Origin: Acidimicrobiia bacterium
Lineage (GTDB): Bacteria > Actinomycetota > Acidimicrobiia > Spongiisociales > ZC4RG35
Direction: 5' to 3'
DNA: 64,000 nucleotides
Assembly (NCBI GenBank): GCA_965215185.1
Contig: OZ244034.1
Location: forward strand, 704,001-768,000
The notes under the pieces are model-generated. The model saw only the letters and a program-made list of their open reading frames with translations, was not told the DNA's origin and searched no databases. Positions 1 through 64,000 of this stretch are shown here, piece after piece; position 1 is the stretch's first letter; every line of letters starts with the position of its first letter. The translations under genes were made by a program, and so were the position numbers.

Positions 1-1
1 T

Positions 2-451
2 TCGGACACCGGCCTGACCGGTCGCAAACTGGTGGTGGACACCTATGGCGGGTACGGTCCGCACGGGGGTGGGGCCCTTTCCGGGAAAGACCCCACCAAG
101 GTAGACAGATCGGCTTCCTACGCCGCTCGTCACGCGGCCAAGAATCTGGTGGCAGCCGGACTTGCCCAGCAGTGTTCCCTGCAACTCAGCTATGTGATCG
201 GATCGCCGAACCCTCTCTCGCTTCATGTCGACTGCTACAACACCAACACGGCGCCGCTGCCGGCCTTGGAGAGGGCCCTGCTGGAGGTGCTTAGTTTTCG
301 CCCGCAACACATGATCGAAAACCTTGGACTTTGGGAGACCTGTTTCAGCGATACCACCCTGTACGGTCACTTCGGCCGGGAAGACGCCGGCTTTTCCTGG
401 GAGAGAACCGACTTCACCGAGCAGTTGAGGGCCGCGGCGCAATCGCGGTGA
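2..451 (+). CDS. metK: S-adenosylmethionine synthetase, C-terminal part (5' end outside the window)
   Basis: DTGLTGRKLVVDTYGG...HGGGALSGKDPTKVDRS signature; YGHFGR near the C-terminus. Confidence 0.97.
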   Translation, partial: SDTGLTGRKLVVDTYGGYGPHGGGALSGKDPTKVDRSASYAARHAAKNLVAAGLAQQCSLQLSYVIGSPNPLSLHVDCYNTNTAPLPALERALLEVLSFRPQHMIENLGLWETCFSDTTLYGHFGREDAGFSWERTDFTEQLRAAAQSR

Positions 452-2250
452 CTGCTGTCCGGGTAATCCCGGCAGTGCCCGCCTTTGAGGTGGAGCAGGG
501 ATTCTGGTATTCGATCCCGGCCCACTTGACCGAACGAATCGGCTTGGGAGCCAAGGTGCGGATTCCGCTGGGAAGCGGACACACCCATGGATACGTGGTG
601 GAGCAAGGCGACCGCCCGCCCCACAAACTCAAACCCGTCTCCTCCATAAGCGGTGACCTCCCGGTTTTTGACGCGGCCCTTCTGTCGGTGTGTCGATGGG
701 CTGCTCATCACTATGTGAGCCCCCTCTCCACCATCTTGTCCAAGACCGCTCCTCCCAACGCTCCCCGAAAGCCGGCCCCCCAGCAAGTGTCGCCCCCGCC
801 GGCACCGATGGATCTTGAGCATCCGGCTTCCCGGCTGGGAGAGGACGCGGCCCGGGGCCGCCGCAGAAGGCCGGGATGTCTGCTCATGAACCCCGATGGC
901 GGGGAATGGGCGAGGCCACTTCTGGGACCAACCTTGGAGGCAGGTAGGTCGGCTATGGTGGTGGTGCCCACCGTCTTGGAGGAAGAACGGATGACCCGCC
1001 TTCTTCATGAGATTTATCCCGGTCGGGTGATGGGGGCCAGTTCTCGGCACACCGACCGTCATAGGACCACGGTGTGGGCACACCTGGCTACTCGGGAAGG
1101 GATGTTGTTGGTGGCAACTCCTGCGTCGGTCCTGTGGCCGATGTCCGTCCCCGGAGCGCTGGTGGTGGTGGAAGACGGGCGGCGGGCCCATAAGAGCCGG
1201 AAAAGTCCAACGGTCGGAACCCGTCGGCTTCTTCGGGAGAGGAGCATCCGGGAAGGATCGGCACTGGCTGCGGTGGGGCCCTTTCCCAGTGTGGATTTCC
1301 TGGCTCTGGGACCCGATCTCTTTCACAGTCGGTCCCGCCAAAGGCTCTGGTCGCACATCGAGGTGGTGAACCGAAGGGAAGTTGGTTTCACCGGCCTGTT
1401 CCACCCTCTCACCCTGTCCGCGCTGCGGACGGTGGCCTCGGCGGGACGGGCTTTCGTCTTCGCTCACCGACAGGGTTATGCCCCCGCTATGCGTTGCGGG
1501 GCGTGTAAGACGCTGCGCCGTTGTCCAGAGTGTGGAGGTCGGGCAGAGAGGGATTCGATGTGTCAAAGGTGTGGTACCGAGTTGGGCGCTTGCCGCAACT
1601 GCGGCAAGGGGTTTTTCGAGCCGTTGGGGGCGGGGGTGGAGCGGGTGCGCATTGAAGTTCGTCGCCTTTTGGGGGGAAGTTCGGTGGGGGTGGTGGGTGA
1701 AGAGGCGCCTATCACGGTGGGAACCGAGGCTGCCCTGGCCGGGGCGGGAGTCTTTGATCTGGTGGTTGTGGTGGACGCTGACGGGCTGTTCTACGCCCCC
1801 CACTACCGAGCGGAGGAGGAGGCGCTTCGCGTAATGGTTCGACTGGCGGGGCGACTGTCTCACGGTGGCGGGCGTCGATTGCTGGTGCAGACCTCAACTC
1901 CGGGTCACCGGGTGCTTTCTGCTCTGCGCAAGGGGGATGGAATGGCTTTCCTCCAGGAGGAGTTGGACCGTCGGATTCAGGCGGGTTTTCCGCCGCAGGG
2001 ACAGTTGATGGCGGTCGAAATTCGGGGCCAGCACTCCGAGACGGCTTCCCAGCGGTTTGGGTCCGAGATGGGAGGGCTTGGTAGCCAGAAGGCAGCAGTG
2101 CATGGGCCGGTCGATTTCTCATCCGGTCTGCGTTGGTTAGTGGAGGGAGAGGACTTGTGGGAGGTGAAAGGGAGGTTGCGCCCGCTGGTGTCCAGGTGGC
2201 GGCAGCGGGGGTTGGTGGTGCGGGTGGATGTGGATCCCATTGACTTGTAA
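448..2250 (+). CDS. priA: Primosomal protein N' (actinobacterial type, helicase motifs degenerate)
   Basis: N-terminal 3'-DNA-binding-like region (VRIPLG..GYVV, WAAHHY); four CxxC pairs after HRQGYAP; C-terminal VRVDVDPIDL; GTG start overlaps the metK stop. Confidence 0.9.
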   Translation: MTAVRVIPAVPAFEVEQGFWYSIPAHLTERIGLGAKVRIPLGSGHTHGYVVEQGDRPPHKLKPVSSISGDLPVFDAALLSVCRWAAHHYVSPLSTILSKTAPPNAPRKPAPQQVSPPPAPMDLEHPASRLGEDAARGRRRRPGCLLMNPDGGEWARPLLGPTLEAGRSAMVVVPTVLEEERMTRLLHEIYPGRVMGASSRHTDRHRTTVWAHLATREGMLLVATPASVLWPMSVPGALVVVEDGRRAHKSRKSPTVGTRRLLRERSIREGSALAAVGPFPSVDFLALGPDLFHSRSRQRLWSHIEVVNRREVGFTGLFHPLTLSALRTVASAGRAFVFAHRQGYAPAMRCGACKTLRRCPECGGRAERDSMCQRCGTELGACRNCGKGFFEPLGAGVERVRIEVRRLLGGSSVGVVGEEAPITVGTEAALAGAGVFDLVVVVDADGLFYAPHYRAEEEALRVMVRLAGRLSHGGGRRLLVQTSTPGHRVLSALRKGDGMAFLQEELDRRIQAGFPPQGQLMAVEIRGQHSETASQRFGSEMGGLGSQKAAVHGPVDFSSGLRWLVEGEDLWEVKGRLRPLVSRWRQRGLVVRVDVDPIDL

Positions 2251-2265
2251 GATTGAGAATCGCTA

Positions 2266-2760
2266 ATGGCCACTCTTCCTATTCGTGTGTTCGGCGATCC
2301 GGTCCTGAGGGCAATCTCTACACCAGTGATGGAGATCAACGGTCGGATCAAAAAGCTGGTTGATGACATGATCGAGACTATGTATGACGCTCCCGGGGTG
2401 GGGCTGGCCGCCCCCCAGGTGGGGGTGGGGCGGCGTGTCTTCGTTTTTGACATCCTCGACGATCAGGGGCCCCGCACTGTCATAAATCCGCAGTTGGTGG
2501 AAACTTCTGGGGAGTGGGAGTACGACGAGGGGTGCCTTTCCGTGCCCGAGTACTTCTGGCCGATCCGCCGTCCGGCTTGGGCGGTGGTGAGGGGGTTGGA
2601 TTTGGAGGGCAACGAGGTGGAGTGCGGGGGAGACGAACTTCTGGGCAGGGTGCTTCAGCACGAATTTGATCATCTCAATGGCGTGTTGCTGTTGGAGCGT
2701 CTTGACCGAGGCGAGCGGAAAAAGGCTTTGCGGGCGATTAGGGAAGACGCCTTGGGGTAA
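2266..2760 (+). CDS. def: Peptide deformylase
   Basis: GVGLAAPQVG, EGCLS and QHEFDHL motifs. Confidence 0.97.
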   Translation: MATLPIRVFGDPVLRAISTPVMEINGRIKKLVDDMIETMYDAPGVGLAAPQVGVGRRVFVFDILDDQGPRTVINPQLVETSGEWEYDEGCLSVPEYFWPIRRPAWAVVRGLDLEGNEVECGGDELLGRVLQHEFDHLNGVLLLERLDRGERKKALRAIREDALG

Positions 2761-2780
2761 TAACACGATTCCATTCCGGT

Positions 2781-3710
2781 TTGGAACGGGTGGTGTTCTT
2801 GGGGACTCCCACCGCCGCGGTCCCCGCTCTGCGGGCCCTGGCTCAGAGGGCGGAGGTTGCTTTGGTGATCACCCGTGAAGATCGCAGGAGAGGCAGATCC
2901 GGTCGAAAGAGCCCCTCAGAGGTAAAGAAGGCTGCCGGGGAGCTGGGGCTGCCCACGGCGTGTCCCACCGATCGGGCCGGATTGCTCAAGGCCCTGCAAG
3001 AGGCGGGTCCCATCCAGTTGGGGGTGGTGGCTGCCTACGGGATGCTGCTCACCCCGCCGATGCTGGAGACGGCTGCGGCCGGGTTCGTCAACGTCCACTT
3101 TTCCTTGTTGCCCCGCTGGCGGGGAGCTGCGCCGGTGGCGGCAGCCATCCGCGCCGGGGACCCGGTCACCGGAGTGAGTCTGATACGCATGACCGAGGGT
3201 TTGGACACCGGACCGGTGCTGGCGTCCGCCACCCACGGCATCGGGGAAAGGGACACCCGGGGAGAACTGACCGAAAAACTCTCGCATCTGGGGGCGGCAT
3301 TGCTGGAGAAGAACCTGGTGGGGTTGATGGCGGGCGGCCTGGAGGAAAGACCCCAGCACGAGCCGGACGCCACCTACGCCCCCCGATTGACATCCGAAGA
3401 CGCCCGCCTGCACTTTGACCGGCCTGCCGAGCAGTTGGCCCGGCAGGTGAAAGCCATGGCGCCCCGCCCGGGCGCCTTCGCGTGGTGGGGCCAGAGCCGG
3501 ATGCGCATCCTGCAGGCTGGGTGGGCTTTCTCTTCTCCCTTGAGTCTTCGCGTAGGAGAGTTGGCCGTGGCCCATCGGGATCTTTGGTGCGGGGCTGGGC
3601 GCGGCTCATTGATACTGGAGAGCATCCAGCCGCCCGGCAAGGGAGTGATGCCGGGCGCGGCCTGGGCGAGGGGAGTGCGTGGGGAGTTGGGGTTCCTGAC
3701 TTCGGAGTAA
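2781..3710 (+). CDS. fmt: Methionyl-tRNA formyltransferase
   Basis: VVFLGTP, NVHFSLLPRWRGAAP, GLDTG motifs; follows def. Confidence 0.96.
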   Translation: MERVVFLGTPTAAVPALRALAQRAEVALVITREDRRRGRSGRKSPSEVKKAAGELGLPTACPTDRAGLLKALQEAGPIQLGVVAAYGMLLTPPMLETAAAGFVNVHFSLLPRWRGAAPVAAAIRAGDPVTGVSLIRMTEGLDTGPVLASATHGIGERDTRGELTEKLSHLGAALLEKNLVGLMAGGLEERPQHEPDATYAPRLTSEDARLHFDRPAEQLARQVKAMAPRPGAFAWWGQSRMRILQAGWAFSSPLSLRVGELAVAHRDLWCGAGRGSLILESIQPPGKGVMPGAAWARGVRGELGFLTSE

Positions 3711-3736
3711 ACGCCCGGTAAGTAGTCTTTGGGGAC

Positions 3737-4423
3737 GTGGTCCGCAAGATTCGTGTAGCCCCTTCGGTCTTGGCTGCCGATTTGGGACAACTGCGATCGG
3801 AGATGGAGAGGGTTGCCTCCGGGGTCGACATGTTCCACCTCGACGTCATGGATGGGATCTATGTCCCGAACCTGACGTTTGGTCCACCGGTGATCAAATG
3901 GGTCCGCCCCGCGGTCAACACGTTATTCGACTGCCATTTGATGGTTTCCCGGCCTTTGGAGTTGCTGGAGCCCCTGGCGGAGGCGGGCGCCGATCATGTA
4001 ACCGTTCACACCGATGTCTGTCCCGATCCCAGCAAAGCCAGTCGGCTGGCCCGCCGACTCGGGATGGGGTTCGGTTTGGCGCTTTCACCTTCCGTTCCGG
4101 CATCGGTGGTGCGTCCCCATCTTCCTCACTTGGATATGGTGGTGGTGATGTCCGTCGAGCCGGGTTTTGGAGGGCAGCGGTTCATACCGGAGGTGCTTTC
4201 CAAAGTAAGGACCATCCGCAGTTGGATAGACGAGGAGGGCTTGGCAACCGCTCTGCAGATAGACGGTGGCATTGACCCGCAGACAGTTGCGCTGGCCGCG
4301 ACCGCGGGGGCTGATGTCTTCGTGGCGGGTACCGCCATCTTCGCCCGGTCCGATCCCCTGGGGGCGGTACAGGCATTGCGCAAGGCAATCGCTGATGCGC
4401 CCCCTTTTTTGGATGTCAGCTAG
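3737..4423 (+). CDS. rpe: Ribulose-phosphate 3-epimerase
   Basis: APSVLAAD, HLDVMDG, DCHLMV, MSVEPGFGGQ, IDGGI motifs. Confidence 0.96.
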   Translation: MVRKIRVAPSVLAADLGQLRSEMERVASGVDMFHLDVMDGIYVPNLTFGPPVIKWVRPAVNTLFDCHLMVSRPLELLEPLAEAGADHVTVHTDVCPDPSKASRLARRLGMGFGLALSPSVPASVVRPHLPHLDMVVVMSVEPGFGGQRFIPEVLSKVRTIRSWIDEEGLATALQIDGGIDPQTVALAATAGADVFVAGTAIFARSDPLGAVQALRKAIADAPPFLDVS

Positions 4424-4429
4424 AAGCTC

Positions 4430-5509
4430 ATGGGTTTGAGTACCCCTGAGCAGCGGCGATGGCTACGTCTCGCCTTGAAATCGACTCTGTCCACCTATCC
4501 CCATCCCAATCCCCGGGTGGGGGCTTTGGTTCTGGATCCTTCGGGGCGAAAGGTGGGTAGCGGAGTCCACCAGGGGCCGGGCAACCCTCATGCCGAGATT
4601 CTGGCGCTGGGGCAGGCAGGGGACAGCGCCCGGGGCGGGGTGATCTTCACCACCTTGGAGCCTTGCGTTCATTACGGACGTACGCCTCCCTGTGTGGACA
4701 GTATCCGCGTTTCGGGAGTGGCGTCGGTGGTGGTGGGCGCGTTGGATCCCGATCAGCGAGTTTCAGGGCGCAGCGCCGCCCTCTTGGAAGCGGCCGGCAT
4801 AGAGGTGGTGGGTCCGCTGTCAACCGAGGAGGTGGAGGCGGCCGATCCCGGTTACTTTCATCACCGCCGCACCGGCCGTCCGCTCTTCACTTTCAAGGCT
4901 GCTGCCACTTTGGACGGATGGACAGCAGCCCGGGACGGGACCTCGCAGTGGATATCGGGTCCAGCCGCCCGCCGTGACGGGCATGGCCTGCGGGCTGATG
5001 CGGACGCAGTCATGGTGGGGGCCGGGACTCTCCGGTCCGACGACCCCCGGCTGACGGTGCGGATCAGCGGCCACCGGGGTCCCCAGCCGGTGCCGGTGGT
5101 GGTGGCAGGTCGCTCTCCACTGCCCCGCGTTCGAAAGCTTTGGGACCGACATCCCCTGATTGTCGCCCCACGCCCTTTGGATGCTTTCCCGCCGGATCGA
5201 CAGGTGGTGGCGCCCGGTGAAGGTGGATTGGTCGATCTGACTGCGGCGGCGCGGGCCTTGGGGGATCGGGGAATATTGGAGGTGTTGGTGGAAGGAGGTC
5301 CTCGACTGGCCGGCGCCATGTGGGCTGCGGGACTGATTGACCGTGGGGTCTTCTATCTGGCGGCCCGGATGGCCGGAGGTGAGGGATGGCCGGTCCTGCA
5401 GGGACTGTTCTCCACGTTGTCGGATGCCAAGCAGGTCACATTTGAAGATGTGCGGCGAGTTGGGGAAGACATCAGAGTCGCATGGCGCGGTCCACAGGAG
5501 AGTGGCTGA
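4430..5509 (+). CDS. ribD: Bifunctional pyrimidine deaminase/reductase (riboflavin synthesis)
   Basis: PNPRVG, HAE, TLEPCVHYGRTPPC; reductase part with SQWISG and VLVEGG. Confidence 0.95.
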   Translation: MGLSTPEQRRWLRLALKSTLSTYPHPNPRVGALVLDPSGRKVGSGVHQGPGNPHAEILALGQAGDSARGGVIFTTLEPCVHYGRTPPCVDSIRVSGVASVVVGALDPDQRVSGRSAALLEAAGIEVVGPLSTEEVEAADPGYFHHRRTGRPLFTFKAAATLDGWTAARDGTSQWISGPAARRDGHGLRADADAVMVGAGTLRSDDPRLTVRISGHRGPQPVPVVVAGRSPLPRVRKLWDRHPLIVAPRPLDAFPPDRQVVAPGEGGLVDLTAAARALGDRGILEVLVEGGPRLAGAMWAAGLIDRGVFYLAARMAGGEGWPVLQGLFSTLSDAKQVTFEDVRRVGEDIRVAWRGPQESG

Positions 5510-6102
5510 TGTTTACGGGAATCGTGGCCGAAGTGGGACGGGTGGTCGGCTCGGGGCGGATGGATAAGGGAAGACGACTGACGATTGAAGCGCCGAACAC
5601 CACCGAAGATCTGAAGGTGGGGGATTCGGTGGCGGTCAACGGGATTTGCCTCACGGCCGTTTCGATTGATTTTCCCCGATTCGAGGTGGAGGCGGTGGCC
5701 GAGACCCTGGCTCGCACCAACCTTGGTGGGGTGAGGAAGGGGTCGTCGGTAAACCTGGAGCGACCGGTCCGCGTGGGCGGAAGACTCGACGGACATATCG
5801 TGCAGGGACACGTCGACGCGGCGGGGGTGGTGATTAGCGTCCAAGCGGAGGGGGAGAGCCGGAGAGTGAAGATCTCGATCCCCGAGGGCTTGGAGCGTTA
5901 TTTGGTATACAAAGGATCGGTGGCGGTGGACGGGGTGGCCCTGACCGTGACGGGGGTAAGCGAAGGGTCCTTCGACGTCGCTTTGATCCCCCACACCCTG
6001 CAGGCCACCACACTGCGAGATTTGGAGGTAGGAGATTCGGCTAATGTTGAGGTGGACATTCTGGCCAAATACGTTGAGAGGCTATTGGAGTTTCGCAGTT
6101 GA
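5509..6102 (+). CDS. ribE: Riboflavin synthase
   Basis: MFTGIV N-terminus, [21 protein letters not shown]; ATG overlaps the ribD stop. Confidence 0.96.
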
Positions 6103-7316
6103 AGTTTGCATCCATACCCGAACTTGTCGAAGAGATTAGGAGGGGGGGAATGGTAATCGTCGTGGACGATCCTGATCGGGAGAACGAGGGAGATCTGATC
6201 GTGGCCGCCGAAAAGGTCACCGCCAAACAGATGGGTTTTCTCATTCGACACACCAGCGGGATCGTTTGTCTTCCCATCATCGGCGAGCGTCTTGATGAAC
6301 TGCAGATACCCCTCATGACACCCAGGACGGACCCTTCCGATTTGGGCACCGCCTTCACCGTGGCGGTTGACGCCCGTGACGGCGTCACCACCGGCATTTC
6401 CGCGGCTGATCGTACCCAGACGGTTCGCGCCATGATTGATCCCGAATCACGTCCCGTCGACATCGACCGGCCCGGCCATGTGTATCCGCTTCGCTACCAG
6501 CCCGGAGGAGTGTTGAGACGCGCCGGTCATACCGAAGCCTCGGTTGATCTGATGCGCTTGGCAGGGGTGTACCCGGCAGGGGTGATCGCAGAGGTGATGA
6601 ACGATCAGGGGGAGGTGGCCAAGCTGGAGGAACTCCAACGGTTTGCTCAAGAGCATGGGTTGTTGATCGGCTCGGTCGCCGATCTGATCTCCTATCGCCG
6701 CCGTACCGAGGGCAAGCTGGTGAAACGGGTGGCGAGTGCCCGGATGCCTACCGTCATGGGGGAGTTCAATGCGGTGGGATATCACTCCTTGGTGGATGGA
6801 CGACAGCATGTCGCGCTGGTGATGGGGGAGATAGGGGATGGGGAGGATGTGCTGGTGAGAGTCCATTCCGAGTGCCTCACCGGGGATGTCTTCGGCAGCA
6901 TGCGCTGCGATTGCGGAGAACAGCTGACTCTGGCCATGGTCAAGGTGGCGGAAGAGGGCCGAGGATTGGTGCTGTACATCCGCGGACATGAGGGGCGGGG
7001 AATCGGATTCTTCCCCAAACTCGTTGCCTACAACCTTCAGGATGAGGGGCTGGATACGGTGGACGCCAACCGGAATATGGGACTGCCGGTGGACTCTCGC
7101 GACTATGGGGTAGGGGCGCAGATCCTTTATGACCTGGGGGTCAGATCAATGAAGTTGCTGACCAACAACCCGGTCAAGCGGGCCGGCATTGAGGGATACG
7201 GTTTGACCATCCGAGAGCGCGTTCCGTTGGTGGTGGCCCCCAATGATCAAAACCGCCACTACTTGGAGACCAAAGCCACCCGCATGGGCCACATATACGC
7301 TCCCGACCCCGAATAG
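6099..7316 (+). CDS. ribBA: DHBP synthase / GTP cyclohydrolase II
   Basis: [41 protein letters not shown] motifs. Confidence 0.97.
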
Positions 7317-7341
7317 GGACATAACCGGGAGCCCAGTCGGA

Positions 7342-8904
7342 TCAGGCCGCCCGGGTGTCCTTTCTGCGAAGCACCCGCCCGGCGGTGGTATTGACCAGGC
7401 ACCCGGCTTCGATGGCGGCTTGGCCGTTGACGAACACGTAGCCCATCCCTGCCGCGTTGTTTCGGGGGTAGTCGAAAGTAGCTCGGTCCTCTATCCTGGC
7501 AGGGTCGAAGACAGCGAGATCGGCGGCCGCCCCCGGTCGGATCGCGCCCCGGTCGACCAGACCGTATCTGGTGGCGGGCATGCCGGTCATTCTCCGTATT
7601 GCGTCGGGTAACTGTAGCCACCCTTTCTCACGCACCAAATGGGCCAGCACCCGAGCGTGGGCGCCAAAACCTCTGGGGTGTGGATAGCTTCCCCGGAAGA
7701 GGCCGTCGGAGCCCACCATCCCCAGTGGATGAGTCATGGCGCGGCGGAGTTTCTCCTGGTCGTTCCACCGGTACACCATCAGCACCCGGAGGCGGCATTC
7801 CACCAGCAGTTTGCACACGGTCTCCGCCAGCGTGTTTCCTACGGCGCCGATTGCGTCGCGGAGCGAACGACCCTCCAACCAGTGGTAGGGACCGTCTGGA
7901 AGTGATGAGAAGAACGCGTCTTGGGGTCGGGAGACGTAGGCCCCGAAGAATCTCTCGATGTCCGGCGCCACGCGTGATTGGACCTCGGGATCGGCCAGCA
8001 ATTCGATCACCCGGCCGGGAGGACCCTGATCCACCCACTGGGGGAGGCAGAAAGCCAAGTGGCTGCTGGCCGCCATGTACGGATACGCGTCGAAGGTAAT
8101 GTCGACGCCCTCGTCCCGGGCGTCCACGAGTTCCTGGTAGAGCTGATCCGATCCGAATAGATGCGAGATGTGCACCGCTATTTGCGCCTCCCGACCGACT
8201 TGCAGGGCTTCACGGACGCCGGTTGTCACATCCCCCCGAATGCCTCGGACGTGGGAGGTGTATACCCCACCGTACTCGGCCACCACCTGCGCCACCGCCA
8301 CCAGTTCTTCGGTGGTGGAGTGCCCAGATGGAAAGTAGTCGAGACCCACCTGGATGCCCGAGGCGCCCTCCTCCATAACCTGGCGGGTGAGATTCTGCAT
8401 GTGTTCGACCTCCGATGGCGTCGCCGGGCGGGGATCCCACCCCACCGCTTCGGCCCGCACCGCGTTGAATCCCACCTGCGGAACCAGGTTGATTCCCACC
8501 TTCCCCTCGAACATTGCCAGGTATTCGCAAGTGTCGGACCACTCCCAGTCCTGTTCGGGAGCACCGTTGAAAACCTCCAGGTAAGCCTTCATCTCGGCCA
8601 GACGCGGCGGCGACAGAGGGGTGTAGGCGAATCCATCCGGCGCCATTAGGTCGGTAGTGATCCCTTGCCGCAGACGGGCCTCCAGGTCGTCTCCACGCAG
8701 CAATGAGAACTCCGAGTGGGAGTGGACATCGATGAAACCGGGGCAGATCGCTAGGCCCCTTGCATCCACCCTGTGGTGGGTTTGGGCGTCATCCAGGCGC
8801 CCGACCGCCGCGATCCGGTTCCCGTTTAGACCCACATCGGCCCGGAACCCGGGGCTCCCCGTTCCGTCGAAAACAGTGCCTCCGGTCAGGAGCCAGTCGA
8901 ACAT
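7342..8904 (-). CDS. D-aminoacylase family amidohydrolase
   Basis: GGTVFDGTG, PGFIDVHSHSE, YTSHVR, HISH, GSDG...HPRGFG, ADLAVFDP. Confidence 0.88.
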   Translation of the reverse strand: MFDWLLTGGTVFDGTGSPGFRADVGLNGNRIAAVGRLDDAQTHHRVDARGLAICPGFIDVHSHSEFSLLRGDDLEARLRQGITTDLMAPDGFAYTPLSPPRLAEMKAYLEVFNGAPEQDWEWSDTCEYLAMFEGKVGINLVPQVGFNAVRAEAVGWDPRPATPSEVEHMQNLTRQVMEEGASGIQVGLDYFPSGHSTTEELVAVAQVVAEYGGVYTSHVRGIRGDVTTGVREALQVGREAQIAVHISHLFGSDQLYQELVDARDEGVDITFDAYPYMAASSHLAFCLPQWVDQGPPGRVIELLADPEVQSRVAPDIERFFGAYVSRPQDAFFSSLPDGPYHWLEGRSLRDAIGAVGNTLAETVCKLLVECRLRVLMVYRWNDQEKLRRAMTHPLGMVGSDGLFRGSYPHPRGFGAHARVLAHLVREKGWLQLPDAIRRMTGMPATRYGLVDRGAIRPGAAADLAVFDPARIEDRATFDYPRNNAAGMGYVFVNGQAAIEAGCLVNTTAGRVLRRKDTRAA

Positions 8905-8983
8905 TCCCGATCCTTGGCGTAACGCGTCACGGTTTCCGATGGTACTTCAGAACTGGTCTTCCAGAAGCCCGGCCGCGACGGTG

Positions 8984-10123
8984 TCAGAGAGTGATGACCA
9001 GTTTGCCGACATGGCTCTTGGCCAAAAAGGCCTCTTGTGCGGCGTGGATCTCCGATAGCGGGTAAGAGCCACCTACGATCGACCGGACCAAGCCGCCCTC
9101 GATGTAACCCACCAGATCCGAAAACACTCCAGGTTCGTAGACAGTTGCACCGTGAAGCGTGAGATCCTTCAGATAGAGGGTTCTTAGATCAAGCTCTACC
9201 ATCGGCCCGGCTATGGCCCCGGAAGTGAGGTACCTCCCCCGGTGGCGCAATACCTCCAGCCAACCTCCAAAATCATCACCGCCCACCACATCGGCCACTA
9301 CGTGGAAAGGCCCTCCGTTGGCCTCCATGGCTGTCTGAGGAACCTGACCGACCTGCCGGATCGCTACATGATCGGCGCCGAGGTCGCTCACCTCATCGAG
9401 TTTGGCCGCAGTGGTTATGGCGACCACCCGGGCGCCCCGGAGCTTGGCAAGTTGCACCAGCGCGCTGCCCACCCCTCCCGATGCCCCCGGCACCACTATC
9501 GTCTCCCCGCCGCGGAGGTTGGCCAGCTGCAGCATATGTTCGGCGGTCGACCAGGAACACGGGAAGGCAGCCAGTTCCAGGTCAGAGAGGTCGGTGGAGA
9601 TGGGATACACGTTTTCGCTCGGTGCTGTGCAGTATTCGGCAAAGCCGCCATCACGTTCGCTTCCCACGTATCCGGCGAACTCGGGCTGGTCGGGGCGAAG
9701 TCGATCTCGCAGGCAAGGATCGACCATCACTCGACGGCCGATGAGATCGGGATTGGCTCCGTCTCCAACTTCCACCACCACCCCGACAACGTCGGAGCCT
9801 TGAATGCGGGGAAAGGACAGCCCCCTCCGACTCCATCCCACGTCACGGAGGTCAGCGTCGTCGTAACCGGATTCGCTGGTGGCGGTGGTTATCGAACGGC
9901 TGTACCAACCCACGCGGGTGTTGATATCTGAGTTGTTGAGACCGCAGGCGGCCACGCTCACCACAACATCGCCGGGTTCGGCGCGGGGTACCGGTACGTC
10001 GTCGCGGACCTGTAGCGCTTCGGGTCCTCCGATGCCCAGCAGTAGCGCGGCTCTCATGGTTTTGGGCCTGGCGGTGTTTTCACTTGGGTCCTGACCCGTC
10101 ACGTTCTGTTCAACTTTGCTCAT
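8984..10123 (-). CDS. Zinc-type alcohol dehydrogenase-like (MDR family) oxidoreductase; start uncertain (10123 or 10057)
   Basis: GGPEALQVRDDVPVP, PRIQGSDVVG, GGFAEY, GASGGVG, GKLVITL. Confidence 0.88.
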   Translation of the reverse strand: MSKVEQNVTGQDPSENTARPKTMRAALLLGIGGPEALQVRDDVPVPRAEPGDVVVSVAACGLNNSDINTRVGWYSRSITTATSESGYDDADLRDVGWSRRGLSFPRIQGSDVVGVVVEVGDGANPDLIGRRVMVDPCLRDRLRPDQPEFAGYVGSERDGGFAEYCTAPSENVYPISTDLSDLELAAFPCSWSTAEHMLQLANLRGGETIVVPGASGGVGSALVQLAKLRGARVVAITTAAKLDEVSDLGADHVAIRQVGQVPQTAMEANGGPFHVVADVVGGDDFGGWLEVLRHRGRYLTSGAIAGPMVELDLRTLYLKDLTLHGATVYEPGVFSDLVGYIEGGLVRSIVGGSYPLSEIHAAQEAFLAKSHVGKLVITL

Positions 10124-10327
10124 CTTGGCAGCCGATCCTTGCTCATAGAACGTCCCGCCTTCGCTGTGTCTCTCAGTGGACTTCAAATGACCATAAGGAG
10201 GCTAACGCAAACCGGCGACCGCCAATGAGAGCGACAATTCCCAAGGGGTGTTTTCCGGGTTTGGCGGCGCCCACCCTTTCTCTTAGGGTTGCGATCCGCA
10301 GGACGCGTCCAAATAAAGGAGCAGGAC

Positions 10328-10519
10328 ATGAGACTGGCATGCGAGGGTTGTGACTGGGCAATCGAGCAGGAGACAGCTGACGAACTCCACACCGCGATGA
10401 TGAAGCATGGCGAGGAAACCCACTCGAACCTCTTCGAAGGGAAGACCCCCGAGGAACTCGAGGCGATGAAGAAGATGATGACCGTCCACGTCTATGAGAT
10501 GATCGCAGCTCAGAACTGA
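10328..10519 (+). CDS. Small putative metal-binding protein, DUF1059-like (63 aa)
   Basis: CEGC near the N-terminus plus HxxxxH; strong AAGGAG RBS before ATG 10328. Confidence 0.65.
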   Translation: MRLACEGCDWAIEQETADELHTAMMKHGEETHSNLFEGKTPEELEAMKKMMTVHVYEMIAAQN

Positions 10520-10641
10520 TCCATCTGGCCCGGTCGGCGCCGAAATCCTGATGTGAGAGCGCTGGCGCCTCTCGGAATCCGGATAGGGGCCGCCGGACTA
10601 GATTAAGCAGACTGAACCTATGTCCAGAAAGGAGCAGGGAA

Positions 10642-11964
10642 ATGGCTAAGGCGCTGGTTGGGGGAAGGGTGATAGACGGGACGGGACGGGGTCCGATCGA
10701 TGACGCGGTGGTGTTGATCGACGGAGAACGAATTGATGCGGTATTCCGCAGGGGTGAGATGGAACTTTCCGCCGATACCGAAGTGGTGGACATCACCGGT
10801 TCCACGGTGATTCCGGGTCTGATCGACTGCCATGTTCATGTGGCAGTGCTGGCCGATAACTCTTTCCTCCAGGTGGAGGATCCCAAATCGCTGGCTGATC
10901 TGTTCATGACCACATTGTTGTCTCATGGGGTGACCACCGTCCGGGACACCGGCAACTTCGATCCTGATGAGGTCTTCCGCACCTTCAAGGCGGGTAAGGC
11001 GAACTGGCCCCGCTTTTTCGGCGCGGGCACCATCTTGGACGGACCGGCCGATCCCCCTGCACCCTGGCGGTGGCTGGCCGTGATCGACGACGAGGAATCG
11101 GCCCGTCGGGAAGCGGCGAAACTCCTTGACGCCGGCATGGATTTCCTTAAGGTCTATGTGTGGGCGCGGCTCCCGGTACTGCGGGCCGTGATATCGGAGG
11201 CCCACCGGCGGGGGGTGGCGGTCTCAGCGCACGTCGGACACATGGTGACGGTGGAGGAGGCGGTCAGAGTGGGTGTCGACGCGTTGGAGCATGTTCGGAT
11301 CGGACGCGAACTGGTGCCAGAAGACCGGATGGACGAATTCAAGGCGCTCACGGGCCGGATGCTCGATCCCCTGGTGGGCTTCCAGCCGTGGCGTTTCATC
11401 GATCCCGATTCGGACTTGACCGACAGTTTGATCGCGCTCATGGCCGAGAAGGGGATATACATTACGCCCACCCTCACCCTCTCCCAGGCCATCCTGCTGG
11501 GCAACACCCACGAAGCGGTCAATCCGGCGGGTTTGGACGATATGCCGGCCGCGGTTGCCGAGCAGTGGAGCCAGTATGCCTACCCGTTCGACTACACCGA
11601 GACCGACTGGGAAGCGGCGCCAGTGGAGCTACGCAACCAGATGGCGTTCATCGGGCGCGCCCAGCAAGGTGGAGTCAAAGTGACGGCCGGCACCGACCTC
11701 ACCAACCCGTTCGTGGTACCAGGCCACAGCATGCATGAGGAGTTGCGTCTCCTGGTGGAAGGCTGCGGATTCTCACCCATGGAGGCCATTGTGGCCGCCA
11801 CCAGTCGAGCCGCCGACCTGTTGGGCCAAGGCAACGACCTAGGCTCGGTGGAGAAGCGCAAGCTGGCCGACCTGGTGGTGCTGGAGGCCGATCCTTTGGA
11901 TGACATCCGCAATACTCAGCGGATCGCGGCGGTGTATAAGGGTGGTCAGCCGGTAGCCACTTGA
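10642..11964 (+). CDS. Amidohydrolase family protein (imidazolonepropionase-like fold)
   Basis: PGLIDCHVH, GVTTVRDTG, LEH, AGTD, ADLVVLEADPL; AAGGAG RBS. Confidence 0.9.
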   Translation: MAKALVGGRVIDGTGRGPIDDAVVLIDGERIDAVFRRGEMELSADTEVVDITGSTVIPGLIDCHVHVAVLADNSFLQVEDPKSLADLFMTTLLSHGVTTVRDTGNFDPDEVFRTFKAGKANWPRFFGAGTILDGPADPPAPWRWLAVIDDEESARREAAKLLDAGMDFLKVYVWARLPVLRAVISEAHRRGVAVSAHVGHMVTVEEAVRVGVDALEHVRIGRELVPEDRMDEFKALTGRMLDPLVGFQPWRFIDPDSDLTDSLIALMAEKGIYITPTLTLSQAILLGNTHEAVNPAGLDDMPAAVAEQWSQYAYPFDYTETDWEAAPVELRNQMAFIGRAQQGGVKVTAGTDLTNPFVVPGHSMHEELRLLVEGCGFSPMEAIVAATSRAADLLGQGNDLGSVEKRKLADLVVLEADPLDDIRNTQRIAAVYKGGQPVAT

Positions 11965-11965
11965 T

Positions 11966-12829
11966 CTAGGCCGATGTGATCCGCATCCGCACGCCCATCG
12001 CCAGGTCCGGATCAATGTCAAGACCTCGGGCAGTCTCTGAGAATAGGACGCCTCGGCGGGACAGGACCCGGGTGGTGCTGGTGATGTCATCGGTGGACAA
12101 GACCAAACGAAATGGTCCGGGTCCATACCGTTCCAGATTGCGGGCCATGGGGCCGTCCTCAGTGGGCTCATGGATGCCCAGGTCGAATCCGCCCAATCGG
12201 TAGTGACGACTTCGGACCCCCGCCTGCGGCCAGGGTGGCTCAGCGCGGCGGGACCGAAGCCCCAGTGCCCGGTCATAGAGGCCTTCCGCCGCATCCAAGT
12301 CGTCAACTGCTAAATCAATGCCGATTGCCCCGCTTACCCCACTGTCGTGGTTTCCGGGTGGATCCCAAGCCAGCAGGTCCGACTCGTCGGTGATCCAGTC
12401 AATCAGGTAGGGCCAAGGCTTGCGCCATGGCGACCCCCCCGGCACTACCAGCCGCCATTCCAGCCGCCGTCCATCAGGACGCACCCGGTCCATGTCGAAT
12501 GGTCCTTCCGCCTCGATTCCCAGTCCCTTGAGTCCGCTGGCTTCTGTTTCCAAGCCGGTCCCGGCCAGCACGAATCCCACCAGGCCCGAGGATTTCTCCA
12601 AGTAAGCCAGCAGTTCGCCGCCGAAGGGTCCCCGCCCCCTCGCCCGACCTGGGTCTTCCACTGAAAGCAATTCCAGATAGTCGAGACCAAATCGGACTAT
12701 GGCGTTGTGGGTGCCAAGTGAGGGGTGGCGACCGCCTTCGGCTACTTCAAATCCCAACTGGCGGAATGCCGCAATCCCAGATTGCAAGTCGGAAACGCCG
12801 ATCACCGCGTGGTCGAAACGTTCGATCAT
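11966..12829 (-). CDS. VOC / glyoxalase-like domain protein
   Basis: FDHAVIGVSDL, GGRHPSLGTHNAIVRFGLDYLELL, PYLIDW. Confidence 0.85.
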   Translation of the reverse strand: MIERFDHAVIGVSDLQSGIAAFRQLGFEVAEGGRHPSLGTHNAIVRFGLDYLELLSVEDPGRARGRGPFGGELLAYLEKSSGLVGFVLAGTGLETEASGLKGLGIEAEGPFDMDRVRPDGRRLEWRLVVPGGSPWRKPWPYLIDWITDESDLLAWDPPGNHDSGVSGAIGIDLAVDDLDAAEGLYDRALGLRSRRAEPPWPQAGVRSRHYRLGGFDLGIHEPTEDGPMARNLERYGPGPFRLVLSTDDITSTTRVLSRRGVLFSETARGLDIDPDLAMGVRMRITSA

Positions 12830-12839
12830 TGGGGGCTCT

Positions 12840-13826
12840 TCACCCCACGAGGGCCGGGAGCACCTCGTTGGTGACCCTTTGAAACTGGTGGGCCTCTTCG
12901 TAGCCTGCCAGACGGAGAGTGATGGTGGTTGCCCCGGCGTCGGCGAATTCGCTGGTGCGCCTGATGCATTCTTCCGGGTCGCCGATTGCTACCCACCGCT
13001 GCAGGAAACCGCGGTCGTAGTCTGTCCCGTAGTAGTCCCGCATATAGGAAACCACCTCGTCCATGCCTCGGTCGGGATCTTCGGTGACATGGATGTTGTA
13101 GTACAGGGAAGCCTCGAACTCTTCCCCCAGCGGGCGGTTCTCCTCTTCGGCGTACTGTCGGATGGCCGTCAGATTGACCGCGAAATGCTCGGGAGTGTTG
13201 GCGGTGCTCATCCAGCCATTGCCGAGCCGGGCCACCCGTCGTAGAGTGCGTTCGGCGAGCTTCGGAAAGGCCGGATTCGGATTTGCGGTTACCCAGATCG
13301 GCAGGGGCTGTTGCACCGGGCGGGGGAGCACGGTCACATCCTCGAACCGGTTGTAGGTTCCCTCGTAGGAGGCGTTTTCGGTCTCCGACACCAGCCGCAG
13401 GATCTCAATGGCCTCTTCCATCCGCCCACTCCTGGTGGCAGGGTCAATACCGAAGGCTGCGAACTCCTCTTCGAACTTTCCTCCGCCGGCTTCCCTCTGT
13501 CCCTGGCAGGCCACGAAAATGGAGCGACCGTTGGAAACAAAGTCGAAGCTGAGCCACTGGTACGCTATGAGCAGCGCATCGCGAAGCGGTGTGCTCGCCA
13601 TGCAACCCACCCCCAGCTTGACCCGTTCGGTGTGGGCTGCCAGCCACCCTAGCGCTACGAACGCATCCAGTCGCGGCTTGGCGAAGATCGAATCACCCAG
13701 CCACACCGAGTCCCACACCTCGGCCTGGTCAGCTTGCCGGGCCAGGTTGTTCATCTCCTCCAAGGTGGACATCCCCAGCAAGACGCTGCGGTTCGAAAGC
13801 GTTATCCCGTACTTGGCCTTACCCAT
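12840..13826 (-). CDS. LLM class flavin-dependent oxidoreductase
   Basis: DSVWLGDS, LAAHTERVKLG, PRPVQQPLPIW, ARLGNGW; GGAGG RBS before ATG 13826. Confidence 0.9.
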   Translation of the reverse strand: MGKAKYGITLSNRSVLLGMSTLEEMNNLARQADQAEVWDSVWLGDSIFAKPRLDAFVALGWLAAHTERVKLGVGCMASTPLRDALLIAYQWLSFDFVSNGRSIFVACQGQREAGGGKFEEEFAAFGIDPATRSGRMEEAIEILRLVSETENASYEGTYNRFEDVTVLPRPVQQPLPIWVTANPNPAFPKLAERTLRRVARLGNGWMSTANTPEHFAVNLTAIRQYAEEENRPLGEEFEASLYYNIHVTEDPDRGMDEVVSYMRDYYGTDYDRGFLQRWVAIGDPEECIRRTSEFADAGATTITLRLAGYEEAHQFQRVTNEVLPALVG

Positions 13827-13930
13827 AGGCCTCCTATCTGTGGCCGGGCTCAATGTAGCAAGCAGTCAGAGAGTCTTGGTTCAAGCAGGCGCTTTCCTTT
13901 GCTATTACTTGGACTCTAATGAGTGAAGAT

Positions 13931-15403
13931 CTAGCCGCCGAGGGTATGACGCATCAGTTCCCTGAGAGCAATTGTTAAGGATTGGTCTAGCCACTCGTAC
14001 AGTTCGTCAGAGCGGTCTTCGACACTCTCGTCGTGAGTGAAGGTGAAAGCGTCCCATGAAGTACGCACAAAGCTATCTTCATGGGTTGATGCTTCCTCAT
14101 CGGGGATTCTGATATCTCCGAACGAAGTGATGGCCATCACCCCAGTGCGGCGGCTTCCAACATGGTGGATTGATACGACGAAACGTAGTTGGAACCCATC
14201 AACTTTGACTTTTAGCATTGTCCACCAAGCATTGGACAGGTCGGCAAAATGCTCCGCCTGCTTAGCGGTCCCGATGATCTGATGGCGCCACCACTTCGAT
14301 CGAGGATCACTAGACGAGGCATTATCCGTCCAAATCCCGACGCCGGTGCCCTCATCGATGAACACTTTTTCCAAATCCTGGCCGGTTTCCTCAAACCAGT
14401 GTTGAATCCGCCCATGAAGTTGGCTAGCGCGTATGAGGACTGCCCGTTCCTTTTGCTCTGCCTCTTCAAACCTCTTCCGTTCATAAGATTGGGCAAACGC
14501 TCGAGCCGTTTCTCTGGCGCTGCGGGGTACGGGTCGGTGGTCCGGTTCTTCCAACTCCCTCCTGATCGACCGCATGGCTAGCCTGGCAAAAAGCCTCCCC
14601 AGAGGAGTCAAATCCCCTTCGTTGGCTCTGTCTAAGGCGTCCAGATAAGTGTCTCGGTTGGTGCGGTCAACGACCAGGGGCGGGTAGTAGCTCTTTCCCA
14701 GGGATAGGAGGGTTAACGCTCTAGCGACCCGGCCATTGCCATCTTGGAAAGGATGGATCTGGACAAACCGGTGGTGGAGCCACGCTGCGGACACGATGGG
14801 GTGGGATTCCCCCATCCCGTTATACCACTCAACCAGTCTTTCTATCTCGCCGTTTACCTGCTCGGGTGGAGCGAATTTCAATAGGGAACCATCACTCAGT
14901 TTGACATTGTTGGGGAGGGTCTTGAATCTTCCGTGAACCAAGGCGGTCTGCACAGGTCTTCCTAAGGCATCCGTGGCGTCGTAAAAGGACTGAGCCCTAG
15001 TGATCAAGGCGTGTAACTCTTTTATGAAGGAGGTGGTAAGGGGATAGTCCTGCTGAACATATTCTGTGACCATGTTCAGCCCTTCCAACTGGGCCTCGAT
15101 CATGTCCAGAACCCCTTGTGACAATTCCCCGCCGGCTCGTGCTATCGCTTCCCGAGTTAAGCCTTTGGCCACCAAGGTCTCGGTCACTCCCCACTCGATC
15201 TGATACAGACGTTCGATGATGCCGGTTTCGATGGCATGCCTGCGTAGGGTGCGACGCCTTAAGGACATTTGATAGGCTTCGTCCAAAGAATCTGCAAACT
15301 CTTTCCAGGAACGATGGAGACGGTTCAATGCAGCCAAATCACCTCTTAGATTCTCCGGGACTCTTGGGTCCAGAGGTTCAATAGGATGCCACCTGTTGTC
15401 CAT
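13931..15403 (-). CDS. Fic family protein with C-terminal extension
   Basis: Canonical HPFQDGNGRVAR Fic motif; visibly lower GC than its neighbours. Confidence 0.92.
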   Translation of the reverse strand: MDNRWHPIEPLDPRVPENLRGDLAALNRLHRSWKEFADSLDEAYQMSLRRRTLRRHAIETGIIERLYQIEWGVTETLVAKGLTREAIARAGGELSQGVLDMIEAQLEGLNMVTEYVQQDYPLTTSFIKELHALITRAQSFYDATDALGRPVQTALVHGRFKTLPNNVKLSDGSLLKFAPPEQVNGEIERLVEWYNGMGESHPIVSAAWLHHRFVQIHPFQDGNGRVARALTLLSLGKSYYPPLVVDRTNRDTYLDALDRANEGDLTPLGRLFARLAMRSIRRELEEPDHRPVPRSARETARAFAQSYERKRFEEAEQKERAVLIRASQLHGRIQHWFEETGQDLEKVFIDEGTGVGIWTDNASSSDPRSKWWRHQIIGTAKQAEHFADLSNAWWTMLKVKVDGFQLRFVVSIHHVGSRRTGVMAITSFGDIRIPDEEASTHEDSFVRTSWDAFTFTHDESVEDRSDELYEWLDQSLTIALRELMRHTLGG

Positions 15404-15491
15404 GGGCCCCTGAATCTAGTGGCCTTAGGTACGAAGAAATGCCTTTGTAATCCCCCCCGGTATCAAGACTGGAAGCTCACGGCCATGAAAG

Positions 15492-15909
15492 CTATCTGAA
15501 GGGCAAGGCTGCCGAGGAGGGGTTGCTATCCGTTTCATCGACTCGTCGAATCAGATCAGCCCGCCGGTTATCACTTGGGCACAGTGAGAGGCGACTCATG
15601 AGAACGCTGCCGGGAATTCCTCTCAATGCACATGCCGCTATTACCAGTGTGAGGACGATCTCTGCGTGCGTTGTAGTTGCCATGGGCTATCTTGGAAAGG
15701 CCCAGCAGGTAGGACCATGATCAAGGTCCATAAGGCTCAGGCCGCCGCCGCGGAGCCGATCTCCGGCCTCCGTATCACTAGTCCCAGCGCCAGTAACACT
15801 GGAACGATCTGGACGAGGTGGCGAACCAGTGTGCCGCTTTCGATCCCAACCACCACCAGCAACAAAGCCAGCTGATCAAACATCCCGCGATCAGCGTGGC
15901 GCCATTCAC
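15492..15909 (-). pseudogene. Decayed small membrane-protein gene
   Basis: Hydrophobic segments (LLLVVVGIESGTLVRHLVQIVPVLLALGLVIRRP; YLLGLSKIAHGNY; HAEIVLTLVIAACAL) fall in different frames, with an in-frame TGA at 15737-15739. Confidence 0.55.
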
Positions 15910-15943
15910 CAGACTTGCGTTCCCGGAACCCGAAGGGGCGGCG

Positions 15944-16801
15944 CTATATGTAGGTGTAGAAACCTCGTCCGCTCTTGCGGCCAGTCCATCCTGATTCAAC
16001 CAGGCGGGCCAGGAGAGGTGGGGGAGCGTTGGCGGGGTCCCGAAACTCTTCGTACAGGACCTTGCCGATCTCATAGATGGTGTCGAGCCCTATGAAGTCA
16101 GCCAACTGGAAGGGTCCCATGGGGTGGTTCAATCCCAATTTGACTGCGTTGTCGATGTCTTCACGGGTGGCGACGCCCGCCTCGAGCATCCGGATCGCCG
16201 ACATCAGAAACGGGACCACGAGGCCATTGACGACGAATCCCGCCTGATCGCGGCACAGCACCACGCTTTTACCAAGTTGAATGGAGATGAAGTCATTCAC
16301 GATCTTGAGCGTTTCCTCCGAAGTGGTGATCGTGGGGATCACCTCCACCAATTTCATGACCGGCGCCGGATTGAAGAAATGGATCCCCACCACCTCCTCC
16401 GGACGGGTAGTGGCGGCGCCCAACCGAGCGATGGGGATGGAGGACGTGTTGGAAGCCAGGATCGCTTCGCGGTCCTCCACCAACTGGTCAAGGCGTTTGA
16501 ATATGCTCAGTTTGAGGGCGATTACCTCCGAAACCGCCTCTATTACCAACTGGCTTTGCGACAGGCTTGCCAAGTCGTCGCTCACTGTCACATTGGCGAG
16601 GGTGCTCTCCTGTTCGCCTGCCGTCATCTTCCCCCGCGCCACGGCCTTGCCGGTGGACCCGACTATGCGCTGGTAGGCGGCTTCTGCTCGGTCCATGTCG
16701 GCTTCGACCACTGTCACCTTGCTTCCGGCCCGCGCGCAAACCTCAGCGATGCCGGAGCCCATCAGGCCACCTCCGACGACTCCCACTCTTGTGATGTCCA
16801 T
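15944..16801 (-). CDS. 3-hydroxybutyryl-CoA dehydrogenase
   Basis: GGGLMGSGIAEV, VIEAVSE, LASNTSSIPI, GIHFFNPAPVMKLVE, HPMGPF. Confidence 0.93.
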   Translation of the reverse strand: MDITRVGVVGGGLMGSGIAEVCARAGSKVTVVEADMDRAEAAYQRIVGSTGKAVARGKMTAGEQESTLANVTVSDDLASLSQSQLVIEAVSEVIALKLSIFKRLDQLVEDREAILASNTSSIPIARLGAATTRPEEVVGIHFFNPAPVMKLVEVIPTITTSEETLKIVNDFISIQLGKSVVLCRDQAGFVVNGLVVPFLMSAIRMLEAGVATREDIDNAVKLGLNHPMGPFQLADFIGLDTIYEIGKVLYEEFRDPANAPPPLLARLVESGWTGRKSGRGFYTYI

Positions 16802-16827
16802 ATGCTCTCTCGATCGATGGTTGTTGA

Positions 16828-18156
16828 TTAGCCTTGCGGCCTTTCGTCAGGGGGAGCGCCGTTGGGACTCTCTCCGAATATCAAGGCATCCTGCTCCCGC
16901 CTCAGAGAAGGGATAGTAAACGATTCGTCGAGCGCCACATCCGCGTAGGTGAGAGGAGTCCCTGCTTCCAGGGCGCGGGTGAGGCGGGCGCCGGTGGCCA
17001 AGCCCAGGGGCAGCAAGTTGTCCCGGCGGGCCACATCGGCTCTCTCGATGACCCCGTACACACAGAATCCCCCTATCCCATCTATTTCTTCTCCGCTTCG
17101 CAGGGCCTTTTTGGCGATGGTCACGGTTTCGGCGGAGGGCATGCGGTCGGTGGCCAGCGTGGTCTCCCCGCGTAGCACCATTTTGGCAATGGACACGGGG
17201 GTCTCCAGGCTGGTGAGGTGATAGGGTCGGTACAGCGCCCAATATGGGCCTGGTCCCACTTTTAGATACTGAAGATCGCGCACCAGCTTGGGATGATCGG
17301 TGGTGAACACCAAGAACACCCCGGGTGCGACGCCTCGTCCGTAATCGACCCGGTTCCTGCCTGAGAGTATCCCCCCGTCGGCCTGCGGTATGTAGGTGGA
17401 GGCCAGAGTGTCGTGGGTCACCTCCGGGCCGTGCATCCCTCGTTGGTCAGGTAGGTATCCAATCGCGTTAGAGATGGTGGTCATCTCCATCATCGTCTTG
17501 CTGCCGTCCACAAAGGAAGAGAGCATCTTGGGATTCATCATCTGGCGGCGGGCGGTTTCTGCCACAGTGTCGGGATTGGCCGTGGGAATTAGGGGGTTGT
17601 TCTTTCCCTTCCCCACGCTCACCACGTCATAGCCGAGCATGGTGGCAAACTCATATAACTCGGCGATGGCCCCGGGCTCGTCACCTCCTGACAGGGAGTA
17701 GATCACGCCCGCTTCCCGCGCCCGGCGACGCAGGAGCGCCCCCACGGTGGCGTCGGCCTCCACGTTCATCTGCATGACGTGTTTTCCCGCTTCAATGGCC
17801 TGGACAGCGACCTTGGCGCCCATCTCCGGTACGCCGGTGGCTTCCACGGTTATGTCGAGGGGCGGTGCGCTAGCCAAAGCCGCGTTGGTGGTGTAGACCC
17901 GCTTGCCGTCGGCGATCGCCTCTGACGCCTGGTCAAGATCATCGGTTTGGATGATGTCTTTTTCCTCGATCCCGGCTGAGCGATAGATCTCTGCCGATCG
18001 CCCGCTTCCCCGGTCGACGATCACATAGGCGCCCATACCCTCCATCCGCTCCATGGTGATGGCCAGTCCCTCGCCCATTTGCCCGGCGCCCACTATTCCC
18101 ACCTTTATCGGGTTGTCGGCATCCTGTCGGGAACGAAGAAGGGAACTGAGAGTCAC
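16828..18156 (-). CDS. NAD(P)-dependent oxidoreductase with C-terminal SAF domain (homoserine dehydrogenase-like, COG4091 type)
   Basis: GIVGAGQMG, EATGVP, NVEADATVG, GDEPG, DGSKT, YRPYHL, DGIGG...LPLGLA. Confidence 0.85.
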   Translation of the reverse strand: MTLSSLLRSRQDADNPIKVGIVGAGQMGEGLAITMERMEGMGAYVIVDRGSGRSAEIYRSAGIEEKDIIQTDDLDQASEAIADGKRVYTTNAALASAPPLDITVEATGVPEMGAKVAVQAIEAGKHVMQMNVEADATVGALLRRRAREAGVIYSLSGGDEPGAIAELYEFATMLGYDVVSVGKGKNNPLIPTANPDTVAETARRQMMNPKMLSSFVDGSKTMMEMTTISNAIGYLPDQRGMHGPEVTHDTLASTYIPQADGGILSGRNRVDYGRGVAPGVFLVFTTDHPKLVRDLQYLKVGPGPYWALYRPYHLTSLETPVSIAKMVLRGETTLATDRMPSAETVTIAKKALRSGEEIDGIGGFCVYGVIERADVARRDNLLPLGLATGARLTRALEAGTPLTYADVALDESFTIPSLRREQDALIFGESPNGAPPDERPQG

Positions 18157-18258
18157 TTGACCGCCAGTCTATTGGTGATGTGGCTATTCGTCAGGTACGA
18201 CCGGCTAATCCGGGACATCGGGCGGGGTTGTGGCCGCCGGGTGGTCTGTGACTGTGGT

Positions 18259-19866
18259 CTACGTATTTGGCCCTGGCACGATCACTCCGGGGTTGAGGAT
18301 TCCCTTCGGATCCAAATGTGCCTTGGCCCGAGCCAGGACATCGCCGAAGAGCGGGGGTCTTTGTTTCTCGTACCAGGGCTGGTGATCGCGTCCGATGGCG
18401 TGGTGATGAGTGATGGTGCCGCCGTTGTCTACCACGGCGTCCGAGACAGCATTTTTGATGGCGCGCCATTGTCCGATTATGGATCCCGGATGCCCTGCAC
18501 AGTGGAACGCGTAGTAGGGGGCGGGACCGTCCGGGTATGCGTGGCTGAACCGGCAGGATACCGCGCCATCCTGACCAGTGGCCGCCCGGATCGCTCGCTG
18601 CGTCGCCTCTTTCACCGCGTGGTGGAAGGACTCGAAGCGGTCCCAGGTGATGGCCGATTCGAAGGTGTCCGAGATAATTCCGCGGGGGGTGAGGTTCTCT
18701 CGGTTGTACGGCATCTTTATGAATGCGTCACGCCAAGCGCCGACCGCTCCCTTCAGGTGGGCGTCCCGGTTGGTTCGCCAATCGACATCGGGTAGACCGC
18801 CGTGATCGCGAGCGCACTGCTCGGCCCGGTCCATCCAGGCTTCCACCGGGTGGTCGGCCGACTCGAAAGAAACCACCAGCAGCGTGAACGAACCATCCCC
18901 AGCGCCGTTCACCTGCAGCTCAACCCCGTCGACGATCCGCACATTGGCCGGGAACAGACCTGCCTGGGCGATCGCCCGGACAGCCCCGGCAGCTTGGAGG
19001 AAGTCCTTGAAACGGAATCCGGCAGTGGCCTTGAAGGTAACCCGACCTTGCAGCCGCACCCAGGCCTCGGTGACTATTCCCAGGGCGCCCTCCGAGCCGA
19101 GGACCAGACGGTCCGGGCTGGGACCGGCACCCGAACCTGGCAGGCGGCGTGACTCCATCCTCCCGGCCGGTGTGACCATGGACACACTTTCGACCAGGTC
19201 ATCTATGTGGGTGTAGAGAGTTGCGAAGTGGCCTCCTGAGCGGGTGGCTATCCATCCCCCCAAGGTCGAGTGCTGAAAAGACTGAGGAAAGTGACGCAGG
19301 GTCATACCGTGTGGCTTCAGACCGGCTTCGAGTTCAGGCCCGCGCGCTCCGCCCTCTATCCGCGCTGCTCGTGAGACCGGGTCGACTTCGAGCACCCGGT
19401 TCATCCGGCTCATGTCCAAGGTGACGGTCCCGCTGAAACTGTCACCGATGTCGGGCGTCACCCCGCCTACGACCGACGAGCCACCGCCGAAGGGAACCAG
19501 GGCCGCTCCTGTCTCGCCTGCCCAATCCATGATGGCTGCCACATCGGCTTCGTTTCTCGGATAGGCAACCACATCAGGAGCATGGGCAAAGTCGCGGGCA
19601 AAAATCCGGATCGAATCCGGCTGGGACTGTCCGAAACTGTGCAGGATCCGCTCGTAGGGTTGCTGGGTGCTTATCGAGGCAAGGCTCTCTGGCGGATTCA
19701 GGCGGGGTTTTCGCAGCGGTATCTCATCGAGATGAGGTACTCCACCCTCTCCAGAGCCGCGGATGCCGAAGTCCTGGGAGAGGGTGGATAGCAATGTCTT
19801 CAGGTCACGGGACGACAATCCGTCGCCCTCCCGTCCCCACCCCCAGTATTTGAGTCGCTTTGCCAT
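18259..19866 (-). CDS. FAD-binding oxidoreductase, alkyldihydroxyacetonephosphate synthase-like
   Basis: WGWG N-terminus, PFGGGSSVVGG, HFPQSFQHSTLGGW, GSEGALG, THHHAIG, DPKGILNPG. Confidence 0.88.
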   Translation of the reverse strand: MAKRLKYWGWGREGDGLSSRDLKTLLSTLSQDFGIRGSGEGGVPHLDEIPLRKPRLNPPESLASISTQQPYERILHSFGQSQPDSIRIFARDFAHAPDVVAYPRNEADVAAIMDWAGETGAALVPFGGGSSVVGGVTPDIGDSFSGTVTLDMSRMNRVLEVDPVSRAARIEGGARGPELEAGLKPHGMTLRHFPQSFQHSTLGGWIATRSGGHFATLYTHIDDLVESVSMVTPAGRMESRRLPGSGAGPSPDRLVLGSEGALGIVTEAWVRLQGRVTFKATAGFRFKDFLQAAGAVRAIAQAGLFPANVRIVDGVELQVNGAGDGSFTLLVVSFESADHPVEAWMDRAEQCARDHGGLPDVDWRTNRDAHLKGAVGAWRDAFIKMPYNRENLTPRGIISDTFESAITWDRFESFHHAVKEATQRAIRAATGQDGAVSCRFSHAYPDGPAPYYAFHCAGHPGSIIGQWRAIKNAVSDAVVDNGGTITHHHAIGRDHQPWYEKQRPPLFGDVLARAKAHLDPKGILNPGVIVPGPNT

Positions 19867-20134
19867 CGGCTTTGACCTTCTGTTCAATAGGTGCCCTGAG
19901 GGCCACCACTGGCTGACAGGTAAACCAACGCCATCGGCATCGGTTCAGTTGCTGAATTTCCGCTTCCAGTTGTGAAGGGTAGGTTGAACCATTCGGACAC
20001 GTCTGGTGGTCCTATCAGAGGGCGGCGTTTTTCGTTTGGTTTGGGCCACATTGTAGGTTCGCGGACCTGTCCTACGGTGCAGCCTTGGTGCTATTTCAAG
20101 GAGAAGGGTCTTTGGCCGGTAATCTTCTGTCTCT

Positions 20135-22558
20135 ATGGAATATGATGTAGCCGCGGTCGAGGCGAAGTGGCAGGACCTTTGGGAGCGGGAGAAGACCTTC
20201 TACACGACAGAGGACTCCGAACGGCCCAAGTACTACAACCTGCAGATGTACCCCTACCCGTCGGGGGATCTGCACATGGGCCATCTTCGCAACTACACCT
20301 ATGTGGATCTTCTGACCCGCTATAGGAAGATGCAGGGCTACAACGTCCTGTCCCCGATGGGGTGGGACTCCTTCGGACTTCCGGCCGAGAACGCTGCTAT
20401 CGCCACCGGTGTGCATCCTCGGGAATTCACTGAGCGACAGATCGTTCGGATGAAATCCCAGCTTCGTCGGCTGGGGGCGGTGTACGACTGGAGCCGGGAG
20501 TTGGCCTGTCACACTCCCGAGTACTACCGATGGGACCAGTGGCTTTTCCTCAAACTCTACGAGCAGGGATTGGCCTACAAGTCCCGTTCGGCAGTGAACT
20601 GGTGTCAGCAGGACCAAACTGTGCTGGCCAACGAGCAGGTGGTGAACGGGGCTTGTGAACGATGCAATTCGCCGGTTATCCGCAGAGAGCTGTCGCAGTG
20701 GCACTTTCGAATCACCAAATATGCTGATCGTCTACTGGAGGACTTGGAGGGCCTTGAATGGCCCGAGCGGGTCAAAGTGATGCAGGAGAACTGGATAGGG
20801 CGTTCGCAAGGGTGTGACTTCACTATCCAAGTGGCCGATGGGGAAGGCCAGTTCGAGGTGTACACCACCCGGCCCGACACCATATTCGGGATGACATTCG
20901 CGGTGCTGGCGCCCGAGCATCCTCTGGTGGAGAAGTTGGTGGCGGGCGGCCCGTACGAGGAGACCATCAGGGCATACGTGGAGAGGGTTTCCGCGGCAAG
21001 CGAATTGGAGAGGATGAGCACCGGGGAGAAGTCGGGAATATTCCTGGGGCGGTACTGCATAAACCCGGTCAGCGGCGCCCGGGTTCCCCTGTACATAGCC
21101 GACTACGTGTTGATGGGGTATGGGACGGGAGCGATCATGGGCGTGCCCGGAGAAGACCAACGGGACTGGGATTTCGCCGCCCAGCGCGGATTGGAGATCA
21201 TCCGCACTGTGCAGCCGCTCGCCGGGTTCGATGGTGAGGCCTACACCGGCGAAGGGATCGCTATCAACTCGGGGTTTCTGAACGGTCTGGAAATGGCAGC
21301 CGCCAAAGAGAGAATCATCGGGTGGCTGGAAGAGCGGGGGATAGGACGCCGGGCGGTGAAGTACCGACTTCATGATTGGCTGGTCTCCCGACAGCGCTAT
21401 TGGGGCTGCCCCATCCCCATGGTGAACTGCCCCGCTTGCGGCTTGGTGCCGGTGCCGGAGAAAGATCTGCCGGTCATCCATCCTGATGTAGAGGAGTACC
21501 GGCCCAAGGGACAGTCGCCCCTCGCCCTGGCCACCGATTGGGTGGAGGTGGACTGCCCCCACTGTGGAGGCCCCGGTAGGCGGGAGACCGACACCATGGA
21601 CACCTTCGTCGACTCCTCCTGGTATTTTCTCCGCTACTGCGACGCACATAACTCAGAGCGGATCTTCGATGACGACAAGGTCAAGTACTGGATGGGTGTC
21701 GACCAGTACATCGGGGGAGTAGAGCACGCGGTTCTCCATCTGCTCTACGCCCGGTTTATCACCAAGGTCCTCTACGACTTGGGTCTATGTCCCACCAAGG
21801 AGCCTTTCACTCGGCTCTTTACTCAAGGGATGCTGGTGAAGGATGGCGCCAAGATGTCTAAGTCAAAGGGCAACGTGGTGACTCCCGAGCCCTACTACGA
21901 GCGGTACGGCGCCGACGCCATTCGTCTATATGAACTATTCATCGGGCCTCCCACCGACGACGCGGTGTGGATCGACGGGGGTGTGGAGGGAACCGCCCGG
22001 TTTCTTGATCGAGTTTGGCGGTTGGGGATGGGGGAGGTCGGGTCGGTGTCCGACCGGGCCGAGGACCGTCGTGACAAGGCCATATTGGGGGTGACGCACC
22101 GTGCCCTGCGCAAGGTCACTTCCGACATAGACCGCTTCCATTTCAACACGGTCGTATCCACGCTGATGGCCTTGATCAACGAACTGATCGCCTACCTGCG
22201 AGAAGGGGGCCGGGCGGAAACCTTCCGGCAGGTCTACCGAATGTTGCTTCTCATGCTGGGCCCTCTGGCGCCCCACGTCTCCCATGAGCTGTGGGAGAGA
22301 CTGGGGTATGGGGAGATGCTCGCCACCCAGTCTTGGCCGATGTGGGATGACAAGATTGCTCGCGAAGATACGGTGGTGATGGTCCTGCAAGTAAATGGCA
22401 AGGTACGGGACCGGGTACAAGTTCCGATCGACATCGACGAGGCGACGGCCGAGCAGTATGCCTTACGTTCCCAGCGGATGCAACGCTGGCTGGAGGGCGG
22501 ACAGATAACCCGGGTCATCGTTCGCCCACCGCAGATAGTCAACGTGGTCGTCAAATAA
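20135..22558 (+). CDS. leuS: Leucine--tRNA ligase
   Basis: PYPSGDLHMGH, KMSKSKGN, editing-domain TTRPDT, QVNGKVR C-terminus. Confidence 0.98.
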   Translation: MEYDVAAVEAKWQDLWEREKTFYTTEDSERPKYYNLQMYPYPSGDLHMGHLRNYTYVDLLTRYRKMQGYNVLSPMGWDSFGLPAENAAIATGVHPREFTERQIVRMKSQLRRLGAVYDWSRELACHTPEYYRWDQWLFLKLYEQGLAYKSRSAVNWCQQDQTVLANEQVVNGACERCNSPVIRRELSQWHFRITKYADRLLEDLEGLEWPERVKVMQENWIGRSQGCDFTIQVADGEGQFEVYTTRPDTIFGMTFAVLAPEHPLVEKLVAGGPYEETIRAYVERVSAASELERMSTGEKSGIFLGRYCINPVSGARVPLYIADYVLMGYGTGAIMGVPGEDQRDWDFAAQRGLEIIRTVQPLAGFDGEAYTGEGIAINSGFLNGLEMAAAKERIIGWLEERGIGRRAVKYRLHDWLVSRQRYWGCPIPMVNCPACGLVPVPEKDLPVIHPDVEEYRPKGQSPLALATDWVEVDCPHCGGPGRRETDTMDTFVDSSWYFLRYCDAHNSERIFDDDKVKYWMGVDQYIGGVEHAVLHLLYARFITKVLYDLGLCPTKEPFTRLFTQGMLVKDGAKMSKSKGNVVTPEPYYERYGADAIRLYELFIGPPTDDAVWIDGGVEGTARFLDRVWRLGMGEVGSVSDRAEDRRDKAILGVTHRALRKVTSDIDRFHFNTVVSTLMALINELIAYLREGGRAETFRQVYRMLLLMLGPLAPHVSHELWERLGYGEMLATQSWPMWDDKIAREDTVVMVLQVNGKVRDRVQVPIDIDEATAEQYALRSQRMQRWLEGGQITRVIVRPPQIVNVVVK

Positions 22559-22599
22559 CGGCGGTTTTGGCCGAGGTACCCCCGCCCGGCGGATTACTA

Positions 22600-22815
22600 C
22601 GACCAGTTGAACGGACAGTGGGAAGTTGGCCAAGCCGCTCTCTGCGTGGCTCAGCACGGTTAACGGATCGCTTTCACCCGTCACGATGGTCGGAGCGGTG
22701 ACCGGGGAATTTCGTCAGGCAGTCCGGAAATCTATGTGATCAACGCGGACGGAACCAATCCAAAGCAGCTCACCTTCCAGGGCGGCTGGGACCCGATTGG
22801 TCGCCAGGTGGGTAG
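22600..22815 (+). pseudogene. Remnant of a TolB/PD40-type beta-propeller repeat gene
   Basis: Manual translation HG*RIAFTR...EIYVINADGTNPKQLT..., then a frameshift to DWSPGG*; stop at 22661; no start codon; left edge approximate. Confidence 0.65.
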
Positions 22816-22925
22816 ATTGATGTTCGCTTCGATGAGGTGAATGGCTTCTGGTATTGCGAAGGTAGAGAACTCTTCGAGTCTCCTCCAGGCTGAAGTTCGC
22901 GAAGCTCCGGTACAACGAGGCGCCT

Positions 22926-23346
22926 TTAGCGGATTTCCAGAGACGGAGCGCCTCTACTGTGAAGACGACGGGCAGCGCGGTGTCGATGATGTACCAAACC
23001 ATCCAGAAAGCGCTTTGGTCGGGCGGCTCCCCCCAGCGCGGCAAACCAATTGGGCAGGAAGGCGAGGATAAGCAGTAGCGCGCTGTAGAAGATCCGGTTG
23101 GCCGTAAGCCATTGTCGGGTACTGGTTAACGGGTCGTCGTTGTGTCTTCGTTTCTCTTTGAATGTGGTGACCAATATCATCGCCAACCCGGCCAGCTGGC
23201 ACCACCCCAGCACATTCCAGATGTTGTTCGCCGTGTCGCTGGCGCGGTCGGAGGATTGCGCGTAGATCGTCCAAACCGTGAACTGCACAGCTACGGACAG
23301 CGCCACCAAACCCTAAATAGACGCTTACGGCACGGTTCAACAGCAT
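22926..23346 (-). pseudogene. Frameshifted paralog of the adjacent membrane protein
   Basis: Joining three frames gives NRAVSVYLG/LVALSVAVQF...IFYSALLLILAFLPNWF/...VWYIIDTALPVVFTVEALRL, colinear with 23390-23791; shifts near 23309 and in a G6 run at 23029-23034. Confidence 0.75.
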
Positions 23347-23389
23347 CTATTGGGACCCGGGTATCTAAACAGAGCGGGTCAGTTGTGGG

Positions 23390-23791
23390 TCAGGATGCCC
23401 GGATCAGACGGCGCGCCTCTGTTATGAACAGGACGGGTAGCACGGAGTCGATGAGATGCCAGACAGTCCAAGCGGCATCCACATTGGCGTGTTCGGTGAA
23501 GGCTTCCCCGAACCAGTTGGGAAAGAAGGCCAGGGCGAGAATGGCGGTCCCGTAAAACATCGCCTCCGCACCGAAGGAGCAGCAGGCATCTGATGAGGCT
23601 CCCATCTGCTTGCGTTGGTAGGTGGTCCTCAACATCAGCAACAGGCCGATCGCCATCAACCAGTCAAGCACCAGCCAGATCGTGGTTCCACCATCCGAAC
23701 TGTTCCCATAGAGCGGATACAAAACGAATTGCGCCGCCACCGCCACACCTACCACCCCTAGATAGAGGCCTATTAGTCGATTTGTTCCCAT
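23390..23791 (-). CDS. Hypothetical membrane protein (about 4 TM segments)
   Basis: 133 aa with four hydrophobic stretches; GGAGG RBS upstream; tandem paralog downstream. Confidence 0.8.
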   Translation of the reverse strand: MGTNRLIGLYLGVVGVAVAAQFVLYPLYGNSSDGGTTIWLVLDWLMAIGLLLMLRTTYQRKQMGASSDACCSFGAEAMFYGTAILALAFFPNWFGEAFTEHANVDAAWTVWHLIDSVLPVLFITEARRLIRAS

Positions 23792-24279
23792 TGCAAGTCC
23801 TCCACTTTGGGGCTGGTTATCTGTCCACTACGGCCCTATGTCGGTGCCGTGACTTTCGGTTTTGCTGATAAGCCTATAAGGACAAAGGCATGTCCACCGG
23901 TTCAAGCCAATTGCTACTTGTCCTCCGCAAATGACTCCGCCACGACGCTATCTGATACCTCCGATTTCCGACCACGGGGAAGTGCTGTTGACGAGCGTCG
24001 TCTCACGTTGTAGTTAAACAAGAATCGGTTCAAAGAGTGCGGTACCTTTCCACAAACACCGGCGGTTTGGTATCAGAGTTCGATCTGAACCGCTACAACC
24101 AAACAGCGAAAACACCAACCTCGCCCGGGCCTGGAATTTCGCGAAAAACAACGGTATGGAGGTGGCGGGGGAGGGAACCCGATGGGGGAAAATATTTCTC
24201 GCGGAATTTGAGCTGGCAAATGTCCCGCTATAAGGCGCTTACCGGGCTCTTGTCCAGGGTGCTTGCTAGCGTGAGGGGG

Positions 24280-25461
24280 GTGGGCGAGGTACTGGCTGTG
24301 GTTATCGCGGATCGGGGCGGTCCGGGCGAACGGGAGGAGGGGCTTGATTTCGCCCGGCGACATCTGCGTAGGGTGGGAGTGGAGGCGGATCAGATCGTCA
24401 GGATCGATGTTCCCTCTTCTCGAGGCGCCGGGGCTTCCCCGCCGGGTGGCCCTGATCAACACGGGACTTTCCGAGCCGAGTTGATTGGGATTGTGCCGTT
24501 GTTACAGTCTTCCAGTCTTTTTGGTCAAAAGCAGGGATTGCTGCTGGTGGACGCCAATTATCTGCTGGCCGCCGAGGCCCAGGCTTTGGCCGAGCTTCTG
24601 CCCGCTATCGACCCGGTGGCGGTGGCGGTGGCGTTGGTTGCCCAGCGTTCTTTGCCCACCGCTTTGTCCAAGAAGGTCAAAGAGATCGGCAAGGTCGAAT
24701 CGATACGGGCGCTTTGGGAAAGCCAAATCCATGGATGGCTGATCGAACAAGCCAAGGAAAAGGGTTTGCGGATTGGTAATCAGGCCCGGGTCGCTCTGAT
24801 ACAGAGGTTCGGAACCGACCGGGCCTCTCTTCGAAGAGCCTTGGAGCAACTTCAGGGCGACAACCGGCCCATCAATGCCCAAATGATCGTTGAGCGATTC
24901 CGTAACCGACCCGACCAGCCGATCTTTCGCATTCTGGATGAGATTCTGGTCGGGAACACCCCGGCGGCGCTGCGACGGCTCGGTGACTTTTTGGCCAATG
25001 CCCGATCTTCCGACGGGCGTCCTCATATGCTGTTGGGCGCCTTGGAATCGGATCTGCGCCTCCGCCTGAAGGCTTCACAGGCCCGTGACCGGGAGCACTT
25101 TCGCCAAATGGAGGAAGAGGGGACCTTCTCCCGAATGTTGGAATCGGCGCCCGGGCCCCTGGATCAAAAGACGGAGAACAAGCTACGGACTACGGCCAAA
25201 AGCCAGGTTCGCTCCAGACAAGCGCGCCATGGGCGAATATGGTCTCAGAGAAAACCAATCAGTTCGGTAAGCAGGCGAGAGCAGATCCATGCCGCACAGA
25301 GAGCACTGTCTTTAGTGGTACAGGCCGACCGAACCCTCAAGCTGTTCCCGGCGGAGCTTCACCAACCGGTTTTGGAAAGAACTGTGGCCGAATTGTGTGG
25401 TGTCTACCAGGGTTTCGCCGGTTTACGCAGAAGATCGAACAACCCGGGCAGGACCTGGTAG
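24280..25461 (+). CDS. holA: DNA polymerase III delta subunit, divergent; start uncertain
   Basis: LQSSSLFG motif, helical clamp-loader-like segments (LRRALEQL, IFRILDEIL); convergent with rpsT as in the conserved actinobacterial holA-rpsT-lepA order. Confidence 0.75.
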   Translation: MGEVLAVVIADRGGPGEREEGLDFARRHLRRVGVEADQIVRIDVPSSRGAGASPPGGPDQHGTFRAELIGIVPLLQSSSLFGQKQGLLLVDANYLLAAEAQALAELLPAIDPVAVAVALVAQRSLPTALSKKVKEIGKVESIRALWESQIHGWLIEQAKEKGLRIGNQARVALIQRFGTDRASLRRALEQLQGDNRPINAQMIVERFRNRPDQPIFRILDEILVGNTPAALRRLGDFLANARSSDGRPHMLLGALESDLRLRLKASQARDREHFRQMEEEGTFSRMLESAPGPLDQKTENKLRTTAKSQVRSRQARHGRIWSQRKPISSVSRREQIHAAQRALSLVVQADRTLKLFPAELHQPVLERTVAELCGVYQGFAGLRRRSNNPGRTW

Positions 25462-25487
25462 ACCAAAGACTCGGGGGAACTGGCTTA

Positions 25488-25745
25488 TCAGGACGAGGCT
25501 GCGTCTCGAAACAGACGGGACTTGAGACGCGCCGCCTTTTTGGCGTGGATGATTCCTTTGGAGCAGGCCGAATCGATGCGCTTTTGGGCCACTCGCAACT
25601 TGTCCTCCACGTCGGGATCTCCCGCCTCCACCGCCGCCATGGCGGTCTTGATACGGGTTTTCATCTCTGAGCTAATGCCCTTGTTGGCGATCCGACGACG
25701 CTCGTTCTGCCGGTTACGTTTCTTTTGGGACTTGATGTTTGCCAT
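25488..25745 (-). CDS. rpsT: 30S ribosomal protein S20
   Basis: MANIKSQKKRNRQNE...KGIIHAKKAARLKSRL. Confidence 0.97.
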   Translation of the reverse strand: MANIKSQKKRNRQNERRRIANKGISSEMKTRIKTAMAAVEAGDPDVEDKLRVAQKRIDSACSKGIIHAKKAARLKSRLFRDAASS

Positions 25746-26032
25746 CAGGTTTTACGACTTTCGGGGATTGGTTGTGCTTATGGAGAGAATACCCCCCGCC
25801 CGCAAAAACATTTTAGGGTTCATTTGCATCCCGATCACAATCCGACCTCTGGGAAAATGGTCCGACTGCTCCGGCCAGCGCCGGGTTGTCCTCCAACCAG
25901 GGTCCCGGCGGGGACCCGACGACTACTTCGCCCATGGGCCGAACCGCCCGCCGGGACATCAGGTGGCTGTCAGCACTGCAAGACACGTAAGATATTGCCG
26001 TGTCCCCGCCACTCCACCTAGGTTGCGCAAGC

Positions 26033-27835
26033 TTGTCCTCTCTTTCCCTGATCAGAAACTTCTGCATAATCGCCCACATCGACCATGGGAAATCCACCCT
26101 GGCCGATCGCCTGCTGGAATCCGCCGGGGCTGTCTCCCAGCGAGAGATGAGAGATCAGGTGCTCGACACGATGGATTTGGAGCGGGAACGGGGAATCACC
26201 ATCAAAGCGCAGGCGGTGCGTTTGGATTATCCGGCCGCCGATGGTTGCACCTATGTCCTCAATCTGATCGACACTCCCGGGCATGTGGACTTCTCGTACG
26301 AGGTGTCCCGTTCGCTAGCCGCCTGCGAAGGGGCGCTGTTGCTGGTGGACGCCAATCAGGGAGTGCAGGCCCAGACCGTTGCCAATGCCTATCTGGCGGT
26401 GGAAGCGGGACTGGAGATCATACCGGTGGTAAACAAGATTGATCTCCCCTCGGCCGAGCCCGAGGGCGCTGCTGAGGAATTGTCTCGAATACTGGGCGGC
26501 GATCCCGTCGACGCCATCTTCATCTCGGCAAAAACCGGCGAGGGCATCGACGAACTCACCGAACGAATAGTGGAATTAGTTCCACCACCGGCGGGGGACC
26601 CCGAACTCCCCCTTTCCGCACTGATCTTCGACTCCTATTACGACATATACAGAGGTGTGGTCTGCTACGTGAGGGTGATGGACGGAAGCCTGACGACGGG
26701 TGAGCGTGTCATGTTCATGGCCACCGGTGAGAAGCGGGACGCTTCCGAGATCGGGGTGCTCACCCCCTCCTCCCTGCCGGTGGAGACGCTCGGGGCGGGT
26801 GAAGTGGGATATTTGATCACGGGCGCCAAGGAACTGGACCGGGTGCGGGTGGGGGACACGGTCACGTCGGCTCACCAACCGACCTCCCAACCGCTGCGGG
26901 GCTATACCGACCCTCGTCCCATGGTGTTTGCGGGGATATTCACCACCGATGGCGATGATTACCCCCGTCTGCGGGAGGCCTTGGACAAGCTCCAACTCAA
27001 CGACGCCTCGCTCCAGATCTCTCCGGAGTTCTCCCAAGCATTGGGATTTGGATTCCGATGCGGGTTCTTGGGTCTATTGCACCTGGAGATAGTGCGGGAA
27101 CGTCTGGAGAGGGAGTACGACCTGGATCTGGTTACCACCTCCCCGTCGGTCGCCTATCGAGTGACCCTTCCGGGCGGACAGCCCACCGAGGTGCGATCCC
27201 CGGCCGACTTCCCGGCGGCGGGGAAGGAGATGCTGGTGGAAGAACCCTGGATCAAGGCACTCATCCTGGTTCCCCCCGAATTCCTGGGAGCGGTGATGGA
27301 GATCCTCACCTCCCGCCGCGCAGAGTTGGGTCCCATTAGTTATCTGGGCGCCGAACGGATAGAGCTCACCTGCCGTGTTCCCTTGGCGGAGGTGGTTTTC
27401 GACTTCTACGATCATCTCAAATCCAAGACCAGGGGGTTCGCCTCCCTCGATTATGAGCCCGACGGCTATCAGCCTTCCGATCTGGTCAAAGTGGACCTGC
27501 TGCTCAATGGCTCGCCGGTGGACGCCTTCTCGGCAGTAATACACCGCCAAAAGGCGTACGAATATGGCCGGGAGATGGTCACCCGACTCAGGGAACTGAT
27601 TCCCCGACAGTTATTCGACGTTCCCATTCAGGCCGCGGTCGGCAGCCGGATCATCTCCCGGGAGACCATCCGAGCCAAGCGCAAGGATGTGCTGGCCAAG
27701 TGCTACGGTGGCGATGTCACCCGCAAGAAAAAGCTGTTGTCCCGCCAGAAGGAAGGCAAGCGAAGGATGAAGATGGTGGGGTCGGTGGAGGTGCCTTCGG
27801 AGGCGTTCGTGGCGGCTCTCCGGGTGAAGGATTGA
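26033..27835 (+). CDS. lepA: Elongation factor 4
   Basis: [45 protein letters not shown]; start uncertain (TTG 26033 preferred). Confidence 0.97.
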
Positions 27836-29034
27836 GTCTCCCAGTCACGGCGCCTCCCTCACCGGATGATCCCGGGCTGGCGGACCAGGCGGGTCGGTGG
27901 CGTTCACTGTATGTGCACATTCCGTTTTGTGAGGCGGTCTGCCCTTACTGTGACTTCGCGGTGGTGGCAGGGAGGGATGATTTGGTTTCCCGATATGGGA
28001 ATGCTCTGATCACTGAGATAGGATCGGCCCCTCGCTGGGGGCAGGTGAACGCCATCAACTTCGGAGGAGGGACTCCATCTCGGATGCCGGTCGGATGGTT
28101 GGAGAGGATTCTGGGAGAAATGGCCGCTCGTTTCGGCCTCACCGAGGATGCGGAGGTGAGCCTGGAGGCCAACCCCGAGGATTGGACGCCGGAGAAGGCA
28201 GAGGCGCTGGTGGCGGCCGGGTTCAACAGGGTGTCGCTGGGCGCTCAGTCCTTCGATCGTCAGGTGCTCTCCTATCTGGGTCGCCGCCACACCCCAAAGG
28301 ACATCGTGCAGGCCGTGTCGGTCGCCCGAGAGGCCGGTTTCTTCTCGATCAATCTGGATCTGATCATGGGCTCACCCCCCGAGAGCGGCGCATCCTGGGG
28401 CCAAACGCTGCGCGGCGCCTTCGCCTGCGATCCGGACCACCTGTCCACATACGCCCTGACTGTTGAGCCGGGGACCGTGTTGTGGAAGAACGTCCGGGCG
28501 GGCTCACCGACCCCCGACCCTGACCGGCAGGCCGACTGTTGGGAGGAGGCTGATAGAGCCTGCCGGGAGGCTGGATTGGTGCGCTATGAGGTCTCCAACG
28601 CTGCTCGGCCCGGCCATCCCTGCCGATACAACCTGTCGGTATGGGGACAGGGCGAGTATCTGGGGTTTGGAAACGGCGCCCATTCGTTTCGGGATGGGCG
28701 CCGGTGGGAGAACATACGCAGTCTGAATCGCTACCTGAAGACCGTGGAGAGTGGCGGTGCTACGACTCGGAGGATGGAAACCATCGCAGGGTGGGCCTCG
28801 GAGACTGAGCGATTGCTGCTGGGGATCAGAAGGAGGGCCGGCGTGAAACCGGGCCGGGCCGGGGAGGCGCTGTGGCACTCCTCACAGGGCCGAAGGCTTC
28901 GGCAGGCGGGTGTGATTGGATTGGGGAAGGGGAGGCTTCGGGTGGAGCGTCCCCTGCTCACCGACGAGGTGAGCCGGGCGATCCTCGCCATTCCACCCCC
29001 AGAGACCGATTCCAATGGAGAACCACCTCAATAG
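27832..29034 (+). CDS. hemW: Radical SAM heme chaperone
   Basis: [35 protein letters not shown]; lies between lepA and hrcA. Confidence 0.9.
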
Positions 29035-29052
29035 TTTGGTACTCTGTGGTAC

Positions 29053-30045
29053 ATGCTGGAGGATCGCCGCGCCGAGATATTGCGTTCCCTGGTGGAATGT
29101 CACATCCGCACCGGAGCGCCCGTGAGTTCTCGGGCGGTGCTTGACCACAGCGATTTGGAAATCTCCCCCGCCACGGTCCGAAAGGAACTGGCCCGTCTGG
29201 AAGAAGACGGGTACGTAGCACAGCCCCATACCTCGGCTGGAAGGGTTCCCACCGCATTGGCCTACCGCTATTACGTGGACAACCAGGCGGGATTTCGGCT
29301 GCGGCGGGCGGTTCGATCCCGTATCTCTTCATTCTTCGCCGATGTCGAATTGGAGTTGGATCGGATGCTCCATGCCACTTCCCGATTGCTGTCGGACTTA
29401 ACCCTGTTACCGGCGGTGGTGGTGGGTCCTCAACTGGCCGCCGAGCGCGTCCGCAGCATCCACCTGGTCTCTCTCCAATTGCGCCTGGCTTTGCTGGTGG
29501 TGGTCACCGAATCGGCCCGGGTTCTGCAAGAGCTTTGTCGATTGCCGGCTCCGATGAGCGGAGGTCAACTCTCCGAAATGGAACGCCTGGTTCGCAGCCA
29601 CGCGGTGGGAGCGCCACTGGGTGGGCCAAGTCCGTCGGCGCTGCCGGCGCCTGGGTCCCCGCCCACCACGTTCCAAAGCTGCTTTCAAGAGGTGTGGGAA
29701 TCATTGGAAAGGGCAGCGTTGCGAGCCTCGGATGTTTACGTGATGGGCACCGGCCGACTGGCCGACCTATGGGATGATCTGGATGCGGTTTCCCAGGTGC
29801 TGGGGGTGCTGGAGAGGGAAGGCACGGTGTTGGAACTGCTCACTGCCAATCCGGGAATCACCATCCGCATCGGAGAGGAAATACCCGATCTGGAGGTGGA
29901 TCTGGCAGTGGTTTCCACCTCATTCATGGCGGGCAGCTCCAGCGGGCGAATCGGTGTGCTGGGGCCAATGCGAATGAATTATGGCCGAGCGATTTCGGTG
30001 CTCGAGAGAGTAAGCGCCGGGTTGGCCGGTCGCATCGGCGGCTGA
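29053..30045 (+). CDS. hrcA: Heat-inducible transcription repressor
   Basis: SPATVRKELARLE, QPHTSAGRVPT, GVLGPMRMNY. Confidence 0.95.
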   Translation: MLEDRRAEILRSLVECHIRTGAPVSSRAVLDHSDLEISPATVRKELARLEEDGYVAQPHTSAGRVPTALAYRYYVDNQAGFRLRRAVRSRISSFFADVELELDRMLHATSRLLSDLTLLPAVVVGPQLAAERVRSIHLVSLQLRLALLVVVTESARVLQELCRLPAPMSGGQLSEMERLVRSHAVGAPLGGPSPSALPAPGSPPTTFQSCFQEVWESLERAALRASDVYVMGTGRLADLWDDLDAVSQVLGVLEREGTVLELLTANPGITIRIGEEIPDLEVDLAVVSTSFMAGSSSGRIGVLGPMRMNYGRAISVLERVSAGLAGRIGG

Positions 30046-30057
30046 ACCACTTCCCGC

Positions 30058-31158
30058 ATGGCCAAGGACTACTACCGGATTCTCGGGGTCGATAGCGACG
30101 CCGATTCCAACCAGATAAAGCGAGCCTTCAGAAGGCTCGCTCGGGAGACCCATCCTGACGCCAACCCCGGCGACCCTCAGGCCGAGGCGCGGTTCAGGGA
30201 AGTAGCGGAGGCCTACGAGGTTCTTTCCAACCCTGAACGCCGCCACTCCCACGACCGGGGTGAGCAGGTCGACATCTCGGGGATGTTCGGGAATCTTGAC
30301 GACCTGTTGCGGTCGGTGTTCGGTGGGTCGGGATTCTTCGGAACACCCGGAACGGCCCAAAGGTCACGTGGGCAGGACATCTTGGTGAGAATCGGACTGA
30401 GGTTGGAGGAAGCGGCCTTCGGGACCGAGACAAACGTCGAATTCAAAGCCGAAGCGGCATGTTCGACATGTGGCGGCGACGGAGTGGCGGCCGGTGCGAC
30501 AGTCCGGTCATGTCAAGGTTGTGGAGGATCGGGGATGGTGCGTTCCACCCGCTCGAGCTTTTTTGGGTCGATGGTGACCACTACCACCTGTCCCAAGTGT
30601 CGGGGAAGGGGACGAGAGACGTCGCAGGCCTGCAGTTGGTGCCACGGAGAGGGCGTCCATCCGCAGGTCCATTCACTGAAAGTGGAGATCCCGGCCGGAG
30701 TATCGGAAGGCACCCGGTTGCGCCTGAGAGGCAGGGGGGCGGCTGCGCCTCTGGGTGGGATGCCCGGCGATCTCTATGTAGAGATCGGGGTTCGCCCGGA
30801 CAGCCGGTTCGAGAGGGAAGGGGACCACCTATTCCACCGGGTCACCATCGGATTCACCGAAGCCGCCTTGGGAGTGGATGTCGATGTCCCGTTATTGGAG
30901 GGGGGAACATACCCGTTGCGCGTCCCGCCCGGCACCCAGCCTGGATGGGTCAGAAGGCTGGCGGGCTACGGGACCACCAGAATGGGCGGAAAAGCGCGGG
31001 GGGACATGCTGGTGGCGGTGGAGGTGGAAGTACCGGAAGATCTGACCGCCGAAGAAGAGGATCTTCTGCGGAAGCTTGCCGAAATGCGAGGAGAATCACC
31101 GTTGCCCCCGTCCCTTCGGAGAGACAGGCGCCGGCGATCGGCAAAGAGGAGGTCGTAG
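30058..31158 (+). CDS. dnaJ: Chaperone DnaJ
   Basis: KDYYRILGV, HPD motif, four CxxCxGxG repeats. Confidence 0.95.
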   Translation: MAKDYYRILGVDSDADSNQIKRAFRRLARETHPDANPGDPQAEARFREVAEAYEVLSNPERRHSHDRGEQVDISGMFGNLDDLLRSVFGGSGFFGTPGTAQRSRGQDILVRIGLRLEEAAFGTETNVEFKAEAACSTCGGDGVAAGATVRSCQGCGGSGMVRSTRSSFFGSMVTTTTCPKCRGRGRETSQACSWCHGEGVHPQVHSLKVEIPAGVSEGTRLRLRGRGAAAPLGGMPGDLYVEIGVRPDSRFEREGDHLFHRVTIGFTEAALGVDVDVPLLEGGTYPLRVPPGTQPGWVRRLAGYGTTRMGGKARGDMLVAVEVEVPEDLTAEEEDLLRKLAEMRGESPLPPSLRRDRRRRSAKRRS

Positions 31159-31236
31159 AGTGGGGCGGGTTGGTAGGGTTTTTTGGACACGGGGGGCACA
31201 TATAAACTCCCCATGCCATTTCGGTCGGGAGATCCA

Positions 31237-31575
31237 TTGAGTAGCGAGTGTCTTTTCTGCAAGATTGCCGACGGTTCGATTCCGGCCGGAATTGTGGCCG
31301 AAACTGAAGACGCCCTGGCCTTTCGGGACATCAACCCCCAAGCGCCCACTCATGTCCTGGTGATTCCACGGCGGCATGTCGAGTCTCTTAATGAGGTGGA
31401 CGATCCCCAGATGATGAGCGCATTGGTGAAACTGTCCCAAAGGGTCGCCGCTCAGGAGGGATTGGAGGACGGGTGGCGATGGGTTGCCAATGTGGGAAGA
31501 GATGGAGGTCAGACTGTTTTTCATCTGCATTTGCATCTCTTGGGTGGCCGACGGATGAGTTGGCCGCCGGGATGA
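31237..31575 (+). CDS. HIT family nucleotide-binding protein
   Basis: CLFCKI, AFRDINPQAPTHVLVIP, FHLHLHLLGG. Confidence 0.93.
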   Translation: MSSECLFCKIADGSIPAGIVAETEDALAFRDINPQAPTHVLVIPRRHVESLNEVDDPQMMSALVKLSQRVAAQEGLEDGWRWVANVGRDGGQTVFHLHLHLLGGRRMSWPPG

Positions 31576-31621
31576 TTCTCCCACACCGTGATGGCCTCTT
31601 GGCGTCATCGGTCCCGTATAG

Positions 31622-32635
31622 ATGAGCACTGAGGCCATACACCGAGAAGTAGTGGTGTCCAGCCAGCACCTGTTACGGGACTTGCTGGGCGCCAGCGACT
31701 CCCACTTTCGGGTACTGCAGGAATCCTTTCCCCTGGTGCAGATGGTGGCGCGGGGCGCCAACGTGTCCCTGCGGGGGCCATCGGAGGAGGTGGGTCTGGC
31801 GGAGTCGGTGGTCAAGGAACTCCTCTTGCTGGTGCAGGAAGGCACCTCTTTGGACGGTCGTGTCGGCTCGGTGGTGCAGATGGTGCGCGAGGAACTTCCC
31901 GATCCGGCCGGAGTTTTGAGCCAGACCCTGTCGTTGGGGCGCGGCAGACTGGTGAGGGTCAAGACCCATCGCCAGTTGCGCTACGTGCAATCCATCCGGG
32001 AAAGCACGGCCACCTTTGCGGTCGGGCCGGCCGGCACGGGTAAGACCTATCTGGCGATGGCGGCGGCGGTGGAGGCTTTGGTGCAGGGTAATTGCCGAAG
32101 AATCGTTCTCACCCGCCCAGCAGTGGAGGCAGGAGAGCGACTCGGCTTTCTCCCCGGGGATCTTACCGCCAAGGTCGACCCTTATCTGCGTCCTCTCTAT
32201 GACGCATTGTGGGACATGCTTGGTCATGATGAGACTGCTCGCTTGATTGAGCGGGGAACCATCGAGATCGCGCCGCTCGCCTATATGAGGGGACGCACTC
32301 TCAACGATGCCTGCGTGATCCTCGATGAGGCGCAGAACACCTCTCCCGAGCAGATGAAGATGTTCTTGACCAGGTTGGGCTTCAACTCCAAGATGATCAT
32401 CACCGGCGATCTCACCCAGACCGACCTACCTTCGGGACGATCATCAGGTCTGAGCGTGGTCCGCCGGATCCTCCGCGACATTCCGGGAGTGGCGTTCGTG
32501 GAACTTACCAGCCGGGACGTGGTGCGTCACCGGGTGGTTGCCGACATTATCGATGCCTATCAACGCTACGAGGATGCCGACTCCTCGGGCGCCCAGCAGG
32601 TTTCGAGAAGAGAGAACCATGCACGCCCAAGGTAA
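31622..32635 (+). CDS. phoH: PhoH family ATPase
   Basis: GPAGTGKTYLA, RPAVEAGERLGFLPG, MRGRTL, DEAQN. Confidence 0.95.
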   Translation: MSTEAIHREVVVSSQHLLRDLLGASDSHFRVLQESFPLVQMVARGANVSLRGPSEEVGLAESVVKELLLLVQEGTSLDGRVGSVVQMVREELPDPAGVLSQTLSLGRGRLVRVKTHRQLRYVQSIRESTATFAVGPAGTGKTYLAMAAAVEALVQGNCRRIVLTRPAVEAGERLGFLPGDLTAKVDPYLRPLYDALWDMLGHDETARLIERGTIEIAPLAYMRGRTLNDACVILDEAQNTSPEQMKMFLTRLGFNSKMIITGDLTQTDLPSGRSSGLSVVRRILRDIPGVAFVELTSRDVVRHRVVADIIDAYQRYEDADSSGAQQVSRRENHARPR

Positions 32636-35405
32636 TGGCACTTCCCCACGGTGGGATCAGCCGCTGGTCCGCGGATTGGTGCTGGTGTCTACGGTGGTAC
32701 TGGCCTGGGCAATCCTGACCATCGGGGCGGCCAGTGGAGAAGTGGATCTACGAGAAGGTGAACTGGCGACTCGAAACTATATTGCTCAGCGTTCCAACGA
32801 GGTGGTGGATCAAAACGCCACCCAGGCCCTGCAGGATGCGGCCGCCGAACAGGTTGAGAGTGTGACCAGTCGGGATGAAAGCATGGAACAACAGGTCAAT
32901 AGGGACCTTTCCGAATTGTTCGCGGCGGTGAGAAGCGGGGTGCTCTCACCTGCGCCGGAGTGGGTGGAAACGCTTTCTCTCCCGCCCACCAGCACCACGA
33001 CCACCACAACACCCACCACCGCTTCGACTCCCACCGCCGAACCGAGCACTACCACCTCAAGCCTCACCACTGTCACGGAACCGGCTTCGTCCACCGAAGG
33101 GGAGGATGATTCTGCCACACCCACCGATGGCGAACCTGAAACTGGTGCCGAAGGAGAGAGCGAGGGTGAAGCGCCCGTCACCACCGCTGCGCCCACCACC
33201 GCCGCCCCTTCGACCACTGAGGCCCCTCCCGAATCATTGGTGAGCACTCCGCTCCCCCCGGCCAGAGTTACCCTCACCGGCCGGGTCTTTTTGGATTTCG
33301 ACTCCGACGGTGCGATCACCGAGTCGGGGACCTATCCGGAGGTGGGGTTGGAGTTGATGACGGTGAGGGCTATTTCACCTTTCGGCGAGGGTTATGACAC
33401 CTTCACCCAGTCCAACGGTGATTTCAGCTTGGAGGTGCCCGAAGGGGTGTGGGAAGTGGTGGTGGACAGTCAGGACGCTGATCTTCCCCCGGGCTTCACG
33501 ATTTACTTACCCAGCCGGAGCCAACAGGTGGTGTGCTTGGGAGCGGACGCGGAATGTCCGGTCGACCCGGTTCCCTTCCTTCCGTTGATCCGGCCCATCC
33601 AGTTGCAGAACCAAGAGATTCTCCGGTCCTATCCCCAGTTGAACACGAGTTCGGTGGCCACCCTGGTGGAAGTTGCCGCAGACGACGTGATCCGCCAAGT
33701 GTCGGGGATTGCCCCCGGACTGGTGGAAATCGAGCGGGCCGCTCTCACCTTGATGGTGGATTCTTTCGCCGATGAGATCAAGAGCGAGGATCTGCTGTCC
33801 GCCCAGAGCAGCATCCTCTCCGACCCGCCCGTGGTGTTTATCGACGATGCCCGCAATCCGACTGCCGGTGAGACGGCCGCTGATATCGCCGCTTCCTTCC
33901 TGAGGCCCAATTCGTTATTCGACACCGGCGCCACTGCGGAATTGCGCCAGGAGGCCCGCGAGGCGCAGGAAGCGGTGACAGTCTCATTCCGATCTGGCCA
34001 GCCCATCATCGACGAAGGACAGCCGCTGACCCGGCTAGCCATCGATGCCATCTCCCAGACCGGCGCGGCCACCGGCAGACCCGCGCAGGAGGCGGGAGTG
34101 TTGGTGGTGTTGGGAGCGGTAGTGGCGGTCCTGTCCCTGTATCTGTACCGATTCCGGCTCGATCTGTGGGAACGTGTTCAACTCATAACTCTTTTCGGAC
34201 TGCTGACGGTGCTCGCCGCCGGCGCTGTCAGGGGCGCCACCTTCATAGGGGATGTCTTCGGCTACGAGGTGGGTATCTATGTGCTACCGGCGGTGGCTTT
34301 CGGGTACTTTGCAGCCGTCCTGCTGGACAACCGGGTTGGAATCCTTATGGCGGTGGCTCTGGCGGTGATTACCGCGGTGGGGACCCGAGACGCGGGCGCC
34401 ACCACCTACGCCCTGCTGGCCACCCTGGCTCCGGTGGGGTTTGTCTCCGCCGCTTCCAGCCGCCGGGCCTTCCGCAACTCGGTGGCCGTCTCGGCGGCGT
34501 CTTTGGCGGTGATCGCCGCGGCCACCGCCTGGATTTTCCACACCAGCATCGCCCAAGCCCCAGGGGGCATCATGCTGCAGGCCGGGGTATTGGCCTTCGC
34601 TTCTTCCCTGATCGCCGCGCTGGTGGCGCTGGCGGCCATGTCCTTCTTCGAGAGCATTTTCGATGTGACCACTACTCTGCGGCTGCTGGATCTCACCGAC
34701 CGAAACCACGAGGCCCTGCAACTGCTACAGGAAAAGGCCTTCGGAACATTCAACCATTCCTTAATGGTTGGGACTCTGGCCAGCGCCGCGGCCACCGCCA
34801 TCGGCGCCAATAATCTTCTGGCCCGGGCGGCCGCCTATTACCACGATTTGGGTAAGACCGAGAACCCCCAGTTCTTCATCGAAAACCAGTTCGGAACGAT
34901 CAACCCTCATGATCAGATGCCTCCCGAGCAATCCGCGGAGGTTATTCGCCGTCATGTCATCGATGGGATGAATCTGGCCACGCGCTATCGGATTCCCTCG
35001 GCGGTTACCGAGGGAATCGTTACCCATCACGGCACAGGAATAATCCGTTTTTTCTATGACAAGGCGCTGGGCGTTTACGGGGAGGAACAGGTCAACGTGG
35101 ACGACTATCGGCATGTGGGGGAAAAACCCCGATCTAGGGAGATGGCCATTGTGATGCTGGCCGATGGGGTGGAGGGGGCGTGTCGAGCCGCTTTCCAGAC
35201 GGGTTATGGGGAAGGAGCACCCCCCGAACCGACGCTGCAAGCCATCGGCTCGGTTATAGACGGGATCATCCGCGAAAAGATGTCCGACTTTCAATTGAAC
35301 GAGGCCTCTCTCACTTTTGCTGAGCTTCAATCCATTCGCAATGCCTTCGTGGAGGCCATGTCAGGCCACTACCATCAGCGCATCAAGTACCCCAACTTCC
35401 CTTGA
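32619..35405 (+). CDS. 7TM-HDIG membrane phosphohydrolase (PgpH-like) with an expanded extracellular region
   Basis: N-terminal TM, extracellular domain, multiple TM helices, GTFNHS, YYHDLGK, FFIENQ, HHGT, MLADGVE; conserved phoH-HD-ybeY context. Confidence 0.9.
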   Translation: MHAQGNGTSPRWDQPLVRGLVLVSTVVLAWAILTIGAASGEVDLREGELATRNYIAQRSNEVVDQNATQALQDAAAEQVESVTSRDESMEQQVNRDLSELFAAVRSGVLSPAPEWVETLSLPPTSTTTTTTPTTASTPTAEPSTTTSSLTTVTEPASSTEGEDDSATPTDGEPETGAEGESEGEAPVTTAAPTTAAPSTTEAPPESLVSTPLPPARVTLTGRVFLDFDSDGAITESGTYPEVGLELMTVRAISPFGEGYDTFTQSNGDFSLEVPEGVWEVVVDSQDADLPPGFTIYLPSRSQQVVCLGADAECPVDPVPFLPLIRPIQLQNQEILRSYPQLNTSSVATLVEVAADDVIRQVSGIAPGLVEIERAALTLMVDSFADEIKSEDLLSAQSSILSDPPVVFIDDARNPTAGETAADIAASFLRPNSLFDTGATAELRQEAREAQEAVTVSFRSGQPIIDEGQPLTRLAIDAISQTGAATGRPAQEAGVLVVLGAVVAVLSLYLYRFRLDLWERVQLITLFGLLTVLAAGAVRGATFIGDVFGYEVGIYVLPAVAFGYFAAVLLDNRVGILMAVALAVITAVGTRDAGATTYALLATLAPVGFVSAASSRRAFRNSVAVSAASLAVIAAATAWIFHTSIAQAPGGIMLQAGVLAFASSLIAALVALAAMSFFESIFDVTTTLRLLDLTDRNHEALQLLQEKAFGTFNHSLMVGTLASAAATAIGANNLLARAAAYYHDLGKTENPQFFIENQFGTINPHDQMPPEQSAEVIRRHVIDGMNLATRYRIPSAVTEGIVTHHGTGIIRFFYDKALGVYGEEQVNVDDYRHVGEKPRSREMAIVMLADGVEGACRAAFQTGYGEGAPPEPTLQAIGSVIDGIIREKMSDFQLNEASLTFAELQSIRNAFVEAMSGHYHQRIKYPNFP
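32981..33260 (+). repeat. Low-complexity Thr/Pro/Ser/Glu coding tract including TTAAP x2
   Basis: PPTSTTTTTTPTTASTPTAEPSTTTSS...PVTTAAPTTAAPSTTEAPP. Confidence 0.8.
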
Positions 35406-35467
35406 ATGGAAGAGCCTTCATCTATCAGTCCAGAAGAACCTTCTGATCCGATCCGCAAGGTTCTCCG

Positions 35468-35935
35468 ATGAACGTGCAGGTCATCGACGAGCAGCATTCA
35501 ACGGTGGATCTGGATCTTCTGGGACGTTTGGCTTCCGCGGTGTTGGTCGAGGAGGGATACGGGCCCGGTTGCATGGTGGATGTAACGCTGGTGGGGGACG
35601 ACCGCATGATGGAGATGAACCTTCGGCATCTCGGCCGTGGCGGTCCTACCGACGTGTTGGCGCTTCCCCTACAGGAGATTGAACCGGGGGACCGGCCATC
35701 TGCGGCGTCCCAGGACGGACCGCCTTTGCACTTGGGGGATGTAGTGATCGCTCCCGACTATGTGAGCCGCCAGTCGGCGCGCCATGGAACAGAATTCTCA
35801 GAGGAGATGGGGCTGATGGTGGTGCACGGGCTTCTACATCTGTTGGGTTATCGCCATGACTCCGACCAGCAAACCATCATCATGGAAGAGCGGGAACGCC
35901 GCTACTTGGCTAATGAGGGACTGAGGAGACGATGA
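35468..35935 (+). CDS. ybeY: rRNA maturation endoribonuclease
   Basis: PTDVLA, LGDVVI, HGLLHLLGYRH. Confidence 0.95.
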   Translation: MNVQVIDEQHSTVDLDLLGRLASAVLVEEGYGPGCMVDVTLVGDDRMMEMNLRHLGRGGPTDVLALPLQEIEPGDRPSAASQDGPPLHLGDVVIAPDYVSRQSARHGTEFSEEMGLMVVHGLLHLLGYRHDSDQQTIIMEERERRYLANEGLRRR

Positions 35936-37116
35936 TCTTGATCTGGGTGGGAGCAGGGTTGTTGGTGAGCGCCTGTCTGCTGCTCGCGGGGCTGGGGGCC
36001 TTGGCCGTCATGGACCGGGCGGGGGAAGCACAGGCAGCGGCCGAAGGGCTTCGCCGTGCAGATCGGCACAACCGCATCCTGGGACGCGATCAATGGATGG
36101 TTCTTGCAGGGTGGCGGATGGAGGCGGCTATCACCATTGTGGCGGTGGCACTGATGACGGCGGGGCTTTCCTCCATCGGTTTGGCGGGCTGGGCGGCGGC
36201 GAGTTGGGCAGTGGCGATCACCCTCGGATGCCGACTAGTTGCCGGGTTGATAGGCCGTCGATGGGAAAGCGCAGAGCGGATTATCGGATTGGCGGAGATG
36301 GCTGCTCGAATGCACTACCGGCTGTGGGGACTGAGGTCCCCACTTGACTTCGACACCGCTGACTCCGAGGAACAAAACCACTCGGAGGAAAAAGAAATGA
36401 TCTCCTCGGTACTGGAGTTCTCCGAGACCATCGTAAGGGAGGTCATGGTCCCTCGCCCCGACATGGTGACCGTCCGAGCGGATGCCGGGTTGGATGAGTT
36501 GGCTGAGATAGTCAAGGAGTATGGCTTCTCCCGCTTTCCCGTTCTAGATGGCGGCATCGACCGCGTGGTGGGAATGGCGTTGGCCAAGGACTTGATTTCT
36601 GTCCTGGTAGGGGGCGAAAGCGACGCCACCGTGGCCGACATAAAGAGGAATCCTCTCTACATTCCAGAGACCAAGGCGGTCTCCGACTTGTTGCGGGAGA
36701 TGCGGCGCAACGGTGAACACATGGCGGTGGTGATCGACGAGCATGGCGGTACGGCAGGTCTGGTGACAATCGAGGATCTGTTGGAGGAGTTGGTGGGGGA
36801 GATCGTGGATGAGCACGATGAGGAGGACGAGTGGGTCCGGGCGGAAGAGGGAGGCGTGTGGTTTGTGGATGGACGGTTCCCGGTGGATGATCTGGGCGAT
36901 CTGTTGGGGGTTACCTTGCCTCAGGAGGACTGGGACACGGTGGGGGGTTTGGTATTGGCCTTGGCCGGCCGAGTCCCGAAAGTGGGGGAGACCCTGGCCA
37001 CCGAAGGCGTGGACTTCATGGTCAAAGAGGTCCTTGGGCATCGGGTATCGGAGTTGAGGGTGCATCGGAGTGGGGAGACTGCGGGGGGAGAGGTTAGAGC
37101 CGCGGCCGCCGGGTAG
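35932..37116 (+). CDS. HlyC/CorC family CBS-domain membrane protein
   Basis: N-terminal TM segments, VREVMVPRPDM, FSRFPV, DEHGGTAGLVTIEDLLEELVGEI, CorC-like C-terminus. Confidence 0.9.
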   Translation: MILIWVGAGLLVSACLLLAGLGALAVMDRAGEAQAAAEGLRRADRHNRILGRDQWMVLAGWRMEAAITIVAVALMTAGLSSIGLAGWAAASWAVAITLGCRLVAGLIGRRWESAERIIGLAEMAARMHYRLWGLRSPLDFDTADSEEQNHSEEKEMISSVLEFSETIVREVMVPRPDMVTVRADAGLDELAEIVKEYGFSRFPVLDGGIDRVVGMALAKDLISVLVGGESDATVADIKRNPLYIPETKAVSDLLREMRRNGEHMAVVIDEHGGTAGLVTIEDLLEELVGEIVDEHDEEDEWVRAEEGGVWFVDGRFPVDDLGDLLGVTLPQEDWDTVGGLVLALAGRVPKVGETLATEGVDFMVKEVLGHRVSELRVHRSGETAGGEVRAAAAG

Positions 37117-37144
37117 GCGGGCCGGCAGATCAGCGGTGACGATC

Positions 37145-38032
37145 ATGAGGTCGGGGTTCGTGTCGGTAGTGGGGCGACCCAATGTCGGCAAGTCGACATT
37201 GGTGAACGCTTTGGTGGGCCAAAAGGTGGCAATCACCTCACAACGGCCACAGACCACCCGCAACACCATCCGGGGTGTGGTCACCGATTCCGATGCAGAC
37301 CCACCCACATGGCAGATGGTACTGGTGGATACCCCCGGTCTGCACAAGCCTCGAAATGAACTGGGTGATCGCCTCAACCGGCTGGTGTATGGAGCCTTGG
37401 CGGATTCGGATGTCATCGCCTTTTTGGTGGACGCCCGCCAATCCATTGGCCCTGGGGACCGCAGGATCGCCGAGCGCCTGGCCAAGGATCGCTCCAAGGT
37501 GGTGGTTCTGGTCAACAAGACGGACCGGTTCTCCAAGGAAAAGATCGCCTCATGCCTGATGGAGGCGGCCCTGTGGGATTTTGCCGCCTACGTGCCGATC
37601 AGCGCTTTGCGCGGGGACAACCTCAAAGCGGCGGCCTCCGAGCTGTGCAGCCGCCTGCCAGAGGGTCCGATGTATTTTCCTCCAGGCGTGATCAGTGATC
37701 AGCCCGACTCCTTCTATGCCTCCGAGGTGATCCGGGAGAAATTCCTGGCCGGACTACGCCAAGAACTCCCGCATTCCCTTTTGGTGGCGGTGGAGGATTT
37801 CCACTATCGCCACGATGGGCTGGTGACAGTTGAGGCCAAGCTGGTGGTGGAGAGCAATTCGCAGAAGGGGATCGTAATCGGCAAGGGTGGGGCCCGGCTG
37901 CAGGGTGCGGGAAGCGCGGCGCGCCGGGAGTTGGAGTCCTTCTTTGGGGCCAAAGTATATCTGGATCTGCGGGTTGTGGTGGAAAAGAAGTGGCAACGCC
38001 AGCCGGTGCTCCTCGACCGCTTCGGGTTCTAA
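37145..38032 (+). CDS. era: GTPase Era
   Basis: GRPNVGKST, PQTTRN, DTPG, NKTD, KH-domain GIVIGKGG. Confidence 0.96.
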   Translation: MRSGFVSVVGRPNVGKSTLVNALVGQKVAITSQRPQTTRNTIRGVVTDSDADPPTWQMVLVDTPGLHKPRNELGDRLNRLVYGALADSDVIAFLVDARQSIGPGDRRIAERLAKDRSKVVVLVNKTDRFSKEKIASCLMEAALWDFAAYVPISALRGDNLKAAASELCSRLPEGPMYFPPGVISDQPDSFYASEVIREKFLAGLRQELPHSLLVAVEDFHYRHDGLVTVEAKLVVESNSQKGIVIGKGGARLQGAGSAARRELESFFGAKVYLDLRVVVEKKWQRQPVLLDRFGF

Positions 38033-38277
38033 AAGCGCCTGGAGCGTTAGTGGGCCGCCATTGCGGTATGGTGGGTGGATGGGCTCCTCCCAGTTAATGG
38101 CGTCCGATTCTGACCGCGTTATCGCCGTAAGGGTTGACTTACGTTGTTGACGGGGCGCCAATCAAAGCCCCCTCGGGGGAGCGGTCCACCAACGGTGCAG
38201 CCCGTTTGACCGACCAGGGACGGTCACCCAAAACGCTGGCGGATGGAGACATTTGTTGATAATCTAGGACGGGCATC

Positions 38278-41200
38278 ATGAAGAAAATCATGGCCGCCAA
38301 CCGGGGCGAGATAGCCATCCGGATCATGAGGGCCGCGACCGAACTCGGCCTGCGCACCGCCACCATCTACCCGAGCGAGGATCGTTTCAGCCTCCACCGC
38401 TTCAAAGCGGATGAGGCCTACGAGATCGGCAGCGACAAAGGGCCGGTAGCAGCCTATTTGGACATCGACGCCATCGTCGCCTTAGCCAAGGAGCGGGAGG
38501 TTGACGCCATCCATCCCGGATACGGGTTCCTATCCGAAAACAGCAGGTTCTCAAGAGCGTGTGCGCAGGCAGGTATCACCTTCATCGGCCCGCCGCCTGA
38601 GTTGCTCGAGTCTCTGGGTGACAAGACCGCTGCTCGGAGCCTTGCCAAGCGGGCGGGGGTGCCCACCGTCCCCGGAACCGGTCTTGCGCCGGCTGATCCC
38701 CGGGAGATTCTCCTCAGTGCCGAGTCGGTGGGTTATCCGTTGATCGTCAAGGCCTCCTTCGGCGGCGGCGGCCGTGGCATGCGGGTGGTCAACCATCCCG
38801 ATGAGCTGTTGGGAAGGCTGGAGGAGGCGAGCGGGGAGGCTCAGCGCAGCTTCGGAGATGGTTCGGTCTTTCTCGAACGCTACATTTCCCGAGCGCGGCA
38901 CATCGAAGTGCAGATTCTGGCCGACTCCCACGGTTCGGTGGTGCATCTCTGGGAACGTGATTGCTCGGTCCAGCGGCGCCATCAAAAGGTGGTGGAATTG
39001 GCGCCGGCGCCAAACCTACCCGACCAACTCCGCGACAAGATTTGTGCGGCGGCTATCCGGGTGGCCCAGACAACCGGTTACGTGAACGCCGGCACTGTCG
39101 AGTTCCTAGTGGATGCCGATACCGGCGAGTGGTTCTTCATCGAGGTGAACCCGCGCATCCAGGTGGAGCACACCGTGACGGAGTTGGTCACCGGTGTCGA
39201 CCTAGTCCGGTCCCAGATTTTGGTGGCGCAGGGATGCCGGCTCCACGAGGCGCCGCTCTCCATTCCGCTTCAGAGCGAGATCCCCCGCCGGGGGACCGCC
39301 ATACAGTGCCGCATAACCACCGAGGATCCCAAAAACGAGTTCTCGCCGGACTACGGGCGCCTGCAGACCTACCGTAGCCCCGGTGGGCTGGGTATCCGGC
39401 TCGACGGAACTGCTTATGCCGGAGCGGTGCTCAGCCCGTTTTACGACTCGCTTCTTGTCAAACTCACCGCGTCGGACACAAACCTTCCTGACGCCTGCAC
39501 GCGAGCCGATCGAGCTTTGCAAGAGTTCCGGATCCGGGGGGTTGAGACCAACATTCAGTTTCTGCGCAATGTGATCAACCATCCCGATTTCCGCAATGGC
39601 GTTGTAACGACTCATTTCCTGGACGAGACCCCCGAACTCTTCGATATCCGGCCACCCCGCGATCGCGCCAACAGGCTGCTCAGCTATATCGGCGACACGA
39701 TCCTCAACGGGAATCCCACCGTGGCCGGAAAGGAACACCCGAAGAAACTAAAGGCTCCTCCCGTGGTGCCGGTAGACATGAGCGCCAAGCCACCTCCCGG
39801 GACCCGCGATCTGTTGCTGGAACTGGGACCGGACAGGTTTGCCGAGTGGGTCTGGGAGCAAGAGCGGCTTCTGGTGACCGACACCACCTTCCGTGACGCC
39901 CACCAGTCGCTCTTGGCAACCCGGGTGCGCACATACGACTTGTTGGGTACCGCCGGGGCAGTGGCAAGACGCCTCCCGAACCTGTTCAGCGTCGAGATGT
40001 GGGGAGGCGCCACGTTCGATGCGGCGCTCAGGTTCCTGTACGAGGATCCATGGGAGCGTCTCCGTCTGATGCGGGAGGCGATTCCCAACATCTGCTTCCA
40101 GATGCTGCTGCGAGCCTCAAACGCGGTCGGGTACACCAGTTACCCCGACAATGTGGTGCGAGAGTTCACCATCGAGGCCGCCCGGCAGGGTATCGACGTC
40201 TTCCGGGTCTTTGACTCTCTGAACGACGTGCGAAACATGGAGGTGGCCATTGAAGCAGTGCGCAGTACTCATGCCATTTGTGAGGCCGCCATCTGTTACA
40301 CCGGCGATCTTCTTGATCCGGGGAGACCCAAGTACAGCCTGACCTACTACATGGATCTGGCCCGGCAACTCAAGGCGATGGGAGCGCACATACTCTGCAT
40401 CAAGGACATGGCTGGGCTGTGCCGTCCGTATGCGGCCGATCAATTGGTGAGGGTGCTACGGGAGGAACTGGGCATGCCGATCCATTTCCATACGCACGAC
40501 GCCAGCGGGGTGCAGGCGGCCACCCTCCTAAAGGGATGCGAAGCCGGGATCGATATCATCGACGCGGCTGTGGCCGCGGTTTCGGGCTCCACCAGCCAAC
40601 CAAACCTAAACACGATTGTCGGCTCGCTTAGAGGTACCGAGCGGGATACTGAGCTCGACTCGCAGGCTTTAGGCGACTGCTCGCTGTATTGGGAAACGGT
40701 CCGCACCTACTATCAGCCCTTCGACAACTCGCCCAAGTCGGGGAGCGCCCGGCTCTACGACCACGAAATCCCGGGTGGACAGTTCACCAACCTCCAACAG
40801 CAGGCGACGGCCTTGGGTCTTGGGCAACGCTGGCGAGAGGTTGAGGAGATGTATGCGGATGTCAACCAGATGCTGGGTGACATCGTCAAAGTCACACCGT
40901 CCAGCAAGGTGGTGGGTGATCTGGCTCTGTTCCTGCTCTCCAAGGGGATGACGTGTGATGAGGTTCGACGGCTTCCCCCCGACCACAACATCGGGTTCCC
41001 CGAGTCGGTGGTCGACATGATGCGGGGGTCCCTCGGTGAACCTCCCGGCGGGTGGCCGGAGGACATCCGGCAAATACTGCTGTGCCGCAACGAACCGATC
41101 GAGGGGCGGGCAGGCGGGAACCTGCCTAGCGCCGATATCGACGCCTCCGTCGAGACTGCGACGGCGTTGCTCGGGCGGGAAGGGGAGTGGGCCGACGGCC

Positions 41201-41718
41201 TCAGCTACCTGCTCTATCCTGCGGAGTTCACCAAATTTGCCGAGACCCGCCGGAAATTCGCCGATGTTGGCTTGCTTCCCACCCCGGTTTTCTTTTACGG
41301 GCTGGAAGAAGGTGAGGAGTGCGTATTCGACATCGAGCCGGGGAAACGCCTTATTGTGCAGTATCACACCGTGGGCGAACCACAGCCCGACGGAACCCGC
41401 ACGATCTTCTTCGATCTCAATGGAGCGCCCCGGGAGATACGGGTTCGCGACCGGTCCCTCCAATCGGAGAGACCCGCCGCTCGTAAGGCTGATAGCGGTA
41501 ATCCGCAGCACGTCGGCGCTCCGACCCCGGGTGTGGTGACCGGTCTGTTCGTAGCTGTTGGGGACGAGGTGACGGCCACCAGCAAATTGCTGACACTGGA
41601 GGCGATGAAGATGCAGAGCACCATTTACGCTCCGGACTCGGGTCGGGTCAAGGAACTACTGGTTCAAGCGGGAAGCCAGGTCGAGGCCAAGGATCTGCTG
41701 GTGGTGGTGGAATCGTGA
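38278..41718 (+). CDS. pyc: Pyruvate carboxylase
   Basis: ANRGEIAIR biotin carboxylase domain, DTTFRDAHQSLLATR carboxyltransferase domain, EAMKM biotinyl site. Confidence 0.97.
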   Translation: MKKIMAANRGEIAIRIMRAATELGLRTATIYPSEDRFSLHRFKADEAYEIGSDKGPVAAYLDIDAIVALAKEREVDAIHPGYGFLSENSRFSRACAQAGITFIGPPPELLESLGDKTAARSLAKRAGVPTVPGTGLAPADPREILLSAESVGYPLIVKASFGGGGRGMRVVNHPDELLGRLEEASGEAQRSFGDGSVFLERYISRARHIEVQILADSHGSVVHLWERDCSVQRRHQKVVELAPAPNLPDQLRDKICAAAIRVAQTTGYVNAGTVEFLVDADTGEWFFIEVNPRIQVEHTVTELVTGVDLVRSQILVAQGCRLHEAPLSIPLQSEIPRRGTAIQCRITTEDPKNEFSPDYGRLQTYRSPGGLGIRLDGTAYAGAVLSPFYDSLLVKLTASDTNLPDACTRADRALQEFRIRGVETNIQFLRNVINHPDFRNGVVTTHFLDETPELFDIRPPRDRANRLLSYIGDTILNGNPTVAGKEHPKKLKAPPVVPVDMSAKPPPGTRDLLLELGPDRFAEWVWEQERLLVTDTTFRDAHQSLLATRVRTYDLLGTAGAVARRLPNLFSVEMWGGATFDAALRFLYEDPWERLRLMREAIPNICFQMLLRASNAVGYTSYPDNVVREFTIEAARQGIDVFRVFDSLNDVRNMEVAIEAVRSTHAICEAAICYTGDLLDPGRPKYSLTYYMDLARQLKAMGAHILCIKDMAGLCRPYAADQLVRVLREELGMPIHFHTHDASGVQAATLLKGCEAGIDIIDAAVAAVSGSTSQPNLNTIVGSLRGTERDTELDSQALGDCSLYWETVRTYYQPFDNSPKSGSARLYDHEIPGGQFTNLQQQATALGLGQRWREVEEMYADVNQMLGDIVKVTPSSKVVGDLALFLLSKGMTCDEVRRLPPDHNIGFPESVVDMMRGSLGEPPGGWPEDIRQILLCRNEPIEGRAGGNLPSADIDASVETATALLGREGEWADGLSYLLYPAEFTKFAETRRKFADVGLLPTPVFFYGLEEGEECVFDIEPGKRLIVQYHTVGEPQPDGTRTIFFDLNGAPREIRVRDRSLQSERPAARKADSGNPQHVGAPTPGVVTGLFVAVGDEVTATSKLLTLEAMKMQSTIYAPDSGRVKELLVQAGSQVEAKDLLVVVES

Positions 41719-41925
41719 TGAGTTGTCAATCCCGGTGGAGCGATCTTCCCACAACCTGACCAGATGCAACAGATCGCCCATCCTGGTGGCATCGAGTAGC
41801 ACCTGTTGACAGGGGCAATCGTGCCAGGGAGGGTACACCTTGGACACCGCCCGGCTGGGATGCTGACAAGACGGTGTAATCTGCTTGATGGCCAAAGTAT
41901 CCCAGGGTTGAGGTTGTGATAGAAG

Positions 41926-43128
41926 ATGCCGGAGAAAATCCAGAAGAGTGCCGAGGGGCTTTCGATCCCCGACCATCCCATTATTCCCTTCATAGAGGGC
42001 GATGGGATAGGACCTGACGTGTGGCGGGCAGCCCGGCGGGTGTTTGACGCCGCGGTCGCCAAAGCCTATGGGGGCGACCGGCGCATCGAATGGCTGGAAG
42101 TGTTGGCCGGGCAGAAAGCCTTCGACCAGACCGGATCTTGGCTTCCGGACGAGACTGTTGACGCCATCAGGGAGTATTTGGTGGCGATCAAGGGTCCGTT
42201 GACGACGCCGGTGGGGGGCGGGATACGCAGCATCAATGTCGCCTTACGCCAGATCCTCGATCTGTATGCGTGTATTAGGCCGGTGCGGTGGCTGCGGGGA
42301 GTGCCTTCTCCGGTGGTGCATCCCCATTTGGTGGACATGGTGATATTCCGGGAGAACACCGAAGACCTGTACAGAGGGTTGGAATTGAAGGCAGGAAGTC
42401 CTGAGGCGATTCGGCTGCTGGCCCATCTGCAAGCCGATTTGGGCTGGGAGATCCGGCCCGACTCGGGGATCGGTATCAAGCCGATTTCGGAGACGGGGAC
42501 CAAACGCCTGGTGCGGGCGGCCGTTCAGCACGCGCTCGACAATGGTCGCCGATCGGTGACCATAGTTCACAAAGGCAACATCATGAAATTCACCGAGGGA
42601 GCGTTCCGGGAATGGGGTTACGAATTGGTCCGTGAGGAGTTCGCCGATAGGGCGGTGAGTTGGGAAGATTGCGGTGGGGAACCTGGTGACCGTCTCTTGG
42701 TGCAAGATGTGATCGCCGACGCCTTTCTGCAGAAGATTCTCACTCGACCCGCCGAGTTCGATGTGATAGCCACGATGAATCTCAACGGTGACTATATATC
42801 GGACGCCTTGGCGGCCCAGGTGGGGGGGGTCGGCTTGGCCCCGGGGGGCAACATCAACTTTCAGGTTGGCTTTGCCCTTTTCGAGGCCACCCATGGGACC
42901 GCTCCCAGCTATGCCGGACTGGACAAGGTGAATCCGGGTTCGCTGATACTTTCCGGAGAGATGATGCTTCGTTATATTGGGTGGTCGGAGGCGGCTGACC
43001 TGATTCCGGCCGCGATGGAGAAGTCCATCATCGATAAGGTGGTCACCTATGACTTGGCCAGGCTCACCGAAGGTGCCACCACAGTGGGGACATCGGAATT
43101 CGCCTCAGCGGTGATCGAGAGAATGTAA
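41926..43128 (+). CDS. icd: NADP-dependent isocitrate dehydrogenase (dimeric type)
   Basis: [51 protein letters not shown]. Confidence 0.96.
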
Positions 43129-43210
43129 GCTGCGAGTATGGCTTTTGTGGCTGGAAGGTGAACAACAGGGCGGAGTATTCTTGTCCTACACCCTTTGAGG
43201 TAGACCGACA

Positions 43211-44182
43211 GTGACCGTAGCCACCCTCGAAATATCCCGCAAGCCTTCGGTGTTTCCCGCCGAAGAGCGAGCCGCCCTTGAGCCGCTCATCCAGGAGATC
43301 GAACAGCTCAAAGCGGATCGCAATGCACTGATCACCGCCCACAACTACATGACCCCCGATATCTATTACGGGGTGGCCGACCTGGTGGGGGACTCCCTGG
43401 CGTTGGCCCAGATGGCGGCTCGAAGCGACGCCGAAGTGATCCTGATGGCCGGCGTTCATTTCATGGCCGAGACCTCCAAGCTCTTAAACCCCGACGCCAC
43501 CGTGCTAATTCCGGATCTGCGGGCGGGGTGCTCTTTGGCCGAGGGAATCACCGCCCAGGATGTGCGGCGTCTCAAGGGTCTGTATCCGGGGACTCCGGTG
43601 GTCAGTTATGTGAACACCACTGCGGAAGTGAAGGCCGAGTCCGACATTTGTTGCACCTCGGGAAACGCAGTGGCTGTGGTCGAATCGCTGGAGACCGACC
43701 GGGTGATCTTTCTACCCGACGGGTTCCTGGGCCGGTATGTCGCCTCCCATACCGATGTGGAGATCATCATTTGGGAGGGAAGGTGCATCGTTCACGACCG
43801 GTTCAGTGGCCAGGAGTTGGAGGAATTTCGGCAGATGCTTCCCAATGTGCCGGTGATCGCCCATCCCGAGTGCGCCCCCGACGTTTTGGAGCAGGCCGAC
43901 TTCGTGGGATCTACCCACGGGATTGTGAACTGGGTGCGTGAGTTGCGGCCTCCCCAGGTGATGATGCTCACCGAATGCTCGATGGCCGACAACGTTGCAT
44001 ACGAGTTGGAGGGCGTGGAGATCTTACGGCCATGCAACCTTTGTCCTCACATGAAGAAGATCACGCTGGAGAACATAAGGCACTCGCTTTTGACCATGAC
44101 CCATGAGGTGGTGTTGGATCCCGAAATAGCCGCGCGGGCCCGGGTGTCGGTGGAGCGGATGCTTGAGGTGGGGCGCAGCTGA
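43211..44182 (+). CDS. nadA: Quinolinate synthase A
   Basis: AHNY, GVHFMAE, AGCSLA, YVNT, GRCIVH, HPEC, CPHMK. Confidence 0.95.
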   Translation: MTVATLEISRKPSVFPAEERAALEPLIQEIEQLKADRNALITAHNYMTPDIYYGVADLVGDSLALAQMAARSDAEVILMAGVHFMAETSKLLNPDATVLIPDLRAGCSLAEGITAQDVRRLKGLYPGTPVVSYVNTTAEVKAESDICCTSGNAVAVVESLETDRVIFLPDGFLGRYVASHTDVEIIIWEGRCIVHDRFSGQELEEFRQMLPNVPVIAHPECAPDVLEQADFVGSTHGIVNWVRELRPPQVMMLTECSMADNVAYELEGVEILRPCNLCPHMKKITLENIRHSLLTMTHEVVLDPEIAARARVSVERMLEVGRS

Positions 44183-45021
44183 CCTATCCGGGAGACCTCC
44201 ATAACCTCTTGGAACGGGCCTTTTCGGAAGATCTGGGCACGGCGGGGGACCTAACCTCCTCAGCTCTCATCGACGAGAGTCAGATGGCGGTGGGGATACT
44301 GGTATTCAAGTCGGAGGGAAGGGTTGCGGGTCTCAGCGTGGCGGAGGCTGCTTTCCGCTTTCTGGACCAGCGGGTGGGTTTCGAGCCGATGACCACTGAT
44401 GGGACGGATTTAGGGGAAGGATCGCAGGTGGCGATGGTGAGCGGTCCGGCCCGCGGGATACTGTCGGCAGAGAGAGTGGCGCTCAACCTGTTGGGTCGCC
44501 TGTCGGGCATTGCCACGGCTACTCGTGACCTGGTGCGGGCGGTGGCCGGAACCCGAGCCCGGATCAGCGACACCCGCAAGACCACCCCCGGCTTGCGCCC
44601 CTGGGAGAAGGAAGCGGTCCGGGTTGGAGGGGGAATCAACCATCGCATGGGACTATGGGACGCGGTTCTGATCAAGGACAACCATCTAGCCCTACTGGAA
44701 GACGCGGCCCAAGCGGTGCGAACCGCCCGGGAGAAGACGGGGGGGAAGGTGCCAGTGGTGATCGAGGTCTCTGATCTGTCCCAACTCAAGGAGGTAGTGG
44801 AGGCCGGGCCCGATGTGATGTTGTTGGACAATATGCCTCCCGCGCAAATGACCGAGGCGGTGCGCCGTGTGGGAAATAGGTTGACCCTGGAGGCCAGCGG
44901 GGGAATCTCCTTGGCCAATGTCCGACAGGTGGCGGAGACCGGCGTGGACATCATCTCAACAGGCTGGATAACCCATTCGGCGCCGGTGGTAGATGTCAGT
45001 CTGCGGTTGTCCAGTGTCTGA
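44179..45021 (+). CDS. nadC: Quinolinate phosphoribosyltransferase (start CTG 44179 or TTG 44209)
   Basis: EDLG..GDLTS, ERVALN, DTRKTTPG, LIKDNH, LLDNM, EASGGI. Confidence 0.94.
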   Translation: MTYPGDLHNLLERAFSEDLGTAGDLTSSALIDESQMAVGILVFKSEGRVAGLSVAEAAFRFLDQRVGFEPMTTDGTDLGEGSQVAMVSGPARGILSAERVALNLLGRLSGIATATRDLVRAVAGTRARISDTRKTTPGLRPWEKEAVRVGGGINHRMGLWDAVLIKDNHLALLEDAAQAVRTAREKTGGKVPVVIEVSDLSQLKEVVEAGPDVMLLDNMPPAQMTEAVRRVGNRLTLEASGGISLANVRQVAETGVDIISTGWITHSAPVVDVSLRLSSV

Positions 45022-46135
45022 GTCGCCCGTCGCTTCCACCGAGGCGTCCGGGTTGAAGATACGTTTGCGGGTGGTGATCCCCGCCCATGACGAGGAGACG
45101 GTTGTAGGTGCCCTGGTCACAGATCTCCGCGGTCAGGATTACCCCTCCACCGCCTACTCGATGTGGGTGTTGGCCGACCGGTGCGGGGACGACACGGCCG
45201 GGGTGGCAGTCGGGGCGGGGGCTCAGGTAGTGACTCGCACCCTTGGTCCGGACGGCAAGGGAGAACTCTTGAAGTGGTATCTATCCCATCATCCGTTGTC
45301 CGGGGACGAGGCGTTGGTGGTTTTGGACGCCGACAACCGGGTGGACAAGGATTTCTTGACCCGGTTGGCCGAGGGGTTGGAACGCAGTGGCGGTGTGGTG
45401 CAGGCTTCGGTGCTTCCCTCCAATCTCGACGCCTCCCCGATCGCCGCGGCTGCCGGGTTGGGTGATTGGATGGCCAGGGAGATGGTTTATAAGAAGATGG
45501 CAAAGCGGGGTTGGCCGATGGAACTGGGCGGGACTGGGTTCGCAGCAACCGCGGCTGTGCTATCCGAGGCTGGTGGTTGGAGCGGGTCGTTCACCGAGGA
45601 CCTCGATCTGACGGTCAGATTGTTGTTGGCGGGCCATCAGGTCAGGTACCTACCCGGGGCCAGGGTTTGGGATGAAAAGCCAGCCCGGCTCGGGACCGCC
45701 GTCGGGCAGCGAAGGAGGTGGGCGCAGGGCCGCACCGGGGTGCGTAGGACCTGGGGAGGGAAGCTATGGATGGCCGCCCTGAGGAAACGATCCTTGCCCA
45801 TGATGATCATGGCCCTGCGTCTGGCTGTTCCCGGGAGGTCTGTGCGGCTGCTGGGTACGTTCGCCCTGGGTCTTCTGTCCGTGATGTGGGAATGGAGTTT
45901 TCCATTCTCCTGGCCGGTCTGGACAGTGGTCGCCTTGTGGTTGGGTGGCCGTCCGCTGTGGGCTTTGTGGTCGGTTAGGGAAGTTCGTCCCTATTTGCGT
46001 TGGTATCCGCTCACCCTGATGTGGGGCTTTGTGTGGCTGTGGGTTCGATTGGGTCCCCGTCGGCGGGATTGGTATCACACACCCCATCATGGAAAGCGTT
46101 CGGACCGCCGGAAAAACCGCTACTCAAACCCCTAA
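45014..46135 (+). CDS. Glycosyltransferase family 2, processive-type motifs
   Basis: VVIPAHDEE, LDADN, TEDLD, QRRRWAQG; C-terminal TM helices; WYHTPH. Confidence 0.9.
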   Translation: MSESPVASTEASGLKIRLRVVIPAHDEETVVGALVTDLRGQDYPSTAYSMWVLADRCGDDTAGVAVGAGAQVVTRTLGPDGKGELLKWYLSHHPLSGDEALVVLDADNRVDKDFLTRLAEGLERSGGVVQASVLPSNLDASPIAAAAGLGDWMAREMVYKKMAKRGWPMELGGTGFAATAAVLSEAGGWSGSFTEDLDLTVRLLLAGHQVRYLPGARVWDEKPARLGTAVGQRRRWAQGRTGVRRTWGGKLWMAALRKRSLPMMIMALRLAVPGRSVRLLGTFALGLLSVMWEWSFPFSWPVWTVVALWLGGRPLWALWSVREVRPYLRWYPLTLMWGFVWLWVRLGPRRRDWYHTPHHGKRSDRRKNRYSNP

Positions 46136-46143
46136 TTTGGGTT

Positions 46144-46172
46144 TTGTCTGGGGGGATCAAGGTGTATATACT
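46144..46172 (+). promoter_or_regulatory. Putative housekeeping sigma promoter of the str operon
   Basis: TTGTCT-N17-TATACT in the intergenic region upstream of rpsL. Confidence 0.6.
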
Positions 46173-46328
46173 TGCCCTTCGTGGTCGTAGTACCTCAAGC
46201 CGTCTCATAGGGGCTCTCCGCCTGACCCAGTACCGGAGTGTCCTCCGGGTGCGGTCCGAAACGCAGAAATAGGTAAAACGGTCTCTCCTGCGTGTGCGGG
46301 GTGATCGAAATTCCGGTGAAGGAAAGCA

Positions 46329-46700
46329 ATGCCGACGATCCAACAGTTGGTGCGCCGCGGGCGCAAACCAAAGAAGAAGAAAGTCAAGACAGCCGGTTTG
46401 GCCGGGGCTCCCCAGCGAAGGGGAGTATGCACCCGCGTCTACACCGTTACCCCCAAGAAGCCGAATTCGGCGATGCGTAAAGTGTGCCGGGTTAGGTTGT
46501 CGTCGGGCATTGAAGTGACTGCTTACATTCCCGGAGAAGGGCACAATCTTCAGGAGCACTCCATTGTGCTGGTGAGAGGCGGCCGGGTCCGTGACTTGCC
46601 GGGAGTTCGTTACAAGGTGATCCGCGGGACATTGGACGCGTCGGGGGTCTCCGAGCGTCGGCAGGCCCGTTCCCGCTATGGCGCGAGGAAAGGGCGATGA
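46329..46700 (+). CDS. rpsL: 30S ribosomal protein S12
   Basis: [32 protein letters not shown]. Confidence 0.98.
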
Positions 46701-47164
46701 GGAGATCAGCCGCCACCCCGCGGAAGATCGATCCCGATCCGGTGTTTCGCAATGTCCTGGTCAGCCAGGTCATCAACAAGGTGTTGTGGAAGGGAAAAAA
46801 GGATCTTGCCCGCCGGATCGTCTATTCGGCTTTGGAGCGGGTGGAACTGCGCACCCGCCAAGATCCGGTAAGCGTGCTGAAAAGGGCCATCGACAACCTC
46901 AAGCCTCAGATGGAGGTGCGGTCCCGACGAGTGGGAGGATCTTCCTACCAGGTGCCCGTGGATGTGCGTCCTGACCGGGCCAGTTGCCTGGCCATCCGGT
47001 GGTTGGTCGGTTACGCTCGCCGTCGGCGAGAGCCCACCATGGCGTTGCGGTTGGCCGGGGAGATACTCGATGCGGCTAATAACACCGGGTCTGCGTTCAA
47101 AAGACGCGAAGACATACACAAGATGGCGGAGTCCAACAAGGCTTTCGCCCACTACCGCTGGTAG
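46697..47164 (+). CDS. rpsG: 30S ribosomal protein S7
   Basis: [28 protein letters not shown]. Confidence 0.98.
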
Positions 47165-47174
47165 AGGTTTTGTT

Positions 47175-49289
47175 GTGGCTGCTGACCGGGAAAATCGTCT
47201 CCTGCGCATGCGCCAGGTGCCTCTGAGCCGCACCCGCAACATCGGCATCATGGCACATATCGACGCCGGCAAGACGACGCTCACTGAACGGATTCTCTAC
47301 TACACCGGTCGAAACTACAAGATCGGCGAGGTGCACGAGGGCGCCGCCACCATGGACTGGATGGCCCAGGAGCAGGAGCGGGGGATCACCATCACTTCGG
47401 CCGCCACCACCTGCATCTGGCACGACCACAGCATCAACATCATCGACACTCCCGGGCACGTTGACTTTACGGTCGAGGTGGAGCGAAGCCTGCGGGTATT
47501 GGACGGCGCGGTGGCGGTATTCGACGGAGTGGCGGGAGTTGAGCCGCAGTCAGAGACGGTTTGGCGCCAAGCCGACCGCTACCAGGTTCCCCGCATTTGC
47601 TTCATCAACAAGCTTGATCGGGTGGGGGCCGACTTCTTCGCGGATGTAGAGTCCATTCGCACCCGCCTGCAGGCCAAACCTCTGGTTCTTCAGCTTCCTG
47701 TGGGAGAGGAGAGCGGTTTTCGGGGAGTTGTCGATCTGGTGGAAATGCAGCTTCACGAGTGGCGGGGAGATGACGGCAAGCAGTGGGACACCGGGGAGAT
47801 TCCCGAGTCGATGCTGGACCTCGCCTACGAATACCGGGCACGGATGCTGGAACAAGTGGCTGAAGTGGATGAGAAGCTCCTTATCAAGTTCCTCGAAGAT
47901 TTGTACATCACCCCCGAGGAGATACGTGCGGCGATTCGGGTGGGTGTCTTGCAGCACATGTTTGTGCCGGTGCTATGCGGCGCGGCTTTCAAGAACAAAG
48001 GGGTCCAGCTGCTGCTGGACGCCATTGTCCATTACCTGCCCAGCCCGTTGGATCTTCCTGCGGTGCAAGGCTTCGCTCCCAAGAATCCCGAAGAGATCTT
48101 GGATCGCAAACCCCAGGACGACGAGCCCTTCTCGGCTTTGGCGTTCAAAATCATGACTGACCCCCATGTGGGCAAGCTCACCTACTTTCGGGTCTATTCG
48201 GGGTCGGCCTCCAAGGGCGGAGCGGTGCTCAACACCTCCAGCGGTAAAAAGGAGCGTTTGGGCCGGTTGCTTCGCATGCATGCCAACCGCCGCGAGGACA
48301 TCAATGACGTGTACGCGGGTGACATTGTGGCCGCGGTGGGACTGCACAGCACAACCACCGGAGACACGCTCTCCTCTATCCACGATCCCATCAGCCTGGA
48401 GTCCATGGCCTTTCCCGCTCCGGTGATCTGGGTAGCTATCGAGCCCCGCACTCGGGTCGACCAGGATAGGTTGTCCTCATCGCTTCAAAAGCTCTCCGAA
48501 GAGGATCCCACCTTCCTGGTGCGAAGCGATGAGGAGACCGGTCAGACCATCATCGCCGGAATGGGGGAGTTGCATTTGGAAGTGTTGGTGGATCGACTGG
48601 TCCGGGAGTTCAAAGTCGCCGCCAACATCGGTAAGCCGCAGGTCGCCTATCGGGAGACCATTGAATCGGAGTCGGGGAAGGTCGAAGGCCGCTACGTGCG
48701 ACAGAGTGGCGGCCGCGGTCAATACGGTCATGTGGTCATCGCCCTCGAGCCCACCGGCCCAGGAGGGGGTTACGAGTTCGTCAACAAGATCAGGGGGGGC
48801 CGTGTCCCTCGCGAATACATTCCGGCCGTGGCCGCCGGTATCGAGGAGGCTCTGGACGGCGGCTTCTTGGCCGGCTATCCGGTGGTGGATTTGAGGGTCA
48901 CCCTCCTTGACGGTTCGTATCACGATGTAGATTCTTCCGAGTTGGCCTTTCGGATAGCCGGGTCCATGGCAGTGCGCTCTGCCGCTAAGCAGGCGGGAAT
49001 GAAGCTGCTGGAACCGGTGATGGAAGTGGAAGTGGTCGCTCCCGAGGATTACATGGGAGATGTGATCGCTGATATTTCCTCGCGCCGAGGCCGAATCGAA
49101 GAAACCGATCAGCGGGGAACGTCTCGGATTATCACCGCAGCCGTGCCGCTGGGCGACATGTTCGGCTTTGCCACTGATATCCGTTCTCGGACACAGGGGC
49201 GAGCAACGTATACGATGCAGTTCAAGGCTTACCAAGATGTTCCAGCATCAATTTGTGAAGAGTTGCTTCACATGCGAACAGGTAAGTAA
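47175..49289 (+). CDS. fusA: Elongation factor G (start GTG 47175 or ATG 47208)
   Basis: [49 protein letters not shown]. Confidence 0.98.
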
Positions 49290-49298
49290 TACAGAAAA

Positions 49299-50519
49299 GG
49301 GGGTGTTTGGTTGTGGGTAAGGTGAGGTTTGAGCGGGTGAAGCCGCATTTGAATGTGGGGACTATGGGTCATATTGATCATGGGAAGACGACGTTGACGG
49401 CTGCGATTACGCGGGTGTTGTCTGAGCGGGTTGGTGGGAGGAATGTGTTTACTGGGTTTGATGATATTGATCGTGCTCCTGAGGAGCGTGAGCGTGGTAT
49501 TACGATTCAGATTGCGCATGTTGAGTATGAGACTGTGTTGCGTCATTATGCGCATGTGGATATGCCGGGGCATGCGGATTATATTAAGAATATGATTACG
49601 GGGGCGGCTCAGGTGGATGGGGCGGTGTTGGTGGTTTCGGCTGTGGATGGTCCGATGCCGCAGACGCGTGAGCATGTGTTGTTGGCGCGGCAGGTGGGTG
49701 TGCCGCGGATTGTGGTGTTTTTGAATAAGTGTGATTTGGTGGATGATGAGGAGTTGTTGGATTTGGTGGAGTTGGAGGTTCGGGATTTGTTGACGGAGTA
49801 TGAGTTTCCGGGTGATGATGTTCCGGTGGTGAGGGGTTCTGCTTTGCGGGCGTTGGAGGGTGATGTTGTGGCTGGTGATGGTGTGATGGAGTTGATGGGT
49901 GTGGTGGATGAGTATGTGGATATTCCGGTTCGGGATATGGAGCGTCCGTTTTTGATGCCGATTGAGGATGTGTTTTCGATTACTGGTCGGGGGACGGTGG
50001 TGACTGGTCGTGTGGAGCAGGGGGTGTTGAAGGTTGGTTCGGCTGTTGAGGTGGTGGGGTTGCGTGAGACGCGTGGTTCGGTGGCGACTGGTGTTGAGAT
50101 GTTTAGGAAGTTGTTGGATGAGGGTCGGGCTGGTGATAATGTGGGTGTGTTGTTGCGGGGGGTGGGTAAGAGTGAGGTGGAGCGTGGTCAGGTGTTGGCT
50201 GCTCCGGGTTCGATTTTGCCGCATGTGGGGTTTGAGGCGCAGGTGTATGTGTTGACTAAGGAGGAGGGGGGGCGGCATAATCCGTTTTTTTCGGGTTATC
50301 GTCCTCAGTTTTATTTTCGTACGACTGATGTGACGGGTTCGGTGGTGTTGCCGGGTGGTGTGCAGATGGTGATGCCGGGTGATAATGTGGAGTTGTCGGT
50401 GGAGTTGATTGCTCCGATTGCGATGACGGTGGGGTTGGATTTCGCGATTCGTGAGGGTGGTCGGACTGTGGGGGCGGGTCGGGTCACCAAAATCACCAAA
50501 TAACCCCCAAACCAAAAAC
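49299..50519. other. Strand-skewed tract: G/T-biased 49299-50484, A/C-biased 50485-50519
   Basis: Direct reading: all but one wobble position G/T up to 50482; 50485-50519 has no G and only 2 T. Confidence 0.95.
49313..50503 (+). CDS. tuf: Elongation factor Tu (396 aa) with extreme G/T codon bias
   Basis: [43 protein letters not shown]; intact frame; AAGGGGG RBS before GTG 49313. Confidence 0.98.
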
Positions 50520-50588
50520 TTTGTAAGAAGCAGACTTAGAAAACTAAAGACCAGAAAACCGGATAAGCGAGGACAGTAGAAGAGACCA

Positions 50589-50900
50589 ATGAACGGTTCC
50601 CAGAAGATCCGCATAAAGCTAAAGGCTTATGACCACCAGAGTGTGGATGAGTCGGCGCGCAAGATCGCTGCTACGGTCACTCGTACTCAGGCCAAGATCA
50701 AAGGTCCTATACCTTTGCCCACCGAGATTCATAGATACTGTGTTATTCGCGGACCCCACGTTGACAAAGACTCCCGGGAACATTTCGAGATGCGCATCCA
50801 CAAACGTCTGATTGATATTCTTGATCCGACCGCGAAAACGGTGGATTCATTAATGCGTCTTGACCTGCCTTCCGGGGTGGAAGTGGAGATAAAGCTGTGA
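50589..50900 (+). CDS. rpsJ: 30S ribosomal protein S10
   Basis: [31 protein letters not shown]. Confidence 0.98.
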
Positions 50901-51535
50901 ACACCATCCTGGGAACCAAACTCGGTATGAGCCAGATCTTCAGTGAGGACGCTCGGGCTTTGCCGGTCACCGTCATCAAGGCGGGCCCATGCCGGGTGGT
51001 ACAGGTCAAAACCGCGGAGACGGACGGTTATGAAGCCGTTCAACTGGCGTTGGAAGTCAGTAAACCGGCCAAGGTGGGGAAGGCCTTGGCAGGACATTTC
51101 GCCAAAGCGGGTGTGGCTCCCTCTCCCCATTTAGTGGAGACGTTGGTGGACGACTCGGGAGCGTTCCAGCCAGGATCGACCATCAATGTGGACGAGATCT
51201 TTGAACCAGGTGTGCGCGCCGACGTCACCGGCGTCTCAAGAGGCAAGGGCTTCGCGGGCGTGATGAAGAGACACAATTTCTCAGGACTGTGCGCCTCTCA
51301 CGGGACCCACAAGAAACACCGTTCAGGAGGATCGATCGGCGCCTGCGCCACCCCCTCGCGGGTATTCAAGGGAAAGTCGATGCCCGGCCGGATGGGCTCC
51401 GAGCGCACCACTGTTTTGAACATCGAAGTGGTGAGGGTATTGGCCGAAGAAGGGCTTTTGCTGCTGAGGGGAGCGGTACCCGGACCCAAGGGCGGATTGG
51501 TGATGGTCCGAAAGGCGGTCAAGGCCGGTGGATGA
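50897..51535 (+). CDS. rplC: 50S ribosomal protein L3
   Basis: [31 protein letters not shown]. Confidence 0.97.
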
Positions 51536-52187
51536 ACTGACCGCCCCTCTCTACGACCCGCAGGGGTCCCTTTGTGGAGAGAAGCCGCTCGATCCCTCGG
51601 TATTCGGTGTGACTCCCAACCTGCCAGTGCTCCATCAAGTGGTCACCGCTCAAATGGCCGGCAAACGTTCAGGAACCGCTTCCACCAAGACCCGGGCGGA
51701 GGTGAGGGGCGGAGGTCGCAAGCCTTGGCGCCAAAAGGGGACCGGAAGGGCCCGGCACGGCTCGAGTCGTTCGCCGATATGGCGGGGAGGAGGAGTCTCC
51801 CACGGACCCAAGCCCCGTGATTACCATCAGCGCACGCCGGCCAAGATGCGTCGGCTTGCCCTGCGGGGCGCTCTTTCGGCCCGTGCTTCGGAGGGGGCCA
51901 TCTACGCGACTCTCCCTTGGGATTGGGAGGTTCCGCGTACCAAGGCGGCGGTGGCTTTCTTGGAGGCGATAGGTTTGTCGGCAAAGACGCTGCTGGTTTT
52001 GGAGCGGTTGGGCGGTGTGGAACATCGATCATTTCGCAACATTCCGGCAATAAGGATTATTGAGGCCCGGTATATAACTCCCTACGACGTGCTGTGGGCC
52101 AGGGATCTGGTGTTCTGCGGCGATTCTTTGGATATTGTCACCATGGTGGGCGCCGCGCAAGATACTGCGAAGGCCAAGGCTTCATGA
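51528..52187 (+). CDS. rplD: 50S ribosomal protein L4
   Basis: [24 protein letters not shown]. Confidence 0.97.
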
Positions 52188-52471
52188 AGTACCCTCACGA
52201 CGTGATTCTGGGACCGGTGGTCTCTGAGAAGTCTTTCGATCTGATCGAAACCTTCAACACCTATTCCTTTCTGGTTGACCCACGCTCCAACAAGACCGAG
52301 ATCCGTCAGTCGGTGGAAGCCATTTTCGAAGTGGATGTTCTCTCGGTCAACACCTACAACCGGCGGGGCAAGAGGAAGCGCACCCGTCGTATGCTCGGCA
52401 AGCGGAAGGACACCAAGCGGGCCTTGGTGACGCTGGCCGAGGGCGATTCCATCGATCTATTCGGGTTATAA
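52184..52471 (+). CDS. rplW: 50S ribosomal protein L23
   Basis: [24 protein letters not shown]. Confidence 0.96.
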
Positions 52472-52473
52472 AC

Positions 52474-53307
52474 ATGGCAGTAAAAAAACGCAAGCCCACA
52501 TCTGCGGGACGACGCTTTCAGACCGTCTCTGATTTTTCGGACATCACCAGCAGTAGCCCCGAGAAGTCACTGCTGGCTCCTCGGCCCTCCAAGGGGGGCC
52601 GGAACAGCTATGGTCGTGTCACCTCCCGTCACCGGGGCGGAGGCCACAAACGTCGCTACCGGGTCATTGATTTTCGAAGAACCAAAGATGGGATACCCGC
52701 CAAGGTGGCGGCCATCGAATACGACCCGAACCGCAACGCCCGTATCGCCCTGCTGCATTATGTGGACGGGGAAAAGCGCTACATACTGGCTCCGGTGGGA
52801 GTCGGGGTAGGGGACCGGATCAGTTCGGGTCCCAAGGCTGAGATCAGGCCGGGCAACGCCTTAGCTCTGCGCAACGTCCCGGCGGGAAGCACCGTTCACG
52901 CGGTGGAGATGCGTCCGGGCGGAGGCGCCAAAATGGCTCGGTCGGCCGGGGCGTCGGTCCAGTTGATGTCCAAGGAAGGCGGGATGGCTTTGCTCCGCTT
53001 GCCGTCCGGGGAGGTGCGCATGGTTCCATTGGATTGCCGGGCAACAATCGGCCAGGTGGGCAACACCGAGGCCGAGCTGGTAAAGCTTGGCAAAGCGGGA
53101 CGCAACCGCTGGAAGGGAGTGCGTCCTCAGACCAGGGGAGTGGCCATGAATCCCGTCGACCATCCCCTGGGAGGTGGGGAAGGCAAGTCTTCTGGTGGTA
53201 GGCCGCCGGTTAGCCCGTGGGGAAAGCCGGAGGGACGTACGCGTCGCAAGAACAAGCAGAGCAACAAGGACATTGTTCGCCGTCGTTACGCCAAAGGTCG
53301 GAGGTAG
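52474..53307 (+). CDS. rplB: 50S ribosomal protein L2
   Basis: [33 protein letters not shown]. Confidence 0.98.
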
Positions 53308-53309
53308 CC

Positions 53310-53597
53310 GTGGGTAGAAGTTTGAAGAAGGGCCCTTTCGTTGACGATCATCTCTTGGAGAAGGTCGAGGAACTCAATCAAGCTCGTCAAAAGAAAGTGA
53401 TCCGCACCTGGAGCCGACGTTCCACCGTGATTCCCGCCATGATTGGCCACACCATCGCCGTTCACGATGGGCGCCGCCACGTACCCGTTTATCTGACGGA
53501 GTCGATGGTCGGACACAAGCTGGGGGAATTCGCCCCCACCCGCACCTTTCGTAAGCATCCGGGCGGGAAACGGGACAAGGTGGTGAGAAAGCGGTGA
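53310..53597 (+). CDS. rpsS: 30S ribosomal protein S19
   Basis: [27 protein letters not shown]. Confidence 0.98.
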
Positions 53598-53947
53598 GAA
53601 CCCAGGCCCGCGCTCGTTATCTCCGCCATTCTCCCTACAAGATGAGGCGGGTGGCCGACTTGGTGAGAGGAAAACCGGTGGAAGAAGCCCAAGACCTGCT
53701 GACTCACATAAACCGGGGCGCCGCTCCCGCTATTCTCAAGGTCTTGGACTCGGCAGTGGCGAATGCCGAAAACAATCTGGAACTGGACGTCGACCAACTG
53801 AAGGTAGCGGCCGTCTATGTTGACGAAGGTCCTACTTTGCGGTCTTTTCGCGCTCGGGCCAGAGGTAGCGTGAACCGTATTCGCAAACGCACCAGCCATG
53901 TGACGGTCGTGGTCGCCGACTCCCAACATGACGAGGAGACAAACTGA
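53594..53947 (+). CDS. rplV: 50S ribosomal protein L22
   Basis: [33 protein letters not shown]. Confidence 0.97.
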
Positions 53948-54963
53948 TGGGACAGAAGACTAACCCCTATTCCTTCCGACTGGGTGTGGTGACGGACTGG
54001 AAGTCCAAGTGGTATTCGGACAAGGATTATGTGAACTTGGTGAACGAGGATTGGCAGATCCGCGACTATCTTCGAGGGATGCTCCTGCGAGGAGCCGTTT
54101 CCCGGATAGAAGTGGAGAGGACCAGGGACCGAGTGGTGGTGGAGATCCACACCGCCCGCCCTGGAGTGGTGATCGGTCGACGGGGAACGGAGGCGGAGCG
54201 GTTGCGCAAGGGCTTGGAAAAGCTCACCTCCAAGTCCATAAAGCTCAACATCATCGAGGTGAAGGACCCCGAGTTGGATGCTCAACTTCTCGCCCAAGGA
54301 ATCGCCGATCAGCTTGAAAACCGGGTCGCCTTCCGCCGCGCTATGAAACGGGCCTTAGGTACCGCCGGGAAAGCCGGCGCACAAGGGGTCCGAGTGGAGT
54401 GCAAGGGCAGATTGGGCGGCTCCGACATGGGTCGTCGCGAGTGGTACTTGGAGGGCCGTGTGCCGCTTCACACCATCCGCGCCGATATTGATTACGGGGT
54501 AGCCACCGCCCACACCATGGTTGGATCGGTCGGCGTCAAGGTTTGGGTCTACAAGGGAGATGTGTTCAAGACCCGTTCTTCAGGGGAGAAGATGGCCGCC
54601 GAGGTGGCCTTGGCCGCCGGAGGCCCCACTCGTCGGCGCCGTACCCCTGCCAAGGCGCGGGCCGAAGCAGCGGCCGGCCGCAAAGGTCCTCGCCTGATCG
54701 AGGCGGGTGGCGGAAAGCGTCCGGTAGAGGCCACGGCTCCCAAACGGGATGGCCGCAAACGCTTGATCGAGGCGGGCGGCGGGCGCAAGCGATCCGAGCA
54801 GACCTCTCCCGAAATCTGGGACACGGAGGACGACGTGTCGGGCGCCGACGCCACGGTCCAGACTGAAACAGCCCCCGGCGCCGACGCCACGGTCCAGACT
54901 GAAACAGCCCCCGGCGCCGACGCCACGGTCCAGACTGAAACAGCCCCCGAGGAGCGTACCTGA
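53947..54963 (+). CDS. rpsC: 30S ribosomal protein S3 with long C-terminal extension
   Basis: [37 protein letters not shown], then a tail of over 120 aa. Confidence 0.97.
54841..54948 (+). repeat. Perfect 3 x 36-bp in-frame tandem repeat ([12 protein letters not shown])
   Basis: ggcgccgacgccacggtccagactgaaacagccccc at 54841, 54877 and 54913. Confidence 0.97.
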
Positions 54964-54964
54964 G

Positions 54965-55378
54965 ATGTTGATGCCCAAGAGGTCCCGTCACCGTAAGGTG
55001 CATCGGGGCCGCAGGAAGGGTGTTGCCAAGGGCGGCACCAAAGTGAATTTCGGCCAGTATGGTATTCAGGCCCTGACGGCAGGATGGATAACCGCTCGCC
55101 AGATCGAGTCGGCCCGAGTGGCCATCACCCGTTCGGTCCGCCGCGGAGGCCGGGTGTGGATAACCATCTTTCCCGATAAACCGGTGACCGCCAAGCCCGC
55201 TGAGACCCGGATGGGTTCAGGGAAGGGCAACCCCGAATTCTGGGTGGCGGTGGTTAAACCTGGGCGGGTCATGTTCGAGTTGTCCGGTGTTCCCGAAGAC
55301 TTGGCCCGCGAGGCGATGCGCAAGGCAGGGCACAAACTTCCCATCAGGACCAGGTTCGTAATGCGGGAGGAATCATGA
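54965..55378 (+). CDS. rplP: 50S ribosomal protein L16
   Basis: [22 protein letters not shown]. Confidence 0.98.
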
Positions 55379-55599
55379 AGACGGCGCAGTTGCGGGAACT
55401 CAACCATCGAGAACTCATGGAGAAGCTAGCCGAATCCAAGAAAGAGCTTTTCAATTTGCGTTTCCAATTGGCTACCAATCAATTGGACAACACCGCTCGA
55501 GTGAAGGCGGTCAAGAAAACGGTGGCTCGCGTCCGCACCATCCTCAGAGACCGCGAGATACAGCTTTGGTATGCCCAGCAGGAGGATTCCAATGAGTGA
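55375..55599 (+). CDS. rpmC: 50S ribosomal protein L29
   Basis: [12 protein letters not shown]; operon position. Confidence 0.96.
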
Positions 55600-55849
55600 G
55601 CGTCCCAGACGCAAGACCCGGGTGGGTGTGGTGGTGTCGGATCAGCGCGACCGAACGATCTCGGTGAAGGTCGCGACCTCCTACAAGCATCCCCGCTATC
55701 ACAAGGTGGTTCGCAAGAGCACCTTGTATCACGTCCACGACCAGGACAACGACGCCCGGACAGGTGATACGGTGCGCATTGTGGAGACCCGTCCGCTCTC
55801 CAAACAGAAGCGTTGGCGGATGACCGAAGTCATGGAGCGCGCCAAGTGA
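55592..55849 (+). CDS. rpsQ: 30S ribosomal protein S17
   Basis: [23 protein letters not shown]. Confidence 0.97.
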
Positions 55850-56214
55850 TCCAGAAAGAGAGCAGGCTGCGGGTGGCTGACAACACCGGGGCGCGCTCAG
55901 TGTTGTGCATTGGGTTGGTGGGTGGCACCCGTCGTCGCTATGCCCGAGTGGGGGATGAGATCATGGCGAGCGTCAAGGAGGCGGTTCCCGGAGGAGTGAT
56001 CAAGAAGGGTGAAGTGGTACGGGCGGTCGTGGTGCGCACCCGCAAGGAGCGTCGCCGAGCCGACGGGACTTATATCCGTTTTGATGACAACGCCTGTGTG
56101 ATCGTCGATCCCCAGCGTCAGCCCCGCGGCACCCGGATCTTTGGACCGGTGGCTCGGGAACTGCGCGAGAAGAAGTTCATGAGGATCGTTTCCCTGGCGC
56201 CGGAGGTGCTATGA
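55846..56214 (+). CDS. rplN: 50S ribosomal protein L14
   Basis: [25 protein letters not shown]. Confidence 0.98.
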
Positions 56215-56513
56215 AGCTGCGTGTAGGAGACCGAGTGAAGGTCATCACCGGCAAGGATGTCGGACGAGAGTCGCGGGTTTCTCGTGTGATCCCCAAGCTC
56301 AATAAGGTGATCGTGGAAGGCGTTAACACCGCCAAGCGTCATCAGCGTCCCCAAAGCGGGACCATGCAAGGTGGAATCATCGACAAGGACATGCCGATTC
56401 ACGCCTCGAATGTGATGATTGTTTGCGAGGAGTGCGGCCCCACCAAGATCGGAAAACGGTCTGACGAGCGGGGCAAGCGCCGCGTATGCCGCAAATGCGG
56501 AGGTGACCTGTGA
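56211..56513 (+). CDS. rplX: 50S ribosomal protein L24 (two C-terminal CxxC)
   Basis: [14 protein letters not shown] motif, VEGVN, PIHASNV. Confidence 0.97.
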
Positions 56514-57091
56514 GTCAGTCGGTAAGCGCTTCGACGCCTCCCCGGCTCAAGGAGCGGTATCGGAGGGAAATCGCCTCTTCGCTCCAGGACGATTTGGGTC
56601 TGTCCAACCCCATGCAGGTTCCCTGTTTGGAAAAGATCGTGGTGAACATGGGGATCGGAGGAGCCATTCGTGATCGCAAGCAGGTCGGTAGCGCCATGGA
56701 AGAACTGGCCCTAATCGCCGGTCAGAAGCCTCGTTTGAACCTGGCCCGCAAGTCGGTGGCCGGTTTCAAAATCAGAAAGGGGATGCCGGTGGGTGTGTCG
56801 GTGACGCTGCGGGGCGACCGAATGTGGGAATTCTTCGACCGGATCATGTCGATCGCCATCCCCAGGGTGCGCGACTTCCGGGGCATGAAGCCCACCTCTT
56901 TCGATGGCAGGGGAAACTATTCGTTCGGTTTCGACGAACAGTTGGTATTTCCCGAGATACATTACGACCAGGTTTCGGAAACCCGCGGTATGGACATCAC
57001 CATCTGCACCACGGCTACCGGTGATGACCACGGCCGAGCTCTTCTGTCGGCTTTCGGTTTTCCCTTCCGAGTCACTGAATCGTTGCACTAA
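56510..57091 (+). CDS. rplE: 50S ribosomal protein L5
   Basis: [28 protein letters not shown]. Confidence 0.98.
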
Positions 57092-57100
57092 GGAGTTTTC

Positions 57101-57286
57101 GTGGCGCGCAAATCACTAATAGCTAAAGCCAAACGGCCCCCCAAATTCAAGGTGCGGGGTTATAACCGCTGTCGTAAGTGTGGTCGGTCACGCTCCGTTT
57201 TGCGTGACTTCGGCATGTGCCGGATATGTGTACGCGAGTTGGCTTCCCGCGGGGAGTTGCCCGGAGTGAGAAAGGCGTCCTGGTAG
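57101..57286 (+). CDS. rpsZ: 30S ribosomal protein S14, zinc-binding 61-aa type
   Basis: RCRKCGR...[13 protein letters not shown]. Confidence 0.96.
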
Positions 57287-57288
57287 CC

Positions 57289-57693
57289 ATGATGACCGAC
57301 CCGGTCGCCGACATGTTGACCCGCATTCGCAACGGGATATCCGCCCGCCACTCCCAGGTCGAGATGCCTTCTTCCCAGCTTAAGGAAAGGATTGCCCGCA
57401 TTCTCTCTGCCGAGGGGTTCGTAGACGGCTTCTCGGTCAGCGCGGTGGACGATTCCAGACCGCATAGGACGCTGAAGATCAAGTTGAGATACTCCCCAGA
57501 GAAGGTTTCAGCCATCTCCGGTGTGCGGAGGATCTCTAAGCCCGGCCATCGCCGCTACAGTGCCGCGTCCGACATCACCCGCGTGCAGGGCGGCATGGGG
57601 ATAGTCATCGTTTCCACGTCCCAGGGCCTGCTCACCGATCGTGCAGCTCGGCGTCGGCGCCTGGGTGGCGAGATCCTCTGCGAGGTGTGGTGA
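57289..57693 (+). CDS. rpsH: 30S ribosomal protein S8
   Basis: DPVADMLTRIRN, ISKPG, STSQG, GGEILC. Confidence 0.98.
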   Translation: MMTDPVADMLTRIRNGISARHSQVEMPSSQLKERIARILSAEGFVDGFSVSAVDDSRPHRTLKIKLRYSPEKVSAISGVRRISKPGHRRYSAASDITRVQGGMGIVIVSTSQGLLTDRAARRRRLGGEILCEVW

Positions 57694-58232
57694 TGAGCAG
57701 GGTAGGAATGGTGCCAGTAGAAATCCCCTCCGGAGTGGACTTGACGGTTGATGGGTCGACAGTGCGGGTGAAGGGCCCCAAGGGCGAGTTGTCCCGGACT
57801 TTCCATGAACGGGTGAAGATCGAGGTTGAAGACAGCCGGGCGGTGGTGACCCGGGTGGACGAATCTAGGATGTCTCGTTCCCTTCACGGCCTGTCCCGCA
57901 CCCTTTTGGCCAATATGGTGACCGGGGTGGTGAATGGTTACCAGAAGGAACTGACTGTGGTGGGAGTCGGTTATCGGGCGCAACTGCGAGGAAGTGGTCT
58001 GGTCATGCAGTTAGGATTCAGCCATCCGGTCGAGATAGACGCGCCAGAGGGGATCACCTTCGAATCCCCCCAGCTCACCCGGATAGTCATCAAGGGCATC
58101 GACAAGCAGCAGGTGGGTCAGGTGGCGGCTGAGATCCGACGTATCCGTCCTCCCGAGCCCTACAAAGGCAAGGGAATTCGCTATAACGACGAGAAGGTCC
58201 GTCGTAAGGCGGGCAAGGCAGGAAGAATATGA
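57693..58232 (+). CDS. rplF: 50S ribosomal protein L6
   Basis: [25 protein letters not shown]. Confidence 0.98.
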
Positions 58233-58582
58233 AATCCACCCGTGGTCAGGCTCGGCTTCGGCGTCACCGGCGGGTGCGCAGGAAAGTTCGCGGCAACTCC
58301 GAACGGCCCAGGTTGGCCGTGTATCGCTCCAACCGCTACATATACGCACAGGTCATCAACGACGATCAGGGTCACACCGTGGCCGCCGCCTCGTCTGTGG
58401 AACCAGAGCTTCGCAACCGTTCCCTGACCGTGGAGACGGCCGGGATCGTTGGTAAACTGTTGGCTGAACGTTGCCGCCGCGTCGGGGTGGAAACCGTGGT
58501 ATTTGATCGCGGTGGGTACCAGTTTGCGGGGAGAGTCAAGGCCTTGGCCGAGGCCGCTCGGGCCGACGGACTGAATTTTTGA
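58229..58582 (+). CDS. rplR: 50S ribosomal protein L18
   Basis: [23 protein letters not shown]. Confidence 0.97.
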
Positions 58583-58589
58583 GGTAGCC

Positions 58590-59141
58590 ATGGCTGAGAT
58601 ACAACAATACGAAGAGCGGGTCATCAAGATAAGCCGTGTGGCCAAGGTGGTGAAAGGCGGACGTAGGTTCTCATTCACCGCCCTGGTGGCGGTGGGAGAC
58701 GGCGCTGGCCGGGTGGGAATCGCCCATGGCCGAGCCAAAGAAGTGCCCGTCGCCATCCAAAAGGCTATGGAGATGGCTCGCCGTTCCATGATCACCGTCC
58801 CCATGACCGGCGCCACCGTCATCCACCAGACCACCGGTAAACATGATGCTTCGCGGGTGCTCATCAAACCGGCTTCGCCCGGTACGGGAGTGATAGCGGG
58901 TGGTGCGGTGCGCCAGATTCTGGAGGCGGCCGGTATCAAAGACGCCCTCGCCAAGTCGCTCGGTTCCTCGTCCCATCTCAATGTGGCCCGGGCGACCATG
59001 AACGCCCTGAAGGGGCAGCGTCGTCCCGATGAGGTCGCACGCCTGCGAGGCAAACGTCCCGAAGAGTTTGTTCCCCCCGCCCTGCTGGATGCCTACCGTT
59101 CCACCGAAGCGATGCGCGCCGCTCCCAAGTCCGTACGATGA
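58590..59141 (+). CDS. rpsE: 30S ribosomal protein S5
   Basis: RVAKVVKGGRRFSF, GTGVIAGG. Confidence 0.98.
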   Translation: MAEIQQYEERVIKISRVAKVVKGGRRFSFTALVAVGDGAGRVGIAHGRAKEVPVAIQKAMEMARRSMITVPMTGATVIHQTTGKHDASRVLIKPASPGTGVIAGGAVRQILEAAGIKDALAKSLGSSSHLNVARATMNALKGQRRPDEVARLRGKRPEEFVPPALLDAYRSTEAMRAAPKSVR

Positions 59142-59332
59142 GTGAGCGTAAGACCCTTCGGGTAACGTTGCGTCGTAGTTTGATTGGCGAAAAACCCAAG
59201 ACGCGTCGCACGGTGCGAGGTCTGGGTCTCACCCGAATCGACCACACCGTTGAGCATGCTGATCGCCCCGAGATTCGGGGAATGATCCACCGGGTGCGTC
59301 ATCTGGTGGAAGTGGAGGAATCTCATGTCTGA
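59138..59332 (+). CDS. rpmD: 50S ribosomal protein L30
   Basis: VTLRRSLIG, GLGL, RGMIHRVRHLV. Confidence 0.95.
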   Translation: MSERKTLRVTLRRSLIGEKPKTRRTVRGLGLTRIDHTVEHADRPEIRGMIHRVRHLVEVEESHV

Positions 59333-59774
59333 CCGCTTAATGCTTCATGATCTTAAACCAGCGCCGGGCTCCCGGAAAACCCGCATTCGAGTGGGTAGGG
59401 GCGCCTCCGCCCGCCGGGGTAAGAAAGCCGGTAGGGGAACAAAGGGCACCAACGCCCGAAACAAGCTTCGTCCCGGATTCGAAGGCGGCCAGACTCCGCT
59501 TGCTCGTCGCCTGCCGAAGCTGAAAGGCTTCAAGAACCCTCACCGGGAGGAGTACGCTGTGGTGAACCTTGGCGCCCTGTCCGGTTTCGGCGATGGGACC
59601 TTGATAGACCCCCAAACTCTTCGGGAAAAGGGATTGGCAAAACGGCGAGGCAAAATAAAGATCCTGGCTGACGGAGAATTGGCGTCGGCGGTGAACGTTC
59701 AAGCCCATGCCTTCAGCGCCTCGGCCCGCCAGAAGATCGAGGCTGCCGGAGGGAAATGGGAAATAGTCAGTTGA
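59325..59774 (+). CDS. rplO: 50S ribosomal protein L15
   Basis: RVGRG, GFEGGQTPL, KIEAAGG. Confidence 0.97.
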   Translation: MSDRLMLHDLKPAPGSRKTRIRVGRGASARRGKKAGRGTKGTNARNKLRPGFEGGQTPLARRLPKLKGFKNPHREEYAVVNLGALSGFGDGTLIDPQTLREKGLAKRRGKIKILADGELASAVNVQAHAFSASARQKIEAAGGKWEIVS

Positions 59775-59808
59775 TGACGTCGGTTCCCGGGATGGCAGGG
59801 GCAAGGCG

Positions 59809-61119
59809 ATGCTGAGCATATACCGCAATATGTTCAAAGTCCCCGATCTGCGGGGCAAGATTCTCTTCACGCTCGCCATGTTCGGCGTTTATCGGCTGGG
59901 AGCGACCATTCCGGTGCCCGGAATTGATCTTGAGGCGGTGCGGGCTTTCCAGGAACAGCAGCAGGCTGGTGGAATCTACGGTCTGCTCAACCTGTTCTCA
60001 GGAGGAGCCTTGGAGCAGTTCTCGGTCTTTTCGCTGGGAATCATTCCCTACATCACTGCCTCGATCATGATGCAGCTTTTGACTGTGGTCATCCCTAAAT
60101 TACAGGCTCTGCAGGACGAGGGTGAAGCAGGACGGAAGGTGATCACTCAGTGGACCCGCTACACGACCGTGGTCCTGGCTCTCATCCAGTCGACCGGCTT
60201 CACATACCTTTTCCACGTCGGCCGCTTCACCAATGGCATCGACTTGGTGCCCAATTACACGCCGGGGCGGGTTGCCTTGATCGTGTTGACCATGACCGCC
60301 GGCACCGCCTTCGTGATGTGGCTGGGTGAGCAGATCAGCCAGCGCGGTATCGGGAACGGGATGTCGTTAATAATCTTTGTTTCCATCCTCAGTCAGTTCC
60401 CCTTTGTGTTCGGTCAGATCTGGGGACAGACGGCTGCGGTGGGATTGTTCCTCCGCTTTGTGGTCATCATCTTGGTTTTCATGGTGGTGATCGTCACCAT
60501 CATTTACGTCGATCAAGGTCAACGACGAATTCCGGTTTCTTTCGCTAAACGGGTGCGAGGTCGGCGGGTGATGGGGGGCCAGAACACCTACATTCCCCTC
60601 AAGGTGAACACCGCTGGGGTTATCCCCGTGATTTTCGCCACCTCGATGCTGCTGTTCCCCTCTCTGCTTGTCACCGCTATACCATCCGACGCAGCCTTTG
60701 TGCAGGCCCTTTATAGATGGGTGGATCAAAACCTGGGCGGAGGTGGCCGCATCAGTTGGTGGTATGTGTTGCTCCTGTTCTCGCTCATCATCTTTTTCAC
60801 CTACTTCTACAATGCCATCCAGTTTGACCCCACCAGGCAGGCGGAAATGCTGCAACGCCAGGGCGGCTTTATCCCGGGTGTGCGTCCGGGCGGTCAGACC
60901 GCTTCATTCCTGGGCAAGATTCTCAACCGGATCACCCTCCCCGGTTCGGTTTTCCTGGCCGTGATTGCGGTGTTGCCTGCTTTGGCAGGGTTGCTGTGGA
61001 ATATTCCGATCAGCTTTTCGGGAGTCTCCATCCTCATTGTGGTGGGCGTTGCCCTGGAGACGATGAAGCAGATCGAAAGCCAACTCACCATGCGCAACTA
61101 CGAAGGCTTTCTCACTTGA
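59809..61119 (+). CDS. secY: Preprotein translocase subunit SecY
   Basis: LGIIPYITASI, GIGNGMSL, AGVIPVIFA, GFIPGVRPG. Confidence 0.98.
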   Translation: MLSIYRNMFKVPDLRGKILFTLAMFGVYRLGATIPVPGIDLEAVRAFQEQQQAGGIYGLLNLFSGGALEQFSVFSLGIIPYITASIMMQLLTVVIPKLQALQDEGEAGRKVITQWTRYTTVVLALIQSTGFTYLFHVGRFTNGIDLVPNYTPGRVALIVLTMTAGTAFVMWLGEQISQRGIGNGMSLIIFVSILSQFPFVFGQIWGQTAAVGLFLRFVVIILVFMVVIVTIIYVDQGQRRIPVSFAKRVRGRRVMGGQNTYIPLKVNTAGVIPVIFATSMLLFPSLLVTAIPSDAAFVQALYRWVDQNLGGGGRISWWYVLLLFSLIIFFTYFYNAIQFDPTRQAEMLQRQGGFIPGVRPGGQTASFLGKILNRITLPGSVFLAVIAVLPALAGLLWNIPISFSGVSILIVVGVALETMKQIESQLTMRNYEGFLT

Positions 61120-61138
61120 TGATGGGAGGTCGGGATCG

Positions 61139-61681
61139 ATGAGGCTCTTACTCGTCGGCCCCCCGGGCTCAGGCAAGGGCACTCAGGCGGTGCGGGTAGC
61201 CGTGCGGATGGGCATCCCGCACATTTCCACCGGCGAGATGTTCCGTCAACACGTCTCCTTGGGAACGAAATTGGGGAAGCAGGTCAAGGCTTTGATGGAG
61301 GCCGGTGAATATGTTCCCGACGACATTACCGGGAAGATGCTGGCGCAACGTTTGACGCACTCCGATAGCTCCGAGGGGTTCATTTTGGACGGCTTTCCTC
61401 GCACCATCCCTCAAGCAGAGCTGTTGGATGACCTCTTGGGAGACAATTCCTTGGATCAAGTTGTTTCCTTGGAAGTGGACAGCGGAGATCTGATGGAGAG
61501 GATGCTGGTCCGAGGTAGAGCGGATGACACTGCCGATACGATCCGTCGGCGCCTGGAGGTCTATCACAGCCAGACCGCCCCTCTACTCGATTTCTACTCC
61601 GGTCGGGGACTGATCCAACCGATAGACGGAGCAGGCGACATCGACGAGATAACCGAGCGGATCATGGCGGTGCTTCGATGA
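61139..61681 (+). CDS. adk: Adenylate kinase (short-LID type)
   Basis: GPPGSGKGTQ, HISTG, LDGFPR, RGRADD. Confidence 0.97.
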   Translation: MRLLLVGPPGSGKGTQAVRVAVRMGIPHISTGEMFRQHVSLGTKLGKQVKALMEAGEYVPDDITGKMLAQRLTHSDSSEGFILDGFPRTIPQAELLDDLLGDNSLDQVVSLEVDSGDLMERMLVRGRADDTADTIRRRLEVYHSQTAPLLDFYSGRGLIQPIDGAGDIDEITERIMAVLR

Positions 61682-61691
61682 CGCCCTTTGC

Positions 61692-62483
61692 GTGGTCTCT
61701 TTGATCACTTTCAAGACCCCTGCCCAGTTCAAAAAGATGGAGATGGCCGGGCGCTGTGTGGCCAAGGCTCATGAGGCGATCCGTTCCGCGGTTCGTCCGG
61801 GAGTCACCACCATTGAGTTGGACCAGATGGCAGAGAAGGTGATCCGTGGCGAGGGGTGCATTCCGTCGTTCTTGGGGTATCGGGGTTTTCCCGCTTCGAT
61901 ATGCGCCTCGCCCAACGATGTGATCGTGCATGGGATTCCCAACTTTCGTCAAATGCGGTCGGGTGATCTGCTGTCCATCGACGTGGGAGCGATCTACCAG
62001 GGTTTTCATGCCGACGCGGCATTTTCGGTTGCAGTGGGAGAGATCTCTGGGGAGGCGGCCGCCCTTTGTAGCGCCGCCGAGACAGCGCTGTGGGCGGGTC
62101 TTGCCAAAGCACGTCCCGGAGGGAGGGTCGGCGATATCGGATCAGCGGTGGAGTCGGTGGCCCGCCGGGATGGCTATGGGGTGGTTGAAGGCTATGTCGG
62201 CCACGGGATCGGTCTGCAGATGCATGAGAAGCCTGAGGTTCCCAACGTGGGTCAGGCTGGTAAAGGAGTACGGCTGCGGGTGGGGATGGCGTTGTGTGTC
62301 GAGCCAATGTTCAACCTGGGAGGAGCGGCCACTCGGGTGGATCCAGATGGATGGACGGTGCGTACTGCTGACGGAAGCATTTCGGCCCATTGGGAGCACA
62401 CCGTTTGTCTCACTCCGGATGGGCCGTTGGTGACTACCTTGGCGGCTCCCGCAAATTTGCTTGAAAGATTGAACAGGTACTAA
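61692..62483 (+). CDS. map: Methionine aminopeptidase type I
   Basis: VHGIP, IDVG, HADAA, GHGIG..MHE, EPM, SAHWEHT. Confidence 0.96.
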   Translation: MVSLITFKTPAQFKKMEMAGRCVAKAHEAIRSAVRPGVTTIELDQMAEKVIRGEGCIPSFLGYRGFPASICASPNDVIVHGIPNFRQMRSGDLLSIDVGAIYQGFHADAAFSVAVGEISGEAAALCSAAETALWAGLAKARPGGRVGDIGSAVESVARRDGYGVVEGYVGHGIGLQMHEKPEVPNVGQAGKGVRLRVGMALCVEPMFNLGGAATRVDPDGWTVRTADGSISAHWEHTVCLTPDGPLVTTLAAPANLLERLNRY

Positions 62484-62513
62484 GATGTACCAAGTTGGCA
62501 CGAGAAACATCGA

Positions 62514-62735
62514 ATGACTGAAGACGATTCTGTCGTTCGGGTGCAAGGTACCGTCCTTCAAAACCTTCCGAATGCCACATTCAAGGTGGAAGTAGACGGT
62601 GGCTTGGTGGTTTTGGCTCATGTTTCGGGGAAAATGCGTATGAGATACATCCGGATTCTTCCTGGTGACCGAGTGGACCTTGAGTTGTCGGCCTACGACC
62701 CCAGCCGGGGACGAATCGTCTGGAGATACAGATGA
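62514..62735 (+). CDS. infA: Translation initiation factor IF-1
   Basis: [31 protein letters not shown]. Confidence 0.97.
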
Positions 62736-62845
62736 AAGTAAAACCTTCAACTCGGAAACTGTGTGAGAAGTGCCGGATTATCCGGCGCCACGGCCGCGTG
62801 TGGGTGATTTGCGAAAACCCCCGGCACAAGCAGAGGCAAGGTTAG
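62732..62845 (+). CDS. rpmJ: 50S ribosomal protein L36 (absent from the ORF track)
   Basis: Manual translation [37 protein letters not shown]. Confidence 0.97.
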
Positions 62846-62848
62846 GGC

Positions 62849-63229
62849 ATGGCCAGAATCGCCGGTATTGACTTGCCCCGCGACAAGCGGCTGGAGATCT
62901 CTCTCACCTATATCTTCGGGCTGGGCCGTTCGCGGGCGCTGGATATCTGCGACTACATGAGAATTGACCCTGGAACCAAGGTGAGGGACCTGACCGAGGA
63001 GGAAGCCGCATCCATCCGCCGGTTCATTGACGCCAACTACCAGGTGGAAGGGGACCTGCGGCGCCAGATCAGTCAGGACATCCGCCGCAAGACCGAAATC
63101 AGTTGCTATCAAGGTGTCAGGCATCGTCGGGGGCTGCCCGTGCGCGGACAGCGAACCCATACCAACGGTCGGACCCGCAAAGGTAGACGGATAGCGATTG
63201 CTGGCAAGAAAAAAGTCGGCAAGCACTAA
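62849..63229 (+). CDS. rpsM: 30S ribosomal protein S13
   Basis: [28 protein letters not shown]. Confidence 0.98.
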
Positions 63230-63238
63230 AGGACGGAA

Positions 63239-63634
63239 ATGGCTGCCAGAGGACCGCAAAAACGGGTGCGTCGACGTGAGCGCAAGAACATTTCTCACGC
63301 CAAGGCGCACATCAAAGCGAGTTTCAACAACACCATCATCAACATCACCGACCAGCAGGGCAACACGATCGTGTGGACGTCCGGTGGCTCGGTGGGATTC
63401 AAGGGTTCCCGCAAATCCACTCCCTACGCCGCCCAATTGGCGGCAGAGGAAGCGGCACGCCAGGCCGGGGAACACGGTGTAAGAAAAATCGAGGTGATAA
63501 TCAGCGGGACTGGTCCGGGTAAGGATGCGTGGCGGACTCTTCAGCATATGGGTCTTGAGGTTTCCGGTTCACCCCGCGACGCCACCCCCACCGTTCACAA
63601 CGGCTGTCGCCCCAAGAAGCGGAGGAGAGGCTGA
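63239..63634 (+). CDS. rpsK: 30S ribosomal protein S11
   Basis: [27 protein letters not shown]. Confidence 0.98.
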
Positions 63635-64000
63635 TGGCGCGATACACCGGTCCCCGTCACAAAGCGTGTCGCCGGGCGCGTCAGGCAATCTGCCAGTCGC
63701 GCAAGTGCCCGGTCGAGCGCCGCCCCTATCCACCCGGTGAGCACGGGCGTCGGCGGATCAGGGAGAGCGATTATCTGATCCGTCTTCGGGAGAAGCAAAA
63801 GCTCCGGGCGATGTACGGAGTATTGGAAAGGCAGTTCCGTGGTTATTACAAGAAGGCCGACCGCGGTGAGGGAATCACCGGGGAAAGTCTGCTCAGGCTC
63901 TTGGAATTGCGCCTCGACAACATAGTGTGGCGTTCCGGCATGGCCGCCACCCGGGCGCAGGCCCGTCAGTTGGTCAACCACGGGCATTTCTCAGTTAATG
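63634..64000 (+). CDS. rpsD: 30S ribosomal protein S4, N-terminal part (runs off the window)
   Basis: Manual translation MARYTGP...YPPGEHG...LREKQK...YGVLERQF...LELRLDN...ARQLVNHGH. Confidence 0.97.

Follow-up and report, generated by a model that had tools for sequence, protein, structure and literature searches.

The tuf gene of this Acidimicrobiia bacterium, which encodes elongation factor EF-Tu, is written almost entirely in codons that end in G or T, and this bias is real, extreme and spread over several Acidimicrobiia families. In our view, it is best explained by a strand-asymmetric, keto-biased gene conversion between the two tuf copies of the genome, filtered by the mismatch repair enzyme NucS. 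We put the probability of this reading at about 0.6. Positions below are those of the window, that is, the whole stretch of 64,000 nucleotides that was analysed, unless they are given as genome positions.

Codon composition of tuf and its exempt tail

We use GT3 for the fraction of codons that end in G or T. Of the 390 tuf codons between the GTG at 49313 and position 50482, 229 end in G and 160 in T, 389 in all, and the sole exception is the TTC at 50441. All other two-fold pyrimidine codons end in T. Every leucine codon (32 of 32) is TTG, which means that synonymous first positions are used too; TTG is decoded via one tRNA-Leu(CAA) gene. This recount agrees with the original prediction on the number of G/T-ending codons, the lone TTC and the exclusive use of TTG. 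At the mean GT3 of the genome (0.499), the probability of finding at least 389 such codons among 390 is 7e-116. The remaining codon positions follow the same trend, with G/T fractions of 0.65 (position 1) and 0.55 (position 2) in this tuf and of 0.65-0.67 and 0.54-0.57 over the tuf genes of the genus, as compared with about 0.50 and 0.455 in normal tuf genes. EF-Tu itself is intact: it has three Pfam domains (GTP_EFTU, 6e-61; D2; D3), and a motif search retrieved the GTPase motifs GHIDHGKT and NKCD, together with RGITI, SAL and DMPGH, the last of which was checked as a DxxG-box variant. Domains, GTPase motifs and the fusA-tuf-rpsJ context identify the gene as tuf, and the earlier statement that frame and GTPase motifs are preserved holds.

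The genome is a single contig of 3.12 Mb with 60.7% GC. Among 2,527 crude gene calls, GT3 has a standard deviation of 0.074 around the mean, and the two tuf copies rank first with 0.975-0.982, as they also do among 13,143 stop-to-stop frames of at least 100 codons. The next-highest gene is a 104-codon transposase fragment with a GT3 of 0.827, and we found no gene set sharing the tuf bias among the 2,527 calls. Predicted to be an extreme outlier in its third positions, tuf proved to be one among roughly 2,500 genes. Its neighbours show ordinary codon use, as had been claimed (Table 1); the other ribosomal protein genes have GT3 values of 0.46-0.63, and a large open reading frame of 1,146 codons without assigned identity (38278-41718) has 0.503. 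The genome-wide ranking and the codon count thus support the view that the bias is restricted to the locus, specific to one strand and able to override codon preference. From the GC skew, which places the origin at about 2.53 Mb and the terminus at about 1.10 Mb, both tuf copies lie on the leading strand.

Table 1. Position and composition of features around the window copy of tuf
Feature	Position	Strand	Basis and remarks
fusA (EF-G)	46962-49289	+	Open reading frame; Pfam GTP_EFTU, EFG_III, EFG_IV, EFG_C; GT3 0.524
Antisense open frame, 448 codons	49268-50614	-	Open reading frame; no Pfam family
Identical block, the gene-conversion tract	49288-50516	+	Self-BLAST; aligned flanks; tract limits in relatives
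Shared 5' leader with ribosome-binding G run	49288-49312	+	Conserved upstream of either copy throughout the genus
tuf codons 1-390	49313-50482	+	389 end in G/T; Pfam EF-Tu domains
Last six tuf codons and stop	50483-50503	+	All six end in A/C; exempt tail kept across the genus
First 13 bases after the stop, within the identical block	50504-50516	+	A and C only
Rest of the tuf-rpsJ spacer	50517-50588	+	A/C-rich behind both copies in all genus members
rpsJ (ribosomal protein S10)	50589-50900	+	Pfam Ribosomal_S10; GT3 0.602

The end of the gene does not obey the G/T rule. The final six codons (GTC ACC AAA ATC ACC AAA) lie outside it, as does the stop at 50501, and the 85-base spacer that follows (50504-50588) has an A+C fraction of 0.69, the fifth highest among 441 co-directional spacers (mean 0.51, sd 0.07). 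The spacers behind both tuf copies are A/C-rich in every genus member; in one of them, G004, the tail shared by the two copies extends about 33 bases beyond the stop and is almost pure A/C. In partly converted lineages, raw counts had suggested a smooth 5'-to-3' gradient, which we rejected, since after correction for baseline codon use the conversion is flat over codons 1-320 and falls in the last 40-75 codons. At least two A-ending codons among the last 12 are present in 28 of 101 biased tuf genes versus 4 of 67 normal ones, counts whose rows are not independent.

This arrangement could be read as selection on the message: a C-poor, G/U-rich mRNA might evade Rho or a C-specific RNase, or codons ending in G or T might be the best read. 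Actinobacterial RNase E prefers C. Rho is present in the genome, and the 3' end and spacer of both copies are rich in C and A and poor in G, like a Rho loading site, with the body of the gene showing the reverse; moreover, the codons for Phe, Ile and Asn hold out longest in partly converted lineages, so translation does resist. Against such a reading, ribosomal protein genes, EF-G and the large open frame are normal, and the tRNA complement of 49 genes is a standard one in which almost every anticodon is represented by a single gene. On these grounds, translational codon selection was rejected. The avoidance of Rho-binding YC dinucleotides was not seen either, because T-ending four-fold codons are enriched before C (19 of 36 versus 59 of 173), and the tail of G004 contains no YC dinucleotides. 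In addition, the push alters the protein sequence and eliminates A no less than C, and tuf genes that are non-converting, single-copy or without NucS are normal. Altogether, we regard selection on the mRNA or its decoding as quite improbable.

Two identical copies and the direction of change

A second tuf copy, which the original prediction did not mention, lies at genome positions 789294-790481, 36 kb from the window copy. Self-BLAST and alignment revealed that a block of 1,229 bases (window 49288-50516) is 100% identical to genome positions 789269-790497. It spans from 24 bases before the tuf start to 13 after the stop, and the sequences flanking the two blocks are unrelated. Within the block, bases -24 to -15 are A-rich, and the last 14 bases of the leader (49299-49312) consist of G and T only. 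The window copy has fusA upstream and rpsJ downstream; the other sits behind tRNA-Tyr, tRNA-Thr and tRNA-Met and appears to be followed by rpmG, a gene recognised in relatives through a motif match and here through reading of the sequence. In the 27 NucS-positive genomes with aligned copies, the paralogues of a genome differ by 0-22 bases, and the proteins are 73-96% identical to that of our bacterium. The tract is limited to the coding sequence plus 0-36 flanking bases, and tuf paralogues are closer to each other within a genome than orthologues are between genomes, with identity ending at the gene borders. Judging from these sequence comparisons, the two copies are kept identical by gene conversion.

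This arrangement resembles that of tufA and tufB in Salmonella and E. coli, in which two copies behind fusA and tRNA genes also combine coding identity with unrelated flanks and diverging orthologues. For Salmonella, a model has been described in which the conversion tract keeps within the gene and mismatch repair influences the outcome; the available part of that report mentions no compositional drive (PMC5485169). Here, in contrast, one strand is saturated with G and T, and the repair enzyme is NucS instead of MutS/MutL.

Since tuf is a two-copy repeat that is missing from 4 of 16 congener assemblies, all of them fragmented, assembly trouble does occur at this locus. It could thus be argued that the bias stems from a collapsed repeat or a polishing error, or else that the gene came from a donor with a genome-wide G/T wobble bias. 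However, all 12 congeners with tuf have GT3 values of 0.965-0.992 at 93-96% protein identity, in both genomic contexts. The stretch is contained in ten studies and is also matched by contigs from two others. The sequencing runs examined are contigs, which confirm the sequence, not expression level, transcript ends or strand, and their uncovered parts carry no meaning; likewise, the metatranscriptome contigs covering 49297-50509 indicate no more than that the sequence occurs in an RNA library. Variants of co-occurring strains are mostly exchanges between G and T (32 of 48 places in run X4 and 30 of 47 in run X10). As for a foreign source, the fusA-tuf-rpsJ and tRNA-tuf contexts are conserved, which led us to reject a horizontal origin, and no gene set of this genome is so biased. 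The tuf bias is not an artefact, and we give the combined artefact and foreign-origin explanation practically no chance.

To follow the direction of change, we set a consensus built from 17 normal relatives against one built from 19 sequences with GT3 above 0.96, which comprise the loci of the genus and a 94%-identical record (L037). Replacements of A/C by G/T outnumber the reverse by 43 to 2 at codon position 1, by 24 to 2 at position 2 and by 132 to 1 at position 3. The first two positions together give 67 versus 4, transversions included. Changes at position 3 are C>T (87) and C>G (45); positions 1 and 2 contribute ten A>T and five C>G replacements and one reverse transversion. Over all positions, 50 C>G and 10 A>T replacements stand against this single reverse transversion. 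In normal high-GC relatives, the third positions of tuf comprise about 150 G, 220 C, 25 T and 2 A. A-ending codons are therefore already almost absent there, so that what tuf has undergone is a loss of C, a third of which became G, rather than a replacement of A. The consensus differs in at least 26 amino acids (e.g., K>R, I>V, T>V and E>V). Because positions 1 and 2 and the amino acids have shifted as well, the push concerns the entire nucleic acid, be it DNA or RNA, and follows the keto/amino axis; it is no matter of wobble decoding. The late conversion of Phe, Ile and Asn codons suggests that translational selection opposes this push.

The original prediction had taken the pattern for C>T plus A>G, the signature of deamination, and this did not withstand the comparison, as C was also lost to G and the A>T and C>G transversions run in one direction. 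Deamination is invoked for asymmetries of the non-transcribed strand or of the mitochondrial heavy strand, in which G and T accumulate on one strand. The coding strand of tuf is likewise G/T-rich. However, deamination asymmetries involve transitions only and depend on the time of exposure, whereas the transversions in tuf are co-directional and the bias requires a converting partner and NucS. In its recombination-associated form, the first candidate of the original prediction, single strands exposed during recombination would drift toward T and G through deamination of C to U and of A to hypoxanthine. Such a process would be strand-specific, it would need ongoing recombination, as is seen here, and the exposure of opposite strands on either side of a break could produce a G/T body with an A/C tail. 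What weighs against it is that the transversions are as one-directional as the transitions, and that all six converting pairs without NucS are unbiased; missing repair should rather raise the signal. Moreover, deamination would leave transitions only, over the whole transcription unit and independently of a paralogue, which is not what tuf displays. We therefore consider recombination-associated deamination unlikely, and a targeted deaminase is not needed to account for the tuf bias.

Converting copies and NucS across genomes

We scored about 100 genomes of the class and of neighbouring groups for tuf copy number, copy identity, tRNA linkage, NucS and GT3 (Table 2). The way in which GT3 groups over these genomes indicates that the bias is confined to genomes that combine NucS with mutually converting copies.

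Table 2. GT3 of tuf according to NucS and the state of the copies
NucS	tuf copies	Outcome	GT3
Present	Aligned, 0-22 differing bases	27 of 27 biased	0.63-0.99
Present	Two with equal scores, unaligned	18 genomes	0.67-0.94
Present	Diverged by 128-187 bases, three families	6 of 6 normal, both copies	0.40-0.51
With or without	Single copy, assemblies of at most 10 contigs	Normal in 5 of 5 with and 5 of 5 without	0.38-0.51
Over cut-off in 0 of 26 genomes (G048 family)	Converting, 0-14 differing bases	6 of 6 normal	0.39-0.44
Absent (G048 family)	Diverged	3 of 3 normal	0.42-0.47

Two aspects of this distribution are of special relevance. First, the shift is confined to the converting tract and is gone where conversion has stopped; the genomes with diverged copies include G078, a congener of the biased G057, in which the tRNA-linked copy is normal too. 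Second, in the G048 family the bias is absent without NucS despite converting copies. This NucS contrast comes from one family and so probably reflects one loss event, and the G048 family may differ in other ways as well. Many of the genomes are related, and the counts in Table 2 thus overstate the independent support; rows from the unpublished genomes G027, G038 and G227 add nothing essential.

NucS was found in all 27 biased genomes with aligned copies, and it is full length in our bacterium. MutS was searched for in our bacterium, the only biased genome so examined, and in five non-biased genomes, and it was found neither here nor in G048. This inventory of nucS and mutS and the comparative data bring one of the candidates of the original prediction, namely biased heteroduplex resolution in an organism with NucS in place of MutS and MutL, close to the reading that we favour. 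The accompanying idea that G:T pairs are tolerated has to be turned around, since NucS recognises G:T and lets A:C pass, according to the available part of the M. smegmatis work (10.1101/2023.11.26.568737).

Several genomes fit the grouping less neatly. In the genus of G030, the copies convert (7 differing codons), yet GT3 only reaches values of 0.53-0.81; two of six assemblies, with a completeness of 72-93%, contain NucS, and its absence from G030 is unreliable, since two congeners have it. G126 (GT3 0.90, 160 contigs) and G165 (0.84, 30 contigs) yielded one tuf each, with a DNA search included. G085, G191 and G106, first counted as single-copy, carry a truncated second tuf, located at contig ends in G191 and G106. 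In G195, the copies have diverged (133 differences), and GT3 is 0.66 in the tRNA-linked copy and 0.52 in the other.

The tRNA linkage of one copy raises another explanation, namely that transcription exposes the non-template strand to deamination, above all in the copy behind the tRNA promoter, and that conversion spreads the resulting changes. Both copies are co-directional with replication and transcription, and in NucS-positive pairs 44 of the 62 differences that change base class have the keto base in the tRNA-linked copy, compared with 15 of 30 in pairs without NucS. A first count (27 of 30) had even suggested that the tRNA-linked copy always leads; with eight more pairs this became 44 of 62, a tendency only. 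The excess hints at an unequal role of the two copies as recipients. The data nevertheless speak against transcription as the source. Non-converting tRNA-linked copies are normal in 6 of 6 cases (GT3 0.41-0.51), and so are tRNA-linked converting copies without NucS; in the G048 family, a tRNA-Met gene lies 39-53 bases upstream of one copy in 5 of 6 converting pairs. Two other transcribed regions, the tRNA-tuf spacer and the 3' untranslated region, are rich in A and in A/C, respectively. GT3 values of 0.40-0.66 were obtained for at least eight further genes that immediately follow tRNA genes, and EF-G, in the same operon as tuf, has 0.52. The transversions, finally, are left without an explanation. 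In other phyla, tRNA-linked tuf genes have GT3 values of 0.49-0.71, with no consistent effect. The tRNA-adjacent genes and the non-converting tRNA-linked tuf genes led us to reject co-transcription with tRNAs as a sufficient cause, be it through mutation, Rho or RNase. Transcription-associated mutation thus appears very improbable, and it fails at the same point as mRNA and translational selection do: non-converting or single copies, and converting copies without NucS, are normal.

A candidate mechanism and its relation to known systems

The NucS-filtered conversion that we favour takes its specificity from M. smegmatis, in which NucS corrects G-G, G-T and T-T mismatches more than 500-fold in vivo, with the others escaping, as stated in the available part of that study (10.1101/2023.11.26.568737). 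G-G, G-T and T-T are exactly the keto-keto mismatches, and hence this spectrum fits tuf. Conversion would pair one copy's strand with the complement of the other copy, turning every difference between them into a mismatch. NucS/EndoMS, the sole mismatch repair found here, would then act on G-T, G-G and T-T, and A-C, A-A, C-C and mixed mismatches would escape. Suppose that the hybrid DNA consists mostly of the recipient's coding strand and the donor's template strand. A G or T in the recipient that faces a donor allele with A or C would then form a keto-keto mismatch, which would be recognised, and the change would be undone or aborted; an A or C in the recipient facing a donor G or T would form an amino-amino mismatch, escape, and be fixed in one daughter at the next replication. 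The position of both copies on the leading strand, with gaps arising on the lagging-strand template, is a plausible source of this polarity. Over many repetitions, the process would resemble selection for G and T in the coding strand, saturating synonymous sites, including CTG to TTG, and also pushing tolerated amino-acid changes (K>R, I>V, T>V, E>V). NucS-filtered conversion thus predicts that C>T, A>G, C>G and A>T are favoured and that G/T and A/C exchanges are neutral, in agreement with what is observed.

The steps of this mechanism differ in firmness. What the sequences show is the identity of the two copies, the prevailing direction and classes of substitution, and a bias that depends, across genomes, on converting copies and on NucS. 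We infer the action of NucS on tuf-tuf hybrid DNA by analogy with M. smegmatis, from which its spectrum is taken. The strand polarity, and with it the sign of the bias, would follow from the assumed hybrid; the sign stays unexplained unless both the polarity and the strand restored by NucS are assumed. The exemption of the last codons would likewise need a reason of its own, as a model with a single polarity does not predict an A/C tail, or A-rich bases at -24 to -15, inside the identical block, which it leaves unexplained. As a speculation, a break-prone site at the 3' end, with opposite hybrid polarity on either side, would yield the tail as a mirror of the body.

NucS-filtered tuf conversion would be a new variety of biased gene conversion. 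It resembles GC-biased gene conversion (gBGC) in being a non-adaptive drive based on biased mismatch handling in hybrid DNA, which looks like selection and can fix slightly harmful changes. Unlike gBGC, its axis is keto/amino and not strong/weak, and it is strand-asymmetric. Indeed, gBGC would raise G+C on both strands, whereas tuf has 160 T and a single C at its third positions (about 25 T in normal relatives) and a GC content of 0.54 versus 0.607 in the genome. In fungi, repeat-induced point mutation (RIP) changes C to T on both strands of duplicated sequence and destroys genes. The tuf drive also acts on duplicated sequence only, but it affects one strand class and leaves frame, domains and motifs intact. 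Regarding NucS/EndoMS itself, the enzyme is full length here, and its known G-T, G-G and T-T spectrum coincides with the class boundary seen in tuf. NucS/EndoMS is known for the repair of replication errors; here it is proposed as the source of a compositional drive on paralogues.

NucS has been implicated in gene conversion in Haloferax, where its deletion severely impairs the process, according to the available part of that report (PMC11276520). A 2026 preprint on M. tuberculosis paralogues states, in the part available, that a recombination-linked asymmetry of repair could reshape composition (PMC13061034); its signature differs from ours, consisting of a T>C excess for which a reduced action of NucS during recombination is proposed. 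Among the main texts of the literature searched, we found no report of a keto-biased, saturating drive on paralogues.

If this mechanism is correct, the narrow specificity of a repair enzyme has, through gene conversion, overridden codon preference and altered at least 26 consensus residues of EF-Tu, which ranks with the most conserved and most abundant proteins of bacteria, and it has done so in many lineages. It would represent a non-adaptive drive in prokaryotes along a new, strand-specific keto/amino axis, with a named candidate enzyme and a testable mechanism. A wider version, which we hold to be possible although doubtful, is that all recombination between non-identical sequences acts as a keto/amino drive in Actinobacteria with NucS, and perhaps in Archaea. 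The tuf gene would then be its clearest reporter, and insertion sequences, rRNA spacers, other repeats and chromosome-wide strand skews would be shaped likewise. Such a broad drive could rewrite conserved proteins against selection, and extreme A/C- or G/T-rich islands in the repeats of this genome would be further footprints of it. The transposase genes of this genome are skewed in the direction opposite to tuf, with a skew that tracks gene orientation; this opposite skew does not fit the explanation and is left unexplained.

On a practical level, tuf and EF-Tu would mislead in these lineages both as a phylogenetic marker and as a reference for codon adaptation, composition-based tools would flag tuf as foreign DNA, and short-read assemblies often lose the gene. 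The composition of tuf has one further consequence on the opposite strand. Codons opposite to G/T-ending codons begin with C or A and thus never form a stop, which keeps the antisense frame of Table 1 open; having no Pfam match and following from composition, it was rejected as a gene.

Skewed islands and transposase genes

Beyond the window, the single 3.12-Mb contig of the source genome carries approximately 85 islands of 300-1,350 bases in which the G+T fraction either reaches 0.68 or more, or falls to 0.32 or less. Windows of extreme skew are 12-16 times more common in dispersed repeats than in unique DNA of this genome; at a skew of at least 0.18, they account for 5.1% of dispersed-repeat windows versus 0.40% of unique windows. 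A tandem array also lies outside the window (genome 605162-605600). Its units resemble GGTTGTGG and together form a stretch of about 350 bases made up almost wholly of G and T; its opposite strand reads as a low-complexity sequence rich in Thr and Pro.

Transposase genes of the IS110 family and of DDE types are written mostly in A/C-ending codons in this genome, with a GT3 (fraction of codons ending in G or T) of 0.12-0.30 on their own coding strand. This pattern is the mirror image of that of tuf, in which codons end in G or T. The transposase skew peaks in the 3' parts of the genes, and its sign tracks gene orientation rather than replichore.

Features located in the source genome (genome positions refer to its contig)
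Feature	Locus	Genome position	Strand	Measure
A/C-skewed transposase	L148:1-1263	1096026-1097288	minus	GT3 0.12-0.30 across the transposases listed
Further A/C-skewed transposase loci	L149, L150, L153			
Further A/C-skewed transposase places		371338-372767, 1612708-1613211, 2396511-2397083		
Fused histidine-kinase/response-regulator gene	L152:587-1855	about 939386-940654	minus	
Fused histidine-kinase/response-regulator gene		1608308-1610737		
Large duplications outside the window		1-6352, 2993335-3008465, 898521-908799		
nucS, full-length, N and C domains	L135:1207-1866	349634-350293		
Rho		about 2139639		

Kinase/regulator fusions and large duplications

Two genes encoding histidine-kinase/response-regulator fusions are surrounded by mobile elements. 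Nearly all codons of their C-terminal ends, which we labelled OmpR-type by eye and not by Pfam, finish in A or C; the copy of 809 codons has a GT3 of 0.28.

Large duplications of 6.4 kb (98.9% identity) and 10.3 kb (96.7%) show no overall keto (G/T) skew, their G+T fraction being 0.50-0.51, except in segment 501-1450, an A/C-rich transposase fragment. Judged by size alone, the 6.4-kb duplication may contain an rRNA operon.

Repair genes and recovery of tuf from related assemblies

The source genome codes for a full-length NucS, and a search of the whole genome for MutS domain V found none.

The tuf gene was not found in 4 of the 16 congeners and in 52 of the 161 genomes of the class, mostly assemblies of many contigs; the relatives listed as lacking it are G009, G013, G014, G016 and many fragmented assemblies. 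Short-read assembly was probably broken by the identical two-copy tuf block. Some assemblies contain fragments of tuf; in the relatives G191 and G106 these sit at the ends of contigs.

What the first reader, a model, noticed from the sequence alone, without database searches (positions are those of the whole stretch)
50470..50520. Abrupt polarity flip from G/T to A/C inside the last codons of tuf
Seen: ...ggg gcg ggt cgg, then gtc acc aaa atc acc aaa taa cccccaaaccaaaaac. The last six sense codons and the stop all end in C or A. Positions 50485-50519 (35 nt) contain no G and only two T, both required by coding (ATC, TAA). This is the same bias on the opposite strand, and it continues into non-coding DNA, so codon preference cannot explain it. 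Inference: G/T left and A/C right of a fixed point is what 3' single-stranded tails on each side of a recurrent break or exchange point near 50484 would produce if each tail deaminated. It also resembles a miniature replication-terminus skew switch. The switch may mark the initiation or resolution site of the process.
Basis: partly seen in the sequence, partly recalled or inferred. Interest (0 to 1): 0.85.

Follow-up and report, generated by a model that had tools for sequence, protein, structure and literature searches.

The report
Edge of a G/T-only tuf gene
The flagged switch is the 3' edge of a duplicated elongation-factor Tu gene whose freely variable positions are almost all G or T, probably because an unusual mismatch-repair enzyme makes copying between the two gene copies one-directional, which would be a new way for DNA repair to reshape a gene.

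Summary
391 of the first 392 tuf codons end in G/T. The last six sense codons and the stop end in C/A. Positions 50485-50519 hold no G and two T. The genome has two tuf copies, DNA-identical over window 49288-50516, so the switch lies 32 nt inside the shared block and is not an assembly join. The whole genus shares the pattern, and the tail codons ACC/ATC also occur in normal-usage relatives. Deamination at a break is not supported: G-versus-T choice ignores the ancestral purine/pyrimidine class, protein changes include A>T and C>G, and strain variation is mainly G<->T. The bias tracks duplication plus the NucS mismatch endonuclease. All 21 NucS-positive genomes with two or more copies have G/T third-position fractions of 0.64-0.99. 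7 of 11 NucS-positive one-copy genomes, and two-copy genomes without a NucS or MutS match, have 0.38-0.57. NucS cleaves G-T, G-G and T-T mismatches only (PMC6159521). My best explanation is NucS-filtered gene conversion acting as a ratchet towards G/T on the lagging-strand template. The flip is the tract's frayed 3' edge next to an A/C-pure shared tail whose cause remains open.

The parts
47400..49289 (+). 3' part of fusA (EF-G), normal codon usage (G/T third-position fraction 0.52)
   Evidence: Pfam EFG_IV, EFG_III, EFG_C, GTP_EFTU; composition
49288..50516 (+). 1229-bp block that is 100% identical to the second tuf locus (G000 789269-790497); the gene-conversion unit
   Evidence: 0 mismatches; flanks unrelated
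49298..49312 (+). G/T-only leader holding a Shine-Dalgarno-like GGGGGTG; the G/T tract starts here
   Evidence: conserved in the genus
49313..50503 (+). tuf CDS (EF-Tu, 396 aa, GTG start)
   Evidence: Pfam GTP_EFTU 205.7 bits, D2 65.2, D3 123.4; start aligned with the ATG of relatives
49313..50482 (+). body of tuf with G/T at every third position except TTC at 50441; all 33 Leu codons are TTG
50483..50503 (+). last six sense codons plus stop, all ending in C/A (GTC ACC AAA ATC ACC AAA TAA); ACC and ATC are ancestral, the two AAA are derived from AAG
50485..50519 (+). 35-nt A/C-only run (0 G, 2 T): the flagged tail
50504..50516 (+). 13 non-coding nt after the stop that both tuf loci still share; pure A/C
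50517..50588 (+). copy-specific A-rich spacer before rpsJ; no terminator hairpin and no Rfam match
50589..50900 (+). rpsJ (ribosomal protein S10), normal codon usage
   Evidence: Pfam Ribosomal_S10 127.5 bits

Best explanation
The G/T-rich stretch is the whole duplicated tuf gene. I propose that it was produced by gene conversion between the two copies, filtered by the NucS/EndoMS mismatch endonuclease. This organism has NucS and no detectable MutS or MutL. Published work shows that NucS acts on G-T, G-G and T-T mismatches but not on A-C, A-A or C-C. Both tuf copies are co-directional with replication, so their coding strand is the lagging-strand template. Suppose the conversion heteroduplex pairs the recipient's coding strand with the donor's complementary strand, as in lagging-strand gap repair or strand annealing. 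A donor allele with G or T on the coding strand then makes only mismatches that NucS ignores, and it is copied in. A donor allele with A or C, opposite a recipient G or T, makes a G/T-type mismatch and is rejected. This is a one-way ratchet: A/C to G/T changes spread, the reverse is blocked, and G<->T is neutral. It acts at all codon positions, against purifying selection, and only on repeats. The flagged flip is the 3' limit of this tract. It lies about 32 nt inside the end of the shared block, where conversion is inefficient, so ancestral C-ending codons survive. It abuts a short shared A/C-pure tail and an A-rich spacer. Shown here: the anatomy, the clade-wide pattern, the substitution spectrum, and the association with duplication and NucS. 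Taken from the literature: NucS specificity. Inferred: the strand asymmetry of the heteroduplex, the edge effect, and the cause of the tail's A/C purity.
For: (1) The two copies are 100% identical over 49288-50516 with unrelated flanks. In 10 of 16 genomes compared, the two CDS are identical. (2) tuf is the only long real gene with the bias: the next-highest ORFs of 300 codons or more reach about 0.65, and fusA, rpsJ, rplC and rplD are normal. (3) The spectrum fits the ratchet. G versus T at four-fold sites is independent of the ancestral base. All 33 Leu codons are TTG. Of 29 replacements at conserved EF-Tu sites, 23 gain G/T at codon positions 1-2 and 1 loses it, through A>G 12, A>T 9, C>T 6 and C>G 3. 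Variation among related strains is mostly G<->T: 61 of 77 in X15, 53 of 69 in X16, 45 of 73 in X4. (4) Association: all 21 NucS-positive genomes with two or more tuf copies have G/T third-position fractions of 0.64-0.99. 7 of 11 NucS-positive one-copy genomes have 0.38-0.46. Two-copy genomes with neither a NucS nor a MutS match have 0.40 (G055) and 0.57 (G030). On an EF-Tu tree, biased and normal lineages interleave, giving about five sister contrasts. (5) G000 has an intact NucS with both domains and no MutS_V or MutL_C match. (6) With the origin at about 2.53 Mb and the terminus at about 1.11 Mb, the tuf coding strand is the lagging-strand template. (7) NucS specificity: C. glutamicum EndoMS digests G-G, G-T and T-T 'but not others' (PMC6159521, passages read). 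In M. smegmatis, oligonucleotides annealed to the lagging-strand template install changes through C-C, A-A, G-A, C-A, A-C and A-G mispairs but not G-T or G-G (PMC11551744, abstract and passages). (8) Edge: differences between copies cluster in the last 22 nt (G002, G011, G005, G032). In 14 intermediate loci, 60% of the last ~20 codons end in A/C, against 4-27% elsewhere. In G028, where identity runs 71 nt past the stop, the G/T bias reaches the last four codons. [quoted passage not shown] (9) Repeated DNA in G000 is enriched in keto/amino skew (|skew|>0.3 in 8.8% of 477 repeated windows against 0.9% of 9694 unique windows), while purine skew is equal at 0.059.
Against: Exceptions: G048 (0.775), G020 (0.877), G023 (0.841) and G010 (0.92, partial gene) are biased, yet only one copy was found. 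G020, G023 and G010 are assemblies of 120-400 contigs in which identical repeats may have collapsed. G048 also has a split NucS match. Two MutS-positive genomes with no NucS match, G049 (Acidobacteriota) and G050 (Rokubacteria, two copies), reach 0.71 and are not explained. 'No NucS match' rests on incomplete assemblies (G030 is 85% complete; completeness of G055 is not given). Kin are not independent, and the tree is a gene tree of the affected protein. Within G000, skewed repeat windows sit on the predicted strand in 98 of 127 cases, no better than unique windows at 429 of 517. Singleton differences among IS-type repeat copies are not polarised: 50 towards G/T, 77 away. G/T-versus-A/C differences between the copies do occur in NucS-positive genomes. 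The required strand asymmetry of the heteroduplex is assumed, not shown. NucS specificity was measured in Corynebacterium and Mycobacterium, not in Acidimicrobiia. A simple edge effect predicts neutral composition, but the shared tail is only 16% G/T (36 of 227) against 35% in the next 30 nt, so something more acts there. The left edge of the tract lies only about 10 nt inside the block. The normal-usage comparison group of 13 includes two unpublished genomes (G027, G038).
Confidence: 0.5

Rival explanations
1. Polarity reversal at a recurrent initiation site: the first reader's geometry, with NucS filtering in place of deamination. A recurrent break near codon 393 leaves a coding-strand 3' tail on the left and a complementary-strand 3' tail on the right. 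The heteroduplex then has opposite strand make-up on the two sides, so the same NucS filter drives G/T on the left and A/C on the right, within the short stretch of homology needed to capture the second end.
For: The A/C purity is highest exactly in the part of the tail that the two copies share: 16% G/T (36 of 227, 7 genomes) against 35% (145 of 420) just beyond it. The shared non-coding pieces differ in sequence between species yet stay almost pure A/C, which mirrors the G<->T-only variation of the gene body. Two Lys codons in the tail are derived AAA where normal and intermediate relatives have AAG. The switch lies at codons 392-394 throughout the genus.
Against: No break, joint or loose end was seen at 50484, though only assembled contigs could be laid. 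In intermediate lineages the last ~20 codons look like normal usage (60% A/C-ending, against 64% in normal relatives), not beyond it. In G028 the G/T bias runs to the stop, with no flip. Salmonella tuf conversion initiates uniformly, not at one site (PMC5485169, abstract). Nothing suggests a site-specific nuclease or a fork barrier here.
Confidence: 0.17
2. The tail is an independent functional RNA or DNA element, for example a C-rich, G-free loading site for Rho termination factor after a G-rich, C-poor mRNA, or an unstructured A/C-rich spacer that helps translation of the next gene. It merely abuts the end of the G/T tract.
For: Rho is encoded in the genome. The C/G ratio is 2.3 (copy A) and 4.3 (copy B) over the 78 nt from 50485, against 0.28 in the tuf body. 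There is no intrinsic terminator and no stable fold (z = +1.27). The region after tuf is A/C-rich at both loci and in all 20 genus loci (40-nt keto skew -0.25 to -0.8) although the sequence is not conserved. Gene ends in general are not A/C-rich (mean skew -0.02).
Against: T is avoided as strongly as G, which a Rho site does not require (recalled). Some tails are mostly A, for example G004. RNA-library contigs of a related strain continue at least 37 nt past 50509 (weak, because contigs cannot show ends).
Confidence: 0.2
3. Selection on the mRNA: wobble positions restricted to G/U cannot form Watson-Crick pairs with each other, which gives a weakly folded, efficiently translated message for the most abundant protein.
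For: Predicted folding is weaker: -0.255 kcal/mol/nt for the real gene against -0.328 +/- 0.014 for recodings with typical codon usage and -0.367 for normal-usage relatives.
Against: A/C-only (-0.21) or A/T-only (-0.195) wobble positions would fold less still. Other highly expressed neighbours show no bias. Single-copy tuf genes in sister lineages are normal. Conserved EF-Tu residues were changed. An A/C tail next to a G/U body maximises pairing, with duplex energies of -28 to -40 kcal/mol.
Confidence: 0.07
4. Transcription-associated or break-associated deamination (C>T, A>G) of the exposed coding strand.
For: The direction of the bias (loss of C and A from the non-template strand) matches known transcription-linked asymmetry (recalled, not searched). 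All Leu codons are TTG.
Against: There is no memory of the ancestral purine/pyrimidine class: C>G 682 against C>T 437. Transversions are frequent: A>T 9 and C>G 3, and G<->T dominates strain variation. The co-transcribed or equally expressed fusA and rpsJ are normal. Single-copy tuf relatives are normal. The bias stops before the end of the transcript.
Confidence: 0.04

Closest known systems
Concerted evolution of tufA/tufB by gene conversion (Salmonella, E. coli; PMC5485169 abstract read; PMC6053082 seen in a search listing only)
   Same: There are two tuf copies in the classic positions: after fusA and before rpsJ, and after a tRNA and before what I read as rpmG (not tested). They are kept identical over the gene, with unrelated flanks, and differences are confined to the gene's ends.
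   Different: Here the converted block has lost almost all A/C at free positions on one strand, and conserved residues have changed. Nothing of this kind came up in my searches. The enterobacterial systems work with MutS/MutL, which G000 lacks.
GC-biased gene conversion (gBGC)
   Same: It is a non-adaptive drive in which heteroduplex repair favours some alleles, is strongest where recombination is frequent, and can override selection.
   Different: The favoured bases are G and T on one strand, not G and C on both. G+C at third positions is only 0.59. The proposed filter is NucS specificity combined with a strand-asymmetric heteroduplex.
NucS/EndoMS non-canonical mismatch repair of Actinobacteria and Archaea (PMC6159521 and PMC11551744, passages read; PMC5290159, abstract as shown in the search listing)
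   Same: The genome has an intact NucS with both domains and no MutS/MutL. The published blindness to A-C, A-A and C-C mispairs is exactly the asymmetry the sequence pattern requires.
   Different: Published work concerns replication errors, oligonucleotide editing and suppression of homeologous recombination. A lasting compositional ratchet in natural duplicates has not been described. The nearest remark is in a 2026 M. tuberculosis preprint (PMC13061034, passages read), which says that recombination-associated repair asymmetries could reshape the composition of paralogous regions.
Replication- and transcription-linked strand skews (G/T-rich leading strand or coding strand)
   Same: The direction is the same: G+T excess on the leading-sequence strand, which is the coding strand.
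   Different: The magnitude (0.98 against about 0.5), the restriction to one duplicated gene, the sharp borders and the transversion content do not fit a diffuse mutational skew.

Membership tests
EF-Tu (tuf) | GTP-binding domain plus EF-Tu domains 2 and 3, full length, open frame | tested here: met
   Pfam PF00009 205.7 bits, PF03144 65.2, PF03143 123.4; 396 aa with no stops
Duplicated tuf genes under concerted evolution | Two copies per genome that are more alike to each other than to orthologues, with identity confined to the gene and unrelated flanks | tested here: met
   0 mismatches over 1229 bp in G000; 10 of 16 genomes have identical CDS pairs while species differ by 4-7% in protein
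GC-biased gene conversion | Enrichment of G and C, symmetric on both strands | tested here: not met
   Third positions are G 0.58, T 0.40, C 0.013, A 0.008; G+C at third positions is 0.59, below normal relatives at 0.85-0.98
Deamination-driven strand asymmetry (transcription- or ssDNA-linked) | Changes are transitions (C>T, A>G), so the purine/pyrimidine class of ancestral sites is kept | tested here: not met
   Outgroup C maps to G 682 and to T 437; within amino acids the G:T ratio is independent of the outgroup base; A>T 9 and C>G 3 among replacements
Deamination-driven strand asymmetry (transcription- or ssDNA-linked) | Affects other highly transcribed genes and single-copy orthologues too | tested here: not met
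   fusA 0.52, rpsJ 0.60, rplC 0.46; single-copy tuf 0.38-0.46 in 7 NucS-positive genomes
Replication terminus or origin skew switch | Coincides with an extremum of genome-wide cumulative skew | tested here: not met
   Extremes at 1,111,827 and 2,531,171; the switch is at genome position 754,484
Intrinsic terminator | G+C-rich hairpin followed by a T run | tested here: not met
   None between 50400 and 50600; fold z = +1.27
Rho-dependent terminator (rut site) | About 70-80 nt of C-rich, G-poor, unstructured RNA; Rho present | tested here: inconclusive
   C/G ratio 2.3 and 4.3 over 78 nt, unstructured, Rho gene present; termination itself cannot be tested with contigs
NucS/EndoMS mismatch-repair organisms | NucS with N- and C-terminal domains; no MutS/MutL | tested here: met
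   PF21003 86.2 bits and PF01939 125.3 bits in a 219-aa ORF; no PF00488 or PF08676 match in the single-contig genome, 95% complete
NucS/EndoMS mismatch-repair organisms | Enzyme acts on G-T, G-G and T-T mismatches only | not testable with these tools
   Taken from C. glutamicum and M. smegmatis work; not measured for Acidimicrobiia
Known RNA families | Rfam covariance-model match | tested here: not met
   0 matches at E<=1 in 48800-51100

The most novel reading that the evidence does not exclude
A 'keto ratchet'. NucS cannot see A/C-type mismatches, so gene conversion between long-lived duplicates becomes a one-way, strand-specific drive. It has pushed tuf to about 100% G/T at free positions and has overwritten conserved EF-Tu residues. 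The GT-to-AC flip would be where the heteroduplex changes strand polarity at a recurrent initiation site, so the same filter drives the opposite composition in the last ~30 shared bases. The flip would then be a fossil footprint of the mechanics of bacterial gene conversion.
Probability: 0.2. Interest if true: 0.9.

Novelty: new variant of a known kind. Interest (0 to 1): 0.8.

Why it matters
If the explanation holds, the substrate specificity of a repair enzyme has rewritten one of the most conserved and most highly expressed bacterial genes, without adaptive cause. It changed essentially every synonymous site and about 7% of otherwise conserved residues (29 replacements). That would be a bacterial, strand-specific counterpart of biased gene conversion, acting through a different repair system. 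It would matter in four ways. Tests of codon selection and tuf-based phylogenies in Actinomycetota would need care. It suggests how NucS treats recombination intermediates in vivo. It gives a simple genomic read-out, oriented G/T skew in converting duplicates, for which strand is exchanged. And it predicts similar footprints in other NucS-bearing bacteria and archaea. Even without the mechanism, a gene with 391 of 392 codons ending in G/T across a whole genus appears to be undescribed in the library I searched.

Tried and rejected
1. RNA structure of the tail: the fold of 50420-50560 is weaker than shuffles (z = +1.27). There is no terminator-like site near the tail and no Rfam match.
2. Conserved pairing of the tail with the leader/SD region: the leader ranks 3rd to 59th of 77-78 segments in the 17 genus loci scored (one of 18 was dropped for a short flank), so no specific 5'-3' interaction.
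3. General expression-linked codon bias: no other ORF of 300 codons or more exceeds about 0.67.
4. Ongoing hypermutation of repeats: singletons among copies of 4 repeat families (3 more of the 7 seeds had too few long copies) split 50 towards G/T, 77 away, 49 neutral.
5. Replichore sign test on repeats: 98 of 127 concordant, against 429 of 517 for unique DNA, so not discriminating.
7. The other extreme A/C locus in the window (32985-33020) is a Thr/Pro-rich linker inside a 955-aa ORF and is unrelated.
8. Minimal mRNA folding as the cause: see the rival explanations.
9. Reads: all 24 runs offered are held as assembled contigs, so soft clips, molecule ends and transcript 3' ends could not be examined. 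Parts without cover and contig depths were not interpreted.
10. Types of difference between the two copies within genomes: not discriminating.
12. Literature searches for a prior description found nothing relevant. Supplements were not consulted.
Full report
OBSERVATION. Counted from the ORF start at 49307, 391 of the first 392 tuf codons end in G or T; the single exception is TTC at 50441. The last six sense codons and the stop (GTC ACC AAA ATC ACC AAA TAA, 50483-50503) all end in C or A. Positions 50485-50519 hold no G and two T. A 35-nt window this poor in G/T occurs at 13 loci in the 3.12-Mb genome, against 0.05 expected under an i.i.d. model, and two of the 13 are the two tuf tails. Measured against 1891 putative gene ends, the 40 nt after the stop sit at the 2.5% level (copy A) and the 0.26% level (copy B) for keto skew, and gene ends in general are not A/C-rich. 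Cumulative keto skew peaks at 50483/50484. The real start is probably the GTG at 49313.

ANATOMY. The protein is a full-length EF-Tu. The upstream gene is fusA and the downstream gene is rpsJ. The genome (one contig, 3,121,534 bp; the window is 704,001-768,000) has a second tuf 36 kb away on the same strand. The two loci are 100% identical in DNA from window 49288 to 50516 (1229 bp) and unrelated outside that block. I read the flanks of copy B as a tRNA upstream and rpmG downstream, which I did not test. The switch at 50484 therefore lies 32 nt inside the shared block. In run X1 a contig covers 49952-50516 with no differences, and the contig break falls at 50516, the end of the repeat. So the switch is not an assembly join. 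The tail shows no stable fold (z = +1.27), no intrinsic terminator and no Rfam match.

HOW SPECIAL IS TUF. Third positions of tuf are G 0.58, T 0.40, C 0.013, A 0.008. For fusA, rpsJ, rplC and rplD the G/T third-position fraction is 0.46-0.60. No other ORF of 300 codons or more exceeds about 0.67. The other high-scoring ORFs are low-complexity repeats or non-coding frames. The 448-aa antisense ORF across tuf is an automatic by-product: with G/T at every sense third position, no antisense codon in that frame starts with T, so none can be a stop.

RELATIVES. The closest named record is labelled Acidimicrobiia. All genus members with tuf recovered have G/T third-position fractions of 0.92-0.99 and the same ending, gtY acc aaR atc acc aaa taa, followed by A/C-rich sequence that is not conserved. 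Other Acidimicrobiia families lie at 0.64-0.95. Typical Actinomycetota lie at 0.38-0.46. Normal-usage relatives also end in GTS ACC AAG ATC, so the ACC and ATC codons of the tail are ancestral, and only the two AAA codons are derived. In 14 intermediate loci, 60% of the last ~20 codons end in A/C, close to the 64% of normal relatives, against 4-27% in the rest of the gene. The exempt 3' zone is thus general, but its length varies: 6 codons here, about 11 in G011, about 20 elsewhere. The normal-usage group of 13 includes two unpublished genomes (G027, G038).

NOT DEAMINATION. At four-fold sites where the 13 normal outgroups have C, this gene has G 682 times and T 437 times. Within each amino acid the G:T ratio is the same whether the outgroup has C or G, for example Val 160:32 against 198:32. 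All 33 Leu codons are TTG. At sites conserved in normal relatives, 29 residues are replaced: 23 gain G/T at codon positions 1-2 and 1 loses it, through A>G 12, A>T 9, C>T 6, A>C 5 and C>G 3. Val rises from 10.4% to 16.4% and Lys falls from 5.0% to 2.5%. Among related strains in other samples the differences are mostly G<->T: 61 of 77 in X15, 53 of 69 in X16, 45 of 73 in X4. The rule is that either keto base is acceptable and neither amino base is, at all codon positions. That does not fit a transition-only history or a codon-anticodon preference.

LINK TO DUPLICATION AND NucS. I combined copy counts, G/T third-position fractions and NucS/MutS searches.
- NucS found, two or more tuf copies: 21 genomes, all at 0.64-0.99.
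- NucS found, one copy: 11 genomes. Seven are at 0.38-0.46. Four are elevated: G010, G020 and G023, which are assemblies of 120-400 contigs, and G048, which has a split NucS match.
- NucS not found, two copies: G055 0.40, G030 0.57 (85% complete) and G050 0.71 (MutS-positive Rokubacteria).
- NucS not found, one copy: G027 0.44, G038 0.42, G044 0.45 and G049 0.71 (MutS-positive Acidobacteriota, which also has a degraded second copy).
Before I predicted the copy number of five records from their codon usage, and all five matched. On an EF-Tu tree, biased and normal lineages interleave. About five sister contrasts put the one-copy or NucS-lacking lineage at normal usage. This is a gene tree, so the count is rough. 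G000 has an intact two-domain NucS and no MutS_V or MutL_C match.

MECHANISM PROPOSED. C. glutamicum EndoMS/NucS digests G-G, G-T and T-T mismatches 'but not others' (PMC6159521, passages read). In M. smegmatis, oligonucleotides that anneal to the lagging-strand template install changes efficiently through C-C, A-A, G-A, C-A, A-C and A-G mispairs but not through G-T or G-G, with a repair patch of about 5-6 bp (PMC11551744, abstract and passages). In G000, cumulative GC skew places the origin near 2.53 Mb and the terminus near 1.11 Mb. Both tuf copies are therefore co-directional with replication, and their coding strand is the lagging-strand template. Suppose the conversion heteroduplex pairs the recipient's coding strand with the donor's complementary strand. 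A recipient A or C then makes only mismatches that NucS ignores, whatever the donor carries, and can be converted. A recipient G or T resists conversion to A or C, because those donors create G-T, G-G or T-T mismatches, but it can still exchange with the other keto base through G-A or T-C. This is a ratchet towards G/T on that strand. It includes both transitions and transversions, leaves G<->T neutral, acts on all codon positions and works only in repeats. Those are the features observed. The strand asymmetry of the heteroduplex is inferred, not shown.

THE FLIP ITSELF. When the two copies of a genome differ, they differ mainly in the last 22 nt: G002 at 22, 19, 16, 7, 5 and 4 nt from the stop; G011 at 16, 13, 7, 4 and 2; G005 at 19 and 16; G032 at 4 and 1. 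Identity ends 0-30 nt after the stop in 14 of 16 genomes. In G028, where identity runs 71 nt past the stop, the G/T bias reaches the last four codons. [quoted passage not shown] So the switch marks where conversion, and with it the ratchet, fades near the edge of homology. I suggest, as inference only, that the exempt zone is larger at the 3' end of tuf because that is the 5' end of the transferred complementary strand, which is more exposed to trimming. This does not explain why the tail is A/C-pure and not merely neutral. In the 7 genomes whose copies stay identical from codon -6 for at least 21 nt (4 of 11 were dropped because the copies diverge within 5 nt), the shared tail is 16% G/T (36 of 227). 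The next 30 nt of copy-specific spacer is 35% (145 of 420). The genome average is 50%. The shared non-coding pieces differ between species yet remain A/C-only. Two readings remain open. One is a functional A/C-rich element: Rho is present, and the C/G ratio is 2.3-4.3 against 0.28 in the gene body. The other is a mirror-image ratchet, in which the heteroduplex has the opposite strand make-up to the right of a recurrent initiation site.

WIDER PATTERN IN THE GENOME. 88 regions have |keto skew| above 0.38 in 300-nt windows, and 54 of them have other copies in the genome. Repeated DNA (5.6% of the genome) exceeds |0.3| in 8.8% of 477 windows, against 0.9% of 9694 unique windows. Purine skew (0.059 in both) and G+C content are equal. 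Copies of one family are not independent, so this overstates the evidence. Some ORFs that look like mobile-element genes are A/C-rich at third positions on their own coding strand, so the skew follows a DNA strand and not the reading direction. Two tests, however, did not add support. Singletons among repeat copies are not polarised. And the sign of the skew follows the replichore no better in repeats (98 of 127) than in unique DNA (429 of 517).

COMPARISON WITH WHAT IS KNOWN. Concerted evolution of tuf duplicates, biased gene conversion and the mismatch specificity of NucS are each known. Their combination into a strand-specific keto drive, and a gene with essentially no A/C at free positions, did not turn up in five literature searches. 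The nearest statement is a remark in a 2026 M. tuberculosis preprint that recombination-associated repair asymmetries could reshape the composition of paralogous regions (PMC13061034, passages read). Supplements were closed and not consulted.

VERDICT. The best explanation is NucS-filtered gene conversion, with the flip as the 3' edge of the converted tract (confidence about 0.5). The cause of the tail's A/C purity is unresolved.

Noticed in passing
window 49268-50614, minus strand: A 448-aa antisense ORF spans all of tuf. It is an automatic by-product: with G/T at every sense third position, no antisense codon in that frame starts with T, so there are no stops. It should not be annotated as a gene.
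   Followed up: partly
window 50441-50443: TTC (Phe379) is the only A/C-ending codon in the tuf body. The same codon is kept as TTC in 9 of 14 genus loci and 12 of 14 intermediate loci, which suggests a local constraint on that C.
   Followed up: no
L118 (G000 1609800-1612600), positions 480-1150: An ORF whose C-terminal translation looks to me like an OmpR-type response regulator (not tested) is strongly A/C-rich at third positions up to its stop at 938. It abuts what looks like an IS256-type transposase whose first ~60 codons are G/T-rich. This is an AC-to-GT switch, the reverse order to tuf.
   Followed up: partly
G000 genome-wide (e.g. 370885-372211, 1.60-1.67 Mb, 3.08-3.10 Mb); in the window 1590-1774, 2119-2255, 36769-36964, 45867-46063: About 90 regions have strong keto or amino skew, and 54 of 88 have other copies in the genome. 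They include ORFs that look like integrase and IS110-type genes with G/T third-position fractions of 0.15-0.25 (family names are my reading of the translations).
   Followed up: partly
window 32985-33020: An A/C-only 35-mer that encodes a Thr/Pro-rich low-complexity linker inside a 955-aa ORF (32538-35405). It is unrelated to tuf.
   Followed up: yes
G000 605162-605539 and 2443482-2443820: Long G/T-only (or A/C-only) low-complexity tandem repeats; the most extreme keto-skew loci after tuf.
   Followed up: no
G000 1218804-1220318: Only one 16S rRNA gene was found in the whole single-contig genome, so tuf may be its only ancient non-mobile duplicate.
   Followed up: no
L147 (G049:C8:73073-74254): An Acidobacteriota genome carries a second, degraded tuf-like copy (59% identity, 2 TGA and 2 TAG stops inside) beside an intact one.
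   Followed up: no
G000 1-12761, 898521-908799, 2993081-3008465: There are large repeated blocks of 5-15 kb at 85% identity or more. One pair lies near coordinate 1 and near 2.99-3.01 Mb. Their content was not examined.
   Followed up: no
G001-G037: Many genus members show a second, weak NucS_C-like match (about 21-24 bits, N-terminal half of the model only) in a ~375-aa frame. This may be a distant NucS-fold paralogue.
   Followed up: no
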